DNA of 64,000 bases from Thermoanaerobaculia bacterium. GTDB lineage: Bacteria; Acidobacteriota; Thermoanaerobaculia; Multivoradales; JAHEKO01. The DNA lies in NCBI GenBank assembly GCA_041567315.1, contig JBFGCA010000003.1, forward strand, positions 15,398 to 79,397, given 5' to 3'. The notes beneath the pieces are model-generated. The model was given only the letters and a program-made list of their open reading frames with translations. It made no database searches and had not been told where the DNA came from. This document shows, in pieces, positions 1 through 64,000 of the stretch; the first letter of the stretch is position 1; every line of letters starts with the position of its first letter. The translations under genes were made by a program, and so were the position numbers.

Positions 1-1068
1 CCCCACCACCACCGACTCCTCGAGCGGCGCGAAGAGGCGCAGGTTGGAGACCCCGTCCCACGGGTAGAGCTCGATGGGCTCGGCGCGCTCGCCCTCGTCG
101 CGCTCGAGGAACCGCGGCATGAAGAACTCCGGGGTCAGGGTGGTGAGCATCACCCGCCCGGTCTCGCCGTAGTCCACCGTGCGGCCGGGGTCGTCCGGGT
201 CGACCAGCTCGAAGACCGCGCGCGGCGCCGGCGGGTAGTAGGTGATCGTGTAGTCGCGGGCGTCGGGATCGAAGGGCTTCGAGCAGGCCAGCCCCATCAG
301 CGTGTTGCCGTAGGTGGGCACGAAGTCGATGCCCGGCACCAGCTCCTCGCGGGCAAAGCGATGGAACTGGGCGTTCATCTCGGTGCCGCCGCAGAAGATG
401 CCGCGGATGCCGGCCCTGCCGAGGTCGACCTTCTCGCACAGCGCCTCGAGCAGCTTGGGGGTGGTGAACAGACAGCGCACGCCGTCGTGGGCGCGCAGCA
501 CCTTGAGCCCCTGGTCGACGACGTGCTCCTTGTAGGCCTCGAGCTCGCGGTGGCGGCCGGCGGCCAGCAGCTTGTTGACCCAGCGCGGGTCGAGATCGAC
601 GTGGAAGCACAGCCCGCCGCGGTGCTGGGCCAGGTGCTCGATGGCCAGCCGCAGCCGCCGCGGCCCGGTCGGCCCCAGCATCAGCCAGTCGGCGCCGAGC
701 GGGAAGCCGCGCTCGTCGAGGGTGCCGCTGAACAGCTCGTAGTCGTGCTGGAAGTCGCGGACGTTGAGGCGGGTCTTGGGCAGCCCGGTCGAGCCGCCGG
801 TCTCGAACACGTAGAGCGGCTGGCCGGCGAGCCCGCGCGGCAGCCAGCGTCGCACCGGACCGCCGCGCAGCCAGTCGTCCTCGAAGTGGCCCAGCCGCTC
901 GAGGTCGGCGTAGCCCCGGATCTTCTCGCGCGGATCGAAGGGCAGCTTGGCGGCGAACTCGAGCCAGAAGGGGCAGCCGGTCTCGGGGGAGAAGTGCCAG
1001 GCCACCATCTCCCGCACGTGGGCGTCGAGCCGCGCGCGGGCCTCGGCCACCCGCTCCGCCAGCCGCAT
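1..1068 (-). CDS. Adenylate-forming enzyme, phenylacetate-CoA ligase / coenzyme F390 synthetase-like; C-terminus runs off the window
   Basis: Hand translation of the minus strand from ATG at 1068: MRLAERVAEARARLDAHVREMVAWHFSPETGCPFWLEF...LYVFETGGSTGLPKTRL...IFCGGTEM.... Open in frame to base 1 (356 codons). GGSTGxPK resembles the AMP-binding loop of PaaK/F390-synthetase enzymes. Missing from the ORF track only because no stop lies in the window. Confidence 0.6.
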   Translation of the reverse strand, partial: MRLAERVAEARARLDAHVREMVAWHFSPETGCPFWLEFAAKLPFDPREKIRGYADLERLGHFEDDWLRGGPVRRWLPRGLAGQPLYVFETGGSTGLPKTRLNVRDFQHDYELFSGTLDERGFPLGADWLMLGPTGPRRLRLAIEHLAQHRGGLCFHVDLDPRWVNKLLAAGRHRELEAYKEHVVDQGLKVLRAHDGVRCLFTTPKLLEALCEKVDLGRAGIRGIFCGGTEMNAQFHRFAREELVPGIDFVPTYGNTLMGLACSKPFDPDARDYTITYYPPAPRAVFELVDPDDPGRTVDYGETGRVMLTTLTPEFFMPRFLERDEGERAEPIELYPWDGVSNLRLFAPLEESVVVG

Positions 1069-1095
1069 GCCGCCGGCCACCGTCACCGCAGTCGC

Positions 1096-2595
1096 CTACT
1101 TGCCTTTGGCCGGCACGTCGGGCCGGTCATCGGCTCCCTCGGCGAGGGCGAAGAGCATGTTGCGGCTGGCCACGTAGAGGGTGCCCCGGTAGGCGATCGG
1201 GGTGGTGTAGACCGCGCTGCCCAGGTTGGTCTCGGACAGCACCACCGGCTCACCGTCCCTGCCCTTGCCGGCCTCGAGCACCACCACGTCGCCGTCCTCG
1301 TCGCCCAGGTAGACCTTGCCGTCGGCGGCGAAGGCCGAGCCCCAGACCGCGGCGAAAGTGTCGTAGGTCCAGTAGTGCTCGCCGGTCTCGGCGTCGAGAG
1401 CGTAGAGGAAGCCGCTCAGGTCGGGGATGTAGACGATGCCCTGGTAGATCGCCGCCGTCGAGATGGTGCGGTGGAAGTCCTCGCCGCCGCGATGCCAGAC
1501 CGCCGCCTTGCCGGTGACGTCGCCGGTCCCGGTGGCGTCGATGACCCAGAAGTGGCCGACGCCCTCGCCGTGCTCGGGGTCCTGGCCGACCCCCAGGTAG
1601 ACCCGCTCCTTGTAGATCACCGGCGTGCCGATGATGTTGTTGCGGGTGCCCATGCCGCCCAGCTCCCAGACCGAGTCCTTGGGGTTGAGGTCGAACTTCC
1701 AGATCGGCTTGCCGGTCGCCGGCTCGAGCGCGTAGACCCAGCCGTCGCCGCCCGGGAAGATCACCTGCGGCCGGCCGCCGATCACCGCGTAGGCGGGGTT
1801 GGACCACTGGCCGTGGAGGATGTTGCCACCCGGGAGATCGGACTCCCAGACCAGCTTGCCGGTCCTCTTGTCGACCGCGATGAAGCTGGGGGCGCGGGTG
1901 GCGGGGATGTTGACGTGCCCCTCGTCCACCCCGTTGCCGGTGACGGTGAACAGCAGGTCGCCGGCGGCGGTGGGGCTGCCGGCCGCCAGGTTGTGCGGGA
2001 AGACCGACAGCTCGCCGATCATGTCCAGCTTCCAGACCACGTCCTCGTCGGTGGCGCCGGTGCGCTTCTCGGCGGTGAAGGGGCCGTCGTTCTCGCCGTC
2101 GCGGAAGCCCTCGACGTCGGCGGCGATCAGCTCGGCCCGGTTGGAGACGTAATAGAGCCGATCGCCCTCGACGTAGGGGGCCGAGCAGACGCCCTGGAGC
2201 GGCCAGTCGTGGACGCGGCCGGCCGGCAGCTTGGCGTGCGCCGCCTGCCACAGGAACTCGCCGCTGCTTGCGTCGAACACCAGCACGTTGCCGCGGTCGC
2301 CTTCGATCGCCGGGTCGCGCCCGCCCTCGTTGTTGGTGCCGACGAAGACCTTGCCGCCGGCCGCCACCGGTCCGCCGTAGCTCTGCGAGCCCAGCGGCTG
2401 GCGCCACTTGACGTTCTCGCCGGTCTTGACGTCCCAGCGCGCGGGCAGCCCGGTCTCGGCCGAGATCATGTTGCGCTGCGGGGTGCCGCCGAACATCGCC
2501 ACCTCGGGCTCGGCGCCGGAGGCGGCGCCCGGCGACAGCGTCGCCGGCAGCGCGGCAAGGAGAAGGAAAGCTGGAAGCTGGAGTGGTCGGGTCAT
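1096..2595 (-). CDS. Secreted PQQ-like beta-propeller repeat protein (BamB / quinoprotein-like fold)
   Basis: Last 499 codons of track ORF 1096..4944(-), starting at internal ATG 2595. MTRPLQLPAFLLLAALPATLSPGAASG is a signal peptide. Recurring blades such as GWVYALEPATGKPIW and GFLYALDAETGEHYW. The rest of the long ORF is Arg/Pro-rich shadow reading. Confidence 0.85.
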   Translation of the reverse strand: MTRPLQLPAFLLLAALPATLSPGAASGAEPEVAMFGGTPQRNMISAETGLPARWDVKTGENVKWRQPLGSQSYGGPVAAGGKVFVGTNNEGGRDPAIEGDRGNVLVFDASSGEFLWQAAHAKLPAGRVHDWPLQGVCSAPYVEGDRLYYVSNRAELIAADVEGFRDGENDGPFTAEKRTGATDEDVVWKLDMIGELSVFPHNLAAGSPTAAGDLLFTVTGNGVDEGHVNIPATRAPSFIAVDKRTGKLVWESDLPGGNILHGQWSNPAYAVIGGRPQVIFPGGDGWVYALEPATGKPIWKFDLNPKDSVWELGGMGTRNNIIGTPVIYKERVYLGVGQDPEHGEGVGHFWVIDATGTGDVTGKAAVWHRGGEDFHRTISTAAIYQGIVYIPDLSGFLYALDAETGEHYWTYDTFAAVWGSAFAADGKVYLGDEDGDVVVLEAGKGRDGEPVVLSETNLGSAVYTTPIAYRGTLYVASRNMLFALAEGADDRPDVPAKGK

Positions 2596-4811
2596 GGATT
2601 GGAGGTCACCTTGAGGTTGTCGAAATAGACGGGTGTGGGGGAGTAGCCGGACAGCCCGGGCGCGCCGTCGACGATGGGCAGCGGGTCCTCCAGCTCGATC
2701 GTCCACGCTTCGGGCTCGGGAGCGTCGCGACGCCACGCCTTGCCCCGCACGGTGGCGCGCTCGGCGCCGGCGTCGACGCGGAGCTTCATGCGGTACCAGA
2801 CGCCGGGCTCCCACGGGTAGTCGACGGTCTGCATCATCCGCAGCCCCGACTGCCAGGAGTGGACCTCGAGCCGCTGATGGTTGCCCATCAGCTCCATGGT
2901 GTAGCCGCCGTTGATGAGCCCCATGTCGGGCAGGGTGTCGCCGTCCCGGCTGCCCCGGAGGTCGGCCTCGAAGGTGTAGCCGGCCTCGTCCGGGTGCCCC
3001 AGGAAGGTCAGGTGACGGTGGATCTGGACCGGCGAGGGCTGCTTGGAGAGCACCCGGTTGCCGTCCAGCTCGACGACCTGGAAGGGGGACAGGTAGCCCA
3101 TCATGTAGCCCGGCCGGCCGCCGGGCTCGACGGCCTCGAAGTCCTCGACGAGCGGCAAGGGCGCCAGCGCCCGCAACCGGCCGCTGGCTTCCAGTCCGCC
3201 GGCCCGGGCGGTCACCAGAGCGGCCTGCGAGCCGGCGGCGGGGTCGGGGGTGACGACGCCGTCGGCACCGACGGTGCCGGCCAGGCCGGCCAGCGACCAC
3301 TCGGCCGGCAGCTCGCCGATCACCCGGCCCAGGGCGTCGAAGGCCACCGCCCGGAAGCGCGCGGTCTCGCCGGTGCGGATCAGCGCTTCGGCGGGGACCA
3401 CCCTCAGGCGCGCCGCCTCGGCCCCGGCCGGCGACCGCTCCTCGGCCGGCGGCGCCGGGGCGGTCCCGGGCTCGACCCGGAACGGCCGCTCGGGGTCGCC
3501 CAGGCAGTACAGCCCCTCCTCGGTGGTGAAGTAGATCCGCCCGTAGGCCACCGCCGGCGAGCCGTAGATCTCGGGGCGGCGCCCGTCGGGCGCGCGGATC
3601 TGCTCGGCGTCGAGAGTTCGTCCGCCGTCGGCCCCGGGCTCGACGATCAGGAACCGGCCGTTGACCTCGGTGGCGTAGACCTTGCCGTCGGCCACCACCG
3701 GCGAGCCCTTGCCCACCCGGCCCAGGTCGAGCTGCCAGCGCTGCTCGCCGCCGGCGACGTCGAGGGCGTAGAGGTTGGCCGAGTTGTCGATCACGTAGAG
3801 CACGCCGCCATCGAGCGCCGGCGAGGAGAACCCCACCCCCAGCGGCGCCCGCCACAGCTCGTGGCTGGCGGTGACGTCGCCGGTGCCGGTGCCGTCGATC
3901 GCCACCACCCGGCCCATCGTGCCCTCGTCGAGGTTCTCTTCGCTGTGGGCGGCGAAGACCGTGGTGCCGTCGACCAGCACCGAGGTGTTGATGCCGCGCT
4001 GGGAGAGCTCGAAGCCCCAGACCGGCTCGCCGGTCGCCGCCTCGACGGCGTAGATGCCGCCGCTGCCGTTGCCGGCGACGATCAGCCGCCGCCCGCCGGC
4101 CACCAGCACGGCGGGGGTCGACTGGGTGTTCTTGTCGCTCATCGACGAGGCCGGCGTCGACACCCACAGCAGCTCGCCGGTCCGCTTGTCGAAGGCCCGG
4201 TAGCGATGGAGCGGCCGCGCCTCGGCCCCCCAGCCGGCGTTGGCGAAGGTGACGATCAGCCGCTCGCCGTCGACCAGCGGCGTCTGGGTGCGGCCCCCGT
4301 AGCCCTCCATGAAGGCGAACTCCTCGACCAGCTTGCGCTGCCAGACGACCGAGCCGTCGCGCGAGTCGAGACAGAAGAACAGCCCGCCGACGCCCTGGAC
4401 GTAGAGATAGCCGGTCTCGGGATCGGCGGCCAGGTTGGCCCAGCCCACCCGGGTCCACGGCACCGAGGTGTGGTAGACGTTGAAGCGCCGCTCCCAGAGC
4501 TTCTCGCCGGTCCCGGCGTCGAAGCAGGCGACCATCTCCTGGCGGGTGATCCCCTCGCCGGCGCGGCCGTTGGCGCACACCCGGCCCTGGAAGACGACCG
4601 GCGTCGAGCGGCCGACGAAGTCGACCCGCCAGATCAGGTTCTCGCCGCCGGTCGACCAGCTCGCCACCAGCCCGGTCTCGGGCGAAGTCCCGTTGCGCGC
4701 CGGCCCCCGCCAGTGGCTCCACTCGGCGGCGGCGGCGCGATCGGGGACGATCCAGAAGGCGCCTGCTGCGGCCAGTAAGGTAGCGAGAACGATCTTGGGC
4801 AACCCCTTCAC
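2592..4811 (-). CDS. Secreted PQQ-like beta-propeller protein with C-terminal jelly-roll (LamG/DUF1080-like) domain
   Basis: Track ORF 2592..4901(-). Preferred start is GTG 4811 (VKGLPKIVLATLLAAAGAFWIV signal peptide) with AAGGAG 7 nt upstream. Propeller blades GGIYAVEAATGEPVW and NLYALDVAGGEQRW. The last ~200 aa (YTFEADLRG..GYTMELMG..WYRMKLRV) look lectin-like. The stop overlaps the next start as ATGA (2592-2595). Confidence 0.8.
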   Translation of the reverse strand: MKGLPKIVLATLLAAAGAFWIVPDRAAAAEWSHWRGPARNGTSPETGLVASWSTGGENLIWRVDFVGRSTPVVFQGRVCANGRAGEGITRQEMVACFDAGTGEKLWERRFNVYHTSVPWTRVGWANLAADPETGYLYVQGVGGLFFCLDSRDGSVVWQRKLVEEFAFMEGYGGRTQTPLVDGERLIVTFANAGWGAEARPLHRYRAFDKRTGELLWVSTPASSMSDKNTQSTPAVLVAGGRRLIVAGNGSGGIYAVEAATGEPVWGFELSQRGINTSVLVDGTTVFAAHSEENLDEGTMGRVVAIDGTGTGDVTASHELWRAPLGVGFSSPALDGGVLYVIDNSANLYALDVAGGEQRWQLDLGRVGKGSPVVADGKVYATEVNGRFLIVEPGADGGRTLDAEQIRAPDGRRPEIYGSPAVAYGRIYFTTEEGLYCLGDPERPFRVEPGTAPAPPAEERSPAGAEAARLRVVPAEALIRTGETARFRAVAFDALGRVIGELPAEWSLAGLAGTVGADGVVTPDPAAGSQAALVTARAGGLEASGRLRALAPLPLVEDFEAVEPGGRPGYMMGYLSPFQVVELDGNRVLSKQPSPVQIHRHLTFLGHPDEAGYTFEADLRGSRDGDTLPDMGLINGGYTMELMGNHQRLEVHSWQSGLRMMQTVDYPWEPGVWYRMKLRVDAGAERATVRGKAWRRDAPEPEAWTIELEDPLPIVDGAPGLSGYSPTPVYFDNLKVTSNP

Positions 4812-5029
4812 TTGGCAGCTCCTTGGTCTGGATTGCGGGAGAACGGCGCCGTTTGCTGGCAGCGGGCTGGGTAGAGGACCCAAAGCGCCGGGCGGCATCA
4901 TACCGCGGGCCCGCGGTGTCCGGAGCGCGCGCCCGATGCCGCACCCGCTTCTCGTTGTTACGCGGGGCCTGGCGCCGGGGTTGAGGGCGTCGTTGGCATC
5001 CGGCCCGGGTACCGGGGCCTCGGCGGGTT

Positions 5030-5035
5030 TACACT
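5030..5035 (+). promoter_or_regulatory. -10-like box TACACT, 10 nt upstream of ATG 5046
   Basis: AT-rich hexamer of TAnnnT form in otherwise GC-rich DNA, directly upstream of the start codon. No Shine-Dalgarno between them. Confidence 0.3.
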
Positions 5036-5045
5036 GGCGGGACTC

Positions 5046-6341
5046 ATGCGACCTTCGACCGCCTGCGCGATGCTGGTCGCGGCGGGTGCCCTGGCCGTCG
5101 CCCGGGCGCAGCCGGTGCCCGATGGTCCGCAGTTCAGGGTCAGCTCGGCCGATTCCGGACCCGAGTCGGCGGCCGACGTGGGCGTGGCGCCCGATGGCTC
5201 GTTCGTGGTCGTCTGGGAGACCTCTCTGGCCACCCCGCAGATCCGGGGGCGGCGTTTCGCCGCCGATGGCGCTCCGCTCGGAGCCGAGTTCGCGATCAAC
5301 ACGTTCACCACCGGCGGTAGGGAGGAGATTCCGGCGGTGGCGGTCGCCGCGGACGGCTCTTTCGTCGTGGTCTGGGAGAGCGACACCTCAGCGGGTAACG
5401 ACGACGACCTGACCAGCATCCAGGCGCAGCGGTTCGATGCCGCCGGCGATCCGCTCGGGGCCCAGTTCCAGGTCAACGTGGTCACCACCGGATTCCAGGT
5501 CGTTCCGGACGTCGCGGCGGCGCTCGGCGGTGGCTTCCTGGTGGTTTGGAGGACGGTCGGCCCCGGAGGCTTAGGCGACTCGGCCATTCGCGGGCGGCGC
5601 TTCGACGCCGATGGCCTGCCCACCAACGACGGGCTGCTGCTGAGCGACAGCGGAGAGCAGCGCGCGCCGGCCGTCGCCGCCGGCCCCGGCGGCGGTTTCG
5701 TCGTCGTCTGGCAGCGGGGCTCTACCGGCACCGAGATCGACGCGCGCGTGTTGGCCACCGACGGCACCCCGGCCGGCGAGATCTTCCAGGTCAACACCTC
5801 CGTCGGCGGCAACCAGCTCGGCCCCGACGTTTCGTTCGGCTCCGACGGCGGCTTCGTCGTCGTCTGGGAGAGCTTTGGCTCGCCCGGGTCGGACGACTCG
5901 AGCTACAGCATCCAGGCGCGCCGCTTCCCCGTCGAGCCGGGGCTCGAAGACCAGTTCCAGGTCAACGCCGTGACCGAGGGCGCCCAGCGCTTCGCGCGCG
6001 TTACCCGTTACCGGGACGGCGGGCTGCTCGTGGCCTGGCACAGCTTCTCCTCGGCCGGCGACGACGACGACCTGACCAGCATCCAGGCGCAGGTGCTCGG
6101 CGTCGCCGGGGAGCCCCTCGGCTCCCAGTTCCAGGTCAACGGCTACACGACCAACGCCCAGGACTACGCCGCCGTCGCCGGTACCGGCGACGGCAGGTTC
6201 GTGGCGGCGTGGACCAGCCAGGGCTCGGTCGCCGGCGCGGGCGTCCGTCGCATCCAGGGCCGGCGCTACCGGCCGGCCGCGATCTTCGCCGACGACTTCG
6301 AGTCCGGCGACAGCTCGCAGTGGTCGGGCGCCGTTCCCTGA
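5046..6341 (+). CDS. Secreted seven-repeat protein with FESGD-type C-terminal tail
   Basis: Track ORF. Signal peptide MRPSTACAMLVAAGALAVARAQP. Seven ~55-aa repeats of form DGsFVVVWes...SIQAQRFdaaGdPLGaqFQVN. Ends IFADDFESGDSSQWSGAVP-stop. Confidence 0.8.
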   Translation: MRPSTACAMLVAAGALAVARAQPVPDGPQFRVSSADSGPESAADVGVAPDGSFVVVWETSLATPQIRGRRFAADGAPLGAEFAINTFTTGGREEIPAVAVAADGSFVVVWESDTSAGNDDDLTSIQAQRFDAAGDPLGAQFQVNVVTTGFQVVPDVAAALGGGFLVVWRTVGPGGLGDSAIRGRRFDADGLPTNDGLLLSDSGEQRAPAVAAGPGGGFVVVWQRGSTGTEIDARVLATDGTPAGEIFQVNTSVGGNQLGPDVSFGSDGGFVVVWESFGSPGSDDSSYSIQARRFPVEPGLEDQFQVNAVTEGAQRFARVTRYRDGGLLVAWHSFSSAGDDDDLTSIQAQVLGVAGEPLGSQFQVNGYTTNAQDYAAVAGTGDGRFVAAWTSQGSVAGAGVRRIQGRRYRPAAIFADDFESGDSSQWSGAVP

Positions 6342-6357
6342 TCTCGACGCCGGATGC

Positions 6358-7311
6358 TCACCGCCTCGGCTGGAGGGCGCGGTACTTGTATTCGAGCTTC
6401 TCGGCCCGCGACAGGCCGTCCCCCCAGTCGTAGAGGGCGCGCTCCCAGGAGCCGTGGACCGGGTTGGGGACCACGATCCAGCGCTCGCCCCAGTAGGCGG
6501 CGGTCTCGGCGAGACGGCGGCGGCGCTCCTCGAGGGAAGCGCGGAAGCCGGTGGCGAAGTCGCTGGCGTCGTCGCCGATCAGCAGCAGGATGCGGTGGGT
6601 CTCGGCGACGTGGCGCCGTCGGCCCGCCTTCTCGCTCTGCCACTCCGGGCGCTCGTAGCGGGTGAGCAGCGGGTCGCGGTCGGCGAGCAGCGGGAAGCCC
6701 AGCGCCTCGAGGTTGCGGCGGGTCGGCTCCTCGAGGTCGTGATTGCGGTTGGTGACGTAGAAGACCGCCACCCCGCGCTCGGCGGCCCAGGTGGTGAACT
6801 CGACGGCACCGGGGACGGCGGCGGCCGCCGCCTCGTGGACCCAGCGCGGCCAGTTGCCGGCCGGGTCGTACTCCTCCTCGTCGAGCACCAGCCGCGCCTC
6901 GAACGGCGAGTTGTCGAGCACCGTCTCGTCGACGTCGAGGATGACCGCCGGCGGCAGGGTGGCGTAGCCGCCGCTCTCGAGCTGCTCCGAGGAGGCGGTC
7001 CACGCCGGGTCGGCCAGCGCCTGCTCGAGCCGCACCCGGGCCAGCCGGTAGGCCTGGACCGCCCCGGCCGGATACTCCACCGAGGTCTGGAGCCACAGCG
7101 TCGCGCCCAGCAGCTCGTGGGTGCGCGGCGCCGGCGCCGGGGCCGAGCGGCAGGCGCCCGACAGCGCCAGGGCCAGAGCAAGGACCGGCAGGACGAGCGG
7201 CCGGGCTCGAGACTGCGTTCTCCGGGCGACACCCGCGCAGCGCGTGGCCAGCTCGTCAGGCGGCGGCAGCAGACCGTTCACGGCGTCAGGGCCGGGGACT
7301 CTCTCGGACAT
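6358..7311 (-). CDS. Class B acid phosphatase / 5'-nucleotidase, lipoprotein e(P4) family (HAD superfamily)
   Basis: Internal ATG 7311 of track ORF 6358..10011(-), with GAAGGAGA upstream. Hydrophobic leader ends ALALSGAC (lipobox-like, not canonical). HAD motifs DVDETVLDNSPF, YVTNR and GDDASDF. Confidence 0.8.
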   Translation of the reverse strand: MSERVPGPDAVNGLLPPPDELATRCAGVARRTQSRARPLVLPVLALALALSGACRSAPAPAPRTHELLGATLWLQTSVEYPAGAVQAYRLARVRLEQALADPAWTASSEQLESGGYATLPPAVILDVDETVLDNSPFEARLVLDEEEYDPAGNWPRWVHEAAAAAVPGAVEFTTWAAERGVAVFYVTNRNHDLEEPTRRNLEALGFPLLADRDPLLTRYERPEWQSEKAGRRRHVAETHRILLLIGDDASDFATGFRASLEERRRRLAETAAYWGERWIVVPNPVHGSWERALYDWGDGLSRAEKLEYKYRALQPRR

Positions 7312-7409
7312 GGGTCGTTCTCCTTCGCGAGGCTCGCGCGGTCCGGGGAGCGGCCGACCCGAGGGTGGCGCCGAGTATCGGCCGCTGCGGGTCCCCACGC
7401 GGCGCACCC

Positions 7410-8402
7410 TTACAGCACCGAGTCGCCCGGCGGCACGAGCTGGTCGATCCGCGCGGCGTCCGCGGCGGCGACCTCGGTCTCCAGCGCCCGTAAACAGCTG
7501 TCGAGCTGCTCGGCGGTGCGCGGCCCGATGGTCGCCGAGGTCACCGCCGGCTGGCGGAGCACCCAGGCCAGGGCCAGCTCGGCCAGCGGCACGCCACGCG
7601 CGGCGGCCATCTGGACCAGCTCCTCGACCACCTCGAGCCGGCGCTCGAAGCGGGCGTCGGAGAGGTCGCCCGTCCAGTTCCGCGCCCGTGGGCTGTCGGC
7701 CGGGTTGGCGGCGCCCCGGCGGTATTTGCCGGTCAGCCACCCGCCCTCGAGCGGACTCCACACGATGTTGGCAATCCCGAAGCGCCGGCACATCGGGAAG
7801 TGCTCGCTCTCCATCGCCCGGCGCAGGATCGAGTAGGGGGGCTGCAGGGCCACGAACCGCTCCCAGCCGTGGCGATCGCTCAGCCACAGCGTCTGGACGA
7901 TCTCCCAGGCCGGCAGCCGTCTCTGGCCTTCGACGTCGTAGTGATTGGTCGAGCATCCGAGGTAGCGGACCTTGCCCTGCCGCACCAGGTCGTCGAGCGC
8001 CCGCAGGGTCTCCTCCCACCGGACGTCGGGGTCCGGCCGGTGGATCTGGTAGAGGTCGATGACGTCGGTGCCCAGCCGCCGCAGACTGGCCTCGGCCTGC
8101 TCGTGGATGGCCTTGCGCGACAGGCCGCGCTGATTCGGGCCGTCGCCCATGGCGCCAAACACCTTGGTCGCCAGCACCGCCTGCTCGCGGCGGCCGCGCA
8201 GCGCCTTGCCGACGATCTCCTCGGACTCGCCCGCCGAGTAGATGTTGGCGGTGTCGATGAAATTGACGCCCAGATCGAGGGCTCGGTGGATGATGCGGAT
8301 GCACTCGTCGTGGTCCGGGTTGCCCCACTCGCCGAACATCATCGTGCCCAGACACAGCGGCGACACCCGGACGCCGGCGCTGCCGAGGCTGCGGTACTCC
8401 AT
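7410..8402 (-). CDS. Aldo/keto reductase
   Basis: Track ORF. MEYRSLGSAGVRVSPLCLGTMMFG, GVNFIDTANIYSAGESEEIVGKAL and DLYQIHRPD are canonical AKR signatures. Confidence 0.9.
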   Translation of the reverse strand: MEYRSLGSAGVRVSPLCLGTMMFGEWGNPDHDECIRIIHRALDLGVNFIDTANIYSAGESEEIVGKALRGRREQAVLATKVFGAMGDGPNQRGLSRKAIHEQAEASLRRLGTDVIDLYQIHRPDPDVRWEETLRALDDLVRQGKVRYLGCSTNHYDVEGQRRLPAWEIVQTLWLSDRHGWERFVALQPPYSILRRAMESEHFPMCRRFGIANIVWSPLEGGWLTGKYRRGAANPADSPRARNWTGDLSDARFERRLEVVEELVQMAAARGVPLAELALAWVLRQPAVTSATIGPRTAEQLDSCLRALETEVAAADAARIDQLVPPGDSVL

Positions 8403-8411
8403 GGCCGCCGA

Positions 8412-8433
8412 AGTGTAGCGGTAGGCGTAGAAT
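8412..8433. promoter_or_regulatory. Back-to-back -10-like boxes in a 37-bp divergent intergenic region
   Basis: TAGAAT (8428-8433) lies 6 nt before ATG 8440 on the plus strand. TACACT (complement of 8412-8417) lies 9 nt before the minus-strand ATG at 8402. Neither side has room for a Shine-Dalgarno. Confidence 0.4.
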
Positions 8434-8439
8434 CACCTC

Positions 8440-10224
8440 ATGAGCTTCGTCCAGCAGCCGCCCGAGCTCGGCAACCAGTACCGCGACGACCGGATGCTGC
8501 GGACATATCTGCGGCGGGTGCTGCCGGCGGCGGTGCTGAGCGAGATCGAGCCCCAGCTCGACCGGATGGGCGAGCTGGCGGGTGGCGAGCTCTATCGGCT
8601 GCAGCTCGAGGACCTGCCCAACGAGCCGGTGCTGACCCGCTGGGACGCCTGGGGCAACCGGGTCGACCGGGTCGAGCCCACCCGGGTCTGGCGGCGGGCG
8701 GAGCGGTTGGCCGCGGAGAAGGGGCTGGTGGCGATCGCCTACGAGGGCGCCCACGGCGCCGCCTCGCGGTTCCACCAGATGGCGATGGTCTATCTGTTCA
8801 CCGCCTCGACCGACATCTACAGCTGCCCGCTGGCGATGACCGACGGCGCCGCCCGCGCCCTGCTCGAGGCCGGCAACGAGGCGCTCGTCGCCCGTGCGCT
8901 GCCGCGTCTCACCAGCCGCGACCCGGCGCGATCCTGGACCAGCGGCCAGTGGATGACCGAGACTCCCGGCGGCTCGGACGTGGGCGGCACCGAGACGGTT
9001 GCCCGCCGTGAGGGTGGCGAGGCCGGCGGCTGGCGGCTGTGGGGCCGCAAGTGGTTCACCTCGGCGGTGGACTCGCAGATGGCGCTCACCCTGGCCCGGC
9101 CCGAAGGCAGCCCGGCGGGCAGCCGCGGGCTGGCGCTGTTCTACCTCGAGCTGCGCGACGCGGCGGGGAGGCTCCAAAGAGTGCGCATCGAGCGGCTCAA
9201 GGACAAGCTCGGCACCCGCAAGCTGCCCACCGCCTCGCTGACCCTGGAGGGCGTGCCGGCCGAGCCGGTGGCGGGGCTCACCGGCGGCGTCCGCAACATC
9301 GCCCCGATGCTCAACGTCACCCGCATGTGGAACGCGGTCAGCGCCATCGCCCTGATGCGGCGCGGTCTCGCCCTGGCGCGCGACTACGCCGGCAGGCGCA
9401 CCGCCTTCGGCAAGCCGCTGGCCGAGCAACCGCTTCACCTCGACACCCTGGCGGCGCTCCAGGCGGAGCTGGAAGGGGCCTTCCATCTCACCTTCCGGGT
9501 GGTCGAGCTGATGGGCCGCGCCGAGGCCGGCGAGGCGAGCGACGCCGAGCGGCGGCTGTGGCGGGTGCTGACCCCGGTGGCCAAGCTGACCACCGCGCGG
9601 CAGGCGGTGGCCGTGCTGAGCGAGGTGCTGGAGAGCTTCGGCGGCGCCGGCTACGTGGAGGACACCGGGCTGCCGGCGCTGCTGCGCGACGCCCAGGTGC
9701 TGCCCATCTGGGAGGGAACGACCAACGTGCTCGCCCTCGACGCGCTGCGGGCGCTGGCGGCGGATCCGGATCTCGAGGTCCTCGCCGGCGAGCTGGAGCG
9801 GACGCTGGGGCCGGTGGCCGGCGACGGGGACGTTTCGCAGCTGGCGACCGCCGCGATGACGGCCCGCCGGGCGTTCGAGCGGGCGGCCACCTGGTGGCGC
9901 GCGGCGGCCGCAGAGCCGCCGCGGGTCGAGGCCGGGGCGCGCCGCTTCGCCCTCACCCTGGGGCGGGCTTTCGAGCTGGCGCTGCTGGTCGAGCAGGCCC
10001 GCTGGTCGCACGCCCGCGAGGGCGATGCCCGGCCGGCGGCGGCGGCCCGCCGGTTGGCGGCCGCCGGGGTCGACGCCATCGCCCGGCTCGATCCCTGCGA
10101 CGCTGCCGGCCGCGCCGACAGCCGTCTGCTGGCCACCGACCGGGCGCCGGCGCCGGCCGCGGCAGCCGTGCCGGAGCCTGCGGGCGCGACCTCGTCGGAG
10201 CCCGCCGGCCGCGCGCCGGCATGA
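8440..10224 (+). CDS. Acyl-CoA dehydrogenase family protein, AidB-like
   Basis: Track ORF. N-terminus QQPPELGNQYRDDRML resembles AidB-type proteins. WMTETPGGSDV in the middle. C-terminal FGGAGYVEDTGLPALLRDAQVLPIWEGTTNV is an ACAD signature. Confidence 0.85.
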   Translation: MSFVQQPPELGNQYRDDRMLRTYLRRVLPAAVLSEIEPQLDRMGELAGGELYRLQLEDLPNEPVLTRWDAWGNRVDRVEPTRVWRRAERLAAEKGLVAIAYEGAHGAASRFHQMAMVYLFTASTDIYSCPLAMTDGAARALLEAGNEALVARALPRLTSRDPARSWTSGQWMTETPGGSDVGGTETVARREGGEAGGWRLWGRKWFTSAVDSQMALTLARPEGSPAGSRGLALFYLELRDAAGRLQRVRIERLKDKLGTRKLPTASLTLEGVPAEPVAGLTGGVRNIAPMLNVTRMWNAVSAIALMRRGLALARDYAGRRTAFGKPLAEQPLHLDTLAALQAELEGAFHLTFRVVELMGRAEAGEASDAERRLWRVLTPVAKLTTARQAVAVLSEVLESFGGAGYVEDTGLPALLRDAQVLPIWEGTTNVLALDALRALAADPDLEVLAGELERTLGPVAGDGDVSQLATAAMTARRAFERAATWWRAAAAEPPRVEAGARRFALTLGRAFELALLVEQARWSHAREGDARPAAAARRLAAAGVDAIARLDPCDAAGRADSRLLATDRAPAPAAAAVPEPAGATSSEPAGRAPA

Positions 10225-11138
10225 CCCGCCCGCTACCGCCTCCGGCGGCAGCGGACGCCAACGGCTCCGGGGAGCGCTTTCGGCTCTCCCTCGCCGGGGA
10301 AGAGCCGGCGAGATCCCCGCAGGCCGGCTCGGGCGCCGAGACGCCGTCGCTGAGCGTCTACCTGGAAGTCCCCCCGGGCGATCGGCAAGCGCCCTTCGCC
10401 ATCCTCTACATGCACGGCTTCGGCTCGCGCCAGGACGGCGAGAAGGCGCTGTTCTTCCGCCGGCGGTGGGTGGGGGCCGGGATCCCGTTCTGCTCCTTCG
10501 ACTTCCAGGGCCACGGCGACTCGGACGGCTCGATGCTGGGCCTCACCCTCGGCCGCAACGTCCGGGACGCCGCCCGGGTCCACGCCGAGCTGGCCCGCCG
10601 CGGCCTGCCCCGGGTGGTGGTGGTGGGCTCGTCGATGGGCGGCCTGACCGGGCTGTGGTACGCGGCCACGCGCCCGGACGGCGTGTTGGCCGGACTCTGC
10701 GTCGCCCCGGCACTGGGTCTCGAGCGCTCGATCTCCGCCTGGGCCGGCGTGGAGGCCATGGAGCGCTGGCGCCGGGAAGGGAGCACCGAGCTGACCGCCG
10801 AGCTGGGCACCTGGGAAGTCGGATGGGGCTTGATCGAGGACCTCCGCGCCCATCGCCAGGAGGACCTGGCGGCGCGGCTCGCCGTGCCGTCGCTGCTGCT
10901 CCAGGGGCAGCGCGACGACCAGGTGGACTGGCGGCGGGTGGCCGAGCTGGCGGCCACGGCGACGGCGCCCTGCGAGCTGGTGCTGTTCGGCGACGGCGAC
11001 CACCGCCTGATCGACCGCACGGAACGGCTCTTCGAGCTGATGCTCTCGTTCCTGCAGAGCCGCGGCCTGCTGCCGGTGGCGGAGCCAGCAGCGACGCCGA
11101 GCAGGGCGCCGGCAGCAAGCTCTACTCGAGCCCGATGA
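10221..11138 (+). CDS. Alpha/beta hydrolase
   Basis: Internal ATG 10221 of track ORF 9039..11138(+), overlapping the upstream stop as ATGA. LYMHGFGS, nucleophile elbow GSSMGG and C-terminal GDGDH. Confidence 0.8.
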   Translation: MTRPLPPPAAADANGSGERFRLSLAGEEPARSPQAGSGAETPSLSVYLEVPPGDRQAPFAILYMHGFGSRQDGEKALFFRRRWVGAGIPFCSFDFQGHGDSDGSMLGLTLGRNVRDAARVHAELARRGLPRVVVVGSSMGGLTGLWYAATRPDGVLAGLCVAPALGLERSISAWAGVEAMERWRREGSTELTAELGTWEVGWGLIEDLRAHRQEDLAARLAVPSLLLQGQRDDQVDWRRVAELAATATAPCELVLFGDGDHRLIDRTERLFELMLSFLQSRGLLPVAEPAATPSRAPAASSTRAR

Positions 11139-12000
11139 ACAGCGTGCCGGCGTGGCCCCGGAGCTGCACCCGCCGCGGCTCGATCTCGACCACCCGGTAG
11201 CCCTCGACCCGCTCGCCGGGTCCCACCACCCGGCCGTTGAGCAGCGCAAACGGGCCGGTCTCCGACCAGGCGATGCCGCCCAGGGTCAGCGTGGCGCCGT
11301 CGGGCAGCACCGCCTCGCGGACAAAGACCCGCGCCTCGCCGGCCGCCGCCGCGTCGGCGAAGTCGCGGGGCGAGCTGCCCGGGTCGGCGCTGGGCAGCGT
11401 CACCAGCACCCCCGACTCGTCCCGGGCGACGTGCTCGGCAGCCGCGGGCGGGGCGGTCGCCCGCGACCCGCCGCGGGTGCTGCCGGCGGTCCGCGAAGGG
11501 GCCGGCGCCGGGGCCGGCGGCGCAGCCGGCCTGCCGCGGGCGGAAGACGACGCGCCAGCCGACCCGGCCTCCGGGGTCGCGCCTCGCGCCGGGTCGGTCA
11601 CGACCTCCCCGACAGTGGAACCTGCTGCGGTGGGAGTCCCGCCGGCCGGACCCGCACTCGGGGCCGCTGCCGCGCCGGGCGCGGTGGCGGGTGATGCCTC
11701 TGGCGAGCCGGCGAGGGATGCGGCTGCGGACCCTGGCGCCGCCACACCGGGCACCGCCACGGTCGCCGTGGGCGCCGCGGTCACCGCCGCGTTGGCCGGC
11801 GGCTCGCGGCGGAGCAGCAGCAGCACCGCCAGCAGGCTCATTCCCAGTCCCACCGCCAGCAGCACCACCAGGCCCCAGATCCAGGAGGGGCTTTCGCGCC
11901 GTGCCACCGCCGTATGGGGCGGCGGCACGCCGCGGCGGATGGCGTCGCGGCGCGCCGCCTCCTCGCGCGCCCGGCCGAGCGCGTCGCCGATCAGGCTCAT
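11122..12000 (-). CDS. GspB/ExeB-like membrane protein
   Basis: Track ORF. One TM helix (WIWGLVVLLAVGLGMSLLAVLLLL) followed by an Ala/Pro-rich linker. C-terminal LTLGGIAWSETGPFALLNGRVVGPGERVEGYRVVEIEPRRVQL resembles the T2SS GspB C-domain. The start overlaps the upstream stop as ATGA (11997-12000). Confidence 0.6.
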   Translation of the reverse strand: MSLIGDALGRAREEAARRDAIRRGVPPPHTAVARRESPSWIWGLVVLLAVGLGMSLLAVLLLLRREPPANAAVTAAPTATVAVPGVAAPGSAAASLAGSPEASPATAPGAAAAPSAGPAGGTPTAAGSTVGEVVTDPARGATPEAGSAGASSSARGRPAAPPAPAPAPSRTAGSTRGGSRATAPPAAAEHVARDESGVLVTLPSADPGSSPRDFADAAAAGEARVFVREAVLPDGATLTLGGIAWSETGPFALLNGRVVGPGERVEGYRVVEIEPRRVQLRGHAGTLFIGLE

Positions 12001-12809
12001 ACGAAGCGGCCCTCCAGCTCGCGGATGGCGCGCCGCACGTGACCGCCGGTCAGGTGATGGGCGCCGCTCACGTACCCGCAGAGCAGGGTCTTGTCGCAGA
12101 TCGCGTTGATCAGCCGCGGGACGCCGCCCGAGTAGGCGTAGATGCGACGCATCGCCCAGCGGCTGAAGGTGGGGACCGAGTTGGCCCCGGCCACCCGCAA
12201 CCGGTGGCGGACGTAGAAGTCGGTCTCGTCGAACGACAGCGGCGTCAGGTGGTAGCGCACCGTAATCCGCTGTCGCAGCTGGCGCAGTGCCGGGTTGTCG
12301 AGCATGCGCCGCAGCTCGGGCTGGCCGATGAGCACGATCTGCAGCAGCTTGCGCTGATCGGTCTCCAGGTTGGAGAGCAACCGCACCTGCTCCATCAGCT
12401 CCATCGACAGATCCTGCGCCTCGTCGATGAACAGCACCACGTCGTTACCGGCCGCGAACTCGTCGAGCAGCAGCCGGTTGAGCTGATCGAGGCACTCCAT
12501 GTGGTCGCGGCTCGGCGGCTCGAGCCCCAGCTCGACCAGGATCGAGTAGACCAGCTGCTCGCTGGTCAGGAGCGGATTCAGGATCAGTGCGGTCCGGTAG
12601 TTGGGTCCCAGCTCTTCGAGCAGCGCGCGGCAGAGCGTCGTCTTGCCGGTGCCGACCTCGCCGGTGACCTGGATGAAGCCCTTGCGCTCGCGGAGGCCGA
12701 AGACCAGGTGGTCGAAGGCCTCCTGGTGCCGATCGCTGAAGAACAGGAAGCGCGGATCGGGGGTGATGTTGAACGGCGACTCGTAGAAGCCGTAGAACTG
12801 TTCGTACAT
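11997..12809 (-). CDS. ExeA/GspA-family AAA ATPase
   Basis: Track ORF. YGFYESPFNITPDPRFLFFSDRHQEA, Walker A TGEVGTGKTTL and Walker B VLFIDEAQ. Confidence 0.85.
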   Translation of the reverse strand: MYEQFYGFYESPFNITPDPRFLFFSDRHQEAFDHLVFGLRERKGFIQVTGEVGTGKTTLCRALLEELGPNYRTALILNPLLTSEQLVYSILVELGLEPPSRDHMECLDQLNRLLLDEFAAGNDVVLFIDEAQDLSMELMEQVRLLSNLETDQRKLLQIVLIGQPELRRMLDNPALRQLRQRITVRYHLTPLSFDETDFYVRHRLRVAGANSVPTFSRWAMRRIYAYSGGVPRLINAICDKTLLCGYVSGAHHLTGGHVRRAIRELEGRFV

Positions 12810-12875
12810 CCTGGCGGGGGGGCTCGCGAGCCCGGAATGAAGAGTCTAGCAGCAAGGGTATCGAGGTTGCGGGGA

Positions 12876-12986
12876 GGGGAGGCCCGCCGCTCCTCACCGC
12901 TGCGCGCTGACCGCTCCGTAGCCTTCGGGGCTTCTCGCAAGCGCTTGCGGAGAGGCCCCTGTCGAGCCCCACCCCGGCCGGCCCCT
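12876..12986 (+). repeat. Intergenic ~110-bp repeat, copy A
   Basis: Ungapped alignment to 15356..15466: 90 of 100 positions match between 12881-12980 and 15361-15460 (hand count). Contains the perfect 14-bp palindrome CGCAAGCGCTTGCG. Confidence 0.8.
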
Positions 12987-13365
12987 GCGCGGCCCAGCGG
13001 CTGACCCACGACTTCGCAAGGAGGCGCGGCTCCCGTAACCCTGACTGCCAGCAGGCACCGCGGGGCGAGTCATTGCGTTGCCACCCCGTGCCGCCGAATT
13101 GGGTGGTTGACCTACCTGGAACATGAGGTGGGGCTGGCTGGCGCGGCTGTCCTGGTTTCTGGAGCCGCGCGAGGCCACACGCGCGTGCGAGCCCGCCAGC
13201 CGGTGCCGAAACGAGCGTTGGGTCGGCGCGACGTTCTGACCGAGCGCGGGTAGCACCCCGCCCAGGGCGCCCGATCGGCCTCGCCTCTGCAGCCCTACCC
13301 GGAAGCTTCTTCTGGTTCGGGGCGTGTAGCATCCGAATTCGGGTTTCAACATCGAGGAGGGGGCG

Positions 13366-15249
13366 ATGACGCGCTTCTGGGGTCTATGTTTTCCTGTTCT
13401 GCTGTTCTGGTCGTTGGCGGCTCCTGCCGTCGCAGGGGAAGAGGCGTTCGATCCGGAGGGGCGGTTGGCGGAGTTGGGGATCGAGCTGCCGGAGCCGCCG
13501 GCGCCGGTGGCGAACTACGTGCGGGCGGTGCGGGCGGGGGAGTTGGTGTTCCTGGCCGGTCACGGGCCGCTGAAGGCGGATGGCGGGTACGTGACGGGGC
13601 GGCTGGGCGAGGACCTGTCGGTCGAAGAGGGGTACGAGGCGGCGCGGCTGACCGCGATCGCGCTGCTCGCCTCGCTGCGGCAGGAGATCGGCGACCTTTC
13701 GCGGGTGTGGCGGATCGTCAAGGTCACCGGGATGGTCAACTCGGCGCCCGGCTTCACCCGCCAGCCCGAGGTCGTCAACGGCTGCTCTGACCTGCTGGTC
13801 GAGGTGTTCGGCGAGCGGGGGCGGCACGCCCGGGCGGCGGTGGGGATGGCGTCGTTGCCGATCGGCATCGCGGTCGAGATCGAGATGGTGGTCGAGGTGG
13901 CGCCCGCCGCGGAGCCATCTGCCGCCACGCCGGTAGCCCCGCTGGCGGGCGGCGACATCGTGTCGGGAACACCGGCCGCGGGGGCGACGGCAGCCGTGCT
14001 GCCGTGGCGCGCCCGGCCCGCCGTCGTCAACGCGGTGCTCGAGGAGCGGCTCGACCACCGGCTGCCGCGACTGATGCGCGAGGCGGGGCTCGACATGTGG
14101 CTGGTGATCAACCGCGAGTACGCCGAAGACCCGGTCTACTTCAGCCTGGTCCCCGAGCCGGTCCACGCCGCCCGGCGCACCACCATGCTGGTCTTCCATG
14201 ACCGCGGCGAGGCCGAGGGCGTCGAGCGGCTGACCGTGAGCCGCTACCCGCTGGGCGACCTCTACCGCCCGGTCTGGGAGGGCGGCGACCTCGACGAGCA
14301 GTGGCGGCGGCTGGGCGAGGTGGTCAGGGAGCGCGAACCGCGCCGCATCGGCGTCGACGTCAGCCGCGACTGGGCGGTGGCCGACGGGCTGACCGCCGGC
14401 ATGAAGGAGCGGCTGACCGAGGCGCTGGGCCCCGAGCTGAGCAGCCGGCTGACCGGCGCCGAGGAGCTGGTGGTGCGCTGGCTCGAGACCCGCACCGCGG
14501 CCGAGCTGGAGCTGTGGCCGCAGGCGGTGGCGCTGGCCCGCGGGGTGATCGCCGAGGCCTTCTCCGAGCGGGTGATCACCCCCGGCGCGACCACCACCGA
14601 CGACGTCGCCTGGTACATCCGCGAGCGGTTCGCCGAGCTGCAGCTGCCGATCTGGTTCATGCCCTACGTCAACGTTCAGCGCCCGGGCGGCGGCTGTCTG
14701 GAGGCGACGCCGTTCTGCGGCGACAGCGGCGGGGTGATCCGCCGCGGCGACGTGCTCCACACCGACGTCGGCATCTGCTACCTGCGGCTGTGCACCGACA
14801 CCCAGGAGATGGGCTATGTGCTGCGCGCCGGCGAGACGGCGCCGCCGGCCGGGCTCCGCGAGGCGCTGGCGACCGGCAACCGCTGGCAGGACCTGCTGAC
14901 CGCCGAGTTCGTGACCGGCCGGCCCGGCAACGAGATCCTGGCGCGGGCCCGGGCGGCTGCCGAAGCCGAAGGCATTCTGGCCAGCGTCTACACGCATCCA
15001 CTGGGGGCCTTCGGTCACGCCCCCGGTCCCACCGTCGGCATGTGGGACAACCAGGGGCCGACGCCGGTCCAGGGCGACTGGCCGCTTCACCCGGACACCG
15101 GCTACGCCGTCGAGGGTAACGTCAAGGTGCCGGTGCCCGAGTGGGGCGGCGAGCTGGTGCAGATCAAGCTGGAGCAGAGCGCGGTGTTCGACGGCGAGCG
15201 TGTGCGCTATCTGGCGGGGCGTCAGACGAGCTGGCATCTCGTGCGGTAG
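13366..15249 (+). CDS. Secreted fusion protein: RidA/YjgF-like domain + M24 (creatinase/prolidase-fold) metallopeptidase domain
   Basis: Track ORF with GAGGAGGGGG upstream. Signal peptide MTRFWGLCFPVLLFWSLAAPAVAG. N-terminal ~150 aa are RidA-like (VRAGELVFLAGHGP, RAAVGMASLPIGIAVEIEMVV). C-terminal ~420 aa are M24-like (LDMWLVINREY, RGDVLHTDVG, THPLGAFGHAPGP). Confidence 0.75.
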   Translation: MTRFWGLCFPVLLFWSLAAPAVAGEEAFDPEGRLAELGIELPEPPAPVANYVRAVRAGELVFLAGHGPLKADGGYVTGRLGEDLSVEEGYEAARLTAIALLASLRQEIGDLSRVWRIVKVTGMVNSAPGFTRQPEVVNGCSDLLVEVFGERGRHARAAVGMASLPIGIAVEIEMVVEVAPAAEPSAATPVAPLAGGDIVSGTPAAGATAAVLPWRARPAVVNAVLEERLDHRLPRLMREAGLDMWLVINREYAEDPVYFSLVPEPVHAARRTTMLVFHDRGEAEGVERLTVSRYPLGDLYRPVWEGGDLDEQWRRLGEVVREREPRRIGVDVSRDWAVADGLTAGMKERLTEALGPELSSRLTGAEELVVRWLETRTAAELELWPQAVALARGVIAEAFSERVITPGATTTDDVAWYIRERFAELQLPIWFMPYVNVQRPGGGCLEATPFCGDSGGVIRRGDVLHTDVGICYLRLCTDTQEMGYVLRAGETAPPAGLREALATGNRWQDLLTAEFVTGRPGNEILARARAAAEAEGILASVYTHPLGAFGHAPGPTVGMWDNQGPTPVQGDWPLHPDTGYAVEGNVKVPVPEWGGELVQIKLEQSAVFDGERVRYLAGRQTSWHLVR

Positions 15250-15355
15250 GGGTAGCTGGTCGGGCAGCCGTCAGGGTCGCAGTCGGAGGGCTGGTGGCGG
15301 GAGCAGGCCGGGGCGGGGCATGCCAGGGGACGCGGCCGGCCTGACGGACTTCAGT

Positions 15356-15466
15356 GGGGAGGCCGGCCGCTCCTCACCGCTGCGCGCTGCTCGGATCGTA
15401 GCCTTCGAGGCTTGTCGCAAGCGCTTGCGGCGAGGCCCCTGTCGAGCCCCGCCCCGGCCGGCTCCT
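15356..15466 (+). repeat. Intergenic ~110-bp repeat, copy B
   Basis: See copy A. Same orientation. Lies between the RidA-M24 stop and the HTH gene. Confidence 0.8.
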
Positions 15467-15564
15467 CAGCGTCCCGTAGGGAACCAATCGCCTCCCGCAG
15501 TGGCGGCATCAAGGTAGGCCTCTTCAGGGTTGACGGCAGCCATCGGGTGTTGGAAGATATTATC

Positions 15565-16080
15565 GTGGGTGATAATTCTGTGATTGCTCCGATCGGGGCG
15601 CAAATCCGGCGGCTGAGGGTGGCGAAGGGGTGGACGCTGGCCGAGCTGGCGAAGCGGGCGGGGACGAGCGCGCCGACCCTGCATCGATATGAAGGGGGCT
15701 GGGACCGGTTCGAGGTGGCCACGCTGCGGCGGATCGCCCGTGCGCTCGGGAGCTACCTGGAAATTCGCATGGTTTCGGAGGAGGCCGACCGCGCATCCGC
15801 GCCGGGGGCCTCGCGGCGGCAGTTGGTGAGCCTCCTCGCGCCGCTGTTCTGGGACCGGAAGCTGGCGCCGGGAGATCTGGACCGTTACCCTGGGTGGGTC
15901 CTGCGGCGGGTGCTGGCGTTCGGCGACCGGCGGCAAGTGGCGGCGGCGCGTCGGTTCTTCGGCGACGACGCGGTGCGGGCTGCGGCGGCCCACCGATCGG
16001 TCGATCCGCGGACGCGCAACTACTGGCGGTTGATACTGCAAGAGACGGACGACGGTGCATCCGAAAGTCCTCGACGCTGA
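15565..16080 (+). CDS. XRE-family HTH protein, putative antitoxin of the AbiE-like module
   Basis: In-frame GTG 15565 inside track ORF 15412..16080. The upstream part of that ORF runs over repeat copy B. Cro/C1 HTH IGAQIRRLRVAKGWTLAELAKRAGTSAPTLHRYEGG plus a ~110-aa C-terminal extension. Overlaps the next gene by 26 nt. Exact start uncertain. Confidence 0.7.
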   Translation: MGDNSVIAPIGAQIRRLRVAKGWTLAELAKRAGTSAPTLHRYEGGWDRFEVATLRRIARALGSYLEIRMVSEEADRASAPGASRRQLVSLLAPLFWDRKLAPGDLDRYPGWVLRRVLAFGDRRQVAAARRFFGDDAVRAAAAHRSVDPRTRNYWRLILQETDDGASESPRR

Positions 16081-16675
16081 GGCCTGGGTGCTGGTTCGCC
16101 GGCTGGTGGCCGCCGACCTGCTGGCCGGTTGGACGCTGGCCGGCGGCACCGGACTCGCGCTGCAGTTTGGTCACAGGATCTCGGAGGACCTGGACTTCTT
16201 CCGCGCCGACACCTTCGATCCCGGCCGGCTGGCCGAGGAGCTGGCCGCCCACGGACGCCTGGTGGTCCAGAGCCGGTCGGCGGACACGCTCCACGCCGTG
16301 CTCGAAGGTCTGCGGCTGAGCTTTCTGCGTGCCGAGGCGCCGCTGTTGTTCCCGGCCATGCCCTACCGGGGCCTGGCGCTCGCCGATCCGCGCGACGTCG
16401 CGGTGATGAAGCTGGTCGCCATCGGCGGCCGTGGCAGCCGCAAGGACTTCGTCGACCTCTACTTCTACCTGCGGACGGCGGACGGCCTCGAGCCGCTCCT
16501 GACCTTGCTCCGGCGGCGCTTCGAGCGGATCGACTACAACGAGTACCATCTGCTCAAGAGTCTCGTCTTCTTCGAGGACGGCGAGGCCGAGCCGATGCCG
16601 CGGATGCTGCGGAAGGTCTCCTGGCCGCAGATCAAGCGGTTCCTGATCGGCGAGGTGCGGCGGGTCGCGCCGTGA
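16055..16675 (+). CDS. Nucleotidyltransferase AbiEii/AbiGii-family toxin (DUF1814-like)
   Basis: Track ORF. LAGGTGLALQFGHRISEDLDFF nucleotidyltransferase motif and family-typical length. Confidence 0.8.
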   Translation: MHPKVLDAEAWVLVRRLVAADLLAGWTLAGGTGLALQFGHRISEDLDFFRADTFDPGRLAEELAAHGRLVVQSRSADTLHAVLEGLRLSFLRAEAPLLFPAMPYRGLALADPRDVAVMKLVAIGGRGSRKDFVDLYFYLRTADGLEPLLTLLRRRFERIDYNEYHLLKSLVFFEDGEAEPMPRMLRKVSWPQIKRFLIGEVRRVAP

Positions 16676-16881
16676 ACCGAAATGGCGAAGCCGCCGCCAC
16701 CGAGGACTTCACCTACCAGGAGGACGGCACCCGGGCGGCCGTGACCCCCGGCGGCCTGGTTGGGGACCAGATCTCGATGTTCGTGGACGACTCGTCCGGC
16801 TCGCAGTACCAGGCGCTCTACCCCATCAAGGTGCTGGGACACCCGGACCAGGCCGGGGTCTGGGGCGCCGAGGGCGAATAG
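16672..16881 (+). CDS. Small acidic hypothetical protein (69 aa), translationally coupled to the AbiEii-like gene
   Basis: Tail of track ORF 16129..16881 starting at GTG 16672, which overlaps the toxin stop as GTGA. Third codon positions are almost all G/C, so it looks coding. No family recognised. ATG 16777 is an alternative start. Confidence 0.4.
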   Translation: MNRNGEAAATEDFTYQEDGTRAAVTPGGLVGDQISMFVDDSSGSQYQALYPIKVLGHPDQAGVWGAEGE

Positions 16882-16904
16882 GGGCGACCTAGCCGTCCGG
16901 GTGG

Positions 16905-16932
16905 TTGACAGCTCCCTACCAGTTGGTAGAGA
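16905..16932 (+). promoter_or_regulatory. Putative TetR promoter with embedded palindromic operator
   Basis: TTGACA (16905-16910), 16-nt spacer, TAGAGA (16927-16932), then 11 nt to ATG 16944. The spacer holds the palindrome CTACCA-GT-TGGTAG (16916-16929). Confidence 0.45.
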
Positions 16933-16943
16933 GTCGCGCCAGG

Positions 16944-17567
16944 ATGCTGGGGAGCGTCGCCACCCGGGGCCAGGTGCCCTCCGAGGTCCGCGAGCGGATC
17001 CTCGAGCACGCGACCCGGCTGTTCGCGGCCCGCGGCTACGACGGCACCACCCTCCAGCAGATCGCCGACGCGGTCGGCATCCGCAAGCCGTCGCTGCTGT
17101 ATCACTTCCCGTCCAAAGAAGAGCTGCGCCGGAGCGTGCTCGAGCAGGTGCTGGCGCACGGCAACCAGGTGCTGCCCCAGCTGCTGCTTGCCGCCAGCTC
17201 GAGCCACGGGCAGTTCGACGGCGTGCTGGGGGAGATGGTGGCCTTCTTCAGCGCCGACCCCGACCGCGCCCGGCTGCTGCTGCGCGAGATCCTCGACCGG
17301 CCGCGCGAGACCCGCGAGCTGATGGGCCGGCTGGTCCGGCCCTGGATCACCGCCACCTGCGACTACATCCGCAAGGGCCAGGAGCGCGGCCGGCTGTGGC
17401 CTGAGGTCGATCCCGAGGCCTACGTCAACCAGGTGATCAATCTGCTGATCTCGAGCATCGCCACCTACGACTCGCTCGGCACCACCGACCGCGAGCGCAA
17501 CCTGGCCGAGCTGGTGCGGGTGGCCAAGACCAGCCTCTTCCGTCCCGAGCCGACAACCGAGGAGTGA
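16944..17567 (+). CDS. TetR/AcrR-family transcriptional regulator
   Basis: ATG 16944 inside track ORF 16905..17567. The TTG start of that track ORF is the -35 box. HTH ILEHATRLFAARGYDGTTLQQIADAVGIRKPSLLYHF. Confidence 0.85.
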   Translation: MLGSVATRGQVPSEVRERILEHATRLFAARGYDGTTLQQIADAVGIRKPSLLYHFPSKEELRRSVLEQVLAHGNQVLPQLLLAASSSHGQFDGVLGEMVAFFSADPDRARLLLREILDRPRETRELMGRLVRPWITATCDYIRKGQERGRLWPEVDPEAYVNQVINLLISSIATYDSLGTTDRERNLAELVRVAKTSLFRPEPTTEE

Positions 17568-17572
17568 CACCG

Positions 17573-19513
17573 ATGGCTAACTTCTTCACCGACAACGACG
17601 ACCTGCGCTGGTATCTCGAAAAGGGGATCGACTGGCGGCCGATCGTCGAGGCCCGCGAGTTCGGGCTGAAGCTGCCCGACGGCTTCCGCAGCGTCGAGGA
17701 GGCGCGCGAGTTCTATCTCGAGATCGCCACCATGTTCGGCGAGTTCGTGGCCGAGGAGATCGCCCCGGTCGCCGCCGAGATCGACCGCGAGGGGGTGCTG
17801 TTCGCCGACGGCGAGGCCAGCTTCCCGCCGCGGCTCGAGGCCATCTTCCAGAAGATCCGCGAGCTCGACGTGCACGGCATGTCGCTGCCGCGCGAGCTCG
17901 GCGGCGTCAACGCGCCGGTCCTGCTCTACAACGTCCACAACGAGCTGGTGGGCCGCGCCGAGCAGTCGGCGATGACCCACTACTCGTTCCACCTGGGCAT
18001 GTCGCTGGCGATGCTGGCGCTGTCGATCGAGGAGGGCACGACCGAGTTCGACCGCGAGAAGCTGGCCATCACCCGCACCCGTTTCGCCGCGGAGATGGAC
18101 GAGGTGACCCGCGGCGAGGCCTGGTGCTGCATGGACATCACCGAGCCCGAGGCCGGCAGCGACATGGCCGCCCTGCGCACGGTGGGCGAGCAGGATGCCG
18201 ACGGCAACTGGACGTTGAGCGGGCAGAAGATCTTCATCACCACCGGGCACGGCAAATACCACTTCGTCATCGCCCGCACCGAGAAGGCCTCGGGCCCGGA
18301 CGACCCCAAGGCCGGGCTTGGCGGGCTGTCGATGTTCCTGGTCAAGACCTATGACGACCACCCCGACGGCACCCGCACCCGCTACGCCCGCATCGAGCGC
18401 CTCGAGGAGAAGCTCGGGCACCACGCCTCGGTCACCGCCGCGATGGCCTTCGACAAGACCCCGGCCCAGCTGGTGGGCAAGCGCGGCGAGGGCTTCAAGC
18501 ACATGCTGGTGCTGATGAACGGGGCGCGGGTCAGCGTCGGCTTCCAGGCCATCGGCCTGTGCGAGGCGGCCTGGCGGATGGCCCGCGACTACGCCGCCGA
18601 GCGGCGCGCGATGGGCAAGACGATCGACCGCCACGAGATGATCGCCGACTACCTGGACGAGATGCGCACCGACATCCAGGGCCTGCGGGCGCTGGCGATG
18701 TACGCCGCCGTCCACCAGGAGATCGCCGAATGGGACGGGCTGCGGCTGCGGTTCGACCCGCCGGCGGACGAGGTCGAGCGCCGGCGGATGCAGCGGCGGG
18801 TGCGCTACCACCAGAAGCGGCTGCGGCGGGCGACGCCGCTGCTCAAGTACCTGACCGCCGAGCGGGCCGTCCAGATGGCCCGCACCGGCCTGCAGATCCA
18901 CGGCGGCAACGGCTACACCACCGACTACGGCGCCGAGAAGCTGGTCCGCGACTCGGTGGTGCTGCCGATCTACGAGGGCACCAGCCAGATCCAGGCGCTG
19001 ATGGCGACCAAGGACACTCTCAACGGCATCCTCAAGAACCCGCAGGCCTTCCTGCGCCGCCGCGCCCAGGCCCAGTGGCGCGCGGTGTCGGCCACCGACG
19101 CCCTCGAGCGCCGGGTGGCCCGCGTCCAGGGCCTGTGCTACGGCGCCGAGCAGCACATCGTCACCCGCCTGGCCGGCAGCAAGCTGCGCTCGCTCCAGGG
19201 TACGCCGCTGGGCTCGCGGCCAAAGGCGCTGCTCAAGGGCTGGGACCCGCGGCGCGACTTCGGCTTCGCCCTGCTCCACGCCGAGCGGCTCACCAATCTG
19301 CTGGCCGAGTCGGCGATCTGCCGCATCCTCCTCGACCAGGCCCGCGAGCATCCCGAGCGCCGCGAGCTGCTCGAGCGCTACCTGGAGCGCGCCGAGCCCC
19401 GCTGCCGTCTCTTCGCCGACCAGATCCACTCCACCGGCTCGCGGCTGCTGGCCGACCTGGCCGGCCCCGAGGCCGTCGAGGATCGGGATTTGGAAGCGCT
19501 GGCGGCTGGTTAG
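17573..19513 (+). CDS. Acyl-CoA dehydrogenase (long form, ~646 aa)
   Basis: ATG 17573 (MANFFTDN) with GAGGAG 8 nt upstream. ITEPEAGSD, and IHGGNGYTTDYGAEKLVRDSVVLPIYEGTSQIQ. Confidence 0.85.
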   Translation: MANFFTDNDDLRWYLEKGIDWRPIVEAREFGLKLPDGFRSVEEAREFYLEIATMFGEFVAEEIAPVAAEIDREGVLFADGEASFPPRLEAIFQKIRELDVHGMSLPRELGGVNAPVLLYNVHNELVGRAEQSAMTHYSFHLGMSLAMLALSIEEGTTEFDREKLAITRTRFAAEMDEVTRGEAWCCMDITEPEAGSDMAALRTVGEQDADGNWTLSGQKIFITTGHGKYHFVIARTEKASGPDDPKAGLGGLSMFLVKTYDDHPDGTRTRYARIERLEEKLGHHASVTAAMAFDKTPAQLVGKRGEGFKHMLVLMNGARVSVGFQAIGLCEAAWRMARDYAAERRAMGKTIDRHEMIADYLDEMRTDIQGLRALAMYAAVHQEIAEWDGLRLRFDPPADEVERRRMQRRVRYHQKRLRRATPLLKYLTAERAVQMARTGLQIHGGNGYTTDYGAEKLVRDSVVLPIYEGTSQIQALMATKDTLNGILKNPQAFLRRRAQAQWRAVSATDALERRVARVQGLCYGAEQHIVTRLAGSKLRSLQGTPLGSRPKALLKGWDPRRDFGFALLHAERLTNLLAESAICRILLDQAREHPERRELLERYLERAEPRCRLFADQIHSTGSRLLADLAGPEAVEDRDLEALAAG

Positions 19514-19573
19514 CGAGCCCTTCTCGACAACGGCTCCGGGTTGCCGCCTCCGTTCGCGGGTCGGTGGATCCGC

Positions 19574-19737
19574 GAGCTGGGTAGGGTCTCGGCCAAGCCC
19601 TGCTACCTGGCGGGGCCCGGGTTGCTGTGGCCGGTTGCCGGTGATTGGAGCAGGCAGAGCTGAGTAGGGTTCCAGCCAAGGTCCGCTCGGTCGGCCTTGC
19701 TGTGATCGGCTTCCGATTGGCGCAAGGACAGCAGTGG
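19574..19737 (+). repeat. Imperfect tandem duplication, ~83-nt period
   Basis: GAGCTGGGTAGGGTCTCGGCCAAG (19574) against GAGCTGAGTAGGGTTCCAGCCAAG (19657) gives 20/24 matches. Shared downstream blocks TTGCTGTG and ATTGG. Lies in a 309-bp convergent intergenic region. Confidence 0.45.
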
Positions 19738-19822
19738 AGCAGGGCGCGAGTTACGCCGCCCAGCCGCCGGCACGAAAGTCCCGCCGGTAAAGCCCGCGGC
19801 CGGTGCCTCGCAAGGCTGGGTG

Positions 19823-21769
19823 CTATTGCCTTGGGGGTTGCTGGCTGCGCACGTCCGCGTCGCCGATCAGGCTCGGCTGCTCGGGCGCGAGCGCCTGCCC
19901 CGACGCCGGGCCCTTGGAGGAGTCGCTCAGGGCTTCGAGGAAGACGGCGCCGTACCGGTCGAGTTTGGCCGGGCCGACGCCGGGAACGTCGAGCAGCTCG
20001 CCCGGTGAGCCCGGGCGGCGGCGCGCCAGCTCGCGGAGGGTGCGGTCGTTGAAGACCACGTAGGCCGGCACGCCCTGCTCGGCAGCGAGCCGGCGGCGCA
20101 AGCTCCGCAACTCCTCGAACAGCTCCTCCTCAGCGGCCGAGAGGGGTCGTTCTTCCCTTCTGGATGCTCTACCTGGATCGCCTGCCAGGCTGCGACGTTG
20201 GCCAGCCGACCCGCTGGTGCCCGATCGGCCCGCTGTTCTTGGCCTTCCGACGTGCCGGGGCAGCGCCAGGCGCAGGGTCTCCTCGCCGCGGAGCAGCGGG
20301 CCGGCGCGGTCGGTGAGCTTCAGCACCGCGTAGCGGCTGAGGTCCTGTTCCAGGTAGCCGGCATGGACCAGCTGGCGGAGCAGCGCCACCCAGCGCTCGC
20401 GGGGATGGTGGCGGCCGACTCCCCAGGTCGGGAGCTTGTCGTGGCCGTTGGCCTGCAGCCGCTCCTTCGTGGAGCCGACCAGCACGTCGACCACGTACTG
20501 GGCGCCGAAGCGCTGGCCGACCCGGAAGACGCAGGAGAGCGCCATCCGCGCCTCCTCGGTGGCGTCGACGGTCTCGGGCGGGTCCAGACAGACGTCGCAG
20601 TTGCCGCAGGCGGCCGGGGCCTCTTCGCCGAAGTAGTGGAGCAGCGCCTGGCGGCGGCAGGAGGCGCCCTCGGCGTAGGCCATCATCGCCCGCAGCTTGA
20701 AGCGCTCGATTCGTTGCTGCTCGTGATTGCGCCCCCGTTCGATGAGGGCGAAGGCGCGGCCGGCGTCGCCCGGGGCGTAGAGCAGCAGGGCCTCGGCCGG
20801 CAGCCCGTCGCGGCCGGCGCGCCCGGTCTCCTGGTAGTAGGCCTCGACGCTCAGCGGCAGGTCGTGGTGGACCACGTAGCGCACGTCCGGCTTGTCGATC
20901 CCCATGCCGAAGGCGACGGTGGCGACCACCGTCCGCAGGTCGCCAGTCAAGAACCGCTCCTGCACCCGCCGGCGCTCGACGGCGGTGAGCCCGGCGTGGT
21001 AGGCGCCGGCCTGCAGTCCCGCCTCGGCCAGCGCGGCGGCGACCTCTTCGGTGCGCCGCCGGGTCAGGCAGTAGACGATGCCGCTGGCCTCGGGCTGCCC
21101 GGCCGTGAGCTCGAGCAGCTGGTCCACCGGGCGCGACTTGGGGACCACCCGGTAGCGGATGTTGGGCCGGTCGAAGCCGCCGGCCAGGAAGAGCGGCTCG
21201 GCAAGCCCGAGCTGGGCCGCCACGTCCTCGCGGGTGTGGGGGTCGGCGGTGGCGGTGAGGGCGATCCGCGGCACGCCCGGGTAGCGCTGCCCGAGGACGT
21301 CGAGCTGGCGGTACTCGGGCCGGAAGTCGTGGCCCCACTGCGAGACGCAGTGCGCCTCGTCGATGGCGAAGAGCGCCAGCTCGAGACCGTCGAGCCGGGC
21401 CAGGAACTCCGCGCTCACCAGCCGCTCGGGGGCCACGTAGACCAGGTCCAGCTCGCCGGCGTGGAGCCGCGCCAGCACCCGGCGGGCGGCGGCGCCGTCG
21501 AGGCTCGAGTTGTAGGCCGCGGCGGCGACTCCCAGGCCCTCGAGGGCGTCCACCTGGTCCTTCATCAGCGCCACCAGCGGCGACGCCACCACCGCGGTCC
21601 CCCGCATCAGCAGCGCCGGCAGCTGGTAGCAGAGGCTCTTGCCGCCGCCGGTGGGCATCAGCAGGAAGACGTCGCGCCCGGCCAGCAGCGCCTCGATCGC
21701 CTCGCCCTGCAGCGGCCGGAACTCCCGGTGCCCGAAGCGCTTGCGGAGCGTGTCGAGAGCGGAGGACAT
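19823..21769 (-). CDS. recQ: ATP-dependent DNA helicase RecQ
   Basis: Track ORF. FRPLQGEAI, LMPTGGGKSLCYQLPA, DEAHCVSQWGHDFRPEY, zinc-binding CRRQALLHYFGE..CGNCDVC and an HRDC-like C-terminus. Confidence 0.95.
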   Translation of the reverse strand: MSSALDTLRKRFGHREFRPLQGEAIEALLAGRDVFLLMPTGGGKSLCYQLPALLMRGTAVVASPLVALMKDQVDALEGLGVAAAAYNSSLDGAAARRVLARLHAGELDLVYVAPERLVSAEFLARLDGLELALFAIDEAHCVSQWGHDFRPEYRQLDVLGQRYPGVPRIALTATADPHTREDVAAQLGLAEPLFLAGGFDRPNIRYRVVPKSRPVDQLLELTAGQPEASGIVYCLTRRRTEEVAAALAEAGLQAGAYHAGLTAVERRRVQERFLTGDLRTVVATVAFGMGIDKPDVRYVVHHDLPLSVEAYYQETGRAGRDGLPAEALLLYAPGDAGRAFALIERGRNHEQQRIERFKLRAMMAYAEGASCRRQALLHYFGEEAPAACGNCDVCLDPPETVDATEEARMALSCVFRVGQRFGAQYVVDVLVGSTKERLQANGHDKLPTWGVGRHHPRERWVALLRQLVHAGYLEQDLSRYAVLKLTDRAGPLLRGEETLRLALPRHVGRPRTAGRSGTSGSAGQRRSLAGDPGRASRREERPLSAAEEELFEELRSLRRRLAAEQGVPAYVVFNDRTLRELARRRPGSPGELLDVPGVGPAKLDRYGAVFLEALSDSSKGPASGQALAPEQPSLIGDADVRSQQPPRQ

Positions 21770-22052
21770 GATCAGGTCAGACGCCGGCAGATGCCAGCCG
21801 CCGGGAGTCTACCGTTGCCCGACCTCTGTCTCGCTGCGTCGCAACGGGCTCACCGGTTCCATGAGCCAAGACGCGAAGCGGTCATCCGATCTCGCAGGGT
21901 GTCCCGCAGTCGGGCAGCAGGTGGGTGACCCAGAGCGGAGCCAGGTAAGGGGGCCTCGGGTAAGCAGGACCGTCGGCGCAGCGACCGACTCGCCGAGGCA
22001 AAGTGGGTGAAGTAGTCCAGGGTGAGGGGCCGTTGGCGCCTTGGCGCTCCAC

Positions 22053-22058
22053 TACAAT
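22053..22058 (+). promoter_or_regulatory. -10-like box TACAAT, 10 nt upstream of ATG 22069
   Basis: Near-consensus -10 hexamer in GC-rich DNA, immediately upstream of the start codon. No convincing -35. Confidence 0.3.
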
Positions 22059-22068
22059 CTCGGGAGTC

Positions 22069-24339
22069 ATGGCGCGGCGCGACGATTCCCGGCGGCGCAC
22101 CCGCGGCAAGTCCCCGGAGACCGGCGGAGCGGCGAGCGGAGGCGGGCTTCTCGATCTGCCGCTGGGGCCGGGAGCGGTCGAGGACCTCCCGACCCGGCCG
22201 GCGTCGCCGGGCCCGCAAGTCGTCGACCAGGCGCCACCCGCGAGGCCGCCACGGCGGCCGCGGCCAAGACGAAGGCGACGCAAAGCCGGCGGCCGGTTCC
22301 CCGTTCTACCTGTTCTGCTGCTGGTTGCGGTCGCGGTCGGTGCCTACTTGCTCCTGCGGCCCAAGCCGCCGAAGCCGGTCTTCACCCCCGCCGAGGTCGA
22401 GTTCGGCGAGCGCCGCGTGGGCGCCGAAGACGCCACCCAGGCGGTGACCGTCGCCAACGCCGGCGAGCGGTCGCTGACCGTGAGCGGCCTTGCACTCATC
22501 GGCCCGGCGGCCGCCGAGTTCTCGCTGGACGAGGGGACGTGCGCCGGCGCGAGCCTCGATCCCGGGGCCGAGTGCGCGCTGGAGCTGGCGTTCGCGCCGG
22601 CCGGGATCGGCCCCCGCGAGGCCGAGCTCGAGCTGACGACGGCGGAGTTGCGGGCGCCGGTGCGCGCCCCCGTGCTTGGCACCGGGGTGGCGCCGCGGCT
22701 CGCCGTCGAGCCGGCCGAGCTCGTCTTCGCCCCGACCGAGGTGGCGGCCACCAGCCAGCCGGCGCCGGTGACCGTGACCAACTCGGGCACCGCGCCGCTG
22801 CGCATCGAGGGGGTGGGCGTCGAGGGCGGGGCGGCGCGCGACTTCGACCGCCGCGGCGACCGCTGCTCGGCCGCGACCCTGGCCCCCGGCGACCGGTGCA
22901 CGATCGAGCTGGTCTTCTCGCCGCGTGCGGCCGGCGAGCGCCGCGCCGAGCTGGCCTTCCGCAGCGACGCCTTCGGTGAGGCGCCGCAGGTCGTGCTGGA
23001 GGGGGTCGGCGTCTGGTCGGGAGCCGCCTTCGACGTGGCGCCGCTGAGCCTCGATTTCGGCGACCAGCTCCTCGGCAAGGCGAGCGCCAAGCAGACGGTG
23101 CGGGTGACCAACCGGCGTGCCGCCGCGCTCGGCGAGGTGGCGGCGCGGCTGGCCGACCGGCGCCGCGGTTTCGAAGTGACCGCCGACGGTTGCACCGGCA
23201 CCCTGGCGGGCGGTGGCAGCTGCTCGGTCGACGTGGTCTTTACACCGCGGGTCGAGGGCTCGCTGCAGACCGCGCTCCAGATCGTCCACCCGGTGGCCGG
23301 TGAGATCGAGGTGCCGCTCACCGGCCGCGGCGTCCAGCCGCGGCTGGTCCTCGACGTGACCAGCCTCGAGTTCGGCGAGGCGCGGGCCGGCGGCCCGGGC
23401 GGCGGTGAGACCGAGCCCCGGCAGGTGCGGCTCGAGAACCGCGGCAGCGCCGCCGCCACCATCCGCCGGGTGGCGATCGGCGGCCAGGACGACGACGGCT
23501 TCACCACCTCACGCGACCGCTGCCGCGGCCAGGAGCTGGCACCGGGCGGCTCGTGCACCGTCGAGGTCGCCTTCCGGCCGCGCCGCGAGGGCGCCCACCG
23601 CGCCGAGCTGCTGTTGAGCCCCGAGCCGGCCGGCGGCGAGCAGCGGGTACGGCTCACGGGCACCTCGGTCGCTGCCCGGTTGGTGGTGGACCGCGAGAGT
23701 CTCGACTTTGGACAGGTGCGCCGCACCACCGCCGCCGAGCTGCGGCTGGCGCTCGCCAACCGCGGCACCGCGGCGCTCAGGCTCGGACGTCTGGCGCTGC
23801 GAGGCGAGGGGGCGGCCGACTTCGCGCTCGCCGGCGGCTCCTGCCAGCCCGAGGGCGTCCTGGCGCCTGGCGGCGGCTGCGAGATGGTGGTGCGCTTCGC
23901 GCCCACTGCCGAGGGCCGGCGCACCGCCGCCCTGGCCTTCGATCACGACGCCCTGTCGGGCCCGCGCGAGATCCCGCTCGGCGGCAGCGGCCTGCCGCCA
24001 CCGGTGCCGGCGATCCGCGCCGAGCCCGGCCGGCTCGATTTCGGCCCCCAGCCGGTGGGGGATCGCAGCGCCATCCTCACCATCACCCTCTCCAACCCCG
24101 GCACCGGCCGGCTCGAGCTGCGCGACTTCCGCCTCCGTGGCGACCACGCCGGCGACTTCCTGATCGTGCCAGCCACCTGCCAGGCGGCCCCCTACCTGGT
24201 GCCGGGCAGCGACTGCACCCTCGGCCTGCGTTTCCAGCCCGCCGCAGCCGGGCCCCGCCGCGCGACGCTCGAGATCCGCCACAACGCCGGCTCCGGCGAC
24301 ACCTACCTCGAGCTCCGCGGCAGCGGGCTGGGCGGCTAG
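22069..24339 (+). CDS. Membrane-anchored surface protein with ~7 tandem choice-of-anchor-D-like (ASH/PapD-like) beta-sandwich repeats
   Basis: ATG 22069 inside track ORF 22003..24339. Arg-rich N-terminus, then one TM helix (FPVLPVLLLVAVAVGAYLLL). Repeats of ~95 aa follow the pattern L.F....vG......v.v.N.G.a.L.i.......g..a.dF......C....L.pG..C.v.v.F.P...G.r.A.L. Confidence 0.8.
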   Translation: MARRDDSRRRTRGKSPETGGAASGGGLLDLPLGPGAVEDLPTRPASPGPQVVDQAPPARPPRRPRPRRRRRKAGGRFPVLPVLLLVAVAVGAYLLLRPKPPKPVFTPAEVEFGERRVGAEDATQAVTVANAGERSLTVSGLALIGPAAAEFSLDEGTCAGASLDPGAECALELAFAPAGIGPREAELELTTAELRAPVRAPVLGTGVAPRLAVEPAELVFAPTEVAATSQPAPVTVTNSGTAPLRIEGVGVEGGAARDFDRRGDRCSAATLAPGDRCTIELVFSPRAAGERRAELAFRSDAFGEAPQVVLEGVGVWSGAAFDVAPLSLDFGDQLLGKASAKQTVRVTNRRAAALGEVAARLADRRRGFEVTADGCTGTLAGGGSCSVDVVFTPRVEGSLQTALQIVHPVAGEIEVPLTGRGVQPRLVLDVTSLEFGEARAGGPGGGETEPRQVRLENRGSAAATIRRVAIGGQDDDGFTTSRDRCRGQELAPGGSCTVEVAFRPRREGAHRAELLLSPEPAGGEQRVRLTGTSVAARLVVDRESLDFGQVRRTTAAELRLALANRGTAALRLGRLALRGEGAADFALAGGSCQPEGVLAPGGGCEMVVRFAPTAEGRRTAALAFDHDALSGPREIPLGGSGLPPPVPAIRAEPGRLDFGPQPVGDRSAILTITLSNPGTGRLELRDFRLRGDHAGDFLIVPATCQAAPYLVPGSDCTLGLRFQPAAAGPRRATLEIRHNAGSGDTYLELRGSGLGG

Positions 24340-24433
24340 GCGGCGCGTGCCGCCGTTAAGGGGCCGGGCCTTCGCCGTCTCCAGGCGCGGTCGGCCATTC
24401 GTCTGCAGCTTCTCGGTCCGGGTTAGGCTCGAT

Positions 24434-24462
24434 TTTGTCCAGTGACCCGTTACAGGTTACGA
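24434..24462 (+). promoter_or_regulatory. Putative higBA promoter
   Basis: TTGTCC (24434-24439), 17-nt spacer, TACGAT (24457-24462), about 7 nt before the GTG start. Local AT-rich patch. Confidence 0.45.
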
Positions 24463-24469
24463 TCGGTCA

Positions 24470-24748
24470 GTGATCGTCGGGTTCAAGCACCGTGACCTGG
24501 CGCGGTTCTTCCATTCCGGCGATGCGCGGGGGTTGAAGGCGAGTCATGTCCCGAAGGTCCGGCGCATCCTGGCGCGGCTCAATGCGGCGACGTCGACGCG
24601 CGACCTCGATGCTCCGGGTCTAAGGCTGCATCGTCTCAAGGGAGCCCGAAAGGCTGAGTGGGCCGTGGACGTCGATCGGAACTGGCGCATAACCTTCACC
24701 TTCGACGGTCGCAACTGCAGCCAGGTGAACTATGAGGACTATCACTGA
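24470..24748 (+). CDS. higB: HigB-type (RelE/ParE superfamily) toxin
   Basis: Track [27 protein letters not shown] and WRITFTFDG are typical of HigB killer proteins. Toxin-first gene order. See the note on start-region register in noticed_but_rejected. Confidence 0.8.
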
Positions 24749-24761
24749 CGAGGAACGGACC

Positions 24762-25049
24762 ATGATGCACGACCCTCCACATCCCGGTGAGATCTTGAGG
24801 GTGGACTACCTGGAGCCGCTAGGGCTGACGGTCACCGAGGCCGCCAGGGCTCTGGGCGTTGCGCGCAAGACATTGTCTGCCGTTCTCAACGAGCGGGCGG
24901 GCGTCAGCCCAGCCATGGCCTACCGGCTGTCCAAGGCGTTCCGCACCAGCCCCGAGTTCTGGGTCAATTTGCAGTCGCAGTACGACCTGTGGCAGGCGAG
25001 AGGGGTCGAGCTTGGAAGGGTCCGGCGTCTGGTGGCGGCCCGCGCCTGA
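24762..25049 (+). CDS. higA: HigA-type antitoxin (XRE HTH)
   Basis: ATG 24762 ([12 protein letters not shown]) inside track ORF 24732..25049, with GAGGAA upstream. [54 protein letters not shown]. Confidence 0.85.
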
Positions 25050-25133
25050 GCAGAACGCCGACTGGCAGCAAACGATGCGGTGGCCCGGCACCGCTGACGC
25101 GGGGCATTTTCGTGTTCTTGCAGGAGGGAGCCC

Positions 25134-26519
25134 ATGGACTCGACGGTTTCTCACTACCTGGAAACCCGCCCTCTCGCTCGACGTGCACTTGAAACAGCCG
25201 CCTTGTTGTCCATCGGCCTGTGCTCGGCGGCAACGGCCGGCGGTTTTCCCGCCATCACGCCGCTGGTGGTCGAGGGCGACTCGGTGCCGGGCGTGGGGCT
25301 GGTGACGACGATCGACAATCTGGCGGTCAACGACGCCGGCGACTGGCTGGTGGAGGCCGACACCGACGCCGATCCGGCGGCCGACTCGGTGCTGCTGCGC
25401 GACGGGGCGCTGGGTCTGCGCGAGGGCGACCCGCTGGACGGCCCGGCGGGGATCGAGCTCGGGAGTTTCGACTCGGTGACCCTCAACGACCTGGGGCAGA
25501 GCGGGTTCAATTTCTTTCTCGACGGCGCCGCCGCCGGCGAGGACAGCTCGGTCCACGCCTATCTCGACACCGCGGCGCCGCTGCTCACCGGCACCGTACT
25601 GGTGGTCCAGGAGGGAAGCGAGGCGCCCGACTTGACGCCGGGCACCCCGCTCATCGGCTTCTTCGACGTCAAGATCAACGACCTCGAACAGCTCCTGGTC
25701 ACCGCCAGCGTCGACGACCCGGCGATTCCCACCACCGTCGACCGCGCGCTCTACGTCTGGACCAGCGACAGCGGCAGCGGCGGCATCGTCACCAGCACCC
25801 TGATCGCCGCCGAGGGGGACGTGCTGCCGGGCCAGGCGGCCGGCCTCACCGACTTCGGGACCGGCCCGCACGAGACCGCCCTCAGCGACGCCGGCGACGT
25901 GCTCTTCGCGGTCGACGTCCCTGGCGCCGACGCCATCTACCTCTGGGACGGCGGCTTCAGCGAGGTGGCGCAGGAGGGCGACCCGTCGCCGGTCGGCGGC
26001 CGCTCCTGGTCCAGCCTCACCGGCACCTCGCTGGACCTCAACGCCGCCGGCCAGGAGACCTACCGCGGCACCCTCGACGGCGACCCGGCCACCGCCACCC
26101 TGCTGGTCCGCGACGGCGCCAAGCTGGTCCAGGAGGGCGACACCCTGGGCGCGATCGGCGGCGTCTTCACCCTCACCGGCTTCGGCACCGGCCCGCTCGA
26201 GATCAGCGACGGTGGTGAGGTGCTCTGGTACGGCGACTGGGACGACCCCGACACCGACGTCGACACCGGTCTGTTCCTCGACGACCGCCTGCTGGTCCAG
26301 GAAGGAGTCACCGCCGTCCCCGGCCTCGGCGTCGTCGACACCCTCCGCGGCGTCACCGACGGCTACCACATGTCGAACGACGGCCGCTACGTGATCTTCG
26401 AAGCCGTCCTCGCCGGCGGCCTCGAAGGCGCCTTCCTCCTCGACCGCGGCCCCGCCCTCATCTTCACCGACGGCTTCGAATCCGGCGACACCACGGCCTG
26501 GTCGGGCGCGGTGCCGTGA
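25134..26519 (+). CDS. Secreted repeat protein (NxxGxxAF-like tandem repeats) with FESGD-type C-terminal tail
   Basis: Track ORF with AGGAGGGA upstream. Hydrophobic leader ALETAALLSIGLCSAATAGG. Recurring VNDAGDWLV, LNDLGQSGFNF, LSDAGDVLFAV, ISDGGEVLWYG and SNDGRYVIFEA. Ends IFTDGFESGDTTAWSGAVP-stop. Confidence 0.8.
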   Translation: MDSTVSHYLETRPLARRALETAALLSIGLCSAATAGGFPAITPLVVEGDSVPGVGLVTTIDNLAVNDAGDWLVEADTDADPAADSVLLRDGALGLREGDPLDGPAGIELGSFDSVTLNDLGQSGFNFFLDGAAAGEDSSVHAYLDTAAPLLTGTVLVVQEGSEAPDLTPGTPLIGFFDVKINDLEQLLVTASVDDPAIPTTVDRALYVWTSDSGSGGIVTSTLIAAEGDVLPGQAAGLTDFGTGPHETALSDAGDVLFAVDVPGADAIYLWDGGFSEVAQEGDPSPVGGRSWSSLTGTSLDLNAAGQETYRGTLDGDPATATLLVRDGAKLVQEGDTLGAIGGVFTLTGFGTGPLEISDGGEVLWYGDWDDPDTDVDTGLFLDDRLLVQEGVTAVPGLGVVDTLRGVTDGYHMSNDGRYVIFEAVLAGGLEGAFLLDRGPALIFTDGFESGDTTAWSGAVP

Positions 26520-26584
26520 AGCTGATGTTCGAAAAAGCGCCTCGTCGCTGACGGGAGGCCTCTGGAGGAGCCCTGGTCTAGCCT

Positions 26585-26590
26585 TATAAT
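26585..26590 (+). promoter_or_regulatory. Perfect -10 box TATAAT, 10 nt upstream of ATG 26601
   Basis: Consensus hexamer in GC-rich DNA just upstream of the antitoxin start. Weak or no -35. Confidence 0.45.
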
Positions 26591-26600
26591 CACGGTTGAG

Positions 26601-26822
26601 ATGACGAAGGCTGAGCTGCAGGCAAAGGCTCTCGAGCTACCGGAGGAGGAACGTCGAGCGCTCGCCATGGTGCTTCTTGACAGCACGCTGCCGCCGCTCA
26701 CGCCGAAACAGCAGGCGCTCATCGAGGAGCGCCTCGCGTCCTACAACGGCGACCCCGACTCCTGGCTCAGCCAGGAAGAGTTCGACCAGCAGCTGAGGAA
26801 ACGCCTGTCGCGCGGCGCATGA
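26601..26822 (+). CDS. Addiction-module antitoxin (TIGR02574-like component)
   Basis: Track ORF. MTKAELQAKALELPEEERRALAMVLLDS...SWLSQEEF matches the usual pattern of this antitoxin family. The stop overlaps the toxin start as ATGA. Confidence 0.7.
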   Translation: MTKAELQAKALELPEEERRALAMVLLDSTLPPLTPKQQALIEERLASYNGDPDSWLSQEEFDQQLRKRLSRGA

Positions 26823-27112
26823 AGCGCCGTTACCAGTTCGGCGTCCTCGAAGAGGTTGCCGAGGCTGTCGAGTATCTGGAGAGCCGGCGCCCGGGTCTGG
26901 GCGTGCGGTTCCGTGCGTCGCTCGAACGCACCCTGGTCTTCATCGAAGCGTTCCCCGAAGCTGCACCCGTGGTCTACCGGCGGGCACGTCGAACGATTGT
27001 CGGCGACTTCCCGTAGAACGTGATCTACGAGTCACGCGGCGAGGCGTTGCTCATCATCGCGGTTCTTCACGGCGCCAGGGATCCACAAGAGTGGCGTCGG
27101 CGGGTGGGTTGA
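26819..27112 (+). pseudogene. ParE/RelE-family toxin interrupted by an in-frame TAG at codon 66
   Basis: Track ORF 26819..27016 ends ...RTIVGDFP-TAG. The same frame continues NVIYESRGEALLIIAVLHGARDPQEWRRRVG-TGA (to 27112). This is the conserved toxin C-terminus (..FPY.I.Y......I.AV.H..RDP..W), and the TAG sits where family members usually carry Tyr. Confidence 0.7.
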
Positions 27113-27375
27113 ACTGGTTCACGGCCCGGCAAGGCTCGGTTGACGACCGCGAAGAAGCCCGCGCCCGAGCTGGCGTGGTTGTTCTCGGAGCTGCCGACAG
27201 ACGGGGAGGAGCTGCGGTTCGAGTTCGAGCCGCTGGCCAAGACGCTGGCCGAGCTGGCGCTCAATCCGGCCAACCGGACGCCGTGGCGGAGTGGCTCCCA
27301 GCGCGGCTCGTGATCATTCTCGGGTGGGTTTCTCTCGGGGTAGGGTGAAAGGTCTTGTTACGGAAGGAGTCGAGA

Positions 27376-27426
27376 ATGAAGGTCCGCACCAAGGTCAAGG
27401 CCGGCGGCTTCGCCTGGGCCGACTAA
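27376..27426 (+). CDS. Tiny ORF, 16 aa (MKVRTKVKAGGFAWAD), speculative
   Basis: ATG 27376 preceded by GGAAGGAG at ideal spacing. TAA stop. Sits in a locally AT-richer, ORF-free gap. No other support. Confidence 0.2.
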   Translation: MKVRTKVKAGGFAWAD

Positions 27427-27497
27427 GGCCGGAGGCATTCCGCGCCACGCCCGGCACGGAGCCGCGCGCTCGGTGGATGGGCAGTCTGCAGGTGCCG

Positions 27498-28346
27498 TCA
27501 CGGCTTGCGGAAGCTCGTCACGGTCCGCAGGAGGTCGTGCAGGTAGGGCGCGCCGATGCTGGCCAGCAGGCCGGTCAGCAGCGAGCCGATGAACTGGTAG
27601 AGAAACTCCAGCAGGGTCGGCTTGGGCTGCGTCCAGATGGCGCCGACGCCGAAGTCCACCTCGCTGCGGAAACGGTCGAGCTCGGCTGCCCACGCCGCCC
27701 GGTCTCTGCCGAGGGCGGCGTGGTCTGTTTCTGCGCTCGGGCTCGGGTTCGCGGCCGGCGGCTCCGGGGTCGCCGGCGGATCCAGCGACCCTGCTGCCGC
27801 GGCCGGAGTGGCGGGCGGCTCCATCTCTTCGCCGTTCTCCTCCTGCCCCTCGGCCTGCTCCAGGACCTTGGCCACGTACTCGTCGGAGCTGAACTTGGTC
27901 CGCAGCTCGCCGTTCTCGTAGAGCGTCTGCCAGATGGTGAAGGCGTTGACGTTGAGCAGCAGGCAGAGCGCCGTGCCGCAAGCCAGGGTCAGGTTCTTCA
28001 TGCGCTTCTCGAAGGCGAAGTCGAGGGCCGACTTGTGAACCGCCAGGCGGGCCGCGAGGTCGGAGAGGTCGAGCCTCGAATTGATCTTTTGGAGGATCGG
28101 CTTGAGATTATTGGGGTCGAGCAGCTCGCCGCCGACGTTGCGCCAGTCGATGCCGCCGAGGGCCGACTCCAGTTTCTTGAGGGTCATGCCGGGCAGCGGG
28201 AGCAGCACCCGCTCCAGCTCGCGGCGGAAGTTCTGGCTGTAGTACTGCACGTGGTTCTTCACCACGCTGGTCAGGCTCTTGATGAGGAACGAGAGCAGCA
28301 GCATGACCACCGCGAAGCCGATGACGGTGTCGATGAGCGTCAGCAT
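27498..28346 (-). CDS. Hypothetical membrane protein (3 hydrophobic segments, acidic Pro-rich linker)
   Basis: Track ORF with clean GC3 codon usage. N-terminus MLTLIDTVIGFAVVMLLLSFLI, central LTLACGTALCLLLNVNAFTIW, C-terminal LLEFLYQFIGSLLTGLLASIGAP. No family recognised. Confidence 0.75.
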   Translation of the reverse strand: MLTLIDTVIGFAVVMLLLSFLIKSLTSVVKNHVQYYSQNFRRELERVLLPLPGMTLKKLESALGGIDWRNVGGELLDPNNLKPILQKINSRLDLSDLAARLAVHKSALDFAFEKRMKNLTLACGTALCLLLNVNAFTIWQTLYENGELRTKFSSDEYVAKVLEQAEGQEENGEEMEPPATPAAAAGSLDPPATPEPPAANPSPSAETDHAALGRDRAAWAAELDRFRSEVDFGVGAIWTQPKPTLLEFLYQFIGSLLTGLLASIGAPYLHDLLRTVTSFRKP

Positions 28347-28349
28347 GGC

Positions 28350-28877
28350 TCAGCCCTCCTCGCCCGACGCCGGAGCGACGGCGTCGATCGGAGTCGGTGG
28401 CCGGCCTGTGGGTGGACCGGCGCAGGCGCGGGTCGGGGGAGCGGCCATCAGACCGTTCTGCGAGAAGGGGCCGGCGCCGAACGCGAACAGCAGCAGCGGC
28501 ACGGTGACGGCCAGCGCCAGGTAGAGGCGGCGGTAGCCGTCCAGCTCGACGAGGGGCTTCAGCGCGCCGGCCACCGGCTCGGCCAGCGCGAGCTGCGGGT
28601 AGGCGCCGGCCAGGCTGTCCGCCGCCGGCAACAGAGCGAGATACAGCACCAGCCAGAGGGTGGCCAGCACCGCGATCGTCCAGCTCACACGGATCGGCGT
28701 CGACCAGTGATGGAACCCCTTGCCGCCCCGCCAGGCCGCGAGCGAGATCGCCAGCAGCGCCACCAGGCTCCACGCCAGGCGGCCGGCGCCGGCGACCAGT
28801 GCGCCGGCGATGGCCAGCGCCACCAGGGCGGCGGCGAGCCGTTGCCAGATGGACCAGGTCCTCCAGATCATCGTCAC
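28350..28877 (-). CDS. Hypothetical integral membrane protein (~4 TM helices)
   Basis: Track ORF with GGGAGG upstream of ATG 28877. The stop is 3 nt from the start of the downstream gene. No family recognised. Confidence 0.7.
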   Translation of the reverse strand: MTMIWRTWSIWQRLAAALVALAIAGALVAGAGRLAWSLVALLAISLAAWRGGKGFHHWSTPIRVSWTIAVLATLWLVLYLALLPAADSLAGAYPQLALAEPVAGALKPLVELDGYRRLYLALAVTVPLLLFAFGAGPFSQNGLMAAPPTRACAGPPTGRPPTPIDAVAPASGEEG

Positions 28878-29030
28878 CTCCCGGGTCTCGACGACCCTGC
28901 CGCGGCCGCCCGGGACGGGCAGCCGAGCGTAGTGCTTTGAGAGCTGGGGGCCATCTTAGCCCGGGCGGGACGACCCGGACGCCCCCGCCGGCCTCCGCCC
29001 GGTCCGGCCGAGGGCCCGACAGCCGGGGAT

Positions 29031-29060
29031 TTGACTAGAGGGCCGGGCTGGTACCAGACT
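29031..29060 (+). promoter_or_regulatory. Putative promoter of the orphan RHH gene
   Basis: TTGACT (29031-29036), 18 nt, CAGACT (29055-29060), 7 nt, ATG 29068. Geometry identical to 37848..37877. ACTGTAG is conserved in both. Confidence 0.45.
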
Positions 29061-29067
29061 GTAGGGG

Positions 29068-29358
29068 ATGGCCAAGCGGGACGCTCGCGCCTGGCGGCTC
29101 AACCGGGACTTGCAGACCTCGCTCGAGGAGATGGCGCGGCGGCGGCAGATGACCGTCGCCGAGCTGCTGGAGCGGATCAACCAGGAGTGGCTGGCCGAGA
29201 CGGCCGGCCGCAGACCGGGCCTGGCCCAGGCGTCCCGGCGCGCGGCGGGTGACCTGGTGGAGGCCGTCCGCGGCGAGGAGCGGCGCCGGGCCGCCGTGGC
29301 CCGCCCGCGGCCTCCCAGGCGGCCGCGAACCCGCCGCGGCCACGCGCCGGAGGAGTAG
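29068..29358 (+). CDS. Ribbon-helix-helix-type antitoxin paralog, orphan (no adjacent toxin)
   Basis: Track ORF. MAKRDARAWRLNRDLQTSLEEMARRRQMTVAELLERINQEWL aligns with MAKTEVYSWRVSRDLKLSLEEMARQRRVSVGKLLEQITEEWI of 37885..38178. Confidence 0.65.
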   Translation: MAKRDARAWRLNRDLQTSLEEMARRRQMTVAELLERINQEWLAETAGRRPGLAQASRRAAGDLVEAVRGEERRRAAVARPRPPRRPRTRRGHAPEE

Positions 29359-29418
29359 CGCCACCGGGTCCCCACTGCGGGGAGGGGGCCAGCGAGGGGC
29401 CCACTGTGGACGTGCGGG

Positions 29419-30015
29419 CTAGCGAGGTGCGCCCACCGCCACGACGTAGACCGGCTCGTGGTTCCGCGACAGGCCCAGCCCCTTGCGCAGCCTGGCCTTC
29501 CAGAACGCCCCGACCGCCACTCCGCCCAGCCCCAGCGCAACGGCCTCGAGGAGCAGGTTCTGGGCCGCGTGGCCGGCCTCCAGGTAGACGTAGCGGTAAG
29601 CGTCGGCTTTGCCGTATCTGCGCGCCGTCCGCTCGAACACCGCCGCGAACACGAAGACCGCCGGCGCCTCGAGAATCAGCTCCTGCTCGACGGCCGCGTC
29701 GTAGATCAGCCGCCGCGCGTCGGCGCCGGGCAGACGTTTCAGCCGATGGCCGTCCGGGTCGTAGTGGAAGAGCCCGTCCGCGGTCGCCACGTACGTTTCG
29801 AGCGGCCGCAGCCCGCCGGCCGACGGCGCCGTCCGGTCCCCCTCCTCGTTGGTCACTCCCTGCGCCGCCCAGAGGAGCTGCGACAGGTCGGCGGCGCTGA
29901 GCGCGCGTGCCGCGAACTCCCGCACCGACCGCCGGTGGGCCAGCGTGTGCTCGAGCGAGGTGCGCCCCCGGGTCCGCGGTGGTGGCAGTCGAGTCCAGTT
30001 CTTCCGGGGTGACAT
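29419..30015 (-). CDS. SagB-type / nitroreductase-family dehydrogenase
   Basis: Track ORF. RRSVREF, PSAGGLRPLETYV and YRYVYLEAGHAAQNLLLEAVALGLG. Confidence 0.8.
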   Translation of the reverse strand: MSPRKNWTRLPPPRTRGRTSLEHTLAHRRSVREFAARALSAADLSQLLWAAQGVTNEEGDRTAPSAGGLRPLETYVATADGLFHYDPDGHRLKRLPGADARRLIYDAAVEQELILEAPAVFVFAAVFERTARRYGKADAYRYVYLEAGHAAQNLLLEAVALGLGGVAVGAFWKARLRKGLGLSRNHEPVYVVAVGAPR

Positions 30016-30063
30016 CGCTCACTCCGCAGGGCGCCGGTACCAGGATACTCATTCGACCCTGCC

Positions 30064-30069
30064 TATAAT
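30064..30069 (+). promoter_or_regulatory. Perfect -10 box TATAAT upstream of the AsnB-like operon
   Basis: TATAAT lies 37 nt upstream of GTG 30107, with GAGGGAG as Shine-Dalgarno in between. Confidence 0.4.
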
Positions 30070-30106
30070 CCGCTGCGACAGTCAACCCGTCCCGAGGGAG
30101 ATTCCC

Positions 30107-31450
30107 GTGGCCACACCCCTGCACCGCGTCGTCAACCTGATCGATCCCGCGACCCAGGCCCTGGGGGCGGTCCCGCTTGCCACTGCCGAGGAGCTGCTGG
30201 TCCGCCGGCCGGAGGAGCTGGAGCGGCTGCCGGGGTCGTTCGCCCTGGTGGCGCGCGACGGCGAGCGGGTGCTGATGGCGCGCAGCCTGGACCGGCCGTT
30301 GCGCTACTTCCTGGCCAAGGAGCCGGACGGGCCGATGCTGGTGGTGGCCGAGCGCATCGACCAGATCCGCGACTTCCTGGCCGGCGAGGGCTACGCGCAT
30401 CAGTTCCACCCCAGCTACACGCGGATGGTGCCGGCGCACCACGTGACGACGCTGCGGCTGATCGGCTGTCCCGACCCCAATCCGACCCACCGGCGGTTCT
30501 TCGCGCCGCCGCGGGCGAGCGGCCCCGCCGATCTGGACGCGATCGGGGCGGCCTACGTCGGCGCCCTCTACGAGGAGGTGCGGCGGTGGGCGGCGCGGCT
30601 CGACGCCGGGGAGCCGATCGGCGTCCTCTTCTCGGGCGGGGTAGACAGCGGTGCGGTCCTCTTGTGCGTCGAGCGGGCGCTGCTCGATCTCGGTCAGAGC
30701 CCGGCGCGGCTCAAGGCGTTCACGCTGTCGGTGGAAGGCTCGGGTGCGGATCTCGAACAGGCGCGCGAGTTCCTGTGCCGCACCGACCGCGAGATGCTCC
30801 ACGAGGCCGTCGAGGTGGGGGAGGGCGATCTCGATCCTTTCGAGGCGGTGCGGGTCATCGAGGACTACAAGCCGCTCGACGTCGAGTGCGCCACCGTCGC
30901 CCTGGCCCTGCTGCGCGGCATCCGCGAGCGCTACCCCGACTGGCGGTACCTGGCCGACGGCGACGGCGGCGACGAGAACCTCAAGGACTACCCGGTCGAG
31001 GAGAACCCGGAGCTCACCATCCGCAGCGTGGTCAACAACTCGATGCTCTACCAGGAGGGCTGGGGGGTGGAGGCCGTCAAGCACTCGCTGACCTACAGCG
31101 GCGGCTTCAGCCGCTCGTGCGTGCGCACCTTTGCGCCGCTGCGGCGCTATGGCTTCCAGGGCTTCAGCCCGCTCACCCGGCCGGCGGTCGTCCGGGTCGC
31201 CGAGGCGATCCGGTTCGACGAGCTGACCCGCGGCTCGACCGCGGCGCTCTACCGGCTCAAGGGCGAGATCGTCCGCCGCGGCATGAAGGCGCTGTTCGAC
31301 CTCGACTTCCCGGTCTTCGAGAAGCGCCGCTTCCAGCACGGCGCGCTCGGCGGCGAGCTGTTCGCGCGCCGGTTCGGTGCCGACGGCGAACGCTACCGGG
31401 AGTACTTCGCCGAGCTGCATCGCGCCGCGCCGCGGGCGGCCTCCGCCTGA
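30107..31450 (+). CDS. Asparagine synthetase (AsnB)-family adenylating enzyme lacking the N-terminal catalytic Cys
   Basis: GTG 30107 inside track ORF 29849..31450. PP-loop GVLFSGGVDSGAVL. Degenerate glutaminase remnant GSFALVARDGERVLMARSLDRPLRYF. The N-terminus VATPLHRV lacks the MCG nucleophile. Confidence 0.75.
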   Translation: MATPLHRVVNLIDPATQALGAVPLATAEELLVRRPEELERLPGSFALVARDGERVLMARSLDRPLRYFLAKEPDGPMLVVAERIDQIRDFLAGEGYAHQFHPSYTRMVPAHHVTTLRLIGCPDPNPTHRRFFAPPRASGPADLDAIGAAYVGALYEEVRRWAARLDAGEPIGVLFSGGVDSGAVLLCVERALLDLGQSPARLKAFTLSVEGSGADLEQAREFLCRTDREMLHEAVEVGEGDLDPFEAVRVIEDYKPLDVECATVALALLRGIRERYPDWRYLADGDGGDENLKDYPVEENPELTIRSVVNNSMLYQEGWGVEAVKHSLTYSGGFSRSCVRTFAPLRRYGFQGFSPLTRPAVVRVAEAIRFDELTRGSTAALYRLKGEIVRRGMKALFDLDFPVFEKRRFQHGALGGELFARRFGADGERYREYFAELHRAAPRAASA

Positions 31451-31463
31451 TCGCGGCGACGAC

Positions 31464-32468
31464 GTGCCGCCGACCCGGACGAGCGCCGCGGGCGAGGACC
31501 GCCGCGTCCGCGCCCTGCGCCCTCCCAAGCCGGCCGTCGACCTCACCCGGCCGCTCGGCGTGCTGGTCGACAAGGAGCGCGGCGCCGCCGGTCCGCCGGT
31601 CGACTGCGTCACCGTCTTCCTGGCCGGGCGCGAGTGCCCGTTCACCTGCGTGTTCTGCGATCTGTGGCGGCACACCACCGACGGGCCGACCCCGGCGGGC
31701 GCCATCCCCCGGCAGCTCCGCCTGGCGCTGGAGGAGATCGGCGGGCTGCCGCCCGGGGCCCGTCTCAAGCTCTACAACGCCAGCAACTTCTTCGACGAGC
31801 TGGCGGTGCCGGGCGCCGACGACGACGAGATCCTGGGGCTCTGCGCGGGCGCGGCGCGCGTGGTCGTCGAGTGTCATCCGAAGCTGGTGGGGCGGCGGTG
31901 CTTCGAGTTCGCGGCGCGGCTCGGGGGCGAGCTGGAGGTGGCGATGGGTCTCGAAACGGTCCACCCCGAGGCGCTGCCGCGGCTCAACAAGAGGATGACC
32001 GTCGAAGACTTCGACCGGGCGGCGCGGCGGCTCACCGGGCGCGGCATCGCCGTGCGGGCGTTCGTGCTGATCGGGGTGCCGTTCGTGCCCTTCGACGATC
32101 AGGTGGAGTGGGCGGTCCGCTCGGTGGAGCACGCCCTGGAGGCGGGCGCCGGGGTGGTCTCGCTGATTCCGGTCCGCGGCGGCAACGGCGAGCTCGAACG
32201 GCTGGCCGCGGCGGGAGAGTTCCGCGAGCCGCGGCTGGATGAGGTCGAGGAGGCGTTCGAGCGGGCGCTCGCAGGAGCGCTGGATAGGGCACCGGACGGG
32301 GCGCTTGGCGGGGGCAGGGGAGTCGTCCAGCTCGACGTCTGGGACCTGGAGCGGCTCGGCGGTTGTCCGGGCTGCGCGGAGCGGCGCCGCGACCGCCTGG
32401 CGCGGATGGCCCTCAGCGGCGAGATCGAGCCGCGGGTCGGCTGTCCGGTCTGCGGTGGGGGCGGCTGA
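31464..32468 (+). CDS. Radical SAM protein (Elp3-type core) with C-terminal CxxC..CxxC zinc ribbon
   Basis: GTG 31464 inside track ORF 31377..32468. CX3CX2C cluster motif GRECPFTCVFCDLW. C-terminal CPGCAERRRDRLARMALSGEIEPRVGCPVCGG. Confidence 0.75.
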   Translation: MPPTRTSAAGEDRRVRALRPPKPAVDLTRPLGVLVDKERGAAGPPVDCVTVFLAGRECPFTCVFCDLWRHTTDGPTPAGAIPRQLRLALEEIGGLPPGARLKLYNASNFFDELAVPGADDDEILGLCAGAARVVVECHPKLVGRRCFEFAARLGGELEVAMGLETVHPEALPRLNKRMTVEDFDRAARRLTGRGIAVRAFVLIGVPFVPFDDQVEWAVRSVEHALEAGAGVVSLIPVRGGNGELERLAAAGEFREPRLDEVEEAFERALAGALDRAPDGALGGGRGVVQLDVWDLERLGGCPGCAERRRDRLARMALSGEIEPRVGCPVCGGGG

Positions 32469-32469
32469 G

Positions 32470-34047
32470 ATGGCCGACCGGTTCGACGTCGCGGTGGTGG
32501 GCTCGGGCTTCGCCGGCTCGATCCTGGCGCGCGCCCTGGCCAGCGCCGGCCGGCGGGTGGCGCTGGTCGAGCGCGCCCGCCATCCCCGCTTCGCCCTCGG
32601 CGAGTCGTCGACCCCGCTCGCCGCCATCGCGCTCGAGCGCCTCGCCCACGCCCACGACATGCCCGACCTGCTCGACCTGGCGAGCTACGGCCGCTGGCTG
32701 CGCCGCCATCCGGAGCTGCGGCGCGGGCTCAAGCGCGGCTTCACCTTCTACCCGCATCGCGCCGGCGAGCCCTACGCCAACGGGCCGCGCAACGAGGCGC
32801 GGCTGCTGGTGGCGGCGAGCCCCGACGACGAAGTGGCCGACAGCCACTGGCTGCGCGCCGACGTCGACGCCGAGTTGGTGCGCCGCGCCGTCGCCGTCGG
32901 CGTCGACTACCGTGACCGCACTGAACTGCGCGAAGCGGAGATCTCCGCGGCCGGCGTGCGGCTACGGGGCAGCCGGGAAGGCGATCCGCTCTCGATCGCC
33001 AGCGAGTTCGTGGTCGACGCCACCGGCGGCGCCGACTTCCTGGCCCGGCACCTGGAGCTCCCGTCGCGCCTCGACCGGGTGCCGTTCGCGAGCCGGCTGG
33101 TGGCCGCCCACTTCGAGGGCGTCCGGCCCTTCGCCGAGGTCGCCGCGGCCGCCGGGGCCGAGCTGCCCTCCGGCCCGTACCCGGACGACCTCGCCGCCGT
33201 GCACCACCTGACCGATCTCGGCTGGCTCTACGCCCTGCGCTTCGACCACGGCGTCACCAGCGCCGGCTTCGTCGTCGATTCGGCGAGGGCCACCAGGCTC
33301 GGCTTCGACTTCGACGCCGGAGACCCGGCCGGAACCTGGCACCGCCTGCTCGAACGCTACCCCTCGCTCCGCGGCCAGTTCGCCGGGGCCGGGCCGCGCG
33401 GCGCGATCGCCGTCACCCCGCGCCTGCAGCGCCGGCTGGGCGCCGCCGCAGGTCCGCGCTGGGCGCTGCTCCCGCACTCGTTCGCCTTCTTCGACCCCCT
33501 GTTCTCGACCGGCATCGCCTGGAGCCTGCTGGGCGTCGAGCGCCTCGCCGCGCTGCTGGCCGACGGCCTCCCCGACGTCGCCGGCCTCCGGGCCTACGAG
33601 ACGCTCCTCGCCGACGAAGCCGAGCACCTGCAGGCCCTTCTCGCCAGCGCCTACCGCCGCTTCGAGGACTTCGGCGCCTTCACCTCGGTGGCCCTGGTCT
33701 ACTTCGCCGCCGCCAGCTTCAACGAGGTCCGCCAGCGCCTCCTGCCGCCGCCCGAGGGCCTCCCTTCCTGGGCCTGGGACGGCTTCCTCGGCGCCCGCGA
33801 TCCGCTGCTCCAGCGGCTCGCGCGAGACGCCGCCACCGCCGGCCCCGACTCCTCCCGCTCGATCCGCGACGCCATCGCCCCGCGCAACGTCGCCGGCCTC
33901 GCCGATCCCGCCCGCCACAACCTCTACCCGGTCGACCTCGACGAACTGGTCCGCTATGCCGGCCTCCTCGGCATGACCGCGGCCGAGATGACCGCCGCCT
34001 TGCCCCGCCTCCGCGGCCGGACTTCCCGCCGCGTCGTCGCCGGCTAG
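32470..34047 (+). CDS. FAD-dependent oxidoreductase, flavin-halogenase/monooxygenase fold
   Basis: ATG 32470 inside track ORF 32239..34047, 1 nt after the upstream stop. Dinucleotide motif VAVVGSGFAGS. FALGESSTP resembles the GES..P motif of halogenase-like flavoenzymes. GWLYALRF occupies the place of WxWxIP. Confidence 0.75.
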   Translation: MADRFDVAVVGSGFAGSILARALASAGRRVALVERARHPRFALGESSTPLAAIALERLAHAHDMPDLLDLASYGRWLRRHPELRRGLKRGFTFYPHRAGEPYANGPRNEARLLVAASPDDEVADSHWLRADVDAELVRRAVAVGVDYRDRTELREAEISAAGVRLRGSREGDPLSIASEFVVDATGGADFLARHLELPSRLDRVPFASRLVAAHFEGVRPFAEVAAAAGAELPSGPYPDDLAAVHHLTDLGWLYALRFDHGVTSAGFVVDSARATRLGFDFDAGDPAGTWHRLLERYPSLRGQFAGAGPRGAIAVTPRLQRRLGAAAGPRWALLPHSFAFFDPLFSTGIAWSLLGVERLAALLADGLPDVAGLRAYETLLADEAEHLQALLASAYRRFEDFGAFTSVALVYFAAASFNEVRQRLLPPPEGLPSWAWDGFLGARDPLLQRLARDAATAGPDSSRSIRDAIAPRNVAGLADPARHNLYPVDLDELVRYAGLLGMTAAEMTAALPRLRGRTSRRVVAG

Positions 34048-34226
34048 CCTGCACTTCTCACCGGGTCGCTCGGCGAGCGGGCGCAGGCGCCTGAAGATGC
34101 GGGGCTTACCGACGGAGGGCACCACAGGCGTACTCGAAGTACGTCGAGGATGCCCGACCGAGGAAAGTCCCGCAGATTCAGGTGCATCCGCCCGCGCAGC
34201 AGGGAGCCGGTGAGAAGTGCAGGCTA
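34045..34226. repeat. 182-bp palindromic element with perfect 20-bp terminal inverted repeats
   Basis: TAGCCTGCACTTCTCACCGG (34045-34064) is the exact reverse complement of 34207-34226. The interior is also imperfectly self-complementary (CCTGAAGATGCGGG / CCCGCAGATTCAGG, central GTACTCGAAGTAC). Both arms include the stop codons of the convergent flanking genes. Confidence 0.8.
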
Positions 34227-35306
34227 GACCGGGCGGATCACTTTCGCCACCCGACCACCGCGGCCGATCTTCACCCGGTAGGCGCGGCCGGCCTGGAATC
34301 CGAGCCACGCCTGTTGGTCGGAAGTCCGGTAGGCGAGCGTCCGGCCGTCGGACGCCGTGAAGTGGACGGTGTAGACGGCGGTGCGCTCTCCCTCCCGTTC
34401 CGAGGGCGCCAGCCGCAGCGCCGGCCATTGAGGCGAGCGCCCCTGATCGCCTGTCTTGGACGTCCGGACGACGCTCCATCGCTCGCGCTCGAAGCGCACC
34501 ATGTCGCGCCCCGGCGGGCCGCGGGCCGGCACTTCGCGGCGCACGGTCTGGTACACCGGCCGGTCCTCGTAGACATCCTCGAAGTAGCCGTTGCCGAGGT
34601 CGCGGACGCCGACCTTGACCCGTTCGGTGCCGATCTGGACGTACTCGGTGACGGTGCGGGTGGCTCCTGTGCCGGCGGACTCGTCGAGCAGCCGGGCACC
34701 GGCCGGGACCTCGCTGCGGCGGGCCTCTTCGACCACCGTCTCGACAGCCTCGATATCGATGGTGCGTTGCCAGGAAAAGCCGGTGACGGTGGCGACGCCC
34801 TCCTCGCGCGAGCCTCCGAGGTAGACGAAGAGCAGCCCCAGCAGCACCAGGACCAGGCACCCGAGGGCCAGCCGCCGCCCGGACCGCCGACGTCCGGTCC
34901 GCTGGTAGCGGCGCTTGAGCTCCTTGCGGCGCGCGGCCGAGGGTCGCTTGCCGGTCGACCGTTGAGTCGCGGCGGCGGGCGCCGCAGCCCGATCCCGGTG
35001 CTCGACGACCTGGCGGTGCTCGGCGCCCTCGCCGGGGGCGCCGCAGCCCGTGCAGTAGTCGGCGTCGGCGCGGTTGTCGCCGCCGCAGAACCCGCACTGC
35101 CAGTCAGCCCCGGAGCCGGCCCGCTTCAGGGCCTCGGCGTCGGTGACCTCGGGGGCGTCCTCGGGGAGGTAGAACTCGACCTCCGGCCCGCGGGGGAATC
35201 CGCAGCCGGCGCAGTACTTCTCCGGACCGCGGTTCGCCCGCCGCCCGCAAGCCGGACAGTCCCAGGCGCCTTCCCGAATGGCCATTGCGGTTCCCATGTC
35301 CCCCAC
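34224..35306 (-). CDS. Membrane protein with two N-terminal zinc ribbons and an unknown extracytoplasmic domain
   Basis: Track ORF. CPACGRRANRGPEKYCAGCG and CGFCGGDNRADADYCTGCG, then TM helix LALGCLVLVLLGLLFVYL, then ~190 aa of unknown domain. Start ambiguous (GTG 35306, ATG 35297 or ATG 35285). Confidence 0.65.
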   Translation of the reverse strand: MGDMGTAMAIREGAWDCPACGRRANRGPEKYCAGCGFPRGPEVEFYLPEDAPEVTDAEALKRAGSGADWQCGFCGGDNRADADYCTGCGAPGEGAEHRQVVEHRDRAAAPAAATQRSTGKRPSAARRKELKRRYQRTGRRRSGRRLALGCLVLVLLGLLFVYLGGSREEGVATVTGFSWQRTIDIEAVETVVEEARRSEVPAGARLLDESAGTGATRTVTEYVQIGTERVKVGVRDLGNGYFEDVYEDRPVYQTVRREVPARGPPGRDMVRFERERWSVVRTSKTGDQGRSPQWPALRLAPSEREGERTAVYTVHFTASDGRTLAYRTSDQQAWLGFQAGRAYRVKIGRGGRVAKVIRPV

Positions 35307-35469
35307 CAGGTCGTCGCGGGACGGCCGCAGGCATCTGCCGCAGGGGGGTACCGCGGAAGCCTAGCCGCACTTCCGGCCAGCCGGCGCCACGCGGCCGGGT
35401 AGCCCCGTCCCACTCCCGCGGGCTGGCCGACTGCGGCGTCCGGCTGGCGCTACTGCGTCGCGACGAGCA

Positions 35470-35892
35470 CTACCCGCGCCGCGCTCTTGCGAAGACCGGG
35501 GAGATCTCGAGGCGGGGCACGCGCGCGAAGTGGCGCAGGTTGCCGGTGACCAGGGTCAGGCCGTGGCGCAGGGCGGTCGCGGCGATCTGGAGGTCGGCAT
35601 CGGGCAGGAGCTCGCCGCGCTCCTCGAGGTGGGCCCGGAGGGCGCCGAACTCGCGGGCGACTCCGAGATCGTAGGGGAGCACGGTGACGGCCGGGAGCAC
35701 CCGCTCCTCGATGTTCCGGAGGTGGCGATTGCGGTTCTGCGAGCGGTAGGCACCCTTGTACAGCTCGCCGAGCACCACGGCACTGGCGAACTGATGCTCC
35801 CGCGGCACGGTTTCGATCCACTCGAGGTAGCGCGCCGCGGGTCTCGGGCGCAGCAGCTCCGAGATCGCGTCGGTGTCGAAGAGGTAGGCCAA
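35470..35892 (-). CDS. vapC: PIN-domain toxin VapC
   Basis: Track ORF. MAYLFDTDAISELLR and ADLQIAATALRHGLTLVTGNLRHF are typical VapC signatures. Confidence 0.85.
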   Translation of the reverse strand: MAYLFDTDAISELLRPRPAARYLEWIETVPREHQFASAVVLGELYKGAYRSQNRNRHLRNIEERVLPAVTVLPYDLGVAREFGALRAHLEERGELLPDADLQIAATALRHGLTLVTGNLRHFARVPRLEISPVFARARRG

Positions 35893-35901
35893 GCCGGTGC
35901 C

Positions 35902-36180
35902 TCAGTCGAGCTCGGGAATCCGGCGGCCGGCCGTGCGACCGTACTCCAGGGCTTTCTCCGCCACCTCCTCCGACCCCTCCCACCCCCCGGCCAGGCTGGC
36001 CAGCCCGCCCGCGGGACCGGCGGCCCTCAGACGTTCGACCTCCTCGAACAGATCCATGGGGACCAGCGCGACGACCCGCCTGCCGTGCCGGGTCAGCACC
36101 ACGGGCTCGCCGCTCTCGGCCTGGCGGACACACTCGGAGAAATGGGCCTTGGCGTCGACGATGGAGCGGCTCGTTGGCAT
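35902..36180 (-). CDS. Phd/YefM-family antitoxin
   Basis: ATG 36180 inside track ORF 35902..36216. SIVDAKAHFSECVRQAESGEPVVLTRHGRRVVALVPMD. CATAAT (complement of 36187-36192) lies 6 nt upstream of the start. Confidence 0.8.
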   Translation of the reverse strand: MPTSRSIVDAKAHFSECVRQAESGEPVVLTRHGRRVVALVPMDLFEEVERLRAAGPAGGLASLAGGWEGSEEVAEKALEYGRTAGRRIPELD

Positions 36181-36364
36181 GAGGTCATTATGATCCTTCA
36201 GACCGTTTCCATGCAAGCTCGGCTACGTTGCCCTCCTCCGAGTCCCACCGCTCGAGGTGCAGCGCGATTGCGGAACCGAGGGGTTGCGGCGTTCCTGCGG
36301 GGTCGCGCGGGAGGGCTGATACAGTCCTCTCAACATCTGCTCTCGGTAACTGGGGAGGTCGTCG

Positions 36365-37402
36365 ATGATCCCGAGATCACCGCTCATGCGGTCCTTCGCG
36401 CTGCTTCTCGTCTTCGGTTCGGCGTCGCCGTCGGAAGCGCAGGATCCGTGCACGCTGACGCCGTACGACGGAACCAACGAGAACGGTCTGGGGGCCGCGC
36501 CGGGGTTCGTCATCGAGTACTGCTCGGAGATGGACGTGCCCGAGACGTGCGTCGATCGGGGGAGCTACTTCATCAACGCGGTCCAGGTCGAGGCGACCCA
36601 GACCGGCGGCGACACGACGATGCCGTACACGGCGCAGGTGCGGCGGGCCGTCTTCGCTTCGCGGCTGGGGCCGATCCCGCCCGGGGAGATCGTCGCCGGC
36701 CCGACCCGCGACGTGGCCCAGGGCGTGCCGACGTTTCCGGCCTCGCAGACCTGGGTGACGCCGGTCTTCGACGCCGCCGGCGGCTTCTCGGTCGGTTTCG
36801 ACGCCATCCAGCTCACCTCCGCCTGCGGGGTCCTCGACGGGAACCAGACCGCGAACCAGTTCTTCGGCACCGACGAGACCTCCGCCACGCCCATCAACCT
36901 GTGCTGGAAGGGCGATCCGCCCGCGCCGCCGGCGGAGGACTGCCGGGTCGGAGCCCCCAACCTCCGATCGCTGCGGGTCGGGCTGCAGGTCGCCCCGCAC
37001 GGTGGGAGCGCCGACGGCGACCAGGAAGTGCCGCCGGTCAACACCACGGCCACCGGCACCGTGCGGCTGGGACCCAACACCCCCGGCGGGACCGACTTCT
37101 GGCTCGAGGTGGTCCACGACGTGTCGAGCCCCACCGGAGCCCACATCCACGACGCTCCGGCCGGCGACAACGGGCCGATCGTCGTCGACCTCGGCGACCC
37201 GACCAGCCCCATCGTCCTCGCCAGCGTGGACATGACCGGGCTCATCGACGAGCTCTTCGCCGGCACCCTGTACGTCAACGTCCACTCCGTGGTCAACCCG
37301 GGCGGCGAGATCCGCGGCCAGATCCTCAACTCCGGGGACAACATCTTCGCCGACGGCTTCGAGAGCGGCGACACCGCCTCCTGGTCGAGCAGCGTGCCCT
37401 GA
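36365..37402 (+). CDS. Secreted CHRD-domain protein with FESGD-type C-terminal tail
   Basis: Track ORF with GGGGAGG upstream. Signal peptide MRSFALLLVFGSASPSEAQ. CHRD-like GDQEVPPVNTTATGTVRL...AHIHDAPAGDNGPIVVDL...LYVNVHSVVNPGGEIRGQI. Ends IFADGFESGDTASWSSSVP-stop. Confidence 0.8.
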   Translation: MIPRSPLMRSFALLLVFGSASPSEAQDPCTLTPYDGTNENGLGAAPGFVIEYCSEMDVPETCVDRGSYFINAVQVEATQTGGDTTMPYTAQVRRAVFASRLGPIPPGEIVAGPTRDVAQGVPTFPASQTWVTPVFDAAGGFSVGFDAIQLTSACGVLDGNQTANQFFGTDETSATPINLCWKGDPPAPPAEDCRVGAPNLRSLRVGLQVAPHGGSADGDQEVPPVNTTATGTVRLGPNTPGGTDFWLEVVHDVSSPTGAHIHDAPAGDNGPIVVDLGDPTSPIVLASVDMTGLIDELFAGTLYVNVHSVVNPGGEIRGQILNSGDNIFADGFESGDTASWSSSVP

Positions 37403-37504
37403 CCGCCGGGCGCGGTCTTCCCCGGAGGGTCGTGGACGGGTCTTCGTAGGTGTCTTATACGCACAGAAGAGTATTGTGCGTTCCAGGTCGCCGCCCAACC
37501 GCTC

Positions 37505-37828
37505 GTGTTCCTCGACTACCTGATCGAGGAGCCCGTCCAGGCCGTGATCGTGGGCGGGCGCGGCGTCTTGGTCAACGTCCCGCAGCCAGCTCGCTTCGCG
37601 CTCCACAAGCTCTGGACCGCGGGCCAGCGACCCCCCGCCGAGCAGGCCAAGGTCCGCAAAGACCGCCGGCAGGCGGCCGCCCTTCTCGAGGTCCTGCTGG
37701 AGGATCGACCCGGAGACGTGTCCCGGGCATGGAAGCCGCTCCGCCGCCGCTCGGCCGGACGGCTGATCCGCGAGTCCCTGGATCACCTGCCCGAGCCGTT
37801 GGCAGCAAGAATCAAGAAACTACGGTGA
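37505..37828 (+). pseudogene. Probable C-terminal remnant of a nucleotidyltransferase-fold (GSU2403-like) protein
   Basis: Track ORF of 107 aa. PARFALHKLWTAGQRP..EQAKVRKDRRQAAALLEVLLEDRPGDV resembles, from memory, the C-terminal third of that family. There is no room for the N-terminal NTase core, because the previous gene ends at 37402. Confidence 0.35.
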
Positions 37829-37847
37829 GTGGTCCTGAGCAAGACGG

Positions 37848-37877
37848 TTGACAGGAGGCCGCGTTTTGCACCACACT
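37848..37877 (+). promoter_or_regulatory. Putative promoter of the RHH-PIN operon
   Basis: TTGACA (37848-37853), 18 nt, CACACT (37872-37877), 7 nt, ATG 37885. Same geometry as 29031..29060. Confidence 0.45.
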
Positions 37878-37884
37878 GTAGTGC

Positions 37885-38178
37885 ATGGCGAAGACGGAAG
37901 TCTACAGCTGGCGCGTGTCGCGGGATCTCAAGCTGTCGCTCGAGGAGATGGCGAGACAGCGGCGGGTGAGCGTGGGAAAGCTCCTCGAGCAGATCACCGA
38001 GGAGTGGATCGAAGCTTCAGAGGGGCCCGAGCGGGAACTCGAGCAGGAACGGCTCCGCGCCGCCGCGGGGCCCTTCATCGGTTCGCTGAGCGGTGGCGAC
38101 CCGCGCCGCGCCGAGCAGGCACGCCGCCGGATACGCGAGCGCTTGGGCCGTCGCCATGGACGCGCGCGGGCTGGCTGA
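37885..38178 (+). CDS. Ribbon-helix-helix-type antitoxin (VapB-like)
   Basis: Track ORF. Overlaps the downstream PIN gene by 23 nt. Paralog of 29068..29358. Confidence 0.7.
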   Translation: MAKTEVYSWRVSRDLKLSLEEMARQRRVSVGKLLEQITEEWIEASEGPERELEQERLRAAAGPFIGSLSGGDPRRAEQARRRIRERLGRRHGRARAG

Positions 38179-38590
38179 CACGGGCGCCCTGCTAGCGCTG
38201 CTGGACCGCGACGATCGCTGGCACGAGAGCTGCGCCGCGGCCTTTGCCGAGCTCCGCCTGCCGCTGGCCACCTCGGCCGCCGTCCTGGCCGAGCTCTTCC
38301 ACCTGCTGGGCGATCACCCGGCCGACCAGAAGGCGGCCTGGGGCTTCCTGCGCTCGGGCGCCGTCACCGTCCTGCCCATCACCGACCGCGACCTGCCGGG
38401 CCTCGAAGAGCTCATGGACCGCTACCGCGACCGCCCGATGGACTTCGCCGACGCCACCCTGGTCCACCTCGCCCGCCGCGAGTCCCTGACCACCATTTTC
38501 ACCATCGACCACGACGATTTCGAGACCTACCGCATCGCCGGCCGCCGCCGCTTCCGCATCACCCCCTCTCGTCCCCGGCGCCACCGCTGA
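38156..38590 (+). CDS. vapC: PIN-domain toxin (VapC-like)
   Basis: ATG 38156 (MDARGLADTGALLALLDRDD) inside track ORF 38093..38590. DFADATLVHLARRESLTTIFTIDHDDF is PIN-typical. Confidence 0.8.
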   Translation: MDARGLADTGALLALLDRDDRWHESCAAAFAELRLPLATSAAVLAELFHLLGDHPADQKAAWGFLRSGAVTVLPITDRDLPGLEELMDRYRDRPMDFADATLVHLARRESLTTIFTIDHDDFETYRIAGRRRFRITPSRPRRHR

Positions 38591-38732
38591 GCCGCGGCGC
38601 CCCAGGCCCTGCGGCCGCTTCGGCCGGAGAATCGAAGCCGACGCCCGCGGCCTGTCTCCGGCCACTGAATGGGGTTCAGTCAAGGAGGCGCGCGCGTCAA
38701 GAGCGTGGCCGCTAACCAGGGCGGGCTCGAAA

Positions 38733-38763
38733 GAAGGGCGCCTCGCTCGAGGAGGCGCCCTTC
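38733..38763. terminator. Strong GC hairpin between convergent genes
   Basis: GAAGGGCGCCTC (38733-38744), 7-nt loop, GAGGCGCCCTTC (38752-38763). Perfect 12-bp stem with no clear U-tract. Confidence 0.45.
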
Positions 38764-38867
38764 GTTGGCTGCTTCGACCGCGATCGGCCGCCAGGCCGCT
38801 GCCTTCGATGCCGGGGAGGACCTCCGGGCGGTCGACCCGGTGGCGAGGGCACGGCGGCGCTATGGCG

Positions 38868-39335
38868 TCACGACGTGGAGGCCCAGGGCACCAGGAGGGT
38901 CAAGGGGGTGCCGCTGTTCGGGAAGGCCGCCAGCAGCGTGCCGCCGGTCGCCTGCTCGCCCGCTGCCGCCCGAATGCGCATGATGTTGTACTGCGCCGGC
39001 ACGCGGTTCGAGACGCCGGAGGCGCTCCCGTATCCGGTGGAGTCGACCCTCACCGTGCCCAGCGCGACGTCTCCCCTGTACGTGCCACTGGTCCCGACCG
39101 AGAAGACATAGGTTCCGGGGGCCATCCCGTGGACGAAGACACTCCAGGACCCGTCCGGAAAGACGCTGGCGAAGCCGGAGATCCCCTGGAACCGGGTGTG
39201 CTGGGTGGGGCCCAGCTCGCCGATCCCGATCTCGTTGGCACCCCCGGCGAAGGCCGCCAGCGGCGCGAGGGTGAGCAGACAGATGCTCAGGACGCTCCGG
39301 CAGGTGTGTAGTGTCGCTCTGACTTGCTGCTTCAT
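38868..39335 (-). CDS. Small secreted hypothetical protein
   Basis: ATG 39335 inside track ORF 38868..39470, with GAGGAGG upstream. Signal peptide MKQQVRATLHTCRSVLSICLLTLAPLAAFAGG. Confidence 0.7.
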   Translation of the reverse strand: MKQQVRATLHTCRSVLSICLLTLAPLAAFAGGANEIGIGELGPTQHTRFQGISGFASVFPDGSWSVFVHGMAPGTYVFSVGTSGTYRGDVALGTVRVDSTGYGSASGVSNRVPAQYNIMRIRAAAGEQATGGTLLAAFPNSGTPLTLLVPWASTS

Positions 39336-39548
39336 GAGTTCCTCCTCGGGACCGTGTCCCAGCGTTTGGGTCTTGGGCCGTGGTGCGCACCGTGCGCTTC
39401 GAGCCCTTTTGTTCTCTGTACACGGGAAAGAGGAGAAACACGGGCCAGGTTCTGGCTCACCAACGAGCATCTACGCGCTGGCGATCAGCGGCACTGCGAC
39501 CGCCGAGACGGGCGCCGGGTGGGCGGTGCCGACCCCGCGGCGCGCGCC

Positions 39549-40082
39549 CTATTCGGCGAGCTGCGACAGCACGCGCTGGACCTCGTCGGGGCCACCCTCG
39601 CGGAGCACGTCGCCCAGCGCCGCCGGCAGCTCCTTGCGCAGCGTCCCCCGGAGCCGCGCGTAGATCACCTTCTCGGGGCCCGCGCCGACCACCACCAGGT
39701 CGCCGACCGCTTCCCCTTTGGGCCGGATCAGCACCATTCCCGAACGCTGCTCGTCGTGGGCGCGGATCACCCGCTCCCAGCCGGTGACGGCGATGCGGGT
39801 CACGTCGAGCGCCGGCCCGCTCTCGGCGGGCAGCTCGTAGACCGCGACCTGGAGACTGGTCAGCCCGGCGAAGGGCAGCTCGCCGTCCTCACCGGCCAGG
39901 GCGGTCTTGATGATCAGGGTGGTGAAGCGCCCGAGGTCGAGCTCGAAGGCCTTGAGCGGATCCATCCCGCGCTGGGCCTGGATCTCCGTGCGCATCATCT
40001 CGGGGCTGAAGTTGGTGGCGCAGGAGACGGCAAGCGAGGCCAGGAGAACGGCCGCTACCCGGAGCGAGACATGTTTCCTCAT
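39549..40082 (-). CDS. Hypothetical lipoprotein
   Basis: Track ORF with GAGGAG upstream. Lipobox LASLAVSC. No family recognised with certainty. Confidence 0.7.
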   Translation of the reverse strand: MRKHVSLRVAAVLLASLAVSCATNFSPEMMRTEIQAQRGMDPLKAFELDLGRFTTLIIKTALAGEDGELPFAGLTSLQVAVYELPAESGPALDVTRIAVTGWERVIRAHDEQRSGMVLIRPKGEAVGDLVVVGAGPEKVIYARLRGTLRKELPAALGDVLREGGPDEVQRVLSQLAE

Positions 40083-40123
40083 CTGGATCTCCTCGAAAGA
40101 GCCGAGGATACCCCGTCGCCGGC

Positions 40124-40690
40124 CTAGCGGGTGAAGACCTCGGCGAGCGGGATCTCGAGACCCGGGAGGAGCGGCGTCGTGAGCCGGTCGCCGGCGGCCC
40201 GGCTCAGCTCGGCGGCGGGGTCGAAGCCGCCGCCGGGACCCCGACGCAGCACCTCGATCGTGTCGGCTTCGGGGTCGACGATCCAGTACTCGCTGACCTC
40301 GGACCCCTCGTAAAGCTTCTGCTTGACACCCCGGTCGCGACCCTCGGTGCCGGGCGAGAGGATCTCCACCACGAGGTCCGGCGCCCCGCGCAGGTTGGCC
40401 TCGGTGAGGACCGACCAGCGATCGCGGCTGAGGTAGATCAGGTCCGGCTCGACGACGTCGAAATCGGAGAAGATCACGTCGAGCGGCGACAGGAAGACCT
40501 CGCCCAGGTCGTTCTGCCGCAGGAACTCCTTGATGAGGTAGTAGAGGTTGCCCAGCACGAGCTGGTGGCGGGGCACCGGCGACGGGGTCACGTAGTGCAC
40601 CCCGTCGATGATCTCGTGCCGCTTGCCGTCGTCCGGCAGCTGCAGGAAGTCCTCGTAGGTGAGCTTCGTGCGCGTCTTGGGCGCGGCCAT
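40124..40690 (-). CDS. Uma2-family (DUF820) endonuclease
   Basis: Track ORF. TYEDFLQLPDDGKRHEIIDGV, PDLIYLS, APDLVVEILSPGT and EYWIVDP. TACAAT (complement of 40703-40708) lies 12 nt upstream of the start. Confidence 0.85.
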   Translation of the reverse strand: MAAPKTRTKLTYEDFLQLPDDGKRHEIIDGVHYVTPSPVPRHQLVLGNLYYLIKEFLRQNDLGEVFLSPLDVIFSDFDVVEPDLIYLSRDRWSVLTEANLRGAPDLVVEILSPGTEGRDRGVKQKLYEGSEVSEYWIVDPEADTIEVLRRGPGGGFDPAAELSRAAGDRLTTPLLPGLEIPLAEVFTR

Positions 40691-40851
40691 GAGTCGACCC
40701 TCATTGTACTTGGGAACGGAATTCGCGCTCGGGATCTTGCGACCTTCGCGGCTTGCGCTCGCGGCGCCGGGGGCCTGGCGATCGCGGGCCCGTTGCGCGC
40801 CGGAGGCTGCGGCGGCCGGCCTGCCGGGGTACGCGAGCGGCGGCTGTCGAG

Positions 40852-41952
40852 TCAGAGGTTAGCGGTCGGGGTGAGGAGGCGTTCGAGGTGCTCGGCGATC
40901 TCGGCAGCGCCGGTGAGGGTGCGGGGGGCGGGGCGCTCGGCGGCGAGAAGAGCCGGTAGCTCGGCGAGCCAGCCGCCGTCGTCGAAGGCGGCGGGGGGGA
41001 CGGTGGCGACGGGCAGGTGGCGGGCGGCGTAGGCGGTGAGGACGCGGCTTTCGGGGAAGCGGGGCCGATCGACGAAGAGCAGGGCGGTGCCGGCCTGGAG
41101 CGCTTCGGCGAGGGTGCTGTAGCCGGGCTTGCCGACCAGGACGTCGGCGGTGGCGACCAGGTCGGGGTGGTGGATCGGCGAGTGGTGGGGGAGGAGGCGG
41201 AGGTTGCCGCGGAAGGCGGGCTCGGGGGCGGCGCCGAGGAGGACGAAGACGGCGTCCGGGTAGCCGGCGAGGGGCTCCGTGCGGTCGAACTCCCAGGGAA
41301 TGCCGCCCATGGTGACGACCACGAGCGGGGTGGCGGCCTCGACCTCGAGCCGCCGGCGGACCTCGGCGGGCGGCGAGCGGAAGGCCCGGGCGACCGGCCC
41401 GACCGCGACCGCGCCGGGAAGTGGCCGGCAGCAGGGGGCGGCCTGGAGGCGGAGGGTGGCGAGGTCGTAGAGCGCGCGAAGCGGCTCGATGAATCGCTCG
41501 AGCCGCGGCTCGTCGGCGACGTAGGCCCGGTAGATCCAGTCCCAGGTGAAGCTCTCGACCAGAACCGAGGGGAGGCCGGCCCGCTCGGCGGCGGCGATGC
41601 CGAGCGGGGAGACGTCGCAGAGCACCAGCCGGCAGTCCAACTCGTGGAGACGGTCGGCGAGCGGCGCCAGCCGCGCCTCGTCGAAGGGCAGGAAGCCGTC
41701 GAGCGCTTCGACGGTGGCCGGCAGATCCTCGTCGATGGCGCTGCGCTGCACCAGGCCGACGTCGGCGAGACAGTCGTGGAGCTCGAAGGGAGCGCCGAGC
41801 GATTCCTCGAAGAACCACCGAGGCCGACGCGTGAAGAGATGTGCCTCGAGACCGGGCCGCCGCCGGTGGAGCGCCTCGAGCGCCGCCACCGCACGGGCGG
41901 CGTGCCCGAAGCCGTGCGGCGTGATGAAGGCGGCGACGGGGTCCCGGGGCAT
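40852..41952 (-). CDS. Glycosyltransferase-like protein (GT-B / MurG-like fold)
   Basis: Track ORF. N-terminal FITPHGFGHAARAVAALEAL and C-terminal LVGKPGYSTLAEALQAGTALLFV resemble GT1/GT28 nucleotide-sugar binding regions. The start abuts the upstream stop (TAG-ATG). Confidence 0.6.
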   Translation of the reverse strand: MPRDPVAAFITPHGFGHAARAVAALEALHRRRPGLEAHLFTRRPRWFFEESLGAPFELHDCLADVGLVQRSAIDEDLPATVEALDGFLPFDEARLAPLADRLHELDCRLVLCDVSPLGIAAAERAGLPSVLVESFTWDWIYRAYVADEPRLERFIEPLRALYDLATLRLQAAPCCRPLPGAVAVGPVARAFRSPPAEVRRRLEVEAATPLVVVTMGGIPWEFDRTEPLAGYPDAVFVLLGAAPEPAFRGNLRLLPHHSPIHHPDLVATADVLVGKPGYSTLAEALQAGTALLFVDRPRFPESRVLTAYAARHLPVATVPPAAFDDGGWLAELPALLAAERPAPRTLTGAAEIAEHLERLLTPTANL

Positions 41953-42792
41953 CTAGTAAAGGAACAGCCGGCTGCCGTCGGGCAGGCGGGCGGCCGGCTG
42001 CTCGCGGTGGATGCCGATGCCGAAGACGGCCGACTCGAGTGCCCGGTAGGGCATTCGGGCCGCGCGCACCACGGCCCATGCGGCGCCTTTCTCCTGTTTC
42101 TTGCTCTCACCTGGATTTTCTGCCGGACTCTGATCGGCAGGCTCGGACAGGCCGGCCTCGCCCTCTGCCTGGACCTCCGGCCAGGCCGCCGCGACCTCGC
42201 CCCAGGCTCGCGTTCGCGCTCCGCGCCGGACGTGGATGGGATCGAAGCCGTACCAGTCGGTCGAGGGCCGGACGGTGGCGAGGCCGCGGCGGGCGGCGAT
42301 CTCGGTCAGCCGGCGGTCGAGGTCGTCGGTCCAGTCGAGCACCTGGGGAAGGCCGTAGCGGCGGCCGGGGAAGAGCAGGTTGCGGAGCAGCAGGAACGGC
42401 AGCGGCCGGAGCCGGCGGAGGCTGCCCAGCGGCAGGCGAGTGAGGACGGTGGGAGCGCCGAGTGCTGCCAGCCGCTCGGCGCACTCTTCCACCCGGGCGG
42501 CCACCTGCTCGGGCGAGAGCCCGAACATCAGGTCGTTGCCGACGTCGCTCAGCAGCCCGAGGGTCGGCGCCGGGCGATCGCCCAGCGCGTTCCACAGCCC
42601 GCAGTCGACGACCGGCGGCAGGGTGCGCGCCGCGTAGCGGCCGGGGCAGCCGTAGCCGCGGCCGTTGCCGGCCGCCACCCAGGCGTCGAAGGGGCCCCCG
42701 AAGCGCTCTCGCACCGCCGCCAGCAGCCACGGGAGACCACGGGTCAGGTTGCTGGCCCCCAGCAGCACCAGCCGCAGACGGCTCGGGGTCAC
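41953..42792 (-). CDS. SGNH/GDSL-like hydrolase family protein
   Basis: GTG 42792 inside track ORF 41953..43143, overlapping the pdxH stop as GTGA. LVLLGASNL (block I-like), GNGRGYG, DVGNDL and DPIH (block V-like). Confidence 0.55.
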   Translation of the reverse strand: MTPSRLRLVLLGASNLTRGLPWLLAAVRERFGGPFDAWVAAGNGRGYGCPGRYAARTLPPVVDCGLWNALGDRPAPTLGLLSDVGNDLMFGLSPEQVAARVEECAERLAALGAPTVLTRLPLGSLRRLRPLPFLLLRNLLFPGRRYGLPQVLDWTDDLDRRLTEIAARRGLATVRPSTDWYGFDPIHVRRGARTRAWGEVAAAWPEVQAEGEAGLSEPADQSPAENPGESKKQEKGAAWAVVRAARMPYRALESAVFGIGIHREQPAARLPDGSRLFLY

Positions 42793-43373
42793 GGATACAG
42801 CCGCTGCCGCGACCAGCCGCCGTCCTTGCGCACCCAGAGCAGCCGATCGTGGAGGCGATGGAGCTGGCTGCACCAGAACTCGATGCGCTCGGGCACGATG
42901 CGGTAGCCGCCCCAGAAAGGCGGGCGCGGGACCTGGCGGCCGGCGAAGCGGGCCTGCATCTCGACGAAGCGCGCCATCAGCACGGCGCGCGAGGCGAGCG
43001 GCGAGCTCTGTTTGGAGGTCCAGGCGCCGATCTGGCTGAGTCGCGGCCGGCCGGCGAAGTAGGCGTCGGCCTCGGCGGCGTCGACCTCCTCGACCGCGCC
43101 TTCGATCCTCACCTGGCGGTGGAGGCTCGGCCAGTAGAAGCACAGCGCCGCCCGCGGGTTGGCGGCCAGGTCGCGGGCTTTGCGGCTTTCGCGGTTGGTG
43201 TAGAACACGAAGCCGCGCTCGTCGACGCCCTTGAGCAGCACCATCCGCGCCGCCGGGCGGCCGCCAGCGTCGGCGGTGGCCAGGGCGCCGGCGGTGGCGT
43301 CCGAGGTCTCGCTTTTCTTGGCGCGCTCGAAGAGCTCGATGAACTCCGCGATGGGATCGCCGGCCGCGGCCAT
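42789..43373 (-). CDS. pdxH: Pyridoxamine 5'-phosphate oxidase
   Basis: ATG 43373 inside track ORF 42789..43886. RMVLLKGVDERGFVFYTNRESRKA, RQVRIEG, YFAGRPRLSQIGAWTSKQS and FWGGYRIVPERIEFW...RLYP. TACAAT (complement of 43384-43389) lies 10 nt upstream of the start. Confidence 0.9.
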   Translation of the reverse strand: MAAAGDPIAEFIELFERAKKSETSDATAGALATADAGGRPAARMVLLKGVDERGFVFYTNRESRKARDLAANPRAALCFYWPSLHRQVRIEGAVEEVDAAEADAYFAGRPRLSQIGAWTSKQSSPLASRAVLMARFVEMQARFAGRQVPRPPFWGGYRIVPERIEFWCSQLHRLHDRLLWVRKDGGWSRQRLYP

Positions 43374-43429
43374 GACGGGCGGGATTGTACCGCCCGGCCG
43401 CCGAGACCGATGCCGCCCCGGCGCGGCTC

Positions 43430-43942
43430 TCAGCTCCCGGCGATGACCTCTTCGAGGACGAAGCGCAGCAGGTGACGGACCGACAGGAAGCCCACCACCT
43501 TGCCGTCGTCGACCACCGGCAGGTGGCGCAGGCCGCGCACCGCGCACATGTGGACGGCGAAGACGGGCGGGTCGCCGGGCTCGAGGGTGTAGGGCTTCGG
43601 GGTCATCACCTTGGCCACCGGGGTGGCGGGATCGAGCCGCGGTCGCACCACCCGCGTCAGCACGTCGCGCTCGGTGAAGATGCCGCGCAGCCGCGAGTCC
43701 TCGAGCACCAGCACGCAACCGTGGTGGGCTTCGCGCATCTTGGCGATGCAGTCGGCCACCGGCGTCTCGGGGCCGACCGCCAGCGGTGGGGTGAGCTCGA
43801 GGTCGCCGACGCGGGCGCTCAGCAGTTTGCCGCGGAAGCCCGCGCCGGCCGCCGGCAGGTCGAGCCCCGCGAGGTCGCTGCCGCAACGCTCGCAGAGGTC
43901 GCTGCCCTGGATGTTGTCGGTGCCGCAGTTGGGGCAGCGCAT
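43430..43942 (-). CDS. Zinc-ribbon + CBS-pair domain protein
   Basis: Track ORF. MRCPNCGTDNIQGSDLCERCG, then two CBS motifs (GCVLVLEDSRLRGIFTERDVL, HLPVVDDGKVVGFLSVRHLL). Confidence 0.8.
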   Translation of the reverse strand: MRCPNCGTDNIQGSDLCERCGSDLAGLDLPAAGAGFRGKLLSARVGDLELTPPLAVGPETPVADCIAKMREAHHGCVLVLEDSRLRGIFTERDVLTRVVRPRLDPATPVAKVMTPKPYTLEPGDPPVFAVHMCAVRGLRHLPVVDDGKVVGFLSVRHLLRFVLEEVIAGS

Positions 43943-43943
43943 C

Positions 43944-44435
43944 TCAGCCTCCCTCGGGGCGGGCGAGCTGCTGGTGGAGCCGCGGCGGCAGGTTGAGCAC
44001 GGTCTCGGGGTAGTGGTCGGCGATGAAGCGCAGGATCACCCGGCTCGAGATCAGGCCCGCTTCGCGGCCCTTGGCGTCGATCAGCGGCACGTGCCGGTAG
44101 CCGCCCTCGACCATCACCTCGAGCGCCTCGGCCACCCGCCGGTCGGCCGGCAAAGTCACCGGCTCCCTCGTCATCAGCTCGCCGATCGGGGTGGCGACGT
44201 CGACGTCTTTGCCGGCGGTGCGGTTGAGGATGTCGCGCTGGGTGAAGATGCCCACCACGCGATCGTCTTCGCAGACCATCACCGCGCCGTGGCGCTTCTC
44301 GTCGAGCACCCGGTAGACCTCGCCCAGCGGGGTGTCGGGCGACACCCGGTGGTCGTGCTGGCGCCCCAGGTCGTCGATGCGAACCGTGCGCAGGATCTCT
44401 TCTACCGAGCGTGACAAGGGCGGCAAGGCTACCAC
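43944..44435 (-). CDS. CBS-pair domain protein
   Basis: Track ORF. AVMVCEDDRVVGIFTQRDIL and HVPLIDAKGREAGLISSRVIL. Start (GTG 44435) uncertain. Confidence 0.75.
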   Translation of the reverse strand: MVALPPLSRSVEEILRTVRIDDLGRQHDHRVSPDTPLGEVYRVLDEKRHGAVMVCEDDRVVGIFTQRDILNRTAGKDVDVATPIGELMTREPVTLPADRRVAEALEVMVEGGYRHVPLIDAKGREAGLISSRVILRFIADHYPETVLNLPPRLHQQLARPEGG

Positions 44436-44456
44436 AGGGCGGCGCCGCGGCCGGCC

Positions 44457-45827
44457 TCAGAAGAGGCCGACGGCGTGCAGGAAGACCGCCCCCACCGCCA
44501 GCGGCACGAAGTAGCGCAGCACCGCCAGCCAGCCGGCGTAGCCCGCGCCCAGCCGGCTGCCGGCGGCGAACTGGGCGCGCCGCTCCGGCTCGCCCAGGCG
44601 CCAGGCCACGAACACCGCCATCCCCAGTCCGCCGCAGGGCAGCAGCCAGTTGGTGGACAGGTCCGCCACCAGGTCGAACCAGTTGCGCCCGGCCAGCGCT
44701 TCGAGGCGCGGGCCCAGCAACGGGCTCGACCCGGTGAGCGCCGAGGGGACCGCCAGCAGGGTGATCGCCGCCCCCGAGACCAGCGCGGCGCGGCGCCGCG
44801 GCCAGCCGCGCTCGTCGATGAAGAAGGCGGTCGCCACCTCGAGCAGCGAGATGGCGCTGGTCAGCGCGGCGAAGACCAGCAGGACGAAGAAGACCGTGGC
44901 CAGCAGGGTGCCGGCCGGCATCCGGGCGAAGGCGACCGGCAGGGTGGTGAAGACCAGCCCGGGGCCCTGGCCCGGGGCCAGCTCGTAGGTGAAGATGATC
45001 GGGAAGATCACCAGACAGGCGAGCAGCGCGATGGCGGTGTCGAGCCCGGCGATGGTCACCGCGTCGCGCGGCACGTCGTCGTCGCTGTCGAGATAGCTGC
45101 CGTAGGTCAGCAGCCCGCCCATCCCCAGGCTGAGGGTGAAGAAGGAGTGCCCCAGCGCCTCGAGGACGCCGCCCGCGGTCAGGCGCTCGGCGTGCAGGCC
45201 GAAGACGAAGCCGAGGGCGCGGGGGAAGCCGTCGAGGGTCAGCGCCCGGACCAGCAGCCCGGCCAGCAGCACGAAGAAGGCCGGCATCAGGATCCGCGAC
45301 CAGCGGTCGAGGCCCTTTCTCACCCCCAGCACGACGACCGACACGGTGAGCGCCATGAACACCACCAGCCACAGCAGATTGAGCGCCGGCGAGGCCCGGA
45401 GGCCGCCGAAGAGGGCGGCGATCTCGCCCGGTCCCAGCCCGGCCAGCCCGCCGCGCCCCGCCAGCCAGGCGTAGTGGAGGGCCCAGCCGGCCACCACCGC
45501 GTAGAACGACAGGATGGCGAAGGCCGCCACCACCCCCAGCCAGCCGAGACCCTGCCAGGGGCTGCGGGCGCCGGCCAGCCGCTTGAAGGCGCTCACCGTC
45601 GAGCGCCGGGCGGCGCGTCCGATGAGGATCTCGGCCACCATGATCGGCAGCCCGACCAGCGCGATCGAGGCCAGGTAGACGACCACGAACAGCCCGCCGC
45701 CGTTCTCGCCGGTGATGTAGGGGAAGCGCCAGACGTTGCCGAGCCCCACCGCCGAGCCGGCGGCGGCGAGGACGAACCCCGCCCCCGAGGCCCAGGAACC
45801 GCGACCGCTGTCGCCGCTCGTCGTCAT
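44457..45827 (-). CDS. Sodium-dependent transporter, SNF (neurotransmitter:sodium symporter) family
   Basis: Track ORF. GLGNVWRFPYITGENGGG hallmark and about 11-12 hydrophobic segments. Confidence 0.9.
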   Translation of the reverse strand: MTTSGDSGRGSWASGAGFVLAAAGSAVGLGNVWRFPYITGENGGGLFVVVYLASIALVGLPIMVAEILIGRAARRSTVSAFKRLAGARSPWQGLGWLGVVAAFAILSFYAVVAGWALHYAWLAGRGGLAGLGPGEIAALFGGLRASPALNLLWLVVFMALTVSVVVLGVRKGLDRWSRILMPAFFVLLAGLLVRALTLDGFPRALGFVFGLHAERLTAGGVLEALGHSFFTLSLGMGGLLTYGSYLDSDDDVPRDAVTIAGLDTAIALLACLVIFPIIFTYELAPGQGPGLVFTTLPVAFARMPAGTLLATVFFVLLVFAALTSAISLLEVATAFFIDERGWPRRRAALVSGAAITLLAVPSALTGSSPLLGPRLEALAGRNWFDLVADLSTNWLLPCGGLGMAVFVAWRLGEPERRAQFAAGSRLGAGYAGWLAVLRYFVPLAVGAVFLHAVGLF

Positions 45828-45934
45828 CGCTCACCGAGGGAAAATCGCGCGCGAGCATAGCAGTGGGCGGCAAGCGCTCCTGTAGACTGACCGCCCGTCC
45901 GAGCCGCCGCCACTCGACTCCCACCGTGCCCGCC

Positions 45935-47317
45935 ATGCCCCCCGCCACCCAGCCGCTGACGGCGGTCGACCGCGCCTGGCTGCGGATGGACGAGCCCACC
46001 AACCTGATGCTCATCAACGGCGTGCTGCTGTTCGACGAGCCGCTGTCGCTCGACGCCGTCAAGCAGGTGGTGGAGGAGCGGCTGCTGTCGATCCCGCGGT
46101 TCCGCCAGCGGGTGGCGCGGCGCGGCCGCTGGGCGCACTGGGAGGAGGATCCGCAGTTCGACGTCGACGAGCACGTCGTCGAAGAGGTGCTGCCGCCGCC
46201 GGCCGACGAGACGGCGCTCCAGCAGATGGTCAGCCGGCGGATGAGCGAGCCGCTCGACCCCCTGCGTCCGCTGTGGCGCGCCCACGTGGTGAGAAACCTC
46301 GACGGCGGCGCCGCCATCCTGTGGCGGCTCCACCACTGCATCGGCGACGGCATCGCCCTGATGCTGGTCCTGCTGTCGCTGACCGAGAGTGCGGACGGTG
46401 AGGGCGGCGGTCTGAGCGAGAGCCCGCTGCGCGCCCTGTTCGGTCCCCGGCGGCTGGCCGCCGAGGTGGCGCGGCGGCAGCTCGAAAAGGTGATGCCGGA
46501 GGCGGTCAAGCTGCTGGTCGGGCCGCCCGAGAAGCTCAAGCAGCTCGGCCGGCTGCGCCTGGGCGGCGGCTCGGCGGCCGCCCTCGGGCGGCTGGCGCTC
46601 AAGCGCGCCGATCCCCGCACCTTGTTCAAGGGCGACCTGGGCGGCGTCAAGCGCGCCGTCTGGTCGCGGCCGCTGCCCCTCGACGAGGTGCGCGACGTCT
46701 GCGGCGCTCTCGGCGGGACGGTCAACGACCTGCTGACCACGGCGGTGGCCGGTGGGCTGCGGCACTACCTGCTCGACAAGGGCGAGCGGGCGGACGGCTT
46801 GGACTTCCGGACGGTGGTGCCGGTCAACCTGCGCCCGCTCGAGGAGATGGCCTCGCTGGGCAACCAGTTCGGGTTGGTCTTTCTGCCGCTGCCCATCGGG
46901 GTCGGCGACCCGGTCGACCGGCTGGCCGAGCTGCGGCGCCGGATGGGCGCCCTCAAGCGCTCGCTCGAGCCGGTGGCGGCGCTCGGCATGCTGCACCTGC
47001 TGGGACTCTGCCCGCCGGCGCTCCAGCGGCTGGGGGTGCGGATCTTCGGGACCAAGGGCACCGCGGTGCTGACCAACGTCCCCGGTCCCCACCGGCGGCT
47101 CTATCTGGCCGGGCAGCCGATCCGCGGTTTCGTCTTCTGGGTCCCGCAATCGGGCAGCGTCGGCATTGGGCTGTCGATCGCCAGCTACGCCGGCGAGGTG
47201 CGGCTGGGGGTGGCCACCGACTCCGAGCTGGTGCCCGATCCGGAGATCATCGTCGACGGCTTCCACCGCGAGTTCGACGCCCTCAAGAACCGGGCCCGCA
47301 AGCGGCGAGCCTCCTGA
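45935..47317 (+). CDS. Wax ester synthase / diacylglycerol acyltransferase (WS/DGAT) family
   Basis: ATG 45935 inside track ORF 45863..47317. Active-site HHCIGDG, N-terminal LTAVDRAWLRMDEPTNLM and C-terminal NVPGP. Confidence 0.85.
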   Translation: MPPATQPLTAVDRAWLRMDEPTNLMLINGVLLFDEPLSLDAVKQVVEERLLSIPRFRQRVARRGRWAHWEEDPQFDVDEHVVEEVLPPPADETALQQMVSRRMSEPLDPLRPLWRAHVVRNLDGGAAILWRLHHCIGDGIALMLVLLSLTESADGEGGGLSESPLRALFGPRRLAAEVARRQLEKVMPEAVKLLVGPPEKLKQLGRLRLGGGSAAALGRLALKRADPRTLFKGDLGGVKRAVWSRPLPLDEVRDVCGALGGTVNDLLTTAVAGGLRHYLLDKGERADGLDFRTVVPVNLRPLEEMASLGNQFGLVFLPLPIGVGDPVDRLAELRRRMGALKRSLEPVAALGMLHLLGLCPPALQRLGVRIFGTKGTAVLTNVPGPHRRLYLAGQPIRGFVFWVPQSGSVGIGLSIASYAGEVRLGVATDSELVPDPEIIVDGFHREFDALKNRARKRRAS

Positions 47318-47343
47318 CCCGGCAAGGCGCCGCCACCGGCCCG

Positions 47344-48573
47344 ATGCGAGAGCTGCTCACCAGCGCCGAGCTCTGGAAGTACGTCAGCATCCCGTTCGTC
47401 GCCGCCATCGTCGGCTGGCTGACCAACTGGGTGGCGATCCGGCTGACCTTCGAGCCCCTGGAGTTCCGCGGCTGGCGGCCCTGGCTGGGATGGCAGGGGA
47501 TCATCCCCTCGAAGGCCGGCAAGATGGCGGCCATCTTCGCCGAGTCCACCATGTTCCGGCTCGGCACCCTGGGCGAGATCTTCCGCCACATGGAGCCCGA
47601 CCGGATGGCGGCGCACATCGCCGCCTACGTCGAGCCGCGGATCGAGCGCTACACCGACGAGGTGATGTTCTGGGGCGGCAGCGGCGCGCTGTGGAGGCGG
47701 CTGCCGCGGCCGATCAAGGAGCGGGTCTACGAGCGGGTGAGGGGCGAGCTGGCGCCGCTGGTCGACTCGTTGATGCGCGAGATCGGCCGCCGGGTGGAGG
47801 AGCTGGTCGACTTCAAGGGCATGCTGGTGGCACGGCTCGAGCGCGACAAGGTGCTGCTCAACCGGCTGTTCCTGGAGGCCGGCGAGCAGGAGTTCAAGTT
47901 CATCCTGCGCTCGGGCTTCTACTTCGGGTTCCCGTTCGGCCTGGTGCAGCTCGCGGTGTGGTGGTTCTACAAGGGCTGGTGGGTGCTGCCGGTCTTCGGG
48001 CTCCTGGTCGGCTGGGCCACCAACTGGATCGCCATCAACTTCATCTTCCGGCCGCTCAAACCGGTCAGGGTGGGGCCGTGGACGGTCCAGGGTCTGTTCC
48101 TCAAGCGGCAGCGCGAGGTGGCCGCGGTGTGGTGCGCGCTGGTCACCCGCGAGATCGTGACCCTCCGGCACCTGATCGACGCCATGCTCACCGGCCCGTA
48201 CGCGGGGCGCACCCGGGCGCTCATCCAGGAGCACCTCCAGCCGCTGGTCGACGAGGCGCTGGGCCTGTTGCGCCCGGCGGCGGAGCTGGCGGTCGGCGCC
48301 GGCGCCTTCTCCGAGCTGCGCGAGGCGGTGGCCGAGAAGGCGATCGAGGTGGCCGGCCAGCCGTTCGATCACTGGAGCTTCAACGCCGAGCGGGCGGCGG
48401 TGCTCGAGGAGCTGCTCCGCGAGCGGATGGAGGCGCTGCCGCCGCACGAGTTCCAGGACCTGCTGCGGCCCTGTTTCCAGGAGGACGAGTGGAAGCTCAT
48501 CCTCACCGGTGCGGTGCTCGGGTTCCTGGCCGGGCTGGCGCAGCTGACGCTGGTCTTTGGCGGCGTGGGATAG
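47344..48573 (+). CDS. DUF445-family membrane protein
   Basis: Track ORF. Duplicated VGWLTNWVAIRLTFEP / VGWATNWIAINFIFRP motifs typical of DUF445. Confidence 0.8.
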   Translation: MRELLTSAELWKYVSIPFVAAIVGWLTNWVAIRLTFEPLEFRGWRPWLGWQGIIPSKAGKMAAIFAESTMFRLGTLGEIFRHMEPDRMAAHIAAYVEPRIERYTDEVMFWGGSGALWRRLPRPIKERVYERVRGELAPLVDSLMREIGRRVEELVDFKGMLVARLERDKVLLNRLFLEAGEQEFKFILRSGFYFGFPFGLVQLAVWWFYKGWWVLPVFGLLVGWATNWIAINFIFRPLKPVRVGPWTVQGLFLKRQREVAAVWCALVTREIVTLRHLIDAMLTGPYAGRTRALIQEHLQPLVDEALGLLRPAAELAVGAGAFSELREAVAEKAIEVAGQPFDHWSFNAERAAVLEELLRERMEALPPHEFQDLLRPCFQEDEWKLILTGAVLGFLAGLAQLTLVFGGVG

Positions 48574-48600
48574 AGTGATCGCGCTGGAGGTCGAACCGAG

Positions 48601-49251
48601 ATGCGCAAGCTGCTGCTGTTCCTGCTCGGCGTGGTGGTGGGCGGGGCCGGCATGGCGCTCGCTCCGCGCTGGCTGGGAGGCTGGTCGCCGGCGATGCTGG
48701 CGGGTGGCGCCGCCGAGGGCACGGTGGAGGCCAAGCGCTGGGACGGCGCCGACCTGCTGCTGACCCTGGTCACCGAGGAGGGGGCGACGCTCGCCACCTT
48801 CCGCGAGCGGGCGGCGGCGGTCGACCTGCTGGTGGAGAAGGGCGACAGCGTGCAGCTCGGCGTCGCCCGCTACAGTCCGTTCGTCGAAGACCCGCCGGTC
48901 CGCCGGGTGGTCAAGAAGACGCAGCTCGAGGCCGCGGCGTCGGCGGCCGCCCTGCCGCCGGCCGACGCGGACGACGCGAGTGGCCTGCCCGAGCCCGGCG
49001 GCGCGGCGGCGGCGCCCGGCAGTGGGAGCCGGCGCGGCCGTTTCGCGGAAGGCGACAACGGCGGCGGGACCCTACCGGAGCTGCCGAGCGCTGAGCGGGA
49101 TGTGGGCGGCGCGACCGGCACGAGTGGCGAGCCCCCGGGCGGCGAGCCCGCGAGCGGCGAGGCGGCGCCACCCGAACCGCCGCCGACTACCCCGCAGGAG
49201 GGCGGCGAGGCTGCCCCGCGGGGCGTTCCGGCGGAAAGAGCGACCGCCTAG
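48601..49251 (+). CDS. Hypothetical protein with N-terminal TM/signal anchor and low-complexity C-terminus
   Basis: Track ORF with GGAGG upstream. MRKLLLFLLGVVVGGAGMALA. No family recognised. Confidence 0.55.
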   Translation: MRKLLLFLLGVVVGGAGMALAPRWLGGWSPAMLAGGAAEGTVEAKRWDGADLLLTLVTEEGATLATFRERAAAVDLLVEKGDSVQLGVARYSPFVEDPPVRRVVKKTQLEAAASAAALPPADADDASGLPEPGGAAAAPGSGSRRGRFAEGDNGGGTLPELPSAERDVGGATGTSGEPPGGEPASGEAAPPEPPPTTPQEGGEAAPRGVPAERATA

Positions 49252-49319
49252 TCTGGTGGTGGAAGGCCTGCGGCGCGCCCGTGCGGGCAGCCGCCGCCGG
49301 TCCAGCGAAGGAGACCGCG

Positions 49320-49559
49320 ATGCGCAGATACCGTGACGACTACGACCGCGAAACCGAGGCCGTGGCCTGGCGTTCGCCCGACGGTCGCAAGTTCATGGTG
49401 TGCGGCACCGAAGAGGGCTATGCCCTGCGCGCGCCAGGCGACTGGGAGTCGGACGACGCCGTCGAGTTCGAGGCCGACGCCGACGGCAACGTCTTCTTCG
49501 ACGGCGAGCCGGTGGGCTGGAAGATCCCCCGCCAGGTGCTGCGCCGGATCGCGGTCTGA
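49320..49559 (+). CDS. Small hypothetical protein (79 aa)
   Basis: ATG 49320 inside track ORF 49281..49559, with GAAGGAGA upstream. Acidic and non-repetitive, with coding-like GC3. Confidence 0.5.
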   Translation: MRRYRDDYDRETEAVAWRSPDGRKFMVCGTEEGYALRAPGDWESDDAVEFEADADGNVFFDGEPVGWKIPRQVLRRIAV

Positions 49560-49577
49560 GCCGGGAGCGGCCGGGGA

Positions 49578-50432
49578 TCAGGTGACGGCCAGCAGCGGGC
49601 CGCCGGTCTCCTCGAGGAGCTGCTGGATCAGCTCCTCACCGTGACGGCCCCCGGTCGGGACCACCACCAGACCTGGCCGGTGGCGCCCGACGGCTCGCCG
49701 CGCGCCTCCGGGGGTGGGCTCGACGGCGACGGTGACGCCGACCGCCTGCATCCGCGCACCGAGGTGGGTCTGCAGCCGCTCGCGGAGCGCCGCCGGCTCC
49801 TCTCCCATCAGCAGCACGGTGATCCGCTGGCCGGCCGGTGCCCCCAGTTGGAGCGCCAGCTCCACGGCGTCGTCGCCGGCCGGTGAGCCGTCGTAGATCG
49901 CCAGCGGCCCGGCAGCGGTTGCCGCGGCCGCCGCCCGCTGCCGCGGCGCCCGCCCGACCAGCAGCGTCCGGCGGCGCTCCTGGGCGAGTAGCGCGCGAGC
50001 GGCGCTGCCCAGCACCCGCCGGTGGCGGAGCGACCAGCCAACCCGTCCCAGGCTGACCAGGTCGGCGTCGCCGGTCTCGGCGACGATCTGCTCGGCGACC
50101 TGCCCGCGCACCACCCGGAAGCTCGAGCGCACGCCGGACCTCGCGGCCAGACGGTCGAAGTCCCGCCGGACGCGGCCGGCCTGGGCGCGTAGCTGGCGCT
50201 CGAGCTGCGTCCGGTCCAGCCGGTCGGACTCGGCGGTCAGCGCCGAGAGCTGCCGGACCAGCGGCGAGCCCGCCAGCTCGAGCAGCGCCGTCTCCTCTAT
50301 GAACAGCCCGGCCAGCTCCACTTCGAGGGCGACGGCCAGCTCGGCGGCGGCGGCGGCGGCGGCCAGGCTGGCGGGCGAGGCGTCGATCGCCACCAGGATC
50401 CGGCGGATGGCGACCGCCGGGCCCCGGCTCAT
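49578..50432 (-). CDS. Tandem universal stress protein (UspA-family) domains
   Basis: Track ORF. RILVAIDASPASLAAA, ADLVSLGR and a second half GLVVVPTGG. The start overlaps the stop of the Lon-like gene as ATGA (50429-50432). Confidence 0.7.
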   Translation of the reverse strand: MSRGPAVAIRRILVAIDASPASLAAAAAAAELAVALEVELAGLFIEETALLELAGSPLVRQLSALTAESDRLDRTQLERQLRAQAGRVRRDFDRLAARSGVRSSFRVVRGQVAEQIVAETGDADLVSLGRVGWSLRHRRVLGSAARALLAQERRRTLLVGRAPRQRAAAAATAAGPLAIYDGSPAGDDAVELALQLGAPAGQRITVLLMGEEPAALRERLQTHLGARMQAVGVTVAVEPTPGGARRAVGRHRPGLVVVPTGGRHGEELIQQLLEETGGPLLAVT

Positions 50433-52915
50433 CGCCGCCGTGCCTCCGGGGCGGCGGCCGGCGGTCCACCGTCGCCGTCCTCGTCCCCGGCAGCCGACTC
50501 GCGGGGTCCGGAGAAGGCGCGGGCCGCCTCCGCCAGGTCGATCAGCCGCCGCTCGACCAGCAGGTTGACGCTGCCCTCCGGGTAGTCACCGCCGTCGTCG
50601 CGCTCGCCGGCGGGTCGGCCGGTGAGCAGCTCGATCCCCTCGTCGACGGTGGCGATGGGGTAGACGTGGAAGCGGCCCTCGGCGGCCGCCTCCACCACCT
50701 CTCGCCGCAGCATCAGGTGGGCGACGTTGGCGGCCGGGATCAGCACGCCCTGGTCGCCGCTCAGGCCGCGGGCCTTGCACAGATCGAAGAAGCCCTCGAT
50801 CTTCTCGTTGGCGGCGCCGATGGCCTGGATCTCGCCCCGTTGGTTGACCGAGCCGGTGACCGCCAGCGACTGCCGGAGCGGCACCCCGGAGATCGCCGAC
50901 AGCAGCGCGAACAGCTCGGCCGCCGAGGCGCTGTCGCCGTCGACCCCGCTGTAGGACTGCTCGAAGACCAGGCTGGCCGACAGCGACAGCGGGTGCCGCG
51001 GGGCGTAGCGCGCCCCCAGGAACCCGCCCAGGATGAGCACCCCCTTGGAGTGGATCGGCCCGGACAGCTCGACCTCGCGCTCGATGTCCACCACCTCGCC
51101 CTTGCCGAGCCGGGCGCGGGCGGTGATGCGGCTGGGCCGGGCGAAGGTGAAGTCGCCCATCTGGTAGACGGCCAGGCCGTTGACCTGCCCGACCTGGGCG
51201 CCCTCGGTGTCGACCAGGATGGTGCGCCGCACCATCTGCTCGAGCAGCTGCTCGCGCAGGCGGTCGGCGCGGTAGATGCGCGCCTCGAGGGCCCGATCGA
51301 CGTCCGCCGCGGTCACCGTCGGCCGCTGGTGGCGGGCCGCCCAGTGGTCGGCCTCGCGCAGCAGGTCGAGGACCCGGCTCATCAGCAGCGACATCTTCTG
51401 CGAGTCGCCGAGGTCGCGGGCGCTCTGCTCGATGACCCGGGCGATGGCGTCGCGGCCGAACGGCCTGAGGCCCTCCTCCTTGACCAGCCGCGCCAGCACC
51501 CGGGCGTAGAGGTCCTGGCTTTCCGGGTTCCAGTCCAGACGGGTGCCGAAGTCGGCGGCCACCTTGAACAGCTCGCGGAAGTCGGGGTCGGCCCCCGACA
51601 GCAGGTAGTAGACGAAAGGGTCGCCGAGCAGCACCAGCTTGGCGTCGAGCGCCACCGGCTCGGGCTCCAGCGAGTAGGTGCTGATCAGGCTCAGCGCCTC
51701 GCCCAGCGATTCGATGCGGATCTGCTTGGAGCGCAGCGCCCGCTTGAGGCCCTCCCAGGCGTAGGAATGGCGCAGCAGCTGGAGGGCGTCGATCAGCAGG
51801 TAGCCGCCGTTGGCCCGGTGCAGCGCCCCCGGCTTGATGAGGTTGAAGTCGGTCAGCGCGGCGCCCATGTGGGGGATGTGCTCCACCCGGCCGATCAGGT
51901 TGTGGTAGGTGGGGTTGTCCTCGTGGACCACCGGCGCCCCGCTGCTGTCGCTGCGGTCGACCAGCACGTTGACCCGGTAGCGGCGCAGCCACGGGCGCTC
52001 GCCGCCCGGCTCGGCCATCAGCGGCGAAGGCGACGGCTCGCCCTCGCTCTTGCCCACCAGCTTGCGGGCGTTCTCCACCATGTCCTTCTCGACGGCGTCC
52101 AGATGGGACCGCACGCTGGCCTCGTCGGCGAAGCGCTCGCGCAGCTCGTCGACCAGCGGCACCACCGTTACCCGGCTGACCTCGGCGCCCAGCCGGCGCA
52201 GCTTGTCGCGGGTCTCGCGCTGCCAGCGCGGCATCTGGCGGAGCAGCGACTGCAGCTTCTCCTTGAAGCGCTCGATCTCGCCCTCCAGCCGCCGCTGCTC
52301 GCGCTCGGGGAGCTTCTGGAACTCCTCGGGGGACAGCACCTCCTCGCCCTTGAGCGGCGCGAAGACGATGCCCATCGGGGTGCGCACCAGCGCCAGACCG
52401 TTGCTCGCCGCCTCCTCGCCGAGTTGCGAGAAGAGGGCGTTCTGCCGCTCGCTCAGCTCCTCCTCGAGAACCTGCCGGCGGGTCTGGAACTCCTCGCTCT
52501 CGAGCGCGGCCTGGAGGGCGGCCGTCACCTCCTCGGTGAGCCGATCCATGGCGCTGCGCAGCTCGCGCCCGCGGCCGGCCGGCAGCCGCAACAGGCGGGG
52601 GCGGTGCGGCTCGTGGAAGTTGTGGACGTAGCAGAGGTCGGGTGGCGGCGGCTCGGAGGTCGCCTTGCCTTCGAGATAGCGCTCGACCGCCGACTGCTTG
52701 CCGGTGCCGCTGGGGCCCAGCGCGAAGATGTTGTAGCCGTCGCGCTCGATGCCGATCCCGAACTCGATCGCGGCCAGCGCCCGCGGCTGCCCGACTATGC
52801 CGTCGTAGGGCTCGAGCCCGTCGGTGGTCTCGAACCCCAGGCTCTGCGGGTCGCAGTTGCGGAAGAGACGTTCGGGGGCCAGCGGTCGCGGCCCGTCGGT
52901 CGAGTCCTGCGCCAT
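50429..52915 (-). CDS. Lon-related ATP-dependent protease (COG1067/LonB-like)
   Basis: ATG 52915 inside track ORF 50429..53050, with GAAGGAGAGG upstream. P-loop ALGPSGTGKQ. C-terminal S16 protease region SYSGVDGDSASAAELFALLSAISGVP...VTGSVNQRGEIQAIGAANEKIEGFF. Confidence 0.85.
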   Translation of the reverse strand: MAQDSTDGPRPLAPERLFRNCDPQSLGFETTDGLEPYDGIVGQPRALAAIEFGIGIERDGYNIFALGPSGTGKQSAVERYLEGKATSEPPPPDLCYVHNFHEPHRPRLLRLPAGRGRELRSAMDRLTEEVTAALQAALESEEFQTRRQVLEEELSERQNALFSQLGEEAASNGLALVRTPMGIVFAPLKGEEVLSPEEFQKLPEREQRRLEGEIERFKEKLQSLLRQMPRWQRETRDKLRRLGAEVSRVTVVPLVDELRERFADEASVRSHLDAVEKDMVENARKLVGKSEGEPSPSPLMAEPGGERPWLRRYRVNVLVDRSDSSGAPVVHEDNPTYHNLIGRVEHIPHMGAALTDFNLIKPGALHRANGGYLLIDALQLLRHSYAWEGLKRALRSKQIRIESLGEALSLISTYSLEPEPVALDAKLVLLGDPFVYYLLSGADPDFRELFKVAADFGTRLDWNPESQDLYARVLARLVKEEGLRPFGRDAIARVIEQSARDLGDSQKMSLLMSRVLDLLREADHWAARHQRPTVTAADVDRALEARIYRADRLREQLLEQMVRRTILVDTEGAQVGQVNGLAVYQMGDFTFARPSRITARARLGKGEVVDIEREVELSGPIHSKGVLILGGFLGARYAPRHPLSLSASLVFEQSYSGVDGDSASAAELFALLSAISGVPLRQSLAVTGSVNQRGEIQAIGAANEKIEGFFDLCKARGLSGDQGVLIPAANVAHLMLRREVVEAAAEGRFHVYPIATVDEGIELLTGRPAGERDDGGDYPEGSVNLLVERRLIDLAEAARAFSGPRESAAGDEDGDGGPPAAAPEARRR

Positions 52916-52993
52916 GTCCTCTCCTTCGGGTGGCCGAGTATACGGAGCGGCCGTCGCCGGGCCGCCGCGGAAGGAGATCGCTGGAACGGCAGG

Positions 52994-53036
52994 CCACCGG
53001 GCCCCGGAGGCAAAGGACTCGGCGGGGGCCCGGTGG
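52994..53036 (-). terminator. GC hairpin between the yellow-family pseudogene and the Lon-like gene
   Basis: CCACCGGGCCCC (52994-53005) pairs perfectly with GGGGCCCGGTGG (53025-53036). 19-nt loop. Confidence 0.3.
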
Positions 53037-53148
53037 TAGGTCCGTGCCAACCGAGTCCGGAGCTACTTTCTAGCAGCGCGGCGGAGCCGGCGGAAACACG
53101 CCGCGGGGCAGTGCGCCGCTACCCGCTGGGGTAGGGGTCGGCCGGCGG

Positions 53149-54193
53149 CTACGCCGGCGGCGGCCGGAAGCGCAGCAGCAGGTGCGGCTCGGCAGGCGAA
53201 GGGCCGAGGTGGATCTGCGAGGTGGTGACGTAGAGCCAGCCGCCGGCCGCCGCCAGCGAGTCGGGCCACGCCAGCCGGCGGTCGACGAGGACCCGGCGCA
53301 CGTCGCCGTCGGCCTCCAGCCGCTGGATGGCATCCTCCTCGATGGCGGTCAGGTAGAGGCGGCCGTCGGGGCCGAAGGCGATGCCGTCGGCGGCCCCGGT
53401 CTCGACCACCTTCTCGATCAGCGCCGCGAGCGCCGGCTCGTCCAGCTGCGGATCGCGGAGCGCCGCCGCCGGCACGCGGTACAGGGTGCGGGAGGTCAGC
53501 GCCCGGTAGTAGAGCCACTGCCGGTCGGGCGACAGCGCCAGGCCGTCGGCGTGTACCCGGCCCGGCCAGCGGCGGCCGCCGACCAGCACCTCGAGGTCCT
53601 CGGCCCGGGTCGAGGAGTGTCCGGCCAGCAGCCGGCGGGCGCGGCCGGTGACGGCGTCGACCACCACCAGGGCGCCGCTTCCCGAGTCGGTGAGATAGAG
53701 ATGTCCGCTCGCCGTGTCCACCCGGACGTCGTTGAGATAGCTGCCGGCCGGCGCCGCCGTGGCGTCGAAGGGGATCACCCGCGTGACCCGGTCGCGCTCG
53801 AGATCGACCTCGATCAGCTTGGGGCCGCCGGGGACCACCCCGCCGAAGTTCGGGTTGCCGGCGTCGAGGATCCACAGCCGGTCGCGGTCGTCGACGAACA
53901 CGCTCTGCACGCAGACGAACCGCCGCTCCGGCACCTCGCCGGCCCGCCAGCCGTTCCACCCGGCGTCGGGGTAGGGGACCGGTCGCCCGTTCCACCAGCT
54001 CGGCGACGCTCGTCGGCGGCTCGACCGACCAGCGCGGGAAGTTGACGAAGATCCGGCCGTCCCGCGACACCGCGACGCCGGTCCAGCGTTCGGCCGAGAC
54101 CGCTACCAGCTCCAGGCCCGGTGCCTGGCCGGGCTCGAACGCCGACGGCGACACCACCGCCAGGGTTCCGAGAAGCGACAGCAGGAGGCGCAC
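53149..54193 (-). pseudogene. Major royal jelly / yellow-family propeller protein with a frameshift near 53991-53997
   Basis: The N-terminus (GTG 54193, MRLLLSLLGTLAVVSPSAF...RDGRIFVNFPRWSVEPPTSVAELV) is in the frame of track ORF 53063..54193. The rest (NGRPVPYPDAGWNGWRAGEVPERRFVCVQSVFVDDRDRLWILD... to 53149) is in the frame of ORF 53149..53934. The junction reads ...GAGCTGGTG-G-AACGGG.... Confidence 0.65.
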
Positions 54194-54205
54194 GCGAGGA
54201 GGCCG

Positions 54206-54854
54206 TCAGTCTCCGCCGGCCAGCGCCGAGATCCGCAGGATCACCTCGCGGCGGGCCGCCGGGGCCTCGGGCCCCCGCACGATCAGCAGCGCGTGCCAGG
54301 TGCCGCCGGCCGCATCCTCGAGCAGCCGCGACTGGAAGGCCATCGCCGAGTCGCGGCCCTCGGACTCGAAGACCCAGCCCTCCTTCTCGAGCTGGCCGCC
54401 GTAATGGGCGAGCAGCTCGGGGGAGGACAGCTCGGTCTTGAGGACCACCGACAGGTCGCGGTGGTTGGTCCCCCCGCAGCCGCTGGTGTTCTCGGTCAGG
54501 GTCCCCTCGGGCGCGAACAGCGCCGGCAGCGGCAGGCCGTCTTCACCGGCCGTCGGCGGCCGCCCTCCGCCGCACGGCGACGGTCGTCGCGCCGCCTCGC
54601 ACCAGGCTGCCGGCGACCCGGGACCCGGGCGGCAGCGGCAGCGCTCCCTCGAGCTCGCCCGGGAGCCGGCCGGCCAGCAGCTCGCCGCCGCCCTCGCCGA
54701 GACCGAGCAGCGCCTCGACCAGCTCCCGCGGCACCGCCTCGGCCGAAACCTCCCCGGCAGCCTCCGGGGCCGGCTCCGCCGCGACGATCGCCAGACAGCC
54801 GCCAAGGCCCAGCGAAACGGCGATCCACAGGGCGCGGATAGCGGGCATTTTCAT
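54206..54854 (-). pseudogene. Lipoprotein gene apparently split by a frameshift
   Basis: Track ORF 54543..54854 starts MKMPAIRALWIAVSLGLGGC (lipobox) and ends in an Arg/Ala-rich stretch. A well-behaved C-terminus (..LFAPEGTLTENTSGCGGTNHRDLSVVLKTELSSPELLAHYGGQLEKEGWVFESEG..) continues in the frame of ORF 54206..54805, with no plausible start of its own. Confidence 0.5.
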
Positions 54855-55065
54855 GGCAAGCGAGTAGGGGCGGAGGGAGAAAAAAGGTTATCTCGGGGCC
54901 ACCAGACGGTCGAGTCGAGCTGGGGGCAGCGGACGAAAAGCAGATTACCCAGACCAGCAAATGGGAGGGCCTGTGCGACGAGTGGCGTCGTGGTTGAAGG
55001 GTCGGTGGCGGGAGCCGACCGGGGCGGAGCACGCCTGGGCACGGGGCGAGCCTTGCAGAATGCGA

Positions 55066-55176
55066 GGGGAAGGCTGCCCCTCCTATCCGCCGAGCGCCGC
55101 ACGGCCGATGGACTTCGAGGCTCCAAGCAAGCGCTCGGCTCCAGGTCCCTGTCGCACCCCGCCCCGGCCGGCTCTT
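55066..55176 (+). repeat. Intergenic ~110-bp repeat, divergent copy C
   Basis: Ungapped alignment of 55071-55180 to 15361-15470 gives 80 of 110 matches (hand count). Best-conserved block is CCCTGTCG..CCCCGCCCCGGCCGGCTC. Same orientation as copies A and B. Confidence 0.6.
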
Positions 55177-55387
55177 CGGCTCTTGTTGTGGCCCTGAGTG
55201 GCAGTGGTGCGATCGGCATCGCGAAACGATGATCCGGCGAACTGTCCCGGTGTTGTAGCCGGTGCTCCTACCGTGCACCTGTTTGGCCGCGCAGTCCTCG
55301 ATTCCTCGTGCGGATGATCCACCAAGCCCGCCTGCTGCCTCTTCTGGACCCTTACCTGATTCTGACTCTGAGCTCCAAGTGGGTCCG

Positions 55388-57457
55388 TTACCGCGAGCGG
55401 ATGATCCTGGCCAGCAGGAGAACGGCAACCGCGAGCAGCAGGACCCCGCGGAAGGGCCGGCCGAGCAGCAGGTCGCCGAGGCCGAAGAGGGTGCCGAAGA
55501 CGACCACCAGCCCGGCGGCGAAGCGCAGGCCGGCGTCGCGCAGCGGGTCGGCGGGCGCCCCGCGGTAGGGGGCCCAGGCGGGACCGGGGGGGCGGACCCG
55601 GCGGGCGAAGCGCTCGAGGGTCGCCGGGTCGTTGGGCGGGCCCAACAGCGCCACCGGCACCCAGGCCGCCAGGCTGCCGGCGGCGAGGATCAGGATCTTG
55701 CTCCAGGCCGCCACCTCGAACACGAACCACGGGTTGGGGCCGCCGAACAGCGTGGGGGTGCAGAACAGCTCGAGACCGATGGCCAGCGCCGTGCTCACCG
55801 CCAGGGCGGCGATCTCGGCCCAGGCGGTGACCCGCGGCCAGAACCAGCGGGCGGCGCCGATGCTGCCCAGCCCGGCGCCGAGGGTAAGCAGGAACCGCCA
55901 GACGGCGGCGATCTCCTGGATGAACAGGGCGGTCAGGCCGGCCAGCAGACCCATCAGCGCGATGCACGCCCGGCTGACGGCGACGTAGTGGCGCGGCGGG
56001 GCGGCCGGCCGGACGAAGCGCCGGTAGAGGTCCTGGACCAGATAGGAGGCGCCCCAGTTGGTGTGGGTGTCGATGGTGCTCATGAAGGCGGCGAGCAGGC
56101 TGGCCACGACCAGGCCGAGCAGACCGGGCGGCAGCGTGTGGCCCATGAGCAGCGGGTAGGCCATCTCGCGGTCGGCGAGCTCGACCCGCATTCCCGGCAG
56201 CCGGAGGCGAAGCGGCGGCGCGGCCTCGGTGGCGGCGCACTCGACCACCAGGTCGAACGTGCCGGAGGCGGCGAAGCCACCGAAGGTCGCGCCGGCTCGG
56301 CCGGCGGCGTCGCGATGGACCGTGGCCTCCTGCTCGGCCAGCGCCGCCCGGCAGGGGGCCGCGGGCAGCCCTTCGAGGACGAGGGCGCCGCCGGTGGCGA
56401 CGTCGAGCGTCGCCGGCCGCACGACGACGGCCGGCTGGCCGGGTCCCTCGGCAACGACCAGCTCGCCGGCGGCGGGGCCGGCGAGCCGTGGGAAGACCAC
56501 CAGCGAGGCCAGCCCGACCACGATCCACGGCCACGGCCGCAGCGCGTTGTGGGCCACCGCGAACCACAGCATCGCGCCCTGGGCGTGGCCCTCGTCGCGG
56601 CAGGCCGCCATCCGCTGCACCAGATAACCGTTGCCCTCGGCGTAGCGCCACCAGCCGATGGTCAGCAGCACTACGAAGTAGATGGCCGGGATGGTGGGGT
56701 GGTCGGCGGGCGGCACGAACTCGAGCACCGCCTCCAGCGAGCGGTCGCCAGCCGTCTCCACCGCCACCGACAGCTCGCCCAGCAGACCGCTCCCCGGCTC
56801 GCCGTCGCCGGCCGGCGCGCCGAGCCCGCCGAGACGCGCCACCAGCAGCACCGCCAGCAGCAGCGCGCCGCCCAAGCCGAGGGTGAACTGCAGCAGGTCG
56901 GTGACCACCACCGAGCGCAGGCCGCCGAGCAGCGTATAGCCCACCGAGGCGCCGACGCAGACGCCGATCACCCAGCCGGGCTCGAAATCGAAGAACGATC
57001 GCGAGATCTTGACCATGGCGGCGACCACCCAGGCCATGGTCAGGCAGTTGATGAACAGCCCGAAGTAGACCGCCTTGACGGCGCGCAGCACCGCCGCCAC
57101 CCGGCCGCCGTAGCGCAGCTCGGTGATCTCGGCGTCGGTCACCACCCGGGCACGCCGCCACATGCGGGCGAAGAAGAAGGTCGCGCTCAGGTGGGCGATG
57201 GCCCAGCACCACCAGATCCAGTTGCCGCTGATGCCGTCGGTGGCGACGATGCCGGTGACGGCCAGCGGGGTGTCGGCGGCGAAGGTGGTGGCCACCATCG
57301 AGGTGCCGGCCAGCCACCAGGGCAGCTTGCGGTCGCCGACGAAGAAGCTGTCGACGTCGCGCCCGGCGCGGCGCGCGAAGTACGCCCCCAGACCCAGGGC
57401 CAGGAGCAGATAGGAACCGACGAGCGCCAGATCGAGGGGCGCGAGGCTGGGACGCAA
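55388..57457 (-). CDS. Sodium:solute symporter (SSS) family transporter with a ~100-aa inserted soluble domain
   Basis: Track ORF (TTG start). FFVGDRKLPWWLAGTSMVATTFAADTPL and GGLRSVVVTDLLQF are SSS-typical. A non-hydrophobic insert runs from about PRLAGPAAGELVVAEG to LPGMRVELADRE. Confidence 0.8.
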   Translation of the reverse strand: MRPSLAPLDLALVGSYLLLALGLGAYFARRAGRDVDSFFVGDRKLPWWLAGTSMVATTFAADTPLAVTGIVATDGISGNWIWWCWAIAHLSATFFFARMWRRARVVTDAEITELRYGGRVAAVLRAVKAVYFGLFINCLTMAWVVAAMVKISRSFFDFEPGWVIGVCVGASVGYTLLGGLRSVVVTDLLQFTLGLGGALLLAVLLVARLGGLGAPAGDGEPGSGLLGELSVAVETAGDRSLEAVLEFVPPADHPTIPAIYFVVLLTIGWWRYAEGNGYLVQRMAACRDEGHAQGAMLWFAVAHNALRPWPWIVVGLASLVVFPRLAGPAAGELVVAEGPGQPAVVVRPATLDVATGGALVLEGLPAAPCRAALAEQEATVHRDAAGRAGATFGGFAASGTFDLVVECAATEAAPPLRLRLPGMRVELADREMAYPLLMGHTLPPGLLGLVVASLLAAFMSTIDTHTNWGASYLVQDLYRRFVRPAAPPRHYVAVSRACIALMGLLAGLTALFIQEIAAVWRFLLTLGAGLGSIGAARWFWPRVTAWAEIAALAVSTALAIGLELFCTPTLFGGPNPWFVFEVAAWSKILILAAGSLAAWVPVALLGPPNDPATLERFARRVRPPGPAWAPYRGAPADPLRDAGLRFAAGLVVVFGTLFGLGDLLLGRPFRGVLLLAVAVLLLARIIRSR

Positions 57458-57481
57458 GACGGCCGCAGGATAGCGCGGGCC

Positions 57482-57651
57482 ACTAGCAGCCCGTGGTGGA
57501 AGTCCGCCCGCCCGTCTGGCGGCGGGGCGGAGCCGTCTGCGGCGTTGCCGCTCCTCGACAATGGCTCGGCATTGCCTGCGTCGCGGCGCCTGGCATCCGG
57601 CCCCGCCACGCTCGCCAGCCGACCCGACCGACTTCCACCACGGGCTGCTAG
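57482..57651. repeat. 170-bp element bounded by perfect 22-bp inverted repeats
   Basis: CTAGCAGCCCGTGGTGGAAGTC (57482-57503) is the exact reverse complement of 57630-57651. The right arm contains the stop codon (57648-57650) of the upstream minus-strand gene. The left arm lies 25 nt upstream of the SSS start. Confidence 0.8.
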
Positions 57652-60638
57652 CCCCTGGCCCCTGGCTTGAGGATCAGGCCGCGCCCCTCGCGGCCGTCGA
57701 GGACCACGGTGAGCGGCGTCTCCAGCCGCACGTGCCGCAGGTGCCGGGTCTCCCGGGCCGCCGGCTGGCCGTCGAGCCAGGCCCAGTCGAGGAACTCGCT
57801 GTGGCCGTCGGTCTTGTCGGCGCCCGGCGGCACCGTGAGGTACCCGACCCGGAGCGAAGTGATGTTCTGGAAGAAGTGGGTGCCCTGCGAGGGCTCGACC
57901 CCGTAGCCGGCGGGGGAGGCCTCGACGATCACCCGCACGTTCGAGATGTGCCCCCACTGCACCGGGATCCCCAGCCAGGGATCGGCGGTGCCCCAACGGC
58001 CGGGGCCGATCAGCAGATAGGGCCGCCGCTGGCCGCCCAGCGAGCGGTTGAACTCGCCGATCTGGGCGACGATCGCCTTGTTGGCGTTGGCCTCCCAGGT
58101 CTGCCGGCGGACGTAGACGATGTCCTGGACGGCGCGCTCGATGCCGTGCCCGAGACTGCGCTCGGAGACGCACAGGGTCTCCTCCGGGCGGTAGGAGAGC
58201 TGGCCCAGCTCCTGGTGCGCACCGCGGGCGGCGAACGGCCGCACCTGGAGTGGGTAGAGCACCGGCCGGGCGCGCTCGCGGCCCGGGGCCGGCGGCCGCC
58301 CCCAGTCGCCCATGTCGCAGGCGAACTCCATCTCCACCGGGCAGCCCAGCCCACGCTCGGCCAGCGCCAGCAGCTCGGCAAGCGCCTCGGCCAGCGGGAT
58401 CGCCCGGTGCTTGAGGATGTTGTTGAACGACACCACCCGCGGGCCGGTCAGGCCGAGGTTCTCGCGTAGCCGCTCCTCGTCGCGGCGGAAGACGCTGCCG
58501 ACTGCCAGCAGGGTGCCGTCGGCCTCCGCCTGCTCGAGGTCGAAGTGCTTGACGTTGCCGTAGAAGTCGCCGTCGTCGGCGCAGCACGGATGGTCGAGGT
58601 CGAGGGCGTAGAAGCCCCGCTGGGTGCCGTCCAGCATGTCCCGCGGGGTCGCCAGCTGCGGGATGACGCCCGGATGGCGGGGGCTGAAGCGCAGCGCCAA
58701 ACCGCCGTCGATCACCTGCCGGCCCAGTCCCAGGGCGACGTGGACGATGCCGTCCTCGGCCCGCTGCGGACCGATCGGATAGAAGTTGTGTGACTGGGCG
58801 ACGCCGGCGAAGTTGGGGTAGTAGCGCGCCCCGTGCCGGCGGCCGACCAGCCGCTGGACGATCACCGCCATCTTTTCCTCTTCCACCCGGCAGCCGGTCG
58901 ACTGCAGGTAGGTGCGGGCGTTGTGGAAGTAGGTGGAGGCGTAGACAATCTTGACGGCGGTGGCCAGCTCGCGAAGCCGCACCTCCGGGTCCTTGGACAG
59001 GTTGGGGATCATCAGGGTGTTGTAGATGCCGGCCAGCGGCAGGTGCAGCGAGTCCTCGAGCAGGCTCGAAGAGCGCACCGCCAGCGGGCCGGTCATCTCG
59101 TGAGCGATGAAGGTCAGCTCGCTGCGCAGGTCGTCGTCGAAGCGGCACTCCCGGAAGCGCTTTGCCAGCTCGGCGTCCTCCTCGCATTCGGCGGCGAAGT
59201 CGGCGAGCTGGTTTTCCTCCATGAAGCGGTCGAAGCACTCGGTGGTCAGCACCACCGTCTTGGGGATGGTGAGGTCGAGCTCGCCCAGCTCGCGGCCCCG
59301 CCGGCCGGCCAGGGTGAGGTGCATGAAAGCGATCCCCCGCGCCTTGCCGCCCAGCGAGCCCTGACCGAAACGCGAGAACAGGTCGCGGGCGAACTGCTCG
59401 CGGCTGAAATCGGCGATCACCCCGCGCTGGGCCCGCTGCCGGGTCTGGCGCAGCAGCTGGATGAGGTATTCGCGGGTGGCCGCCACGCTGGGGAAGTCGG
59501 AGACCTGCCGGGGCCGGATGCGCCCGGCCAGCTCGAACTCGCTGCGCGCCATCAGCCACAGCGAGAAATGGTTGTGCATCGCGTGGTAGGTGATCGACTC
59601 GTCGGGCACCACGGCGAGCTGCCGCTCGAGCTCGCGGACGTCGGCGGCCCGCGCCACCTCCTCGCCGTCCGGGGTGCGGAAGACGAACTCTCCGAAGCCC
59701 AGGCTCTGGCGCAGGAACTCGCGGATCTCGGCCAGCAGGCTCTTGGAGTTCTTGTCGACGAAGGCGACGTCCATCGCCGCCGCCTGCTCGGCGTTGGCGG
59801 GCTCGGCCGACTGCAGCAGCACCGGCAGCTCGGGATCGTACTGCCGCGCGAAGGCGGCGAATGCGAGACCACCCCCGGGATCGAGGACGCCACCGCGCGG
59901 GATCCGCACGTCGGTCACCACCGCGGTGACGTTGCGCTGGTAGCGCTCGAACAGCGCCACCGCCTGCTCGTAGCTCTTGGCGTGCAGCACCTTGGGGCGC
60001 GAGCGCATGTACATGCGGCGGTGGAGCTCGTTGACCCCCTCGCTGTAGAGCGAGTGCGACTGGTTCATCAGCTCCTTGTAGAGCAGGCCCAGGAAGGCGG
60101 AGTAGAAGCGCGGCGAGTCCTCGACCATGAGGATCACCCGCACGTTGCCGTGCTCGATGTCGTGGTCGACGTTGTCGCGATCCTCGATGTACTTGATGAC
60201 GGCGAGCAGGATCTGGGAGTCTCCGGTCCACAGGAAGACCGCGTCGATGGCCTCGGTGTCGATCAGCTCCTGGGAGCGGTCCAGCTCCTTGCGGTCGAGC
60301 GCCAGCAGCACCACCGGCCGCCCGGGCCGCAGCTCCTTGACCTTCCGCCCCAGGGCGTTGACCCCCATGTCGGACAGCGAGGCCATCACCAGGATCAGAT
60401 CGAAGCGCTGCTTCTGCATCTGCAGCAGCGCCTCCTCGCCGGTCGCCACGTGGGTCACCCGCGGCGGCCCCGAGAGGCTCACGTCGCGGTACTCGAAAAA
60501 GACCTGCTCGGTGAGCTGCCCGTCCTCCTCCAGGATGAAGGCGTCGTAGGGCGAAGAGACCAGCAGCACCTCCCGCACCCGATAGGGCATCAGGTTGTGG
60601 AACCGCCGGTCCTGGAGGATCTGGTGCCGGACGGGCAT
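57648..60638 (-). CDS. PEP/pyruvate-binding (PEP synthase / PPDK N-terminal ATP-grasp-like) protein with two N-terminal receiver-like domains
   Basis: Track ORF. Receiver-like VREVLLVSSPYD...DLILVMASLSDMG and VRVILMVEDSP...VTAVVTDVRIPRGG. PEP-utilising region GGKARGIAFM, LAVRSSSLLEDS and FAGVAQSHNFYP. Confidence 0.8.
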   Translation of the reverse strand: MPVRHQILQDRRFHNLMPYRVREVLLVSSPYDAFILEEDGQLTEQVFFEYRDVSLSGPPRVTHVATGEEALLQMQKQRFDLILVMASLSDMGVNALGRKVKELRPGRPVVLLALDRKELDRSQELIDTEAIDAVFLWTGDSQILLAVIKYIEDRDNVDHDIEHGNVRVILMVEDSPRFYSAFLGLLYKELMNQSHSLYSEGVNELHRRMYMRSRPKVLHAKSYEQAVALFERYQRNVTAVVTDVRIPRGGVLDPGGGLAFAAFARQYDPELPVLLQSAEPANAEQAAAMDVAFVDKNSKSLLAEIREFLRQSLGFGEFVFRTPDGEEVARAADVRELERQLAVVPDESITYHAMHNHFSLWLMARSEFELAGRIRPRQVSDFPSVAATREYLIQLLRQTRQRAQRGVIADFSREQFARDLFSRFGQGSLGGKARGIAFMHLTLAGRRGRELGELDLTIPKTVVLTTECFDRFMEENQLADFAAECEEDAELAKRFRECRFDDDLRSELTFIAHEMTGPLAVRSSSLLEDSLHLPLAGIYNTLMIPNLSKDPEVRLRELATAVKIVYASTYFHNARTYLQSTGCRVEEEKMAVIVQRLVGRRHGARYYPNFAGVAQSHNFYPIGPQRAEDGIVHVALGLGRQVIDGGLALRFSPRHPGVIPQLATPRDMLDGTQRGFYALDLDHPCCADDGDFYGNVKHFDLEQAEADGTLLAVGSVFRRDEERLRENLGLTGPRVVSFNNILKHRAIPLAEALAELLALAERGLGCPVEMEFACDMGDWGRPPAPGRERARPVLYPLQVRPFAARGAHQELGQLSYRPEETLCVSERSLGHGIERAVQDIVYVRRQTWEANANKAIVAQIGEFNRSLGGQRRPYLLIGPGRWGTADPWLGIPVQWGHISNVRVIVEASPAGYGVEPSQGTHFFQNITSLRVGYLTVPPGADKTDGHSEFLDWAWLDGQPAARETRHLRHVRLETPLTVVLDGREGRGLILKPGARG

Positions 60639-60734
60639 CGCCGAGGGACAGCCTACACCCGCGGACCCGCGGGCGCCGTCGAGACGGACCGTTGTCCCGC
60701 CGCCCGGAGGTGCCGAGCGCGGTGCTCGGAGCGG

Positions 60735-62075
60735 CTACACCACGCCCTGGTCGAGCATGGCGTCGGCGACTTTGATGAAGCCGGCGATGTTGGCGCCGTC
60801 GAGGTAGTTGACGAAGCCGTCCTGGCGGCCGTGGCGGACGCAGGTGCGGTGGATCTCGCGCATGATGAGGCGCAGGCGCTCGTCGACCTCTTGGCGGGTC
60901 CAGGTCAGGCGCATGGCGTTCTGGGTCATCTCGAGGCCGGAGACGGCGACGCCGCCGGCGTTGGCGGCCTTGCCGGGGCCGTAGAGGATCTCGGCCTCGA
61001 GAAAGGCGTTGACGGCGTCGGGGTCGGAGGGCATGTTGGCGCCCTCGGCGACGCAGGTGCAGCCGTTGTCGAGCAGCGCCCGGGCGTCGGCGCCGGAGAT
61101 CTCGTTCTCGGTGGCGCAGGGCAGGGCCACGTCGCATGCCACCGTCCAGGGGCGCTGGTCTTCGAGGAACTCGGCCTCGGGGAACTTCTGCGCGTACTCG
61201 GCGATGCGCCCGCGGCGGTTGTTCTTCAGATCCATTATCCAGTCCAGCTTGCGGCGGTCGATCCCCTGCGGATCGACGATGGTGCCGTTGGAGTCGGAGA
61301 TGGTCAGCACCTTGCCGCCGTACTCGAGCACCTTCTCGGCGGCGTACTGGGCGACGTTGCCGGCGCCGGAGATCAGCACCCGCTTGCCCTCCAGGTTGTC
61401 GCCGCGGGCGGCCAGCATCTCGGCGGCGAAGTAGACCAGACCGTAGCCGGTGGCCTCGGGCCGGATCCGCGAGCCCCCCCAGTCGCGGCCCTTGCCGGTG
61501 AGCACGCCGGTGAACTCGTTGGCCAGCTTCTTGTACATCCCGAACAGGAAGCCGAGCTCGCGCCCGCCGACCCCGATGTCGCCGGCCGGCACGTCGGTGT
61601 TGGGCCCGATGTGGCGGAAAAGCTCGGCCATGAAGGCCTGGCAGAAGCGCATGATCTCGCCGTCGCTCTTGGCCTTGGGATCGAAGTCCGAGCCCCCCTT
61701 GCCGCCGCCCAGCGGCAGGGTGGTGAGGCTGTTCTTGAACACCTGCTCGAAGGCCAGGAACTTGAGGATTCCCAGGGTGACCGAGGGGTGCAGGCGTAGG
61801 CCGCCCTTGTAGGGACCGAGCGCCGAGTTCATCTCGACGCGGAAGCCGCGGTTGACCTGGATCTCGCCCTGGTCGTCGACCCACGGCACGCGGAACATCA
61901 CCACCCGCTCGGGCTCGACGATCCGCTCCAGGATCTTGCCCTGCCGGTAGCGTGGATCGCGCTCGATGACCGGCCAGATCGACTCCACGACCTCCCGGAC
62001 CGCCTGGTGGAATTCCTTTTCCGCCGGATTCCTGGTGACGACGTGCGCGATGAAGTCATCGACCGAATGGGCCAT
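60735..62075 (-). CDS. gdhA: NADP-specific glutamate dehydrogenase
   Basis: ATG 62075 inside track ORF 60735..63134, with GGAGAGGG upstream. GPYKGGLRLHP, LPLGGGKGGSDFDPK, VLISGAGNVAQYAAEK and NAGGVAVSGLEMTQN. Confidence 0.95.
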   Translation of the reverse strand: MAHSVDDFIAHVVTRNPAEKEFHQAVREVVESIWPVIERDPRYRQGKILERIVEPERVVMFRVPWVDDQGEIQVNRGFRVEMNSALGPYKGGLRLHPSVTLGILKFLAFEQVFKNSLTTLPLGGGKGGSDFDPKAKSDGEIMRFCQAFMAELFRHIGPNTDVPAGDIGVGGRELGFLFGMYKKLANEFTGVLTGKGRDWGGSRIRPEATGYGLVYFAAEMLAARGDNLEGKRVLISGAGNVAQYAAEKVLEYGGKVLTISDSNGTIVDPQGIDRRKLDWIMDLKNNRRGRIAEYAQKFPEAEFLEDQRPWTVACDVALPCATENEISGADARALLDNGCTCVAEGANMPSDPDAVNAFLEAEILYGPGKAANAGGVAVSGLEMTQNAMRLTWTRQEVDERLRLIMREIHRTCVRHGRQDGFVNYLDGANIAGFIKVADAMLDQGVV

Positions 62076-62366
62076 GTCGTGTCCCTCTCCTGAGACGCTT
62101 GTTCTCTGTGGGCTGGCCGGGGAGCTGGCTGCACGGTGCCGCGCGGTGCGGCCGGCTGGATGGGGCGGAAGACCCCGGCGGCAACAATACTTCACCTGAG
62201 GGCCGCTGACCACCGGCGTGCGCCCGGGCTCCGGAGGGGTCGAACGCGGTCGCCTGGAACCTCGACCAACGCCGGGACGTATCATGTGGGTGGGAGCATC
62301 CGCGGGGTGAGCCGCGCAGCCGGAGGCGAACAGAGGGCGGCCGCCGCCCAGCGGGCGGGCACTCGG

Positions 62367-63116
<750 letters not shown>

Positions 63117-63124
63117 GACGGCCG

Positions 63125-64000
63125 GTGCGCGCACTGCATCGCAAGGCGCTCCGCGACCTGTGGCGGATCAGGGGCCAGGCGCTGGCGATCAGCGTGGTGA
63201 TCGGCGCCGGCGTGGCGATGTACATCACCATGCTGTCGACCTTCGACTCGCTGCGTCTGACCCAGCAGACCTACTACGACCGCTATCGATTCGCCGAGGT
63301 CTTCGCCGGCGCCAAGCGGGCGCCGCAGCGGCTGGCCCAGCGGATAGCCGACGTCCCCGGGGTGCGCCGGGTGGCGACCCGGGTGGTGGCCGAGGTGACG
63401 CTCGACGTCGCCGGCATGGACGAGCCGGTGGTCGGCCGGCTGATTGCGATCCCCGGGCGGCGCACCGGCGGCGAGCTCAACGACCTGGCGATCCTCGAAG
63501 GGCGCTACCTCGAGCCCGACCGCTTCGACGAGGTGCTGGTCAACGAGGGCTTCGCTGGGGCCCACGGCCTCGGTCCCGGCGACGCGGTGACCGCGCTGAT
63601 CAACGGCCGCCGCCGCCGGCTCGAGATCGTCGGCCTTGCGCTGTCGCCCGAGTACGTCTACACCGTGCGTCCGGGCGAATGGCTGCCCGACGACCGGCGG
63701 TTCGGACTGTTGTGGATGAACGGCCGCGCCCTGGCCACCGCCTTCGACATGGAGGGCGGCTTCAACGACGTGGCGCTGACCCTGATGCCGGGGGCCTCGG
63801 AGCCCGAGGTGATCGCCGCCGTCGACCGGCTGCTCGACCCCTGGGGCGGCCGCGGCGGCATCCCTCGCTCGCAGCAGATGTCGCACTGGTGGCTCAACGA
63901 TCAGCTCACCCAGCTCGAGAGCATGGGCAAGGTGGTGCCGCTGATCTTCCTGGGGGTGGGCGCGCTGCTGCTGACCATCGTGCTCAACCGCATCGTAGCG
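63125..64000 (+). CDS. ABC transporter permease (FtsX/MacB-type), 3' end off window
   Basis: Hand translation from GTG 63125: [43 protein letters not shown]...[14 protein letters not shown]...[30 protein letters not shown]. Open to the window end (292 codons). Not in the track because there is no stop. Confidence 0.8.

Follow-up and report, generated by a model that had tools for sequence, protein, structure and literature searches.

What does a short peptide shared by the extreme C-termini of otherwise dissimilar proteins do for the proteins that carry it? The question is raised by a 64-kb stretch of Thermoanaerobaculia DNA (hereafter "the window," meaning the whole stretch analyzed), in which three genes end in nearly the same coding segment. 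The original prediction took this segment for a possible sorting or processing tag. We compared the tail with curated sorting signals, traced its spread and its origin, and weighed the ways in which it could be read by the cell.

Three proteins with unrelated bodies share one tail

All three open reading frames (ORFs) were recovered together with the predicted tails of a single type, each running directly into a stop codon (Table 1). The tails comprise 19 residues with the consensus [I]F-x-D-[DG]-FESGD-xxx-WS-xx-VP-stop in all three ORFs; four to five of these residues are acidic, and the tails contain no hydrophobic run, no transmembrane (TM) helix, and no cluster of basic residues. Scanning all six frames of the 64 kb by regex identified only three sites with FESG-type motifs, each located immediately 5' of a stop, and these tails are not a chance match.

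Table 1. Tagged proteins and tag copies in the window
Feature	Position	Strand	Length	Description
Tagged protein 1 (P1)	5046..6341	+	431 aa	Signal-peptide-like N-terminus, seven-repeat FQVN/FVVVW body, tag
Tag copy 1	6282..6341	+		IFADDFESGDSSQWSGAVP then TGA stop
Tagged protein 2 (P2)	25134..26519	+	461 aa	DUF7453/NxxGxxAF "choice-of-anchor" repeat family
Tag copy 2	26460..26519	+		IFTDGFESGDTTAWSGAVP then TGA stop
Tagged protein 3 (P3)	36365..37402	+	345 aa	Signal peptide; CHRD domain (residues 217-320)
Tag copy 3	37343..37402	+		IFADGFESGDTASWSSSVP then TGA stop

At the DNA level, the similarity sets in sharply with the Ile codon and extends as far as the stop, with unrelated flanks on either side. 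Within these limits, the copies vary at synonymous sites, as had been pointed out for GAG/GAA and for TCC/AGC (the same Ser), and they do so also at GCC/GCG, GTT/GTG, and CCC/CCG; the codon identity that is left over corresponds to the codon-bias expectation because GC3 exceeds 90%. A mobile DNA repeat was considered and ruled out given that the likeness is limited to 57 coding bases and includes both synonymous and Ser codon-family differences.

The bodies that precede the tails are unrelated to one another, as originally described. They comprise a predicted seven-bladed propeller in P1, DUF7453/NxxGxxAF repeats in P2, and a CHRD domain in P3. The P1 gene is of the coding type (GC3 of 0.91), and a Pfam search with its product produced no match. 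AlphaFold2 modeling of P1 (pLDDT 89, pTM 0.90) predicted a seven-bladed beta-propeller, for which the best Foldseek matches were seven-bladed propellers, namely, CylK, PLL lectins, and sialidases. On this well-modeled body, the last ~20 residues appear as coil with pLDDT of about 50-68, and the tag is accordingly predicted to be flexible. P2 scored 46.9 bits against TIGR05002 (NxxGxxAF "choice-of-anchor" repeat), slightly below the cutoff of 50, and its homologs carry PF24251. P3 matched CHRD (PF07452) with 81 bits, and an unrelated metagenomic CHRD-type fragment has the same tag at its end. A signal peptide had been assigned to each of the three proteins; P1 and P3 pass a simple heuristic, but P2 fails at its annotated start, where a hydrophobic stretch preceded by a longer n-region makes a plausible signal peptide. 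The possibility that the tail is a velcro-strand closing the P1 and P2 propellers was ruled out, the tail being unstructured in the P1 model and present on at least 46 unrelated folds.

The tag is widespread and anchored at the C-terminus

An exhaustive search of 1.84 billion representative proteins with a profile of the tag identified 2,985 protein clusters at E <= 1e-3. The general consensus is [ILV]-F-x-D-G-F-E-S-G-D-T-x-x-W-S-x-x-V-P-COOH, with an end (...WS-x-x-V-P-COOH) that includes neither Arg nor Lys. Among the 97 terminal examples, that is, those of the top profile matches with the stop exactly at W+5, the signature positions are nearly invariant (F96, D95, G93, F94, E97, S93, G96, D90, T85, W97, S96, V91, and P93).

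A word-indexed homolog search with a 45-aa tail alignment yielded only 11 short fragments, an early sign of C-terminal anchoring with too few sequences for statistics. A stop-free motif scan of reference genomes, for which we counted the 129 matches listed as an unbiased sample, confirmed the anchoring on which the original prediction depended: among these matches, 102 (79%) have a stop within 0-7 residues of WS, and 73 (57%) end exactly at W+5. The terminal copies among the matches listed come almost entirely from Thermoanaerobaculia and Holophagae; the tag is found also in a few other metagenome-assembled genome (MAG) lineages. All three stop types (TGA, TAG, and TAA) are used 3' of the tag, and no domain remnant was detected downstream of the terminal tag in 106 of 107 cases. 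Stop-codon read-through or recoding was also considered and ruled out, in view of the use of TGA, TAG, and TAA alike and of the lack of downstream conservation.

The tag is present in several copies per genome: there are three in this window, at least five in the Holophagae MAG CAVQXZ01, and a second tagged gene inside 10 kb at each of two further loci (L129 and L130); five tandem paralogs are found at locus L126. Some proteins contain tandem tag units of about 21-23 residues each, and degenerate variants of the tail occur as well. Independent assemblies yielded the same proteins.

The tagged proteins are diverse. A set of 88 falls into 46 body clusters with 38 singletons, and 55 Pfam families were identified on 73 tagged proteins, among them S8, M36, M28, and C25 peptidases, GH8, BNR, FG-GAP, and cytochromes; judging by these domains, the tagged cargo is that of typical exoproteins. 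Signal-peptide-like N-termini, called by a crude heuristic, were found in 57 of 74 tagged ORFs (77%) compared with 135 of 322 other ORFs from the same loci (42%), which bears out the enrichment expected of a tag on secreted proteins (odds ratio 4.6, p = 4e-8).

Known sorting signals at the position of the tag

The homologs of the P2 body differ in what they carry at the C-terminus: the tag is found at the end of 26 of 120, dockerin-like modules in 31 of 120, and PEP-CTERM in four, with scores above the TIGR02595 cutoff in two homologs (P0211 and P0212). One P2-body homolog contains a T9SS type A domain (TIGR04183, 30.4 bits versus a cutoff of 23), which provided a positive control. Among the homologs of the P1 body, 72 of 119 end in the tag (47 canonical and 25 degenerate), and 11 have a TM-plus-Arg signal; other signals at the homologs' tag junction include VPAMS/LPEP followed by a TM segment and RRR. 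From this comparison of homologs, the tag occupies an "anchor slot" that in other phyla is held by PEP-CTERM, T9SS C-terminal domains, or dockerin-like modules.

Comparison with the curated sorting models in NCBIfam (release 20) and Pfam-A revealed no match over the tail, with whole proteins at E <= 1 or even with isolated tails at E <= 10. A literature search with motif strings returned chance matches only, in unrelated papers. The tag is apparently undescribed so far.

Eight attributes of small C-terminal sorting domains have been published, including a basic-residue cluster at the end (attribute 5), an N-terminal signal peptide on most members (attribute 6), many member pairs without similarity outside the signal (attribute 7), and homologs elsewhere with no signal or with a different C-terminal signal (attribute 8) (bioRxiv 10.1101/2023.06.07.544157). 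The tag fits six of the eight attributes: it is C-terminal and multi-copy, has an invariant signature (F, D, G, F, E, S, G, D, and W are each kept in at least 90 of 97 examples), and is found on proteins with signal peptides and unrelated bodies, the homologs of which carry other signals. The two attributes that it fails are 4 and 5, there being no TM helix and no basic cluster.

The reading of the tail as a tag of the sorting or processing type is supported by these comparisons. Our verdict is that it represents a real and new TM-less C-terminal anchoring or targeting tag, with a mechanism that we infer; that it truly serves in targeting or anchoring in one way or another appears probable.

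The tag matches the opening of a jelly-roll domain

The original prediction had allowed for the possibility that the motif is the start of a longer lectin-like domain and that the ORFs are truncations. Internal copies of the motif align to position 1 of PF14099 (Polysacc_lyase) and to position 3 of PF02018 (CBM_4_9), and the native domain was modeled as a ConA-like jelly-roll (pLDDT 92) with PL20 and PL7 lyases as the best structural matches. The opening motif of this jelly-roll, [ILV]F.DGFESGD..W[ST], is common to the tag and the domain, and one locus from Vicinamibacteria (L105) encodes a P1-type body followed by the whole jelly-roll domain. On this evidence, the tag is the opening ~19 residues of the jelly-roll turned into an independent element.

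The first part of the anticipated case, a motif that forms the first segment of a lectin-like jelly-roll, was accordingly found, but this form is in the minority and belongs to other phyla. The second part, truncation, is contradicted by the three stop types, the lack of a remnant in 106 of 107 cases, and the distinct terminal signature. Among the matches listed, the residue after GD is hydrophobic in 17 of 27 non-terminal copies versus 17 of 102 terminal copies (p = 6e-6). The window proteins lack a complete ~200-residue beta-sandwich after the motif, the stop falling five residues past the Trp, and the rest of the jelly-roll domain was not found elsewhere in the window.

A headless jelly-roll as a candidate partner

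The downstream neighbor of a tagged dihaem cytochrome c gene at locus L075, 234 bp away, is a gene that has a ribosome-binding site and a signal peptide of its own. The mature product of this neighbor matches the jelly-roll over columns 23-201 and no others (hhalign probability 99.3%, E = 1.4e-20), and this candidate partner therefore lacks the ~20 columns equivalent to the tag; toward its C-terminus lies a YFMDEFES strand. At the related locus L125, a different tagged gene (EB_dh) lies upstream of the same headless gene, and at L123, the upstream gene is untagged.

This headless jelly-roll is restricted to one narrow lineage with four near-identical loci, labeled Polyangiaceae and not Acidobacteriota, in which the tags end in ...TQ and not in ...VP. 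A metagenome scan for its relatives retrieved three near-identical loci only. Searches with one domain HMM and 102 motif-led domain segments revealed no headless jelly-rolls besides that of L075 in the window, 120 tag-bearing 8-kb loci, and about 100 kb of extra flanks, and no headless partner was found in the Acidobacteriota loci of the window, the sampled loci, and the extra flanks. The gene order in this one lineage, with a headless jelly-roll beside tagged genes, suggests that docking may occur by strand complementation.

Proposed mechanism and alternative explanations

The best explanation as a whole, to which we would give even chances, is a modular TM-less tag on Sec-exported proteins that is jelly-roll derived, flexible, and bound by a partner. 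Under this scenario, Sec would export the protein and the body would fold; the tag would remain flexible and exposed; and a partner would then bind it through both its F/F/W-bearing portion and its free carboxyl end (...VP). As a partner, the most concrete candidate would be a secreted or surface jelly-roll without its first segment, the fold of which the tag could complete in trans. As the outcome, the cargo would be held at the cell surface or in the matrix, or else passed on for export. We infer the binding itself, which partner serves the window's lineage, and where the cargo finally resides. Both the specific mechanism of strand complementation and a natural split-domain docking system, in which a headless jelly-roll captures dozens of tagged exoproteins per genome, are put forward tentatively and seem rather doubtful. 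Several points speak against docking: no partner was found in the window, the 120 tag-bearing loci, and the extra flanks; the headless jelly-roll is confined to one narrow lineage, with tags that end in ...TQ; a 19-residue peptide could equally well be a recognition site for a protease or for secretion machinery; and strand insertion does not obviously call for so strictly conserved a pair of final residues.

Cleavage offers a different, though unlikely, account of the tag. A peptidase or transpeptidase dedicated to the tag, located in the periplasm or the outer membrane, would recognize and remove it and link the protein covalently to a lipid, glycan, or surface polymer; PorU, which acts on T9SS C-terminal domains, and the sortases, which act on LPXTG, are the models for such processing. 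Six of the eight published sorting-domain attributes, the replacement of PEP-CTERM and T9SS domains by the tag at the same junction, and an invariant C-terminal dipeptide that would suit an enzyme pocket are all compatible with this possibility. However, the tag has neither a TM helix nor a basic cluster, and the known enzymes of this class, in the families listed, all act on a membrane-held substrate. Moreover, tandem tag units, as present in some proteins, are unusual for cleavage signals, and no peptidase or transpeptidase recurs beside tagged genes in the sampled loci or is present in the window. Specifically, among the approximately 45 Pfam-annotated genes of the window, there is no sortase, exosortase, rhombosortase, rhomboid, CPBP, or PDZ protease, so that the earlier statement that the window encodes no sortase-like enzyme holds. 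The neighbors of tagged genes in 120 loci include no real recurrent gene family: the neighbor "family" seen most often was apparently a spurious, off-frame ORF, and a common Ser/Thr kinase came second. A LonC-like protease encoded in the window (50429-53050) was set aside as a candidate tag enzyme, being cytoplasmic in type.

It is improbable that the tag is purely an export signal, read by a type II-like or other outer-membrane translocation system that takes folded proteins from the periplasm to the outside, and with no role in anchoring. In favor of this explanation, the tagged proteins have Sec-type N-termini and thus need a second step to cross the outer membrane. A cargo that consists mainly of secreted hydrolases, adhesin-like repeat proteins, and redox proteins would be suitable for such a step, as would a tag that is predicted to be flexible and exposed, but no secretion-system genes are linked to the tagged genes in the sampled loci. 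Furthermore, the corresponding slot of the homologs mostly holds anchoring or retention signals (PEP-CTERM and dockerin-like), not pure export signals, and both the jelly-roll descent and the adjacent headless jelly-roll are left unexplained.

We consider it very unlikely that the tag functions as a binding module in its own right, likened to short cell-wall-binding repeats, that attaches to calcium or to a surface or matrix polysaccharide via its acidic and aromatic residues and needs no protein partner. Its descent from carbohydrate-binding or lyase jelly-rolls, the invariant D, E, D, F, F, and W, and the tandem units of about 21-23 residues in some proteins, as in avidity-based binding repeats, are consistent with such a module. 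Yet one peptide of 19 residues, predicted to be unstructured, would hardly suffice for a glycan site, the first segment of such jelly-rolls is probably structural and does not seem to belong to the sugar-binding face, and the extreme C-terminal location with the fixed ...VP end is not explained.

The remaining possibility, a functionless leftover of truncated lectin-like domains or an assembly or gene-calling artefact, for which one could cite the origin of the motif as the first segment of a real domain, the same body family with the whole domain in Vicinamibacteria, and the degenerate tail variants, is effectively refuted by the identical end point in 57% of the matches listed and across at least 46 unrelated body families, the near-invariance over 97 diverged clusters, the three stop types with no downstream domain remnant in 106 of 107 cases, the systematic occurrence of Thr in place of a hydrophobic residue after GD, the variation in Ser codon family between the window copies, and the presence of the same proteins in independent assemblies.

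Significance

Short C-terminal sorting and anchoring signals are a main handle for predicting bacterial surface proteins and have repeatedly served as the lead to new enzymes, such as the sortases, exosortases, rhombosortases, and myxosortases. Thermoanaerobaculia and Holophagae are abundant, barely cultured Acidobacteriota of soil, sediment, and sea. In these two groups, the tag marks thousands of protein clusters and is missed by the current annotation models; therefore, much of the predicted exoproteome, including proteases, glycosidases, lectin-like propellers, and extracellular cytochromes, is called "hypothetical" with no localization cue. A C-terminally anchored HMM of the tag could enter annotation pipelines at once.

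The tag lacks the TM helix and the basic cluster of the classical signals, and therefore a different kind of machinery would have to read it. For a flexible, partner-bound tag, the jelly-roll descent together with the adjacent headless jelly-roll offers a concrete, testable mechanism. If strand complementation is true, the tag and its receptor would be a natural pair, the counterpart of engineered tag-catcher pairs; if the docking system is true, it would be a way of anchoring or assembling surface proteins that is so far undescribed.

Comparison with known systems

Among the closest known counterparts are the tripartite signals, the sorting enzymes of which are intramembrane or membrane-bound, namely, PEP-CTERM/exosortase, LPXTG/sortase, GlyGly-CTERM/rhombosortase, MYXO-CTERM/myxosortase, and IPTL-CTERM. 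Like these, the tag is short, strictly C-terminal, and multi-copy, with a near-invariant signature on signal-peptide proteins with unrelated bodies, and is swapped with other signals at the homologs' junction. Unlike them, it lacks the TM segment and the Arg/Lys cluster, that is, two of the three defining parts; it matches no curated model, and neither the window nor the flanks of tagged genes yielded a cognate enzyme.

With the T9SS domain (TIGR04183), the tag has in common that it is a TM-less C-terminal signal on secreted hydrolases and adhesins of diderms, with beta-sandwich ancestry, and that both fill the same slot on some P2-body homologs. The T9SS domain, however, is a folded unit with a 72-position model, whereas the tag consists of 19 residues that are predicted to be unstructured; the two have no sequence similarity, and the tag does not match TIGR04183.

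Dockerins consist of about 60-70 residues in duplicated helical modules that bind calcium and dock non-covalently, with cohesin as the known partner. The dockerin-cohesin system, including the dockerin-like ...WGxCP ends of Planctomycetota homologs, shares with the tag the C-terminal slot on diverse extracellular proteins. The tag, in contrast, is a 19-residue segment of beta-strand origin.

In donor-strand complementation (chaperone-usher and type V pili) and in SpyTag/SpyCatcher, a short peptide supplies the strand that is missing from a beta-sandwich. Chaperone-usher and type V complementation builds pili, and SpyTag/SpyCatcher is engineered; to our knowledge, there is no donor-strand case for a ConA-like jelly-roll, and we know of no strand-complementation tag that serves as a general tag across many unrelated exoproteins. 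In sequence, the tag and the headless jelly-roll of L075 have the same complementary layout as these donor-strand and SpyTag pairs.

Finally, the N-terminal segment of the ConA-like jelly-rolls (PF14099 and PF02018) contains the same motif as the tag, as the first segment of a confidently modeled domain. The tag differs from it in dispensing with the remaining ~185 residues, in having Thr for the hydrophobic residue after GD, and in its conserved VP-COOH end.

Results

The three ORFs that the original prediction described as ending in one 19-residue tail (P1, P2 and P3; see the table) are all present, each tail lying directly 5' of its stop codon, and a six-frame regular-expression scan of the whole 64-kb window confined the FESG-type motif to these three C-termini. 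DNA similarity among the tail copies extends from the Ile codon to the stop codon, with unrelated flanks on either side. The synonymous differences noted earlier between the copies are indeed seen; they include TCC versus AGC for the same Ser, which a single synonymous step cannot produce. The window has a GC content of 72.2%, and GC3 in the three ORFs is 0.91-0.94, a coding-type composition.

The bodies are unrelated, as had been claimed. P2 is a member of the DUF7453/TIGR05002 NxxGxxAF "choice-of-anchor" repeat family, and P3 contains a CHRD domain. The P1 body had no Pfam match; its model is a confident seven-bladed beta-propeller (pLDDT 89, pTM 0.90), with the CylK propeller, PLL-type lectins and sialidases as the closest structures. 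The tag is modeled there as coil (pLDDT of about 50-68), even though it is present in most of the 89 sequences of the alignment, and is thus predicted to be an exposed appendage outside the P1 fold. The propeller repeats comprise ~55 residues each (FQVNTYTT...FVVVW...SIQGQRF), and the family, which lacks a Pfam entry, numbers its homologs in the thousands (3,771 of the scored candidates at E <= 1e-5).

A profile built from the three window tails and scored against 1.84 billion representative proteins yielded 2,985 clusters at E <= 1e-3. Among the retrieved proteins, 97 contain the motif solely at the extreme C-terminus, invariably ending five residues past the Trp, 15 contain both terminal and internal copies, and 45 only internal ones. 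The terminal class is nearly invariant (counts per 97 copies: I83, F96, D95, G93, F94, E97, S93, G96, D90, T85, W97, S96, V91, and P93). Because the tail profile is biased toward terminal copies, we also ran a less biased scan, over a single GTDB genome for each species, using a back-translated pattern ending at Trp-Ser and requiring no stop codon. Among the matches listed, the stop is located exactly four residues past WS in 73/129 (57%) and 0-7 residues past it in 102/129 (79%), with 27 continuing; the motif is thus widespread and C-terminally anchored. Two tag-type units in tandem, repeating every 21-23 residues or so with no intervening domain and usually at or near the C-terminus, were found in each of P0021, P0025, P0028, P0035, P0036, P0057, P0073 and P0131.

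Nearly all terminal tags come from Acidobacteriota MAGs labeled Thermoanaerobaculia (including Ca. Multivoradales and Ca. Sulfomarinibacteraceae), Holophagae or unclassified, with a few from MAGs labeled Deltaproteobacteria or Polyangiaceae; the closest tagged homologs of the window proteins belong to the same Acidobacteriota group. The 88 tagged proteins of the genome loci form 46 body clusters, of which 38 hold a single protein, and 73 full-length tagged proteins include 55 different Pfam families, among them subtilases, M36, M28 and C25 peptidases, GH8, BNR/sialidase-like repeats, FG-GAP, beta-helix proteins, GSDH and multihaem cytochromes. Cargo of this sort is typical of extracellular proteins. 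Signal-peptide-like N-termini, called by a deliberately simple heuristic, are present in 57/74 tagged ORFs versus 135/322 other ORFs of the same loci (odds ratio 4.6, p = 4e-8), the enrichment anticipated for secreted proteins. Tagged genes are scattered yet loosely clustered: three lie within this window, and each of two other loci (L129 and L130) has a second, unrelated tagged gene <10 kb away. In loci L001-L120 and the window, Cys is enriched in the 12 residues N-terminal to the tag (2.9%, against 1.3% over the 200 residues before them; p = 9e-6), occurring in 32/107 tagged proteins and 0/3 window proteins; it may form a disulfide closing the last element of the body.

The original prediction had allowed that the motif might open a lectin-like domain, making these ORFs truncations. 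The first part stood: other phyla have large multidomain proteins in which the motif opens a repeated domain of about 205-290 residues, aligning to position 1 of Polysacc_lyase PF14099 and position 3 of CBM_4_9 PF02018. One of these domains was modeled with AlphaFold2 and gave a confident ConA-like jelly-roll (pLDDT 92, pTM 0.89); its best structural matches are polysaccharide lyases of families PL20 and PL7 and the lectin-like subdomain of clostridial neurotoxins. The second part did not stand. Terminal tags are followed by TGA (59), TAG (39) or TAA (9), and a remnant of the rest of the domain lies within 1.5 kb downstream of 1/107; with three stop codons in use and this single remnant, terminal tags are real C-termini, and an origin by truncation, frameshift or read-through is ruled out.

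The main sources of non-terminal copies that run into the jelly-roll are Chloroflexota, Actinomycetota, CPR bacteria, Bathyarchaeota, Fimbriimonas and Vicinamibacteria; several others are Thermoanaerobaculia tag-type units followed by a short extension. In one Vicinamibacteria MAG (L105), three tandem P1-body-family members are each followed by the complete ~205-aa domain, whereas in Thermoanaerobaculia/Holophagae this family ends after the opening 19 residues of the domain. The tag descends from the segment that opens a ConA-like jelly-roll, and the L105 arrangement is an evolutionary intermediate between full domain and tag. Tag and domain-embedded copy have since diverged: among the matches listed, a hydrophobic residue follows GD in 17/27 non-terminal versus 17/102 terminal copies (p = 6e-6), Thr dominates at this position in terminal copies, and their VP-COOH end is fixed.

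Homologs of the tagged bodies show what else can occupy the same place. Among the best 120 P2-body homologs, 26 end in a canonical or degenerate tag, 31 in a dockerin-like ...WGxCP, 4 in a TM helix plus Arg cluster (PEP-CTERM, reading ...EGAFMIEVPEPASALLLMSGLALLIRRR; P0211 and P0212 score above the TIGR02595 cutoff) and 59 otherwise; some, for example P0251, terminate in a T9SS type A sorting domain above the TIGR04183 cutoff. The corresponding counts for 119 P1-body homologs are 72 tags, 11 TM-plus-Arg endings (LPEP... or VPAMS/VPALS...) and 36 others, dockerin-like endings not being counted separately. The tag directly follows the final body element (...EGAFLIE in P2-body and ...SIQGQRY/F in P1-body homologs) and occupies an "anchor slot" equivalent in position to known anchoring or sorting signals. 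Degenerate tags are common in the P1 family (25/119 homologs); one Thermoanaerobaculia contig (L126) encodes five tandem propeller paralogs in a locus that lacks the canonical motif, and P0315, the paralog that was read in sequence, has the degenerate ending ...FRDGFESNDTSRWSVTSP.

TM-plus-Arg signals are rare in tag-bearing loci (5/591 coding-like ORF ends), and the two types coexist in L028, where a tagged gene is directly followed by two paralogs ending VPAL-TM-RRRR. The second signal, VPAL/VPAMS followed by a TM helix and RRR(R), is also found on P1-body homologs P0283, P0293, P0299, P0380 and P0397; P0293 and P0299 had no NCBIfam match at E <= 1, and a tripartite signal of IPTL-like type is one possibility, perhaps one still lacking a model.

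We ran an HMM of the native domain over every ORF of the loci, and one protein (L075) matched only from profile position 24 on. Its gene lies 234 bp downstream of a tagged cytochrome gene on the same strand, and a predicted signal peptide, MKRFVTLLAFAAILFVSTGAMA, leads directly into the jelly-roll. In hhalign, it covers domain columns 23-201 (probability 99.3%, E = 1.4e-20), starting two residues past the predicted cleavage site, so the domain in this secreted protein is short of roughly its first 20 columns; columns 1-19 are those to which the tag corresponds. A broader search found three near-identical relatives of this "headless" jelly-roll. In L125, the gene immediately upstream is tagged, and in L123 it is untagged; tags of the L075/L125 lineage end ...TQ, not ...VP. 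No more headless copies were found in the window, 120 loci or about 100 kb of extra flanks of tagged genes on long contigs.

Coordinates of features in the window and in related loci
Locus	Position	Strand	Feature	Remark
Window	2592-4901	-	PQQ/BamB-like beta-propeller protein	Divergent from P1 gene
Window	5046-6341	+	P1 gene, tail IFADDFESGDSSQWSGAVP then TGA	ORF translation
Window	16055-16675	+	Toxin-antitoxin/defence-type gene	Flanks tagged genes
Window	24732-25049	+	Toxin-antitoxin/defence-type gene	Flanks tagged genes
Window	25134-26519	+	P2 gene, tail IFTDGFESGDTTAWSGAVP then TGA	ORF translation
Window	29849-34047	+	Asparagine-synthase-like, radical SAM, FAD-dependent oxidoreductase (Trp-halogenase-like N-terminus)	Overlapping/adjacent
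Window	34224-35306	-	Zn-ribbon protein gene	Adjoins 29849-34047 cluster
Window	35470-36216	-	Toxin-antitoxin/defence-type gene	Flanks tagged genes
Window	36365-37402	+	P3 gene, tail IFADGFESGDTASWSSSVP then TGA	ORF translation
Window	38093-38590	+	Toxin-antitoxin/defence-type gene	Flanks tagged genes
Window	40124-40690	-	Toxin-antitoxin/defence-type gene	Flanks tagged genes
L028	4477-7083	+	Two tandem paralogs with VPAL/VPAMS-TM-RRR(R)
L075	2206-2871	-	Headless jelly-roll gene, 221 aa	GGAGG ribosome-binding site; HMM, hhalign
L075	3106-4035	-	Tagged dihaem cytochrome c gene, end LIFEDGFESGDTSSWSGTQ then stop	MAG labeled Polyangiaceae
L105	1-4531	+	Three P1-family members with full domain	Vicinamibacteria MAG
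L125	30-1553		Tagged EB_dh haem protein gene, end SIFVDGFESGDTSSWSSTQ then stop, and headless jelly-roll gene downstream of it
L126	10001-17272		Five P1-family paralogs, 451-455 aa	Thermoanaerobaculia contig

The toxin-antitoxin/defence-type genes suggest that the window is a variable genomic region. A HigA-like HTH antitoxin gene lies just upstream of the P2 gene (a HigB-like toxin gene is also upstream in the related locus L121), and a PIN toxin gene with an adjacent small antitoxin-like ORF just upstream of the P3 gene; a second PIN gene, an AbiEii gene and a Uma2 nuclease are encoded as well. The 29849-34047 genes could form a small peptide-modification or natural-product cluster. The C-terminal region of the PQQ/BamB-like protein opens ...LPLVEDFEAVEPGG and closes ...YFDNLKVTSNP, a first- and last-strand pattern typical of ConA-like domains, from which we read it as an apparently complete domain of this fold.

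Discussion

The tail is best understood as a real, selectable, modular, TM-less C-terminal tag on predicted exported proteins of Thermoanaerobaculia/Holophagae, and its place in the anchor slot is consistent with the view that it probably serves targeting or anchoring of some kind. As to the way in which it is read, we infer, tentatively, that a protein partner might dock the tag, most concretely by strand complementation of a headless jelly-roll. Such copies come only from L075 and its near-identical relatives, so the support for a split domain is anecdotal, from one lineage; if true, docking of this kind would attach proteins to the bacterial surface in a categorically new way.

A processing signal removed by cleavage is doubtful; no sortase, exosortase, rhombosortase, CPBP-type protease or PDZ protease is encoded in the window, in line with the earlier reading, and no recurrent gene family accompanies tagged genes in the sampled loci and flanks. 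A pure export signal seems improbable, and an autonomous glycan- or calcium-binding mini-module, for a tail modeled as coil, very unlikely. A functionless remnant or artefact is effectively excluded by real C-termini of nearly invariant sequence.

Small C-terminal sorting domains have been characterized by a checklist of eight attributes (bioRxiv 10.1101/2023.06.07.544157). Like them, the tag shows C-terminal position, several copies per genome, near-invariant signature residues, signal peptides (by the heuristic), unrelated bodies and homologs with other C-terminal signals, itself an item of the checklist. Unlike them, it has no transmembrane helix (attribute 4) and no basic cluster (attribute 5), as originally claimed, and so is without two of the three parts that make up the defining architecture of all described short C-terminal signals. 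No model in NCBIfam release 20 or Pfam-A matches the tail in whole proteins at E <= 1 or in isolated tails even at E <= 10, which bears out the expectation that no existing sorting model covers it, and none of its motif strings turned up in the searchable literature. Tags that sort or anchor proteins by the C-terminus are already known as a kind; the window tag, without a curated model, stands apart from them in its evolutionary origin.

Follow-up and report, generated by a model that had tools for sequence, protein, structure and literature searches.

A conserved operon encoding an AsnB-like ligase, a radical SAM enzyme and a halogenase-fold flavoprotein in Thermoanaerobaculia and other bacteria

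The locus described here raises two questions: which of its genes belong together, and what a unit that combines an asparagine synthetase-like (AsnB-like) ligase with a radical SAM enzyme and a halogenase-fold flavoprotein could make. In the window (the 64,000 nt stretch of a Thermoanaerobaculia genome that was analysed) these three genes make up the conserved unit, referred to as the trio, and form a self-contained operon at positions 30107–34047. No match to a characterised pathway was found in the literature or in databases, as the initial annotation had stated. As the best explanation we favour, with a probability of about 0.4, a vertically inherited trio with a core pair of enzymes that would ligate a substrate and then cleave the product radically, the substrate being a small molecule or one tied to a secreted protein.

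Extent and inheritance of the conserved unit

The elements of the locus are the following:

29419–30015, minus strand: SagB-type nitroreductase-family gene, 198 aa; divergent and outside the conserved unit
30064–30069, plus strand: TATAAT, a -10-like box upstream of the operon, read from the sequence
30094–30100, plus strand: Shine-Dalgarno sequence GAGGGAG, 6 nt 5' of the GTG, read from the sequence
30107–31450, plus strand: AsnB-like ligase gene, GTG start, stop ending at 31450, 447 aa
31464–32468, plus strand: radical SAM gene, GTG start, 334 aa, 13 nt past the AsnB-like stop
32470–34047, plus strand: flavoprotein gene, ATG start, 525 aa, 1 nt past the radical SAM stop
34044–34227, strand not applicable: palindromic dispersed repeat of 184 bp that bounds the 3' end of the operon

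A TATAAT box at 30064 and a Shine-Dalgarno sequence had been claimed ahead of three packed genes with spacers of 13 nt and 1 nt; direct reading locates both signals there, and reading frames and starts agree with this arrangement. A consensus scan detected no full sigma-70 -35/-10 promoter upstream of the operon, so that its promoter is represented only by the -10-like box; several related loci have TAGAAT/TATAAT-like boxes 20–40 nt 5' of the first gene. The repeat at the other end has arms of 27 nt that are 93% complementary. Its 21-nt arm occurs twice in the window vs 0 expected, and at least 7 more complete copies, with arms 163 nt apart, are found on other contigs of the genome. The terminal CTAG of the repeat is the source of the stop codon both for the flavoprotein gene and for a convergent zinc-ribbon gene.

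The proposed co-conservation of the three co-directional genes is borne out. The order ligase, radical SAM enzyme, flavoprotein is kept in essentially all loci of sufficient length (about 150 examined). It holds in about 85 genome and metagenome loci and also in more distant clades at 46–61% identity. The trio is found in hundreds of bacterial species, among them members of Acidobacteriota, Gemmatimonadota, Myxococcota and other lineages, and no other gene in its flanks is co-conserved across phyla; a conserved leader RNA or Rfam element was not detected at these loci either. The cassette is single-copy and present in 27 of the 301 genomes sampled from the phylum, but in 10 of the 12 from the window's own order (the window's genome counted). 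With rare exceptions, the gene tree places Gemmatimonadota (support 99) and Acidobacteriota (96) in clades of their own; the trio descends as one unit, mostly by vertical inheritance.

In a Bacteroidales clade the flavoprotein gene is lost, and the pair of ligase and radical SAM genes is retained, often with a 4-nt overlap. The presence of the flavoprotein changes state only twice on the tree, and diverged ligase and radical SAM pairs also occur in two further loci (L090 and L091). As the Bacteroidales clade keeps only these two genes, the pair is the obligate core of the cassette and the flavoprotein is dispensable.

The divergent nitroreductase is of SagB type (TIGR03605, 106 bits, above the cut-off of 78; Pfam Nitroreductase) and had been grouped with the trio as a 3+1 set. 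The gene is there, but it is not co-conserved and was found only in this locus: none of the other trio loci (about 85 related loci plus the distant clades) has a SagB-type homologue in its flanks, two genomes of the same family have none at E ≤ 1e-5, and more distant relatives carry one elsewhere in the genome with none near the trio. Nitroreductase-family proteins can reduce flavins, and a two-component halogenase needs reduced flavin. A four-gene system, in which the SagB-type enzyme works with the trio as, for example, a dehydrogenase or flavin reductase, could thus be read from the 91-nt divergent promoter region that both share in this genome. We consider this extremely unlikely, as the missing co-conservation largely refutes it and the gene sits in a toxin-antitoxin-rich patch specific to this genome (HigB/HTH, Unstab_antitox, RHH and PIN/Phd neighbours by Pfam). 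The SagB-type gene does not belong to the conserved unit and just adjoins it in this genome. The description of the region as accessory-looking and toxin-antitoxin-rich is true of this genome but does not extend to the trio in general, as the flanks differ elsewhere and the gene tree largely follows the phyla. A TOMM/SagB-type system was also rejected, since the SagB-domain gene occurs only in this genome's copy and no YcaO is among the conserved neighbours.

The three proteins and their nearest relatives

The ligase carries the PP-loop motif SGGVDS (residues 176–181, nt 30632–30649), which is invariant in the family together with an acidic DGDGGDE block, and an invariant DGDGGDENLKDYP block at residues 284–296. 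It begins with VATPLH (V/M-A-T-P-L-H) and has no Cys2; across 79 orthologues, position 2 shows no conserved Cys. The AF2 model (pLDDT 86) matches two-domain AsnB-fold enzymes (AS-B, ASNS) from end to end, so the remnant N-domain is real. Motif, start and model alignment agree with the initial reading as a PP-loop enzyme of the asparagine synthetase family with a glutaminase remnant that lacks the Cys nucleophile. Pfam assigns it to Asn_synthase (E 1.4e-10), while against TIGR01536 it reaches just 37 bits, with a cut-off of 267. A glutamine-hydrolysing AsnB was rejected on this score and on the missing N-terminal Cys, as only the PP-loop and the two-domain fold are shared. Nor is the protein a truncated ordinary AsnB: it belongs to a full-length separate family, and four canonical AsnB genes (355–476 bits) are encoded elsewhere in the genome. 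The family is narrow (a search of 1.8 billion cluster representatives gives 680 proteins at E ≤ 0.001) and strongly conserved, with 62–76% identity across phyla and 30% of positions at least 98% invariant.

The top PDB folds for the ligase are beta-lactam synthetase (1mc1, TM 0.63), ASNS, AS-B and CarA (TM 0.60). With beta-lactam/carbapenam synthetase, lasso cyclases and TsnB9 it has in common the two-domain AsnB fold, the PP-loop and the loss of the Ntn Cys. However, identity to these glutaminase-dead ligases is only 14–19%, the profile match to beta-lactam synthetase (E 0.008) spans 40 residues, the N-domain is shortened to about 135 aa, and none of the partner genes of clavulanate, carbapenem or lasso clusters accompanies the trio.

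In the radical SAM protein, the two reported motifs were located: CPFTCVFC at residues 58–65 (nt 31635–31658) and the C-terminal C301xxC304...C327xxC330 (nt 32364–32453). The cluster cysteines are invariant in 68 of 68 sequences, and those of the C-terminus are kept in 61–63 of the 68, also in the Bacteroidales form. Radical_SAM is the only Pfam domain. The term Elp3-type, as used in the initial annotation, is right at the level of the fold, as Elp3 radical SAM domains are the top PDB matches of the AF2 model (pLDDT 92, TM about 0.55). Unlike Elp3, the tRNA cm5U synthase that provides this closest solved fold, the 334-aa protein has no acetyltransferase (KAT/GNAT) domain and no Elp3 family match at E ≤ 0.01. 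The best curated match is TIGR01210 (RaSEA), with 59 bits and a cut-off of 212; it ranks first for 25 of 25 aligned members, all below 212 bits, with MnmL/YtqA second.

The archaeosine synthase ArcS-RaSEA of Euryarchaeota offers a two-protein logic that resembles the core pair: an amino acid is first joined through its nitrogen by one enzyme, after which a small radical SAM enzyme strips off the carbon skeleton. In both systems the genes are tightly or translationally coupled. They differ in that the partner of RaSEA is the TGT-like ArcS (with PUA), whereas that of the trio is an ATP-dependent ligase of the Asn_synthase family with an AsnB fold; furthermore, the trio is bacterial, usually includes the flavoprotein as third gene and is independent of QueC, and the C-terminal Cys4 of its radical SAM enzyme falls outside the stretch that matches the RaSEA profile. 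A true RaSEA was rejected, given the low score and a conserved partner that is not ArcS.

All motifs described for the flavoprotein were found: GSGFAGS (32500–32520), FALGESSTP, GLKRGFTF with Lys88 (32731–32733) and GWLYALRF (33220–33243); FFDPLFSTG lies at 33487–33513. Pfam domains are Trp_halogenase and DAO, and the closest PDB sequences are the tetracycline 7-halogenase CtcP (3e-37) and PltM (2e-32), which share with it GxGxxG, the catalytic Lys and FxDPxFSxG over about 350 aligned residues. Each Gly of the FAD motif G11-x-G13-x-x-G16 is present in 61 of 62 family members. The motif F-x-D-P-x-F-S-T-G shows no variation at F, P and G, and its remaining positions agree in 50–61 of the 62. Lys88, the aligned counterpart of the Lys in CtcP and PltM, is invariant (62/62). 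GWLYALRF aligns with GWMWIIPF and GWLWVIPF of these enzymes, so that the halogenase WxWxIP reads W-[ML]-Y-x-L-[RP] across the family, whose motif is G-W-[ML]-Y-x-L-[RP]-F: the second Trp is replaced by Tyr in 61/62, the Ile by Leu in 62/62, and the Pro is kept in 14/62. The replacement of WxWxIP had been taken to favour a monooxygenase-like over a halogenating role. The replacement stands; with an invariant catalytic Lys and a conserved near-variant of the motif, however, the sequence argues about equally for a halogenase.

If the flavoprotein were a true halogenase, the trio might be a minimal secondary-metabolite cluster that makes a bioactive small molecule from a primary metabolite. Besides CtcP and PltM as nearest relatives and the conserved Lys88 and FxDPxFSxG, the beta-lactam synthetase fold of the ligase and the patchy occurrence within the phylum fit such a cluster. 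Yet we think it unlikely, as the cross-phyla identity and mostly vertical descent would be unusually strong conservation for secondary metabolism, and no transporter, regulator, resistance or scaffold-forming gene is conserved near the trio. In addition, the flavoprotein has its second Trp replaced, can be dispensed with by a whole clade and, unlike CtcP/PltM-type halogenases, has no polyketide or phenolic pathway context.

A secreted protein as candidate partner

The candidate partner is a secreted protein of about 1150 aa with TPR, FG-GAP and ASPIC regions and an uncharacterised C-terminal domain (CTD, 430 aa). An FG-GAP/ASPIC gene adjoins the cassette at every one of the 27 Bacteroidales loci that could be evaluated and at 24 of 27 Gemmatimonadota loci, with 3 or more architectures represented; Gemmatimonadia genomes have just 4–7 ASPIC genes each. 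In several independent lineages (Bacteroidales, Gemmatimonadia and three Acidobacteriota families) the gene for the CTD-bearing form is a direct neighbour of the cassette or at most 8 kb away. The genome of the window has its CTD gene on a different contig, so the link is not visible within the window. In the 301-genome sample, the CTD protein occurs in 26 of 27 trio genomes vs 98 of 274 others (P = 3e-10 by genome, about 5e-5 by family). This co-distribution provides a first handle on the function of the trio, although it could also reflect a shared lifestyle or island structure, such as SusC/SusD-rich loci.

Another explanation is that the trio acts as a modification system for a peptide or protein whose gene lies elsewhere; the secreted TPR/FG-GAP/ASPIC/CTD protein, before its export, is one possibility. 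In this scheme the ligase would create an amide or isopeptide bond, the radical SAM enzyme would introduce a crosslink or a cleavage, and the flavoprotein would hydroxylate or halogenate a residue. Peptide-acting AsnB-like enzymes exist (lasso cyclases, and recent nitrile-forming and fosfazinomycin cases), and the trio is adjacent to and co-distributed with one specific secreted protein. A precedent is the halogenase-fold flavoprotein QhpG, a peptidyl Trp hydroxylase that works alongside QhpD, a radical SAM enzyme, on a periplasm-bound protein (PMC7876137). QhpD and QhpG mature the gamma subunit of quinohemoprotein amine dehydrogenase, and the likeness extends to cytoplasmic action on a product destined for the periplasm; QhpG, GoxB and LodB are among the NCBIfam matches of the flavoprotein. 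However, the QhpG-type matches span mainly the N-terminal, FAD-binding Rossmann part, and the strong matches are to small-molecule halogenases. The radical SAM enzyme of the trio is without SPASM, and a QhpC-like peptide, protease and exporter are missing from the trio. Across phyla, no small ORF is shared within 2 kb of the trio, and RRE/PqqD, protease or exporter genes are not conserved near it; on the lack of a shared small ORF and of a conserved extra gene, a lasso peptide or other RiPP cluster was rejected. The association with the CTD protein is also one-way: most genomes that have this protein are without the trio and hence it does not need the trio. The gene for a substrate peptide or protein could lie elsewhere in the genome, and we regard such a modification as possible though not likely.

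Possible chemistry and substrate

For the favoured reading, a core pair that ligates and then cleaves radically, the scheme is our best mechanistic guess from the enzyme families involved. From a carboxylate the ligase would form an acyl-adenylate, which would then be coupled to an amine (of an amino acid, or intramolecularly); an amine rather than glutamine-derived ammonia is the expected acceptor, as the PP-loop is present but the glutaminase nucleophile is not. The radical SAM enzyme would then perform radical C–N or C–C chemistry on this adduct, by comparison with its nearest curated relatives RaSEA and MnmL, which strip an N-linked amino acid of its carbon skeleton. With a link to RaSEA of 59 bits and no RaSEA structure returned by the PDB fold search of the model, an "N-dealkylation" step is drawn by analogy. 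The flavoprotein, where present, would provide a late oxidative or halogenating step. As the cassette is adjacent to or co-distributed with the TPR/FG-GAP/ASPIC/CTD protein, we infer that a small molecule or a substrate tied to this secreted protein is more likely than a tRNA or a locally encoded peptide; all matches of the trio proteins to curated families are far below the cut-offs.

PP-loop enzymes often act on tRNA, and the nearest radical SAM families (RaSEA, MnmL/YtqA) and the nearest folds (Elp3) are all tRNA enzymes. Variable flanks without partner genes are typical of modification genes as well. The trio might thus be a bacterial counterpart of ArcS-RaSEA, or carry out MnmL-type chemistry on a carboxylate-bearing modified base. 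This seems to us quite unlikely: Pfam detects no RNA-binding domain in the trio proteins, all three are acidic (median pI 5.7–6.2, in itself weak evidence against RNA binding), and a tRNA enzyme would not be expected to be associated with a secreted protein and with SusC/SusD loci. QueC is absent from ten trio genomes and present in 16 others, so the operon is independent of de novo preQ0/7-deazaguanine synthesis; Tgt is found in all trio genomes tested, and salvage is therefore possible.

One version of the ligate-then-cleave machine would be a glutamine-independent amidation in which the amino acid serves as masked ammonia. A bolder idea, which we judge rather unlikely, is that the AsnB-like and RaSEA-like pair is a previously unrecognised machine whose product serves or modifies the secreted TPR/beta-propeller/ASPIC/CTD protein. 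If true, the trio would work in the cytoplasm to mature, or supply a cofactor to, a widespread, uncharacterised family of cell-surface proteins.

The three-gene unit and its divergent neighbour

The genes of the trio are tightly packed on the plus strand, and a 91-nt gap separates them from a divergently oriented nitroreductase-family gene.

Genes of the trio and its divergent neighbour
29419-30015, minus strand, nitroreductase-family (SagB-type) gene, 198 aa
30107 (GTG) to 31450 (stop), plus strand, AsnB-like ligase gene, 447 aa
31464 (GTG) to 32468, plus strand, radical SAM gene, 334 aa, 13 nt past the AsnB-like stop
32470 (ATG) to 34047, plus strand, flavoprotein gene, 525 aa, 1 nt past the radical SAM stop

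TATAAT occupies 30064-30069, and the first start of the trio is preceded, at a distance of 6 nt, by GAGGGAG. A strict scan found no complete sigma-70 promoter for the trio. Every motif quoted for the three proteins in the initial annotation (SGGVDS, CPFTCVFC, GSGFAGS, FALGESSTP, GLKRGFTF, GWLYALRF) is present. By Pfam and NCBIfam, the AsnB-like protein is assigned to Asn_synthase and reaches just 37 bits for TIGR01536 against a cut-off of 267; the radical SAM protein matches Radical_SAM and, at 59 bits against a cut-off of 212, TIGR01210 (RaSEA), with MnmL/YtqA second; and the flavoprotein matches Trp_halogenase and DAO. The nitroreductase gene product matches Nitroreductase and the SagB domain TIGR03605 (106 bits, cut-off 78).

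The proposal that the trio is a co-conserved gene set was borne out by tblastn, as the gene order is kept across 85 loci, the ligase gene being followed at once by those of the radical SAM enzyme and the flavoprotein wherever the contig is long enough, and the same succession is found in three unrelated genomic contexts. The divergent SagB-type dehydrogenase, which had been counted as a fourth member, does not belong to the set: in the same tblastn analysis a nitroreductase gene was found in the trio flanks of none of the 85 related loci, two genomes of the same family hold no homologue at E <= 1e-5, and the weak homologues of more distant relatives are on other contigs than the trio. Clustering of all flanking ORFs revealed no further gene common to phyla near the trio, and the flanking synteny is lineage-specific only (e.g. 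tmk and holB).

Close relatives of the AsnB-like protein (62-76% identity) number in the thousands and belong to assemblies of Acidobacteriota, Thermoanaerobaculia, Gemmatimonadota and 'Deltaproteobacteria' (Myxococcota). The family search for the cassette scored at least 8000 protein clusters, and its carriers comprise hundreds of species in at least 4 phyla, being bacteria of soil, freshwater, marine and saline habitats. No cultured carrier is named among the best matches listed from the family searches, and full-text searching found no description of the trio in the literature; it is among the more widespread enzyme operons without an assigned product that we could find. A tree of the AsnB-like proteins resolves a Gemmatimonadota clade (support 99) and an Acidobacteriota clade (96) as distinct, save for two exceptions, so that descent is mostly vertical. 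Its nearest named entries to the window's genome are Vicinamibacterales MAGs, and the phylum of that genome is deduced from relatives of its genes that carry names. The AsnB-like gene is single-copy and was found in 27 of 301 sampled genomes of the phylum, and in 10 of the 12 from the window's own order (its own genome included). Three apparent ligase-radical SAM fusion proteins of 490-760 aa (P0152, P0164 and P0225) are frameshifted calls from noisy assemblies and not true fusions.

The enzymes and a possible reaction

A truncated ordinary asnB can be rejected as the origin of the ligase gene, a possibility raised in the initial annotation, as its relatives form a tight group of full-length proteins and the same genome has, at other sites, four canonical AsnB genes that score above the TIGR01536 cut-off. 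Ligase lengths are uniform (440-447 aa), nearly all full-length close relatives fall in a single 50% cluster, and among 1.8 billion cluster representatives there are no more than 680 matches at E <= 0.001. At about 30% of the positions, one residue is shared by at least 98% of the sequences from two phyla, a conservation on par with that of a housekeeping enzyme, which points to a defined and important substrate. In its AlphaFold model (pLDDT 86) the ligase superimposes from end to end on beta-lactam synthetase (TM 0.63), and likewise on carbapenam synthetase and the asparagine synthetases of human and E. coli; the N-terminal domain is thus a shortened Ntn-type fold lacking its Cys. Two distant homologues were set aside as context for the trio clade, as neither has a radical SAM partner. 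One (40% identity; bacterial MAG, L087:6517-11658) is preceded by the gene of a Peripla_BP_6 binding protein and followed by those of a 782-aa sensor-like protein and a sigma-54 activator, and the other (42%; archaeal contig, L092:6193-8389) has a haem-oxygenase-like gene (PF14518, weak) 4 nt upstream.

The radical SAM enzyme is modelled with a pLDDT of 92, the closest folds being Elp3 radical SAM domains (TM ~0.55), and RaSEA is the best sequence match for all 25 aligned members (down to E 1e-23). The cysteines of the CX3CX2C motif are invariant among the orthologues, and 61-63 of 68 sequences retain the CxxC...CxxC near the C-terminus.

Of several possible readings we favour, at a probability of about 0.4, a composite one modelled on known enzymes, in which ligase, radical SAM enzyme and, optionally, flavoprotein act in succession. 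The ligase would convert a carboxylate to an acyl-adenylate and, because it has no glutaminase, would then couple this to an amine; its radical SAM partner would cleave or rearrange the adduct by radical chemistry, and the flavoprotein might add an oxidative or halogenating step. The model for the radical SAM step would be RaSEA and MnmL, enzymes that take an N-linked amino acid and remove its carbon skeleton. If the ligase-radical SAM pair is ArcS-RaSEA-like, drawing nitrogen from an amino acid and following this with radical dealkylation would be a general solution rather than an archaeal oddity.

The flavoprotein aligns over about 350 residues with the tetracycline 7-halogenase CtcP (3e-37) and with PltM (2e-32). 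Its Lys88 is aligned with their catalytic Lys and is invariant in 62 orthologues, and GWLYALRF is aligned with GWMWIIPF and GWLWVIPF of CtcP and PltM, the motif being uniformly G-W-[ML]-Y-x-L-[RP]-F in the same 62 orthologues. The sequence does not decide between a halogenase and a monooxygenase role, and that the trio makes a halogenated metabolite is, in our estimate, quite doubtful. QhpG is a member of the halogenase fold that is able to hydroxylate peptidyl Trp (PMC7876137). Modification of a protein by the trio is likewise conceivable if unlikely. When all 25-130-aa frames within 2 kb of the trio were clustered, no small ORF family common to phyla emerged, and an adjacent precursor peptide was rejected, as the small-ORF clusters were only phylum-restricted and in alternative frames.

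A role of the trio in tRNA modification, to which the match to RaSEA might be taken to point, seems to us improbable. All three proteins are acidic (median pI 5.7, 5.7 and 6.2), and upstream of the trio we found neither k-mers shared across lineages nor a credible Rfam match that would indicate a conserved leader or riboswitch. QueC is missing in the whole of the window's order (G000, G005, G119, G131, G176, G186, G196, G206, G236, G266, G276 and G296), of which ten genomes, some closed ones among them, carry the trio and two do not; the best signal there, of ~22 bits, is PP-loop noise. QueC was found in the other 16 trio genomes tested, and Tgt in all. A dependence on de novo 7-deazaguanine synthesis was rejected, as the distribution of QueC is independent of the trio. 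With ten trio genomes lacking QueC, the cassette is independent of de novo preQ0, which leaves room for salvage, and the window's order probably salvages a queuosine precursor instead of making preQ0.

The core pair and the secreted CTD protein

A metagenome scan that started from a relative of 46% identity added 80 loci, and a tree of 162 sequences contained three groups. One is a deep clade of high G+C in which the trio is complete; the second joins a low-G+C clade from saline and soda-lake habitats, which has the trio and its flavoprotein, to a clade of 38 loci with ligase and radical SAM genes and no flavoprotein gene; the third consists of Acidobacteriota and Myxococcota with Gemmatimonadota nested within. 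As flavoprotein presence changes state just twice on this tree, the ligase-radical SAM pair is the obligate core of the cassette. The flavoprotein-less clade is here called Bacteroidales after one member with the NCBI name Bacteroidales bacterium; its radical SAM protein retains the C-terminal Cys motif, and the pair stands at the 3' end of a compact operon whose genes all run in one direction.

Gene order in the Bacteroidales operon
1, KdsA-like gene
2, Peripla_BP_6/ANF_receptor protein
3, ~1190-aa lipoprotein with TPR, FG-GAP_3 and UnbV_ASPIC domains
4, second FG-GAP/ASPIC protein
5 and 6, ligase, then radical SAM enzyme

An FG-GAP/ASPIC gene adjoins the pair in 27 of 27 evaluable Bacteroidales loci and the cassette in 24 of 27 evaluable Gemmatimonadota loci, where it is placed upstream and divergent or downstream and convergent, SusC/SusD genes adjoining both; the genomes concerned have just 4-7 ASPIC genes each. 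The C-terminal ~430 residues of the large protein (CTD) have no match in Pfam, NCBIfam or PDB sequences and are well conserved: Bacteroidales and Gemmatimonadia cassette neighbours share 50-57% identity, and three Acidobacteriota families have genes of 37-39% identity at a distance of 0.1-8 kb from the trio. The window's own genome (72% G+C) has exactly one CTD gene, on another contig (C8:55638-59216), encoding a protein of ~1145 aa with a signal peptide, TPR, FG-GAP repeats and UnbV_ASPIC followed by the 430-aa CTD.

Occurrence among sampled genomes
CTD protein, 124 of 301 genomes, 26 of 27 trio genomes
UnbV_ASPIC domain, 161 of 301 genomes, 27 of 27 trio genomes

The sole trio genome without a CTD match is an 83%-complete assembly in 940 contigs. 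The association of the CTD protein with the trio has a hypergeometric P of 3e-10 by genome (301 genomes, not corrected for phylogeny), and by family all 12 trio families are within the 42 CTD families of at least 88 (P ~5e-5, likewise not phylogeny-corrected). The relation runs in one direction only, since most genomes with the CTD protein are without the trio; presence of the CTD gene predicts where the cassette can occur. Shared ecology is an alternative explanation for this co-distribution. That separate clades place the two side by side, in at least three different architectures, nevertheless favours a functional link between the cassette and the CTD protein. We know of no function for CRTAC1-like proteins in bacteria, and the co-distribution makes two orphans testable jointly.

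Local surroundings in the window

The toxin-antitoxin-rich setting noted initially was confirmed, type II modules or remnants lying on both flanks of the operon (24470-29358 and 35470-38590) and including HigB/HTH, Unstab_antitox with a short ParE-like ORF, RHH, PIN/Phd and RHH/PIN. The flanks of the closest relative's locus (L002) are quite different.

Between the flavoprotein gene and a convergent zinc-ribbon gene lies a 184-bp palindrome (34044-34227) that is a dispersed repeat. At least 7 other contigs carry its 21-nt terminal arms, CTAGCCTGCACTTCTCACCGG, in pairs with a spacing of 163 nt, and single arms occur at further sites, some close to contig ends; the CTAG ends of the palindrome provide the stop codons of both flanking genes. 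In appearance the repeat is MITE- or REP-like.

Two secreted-looking proteins, at 25134-26519 and 36365-37402, have near-identical tails, IFTDGFESGDTTAWSGAVP and IFADGFESGDTASWSSSVP, which suggests a common C-terminal sorting or anchoring signal.
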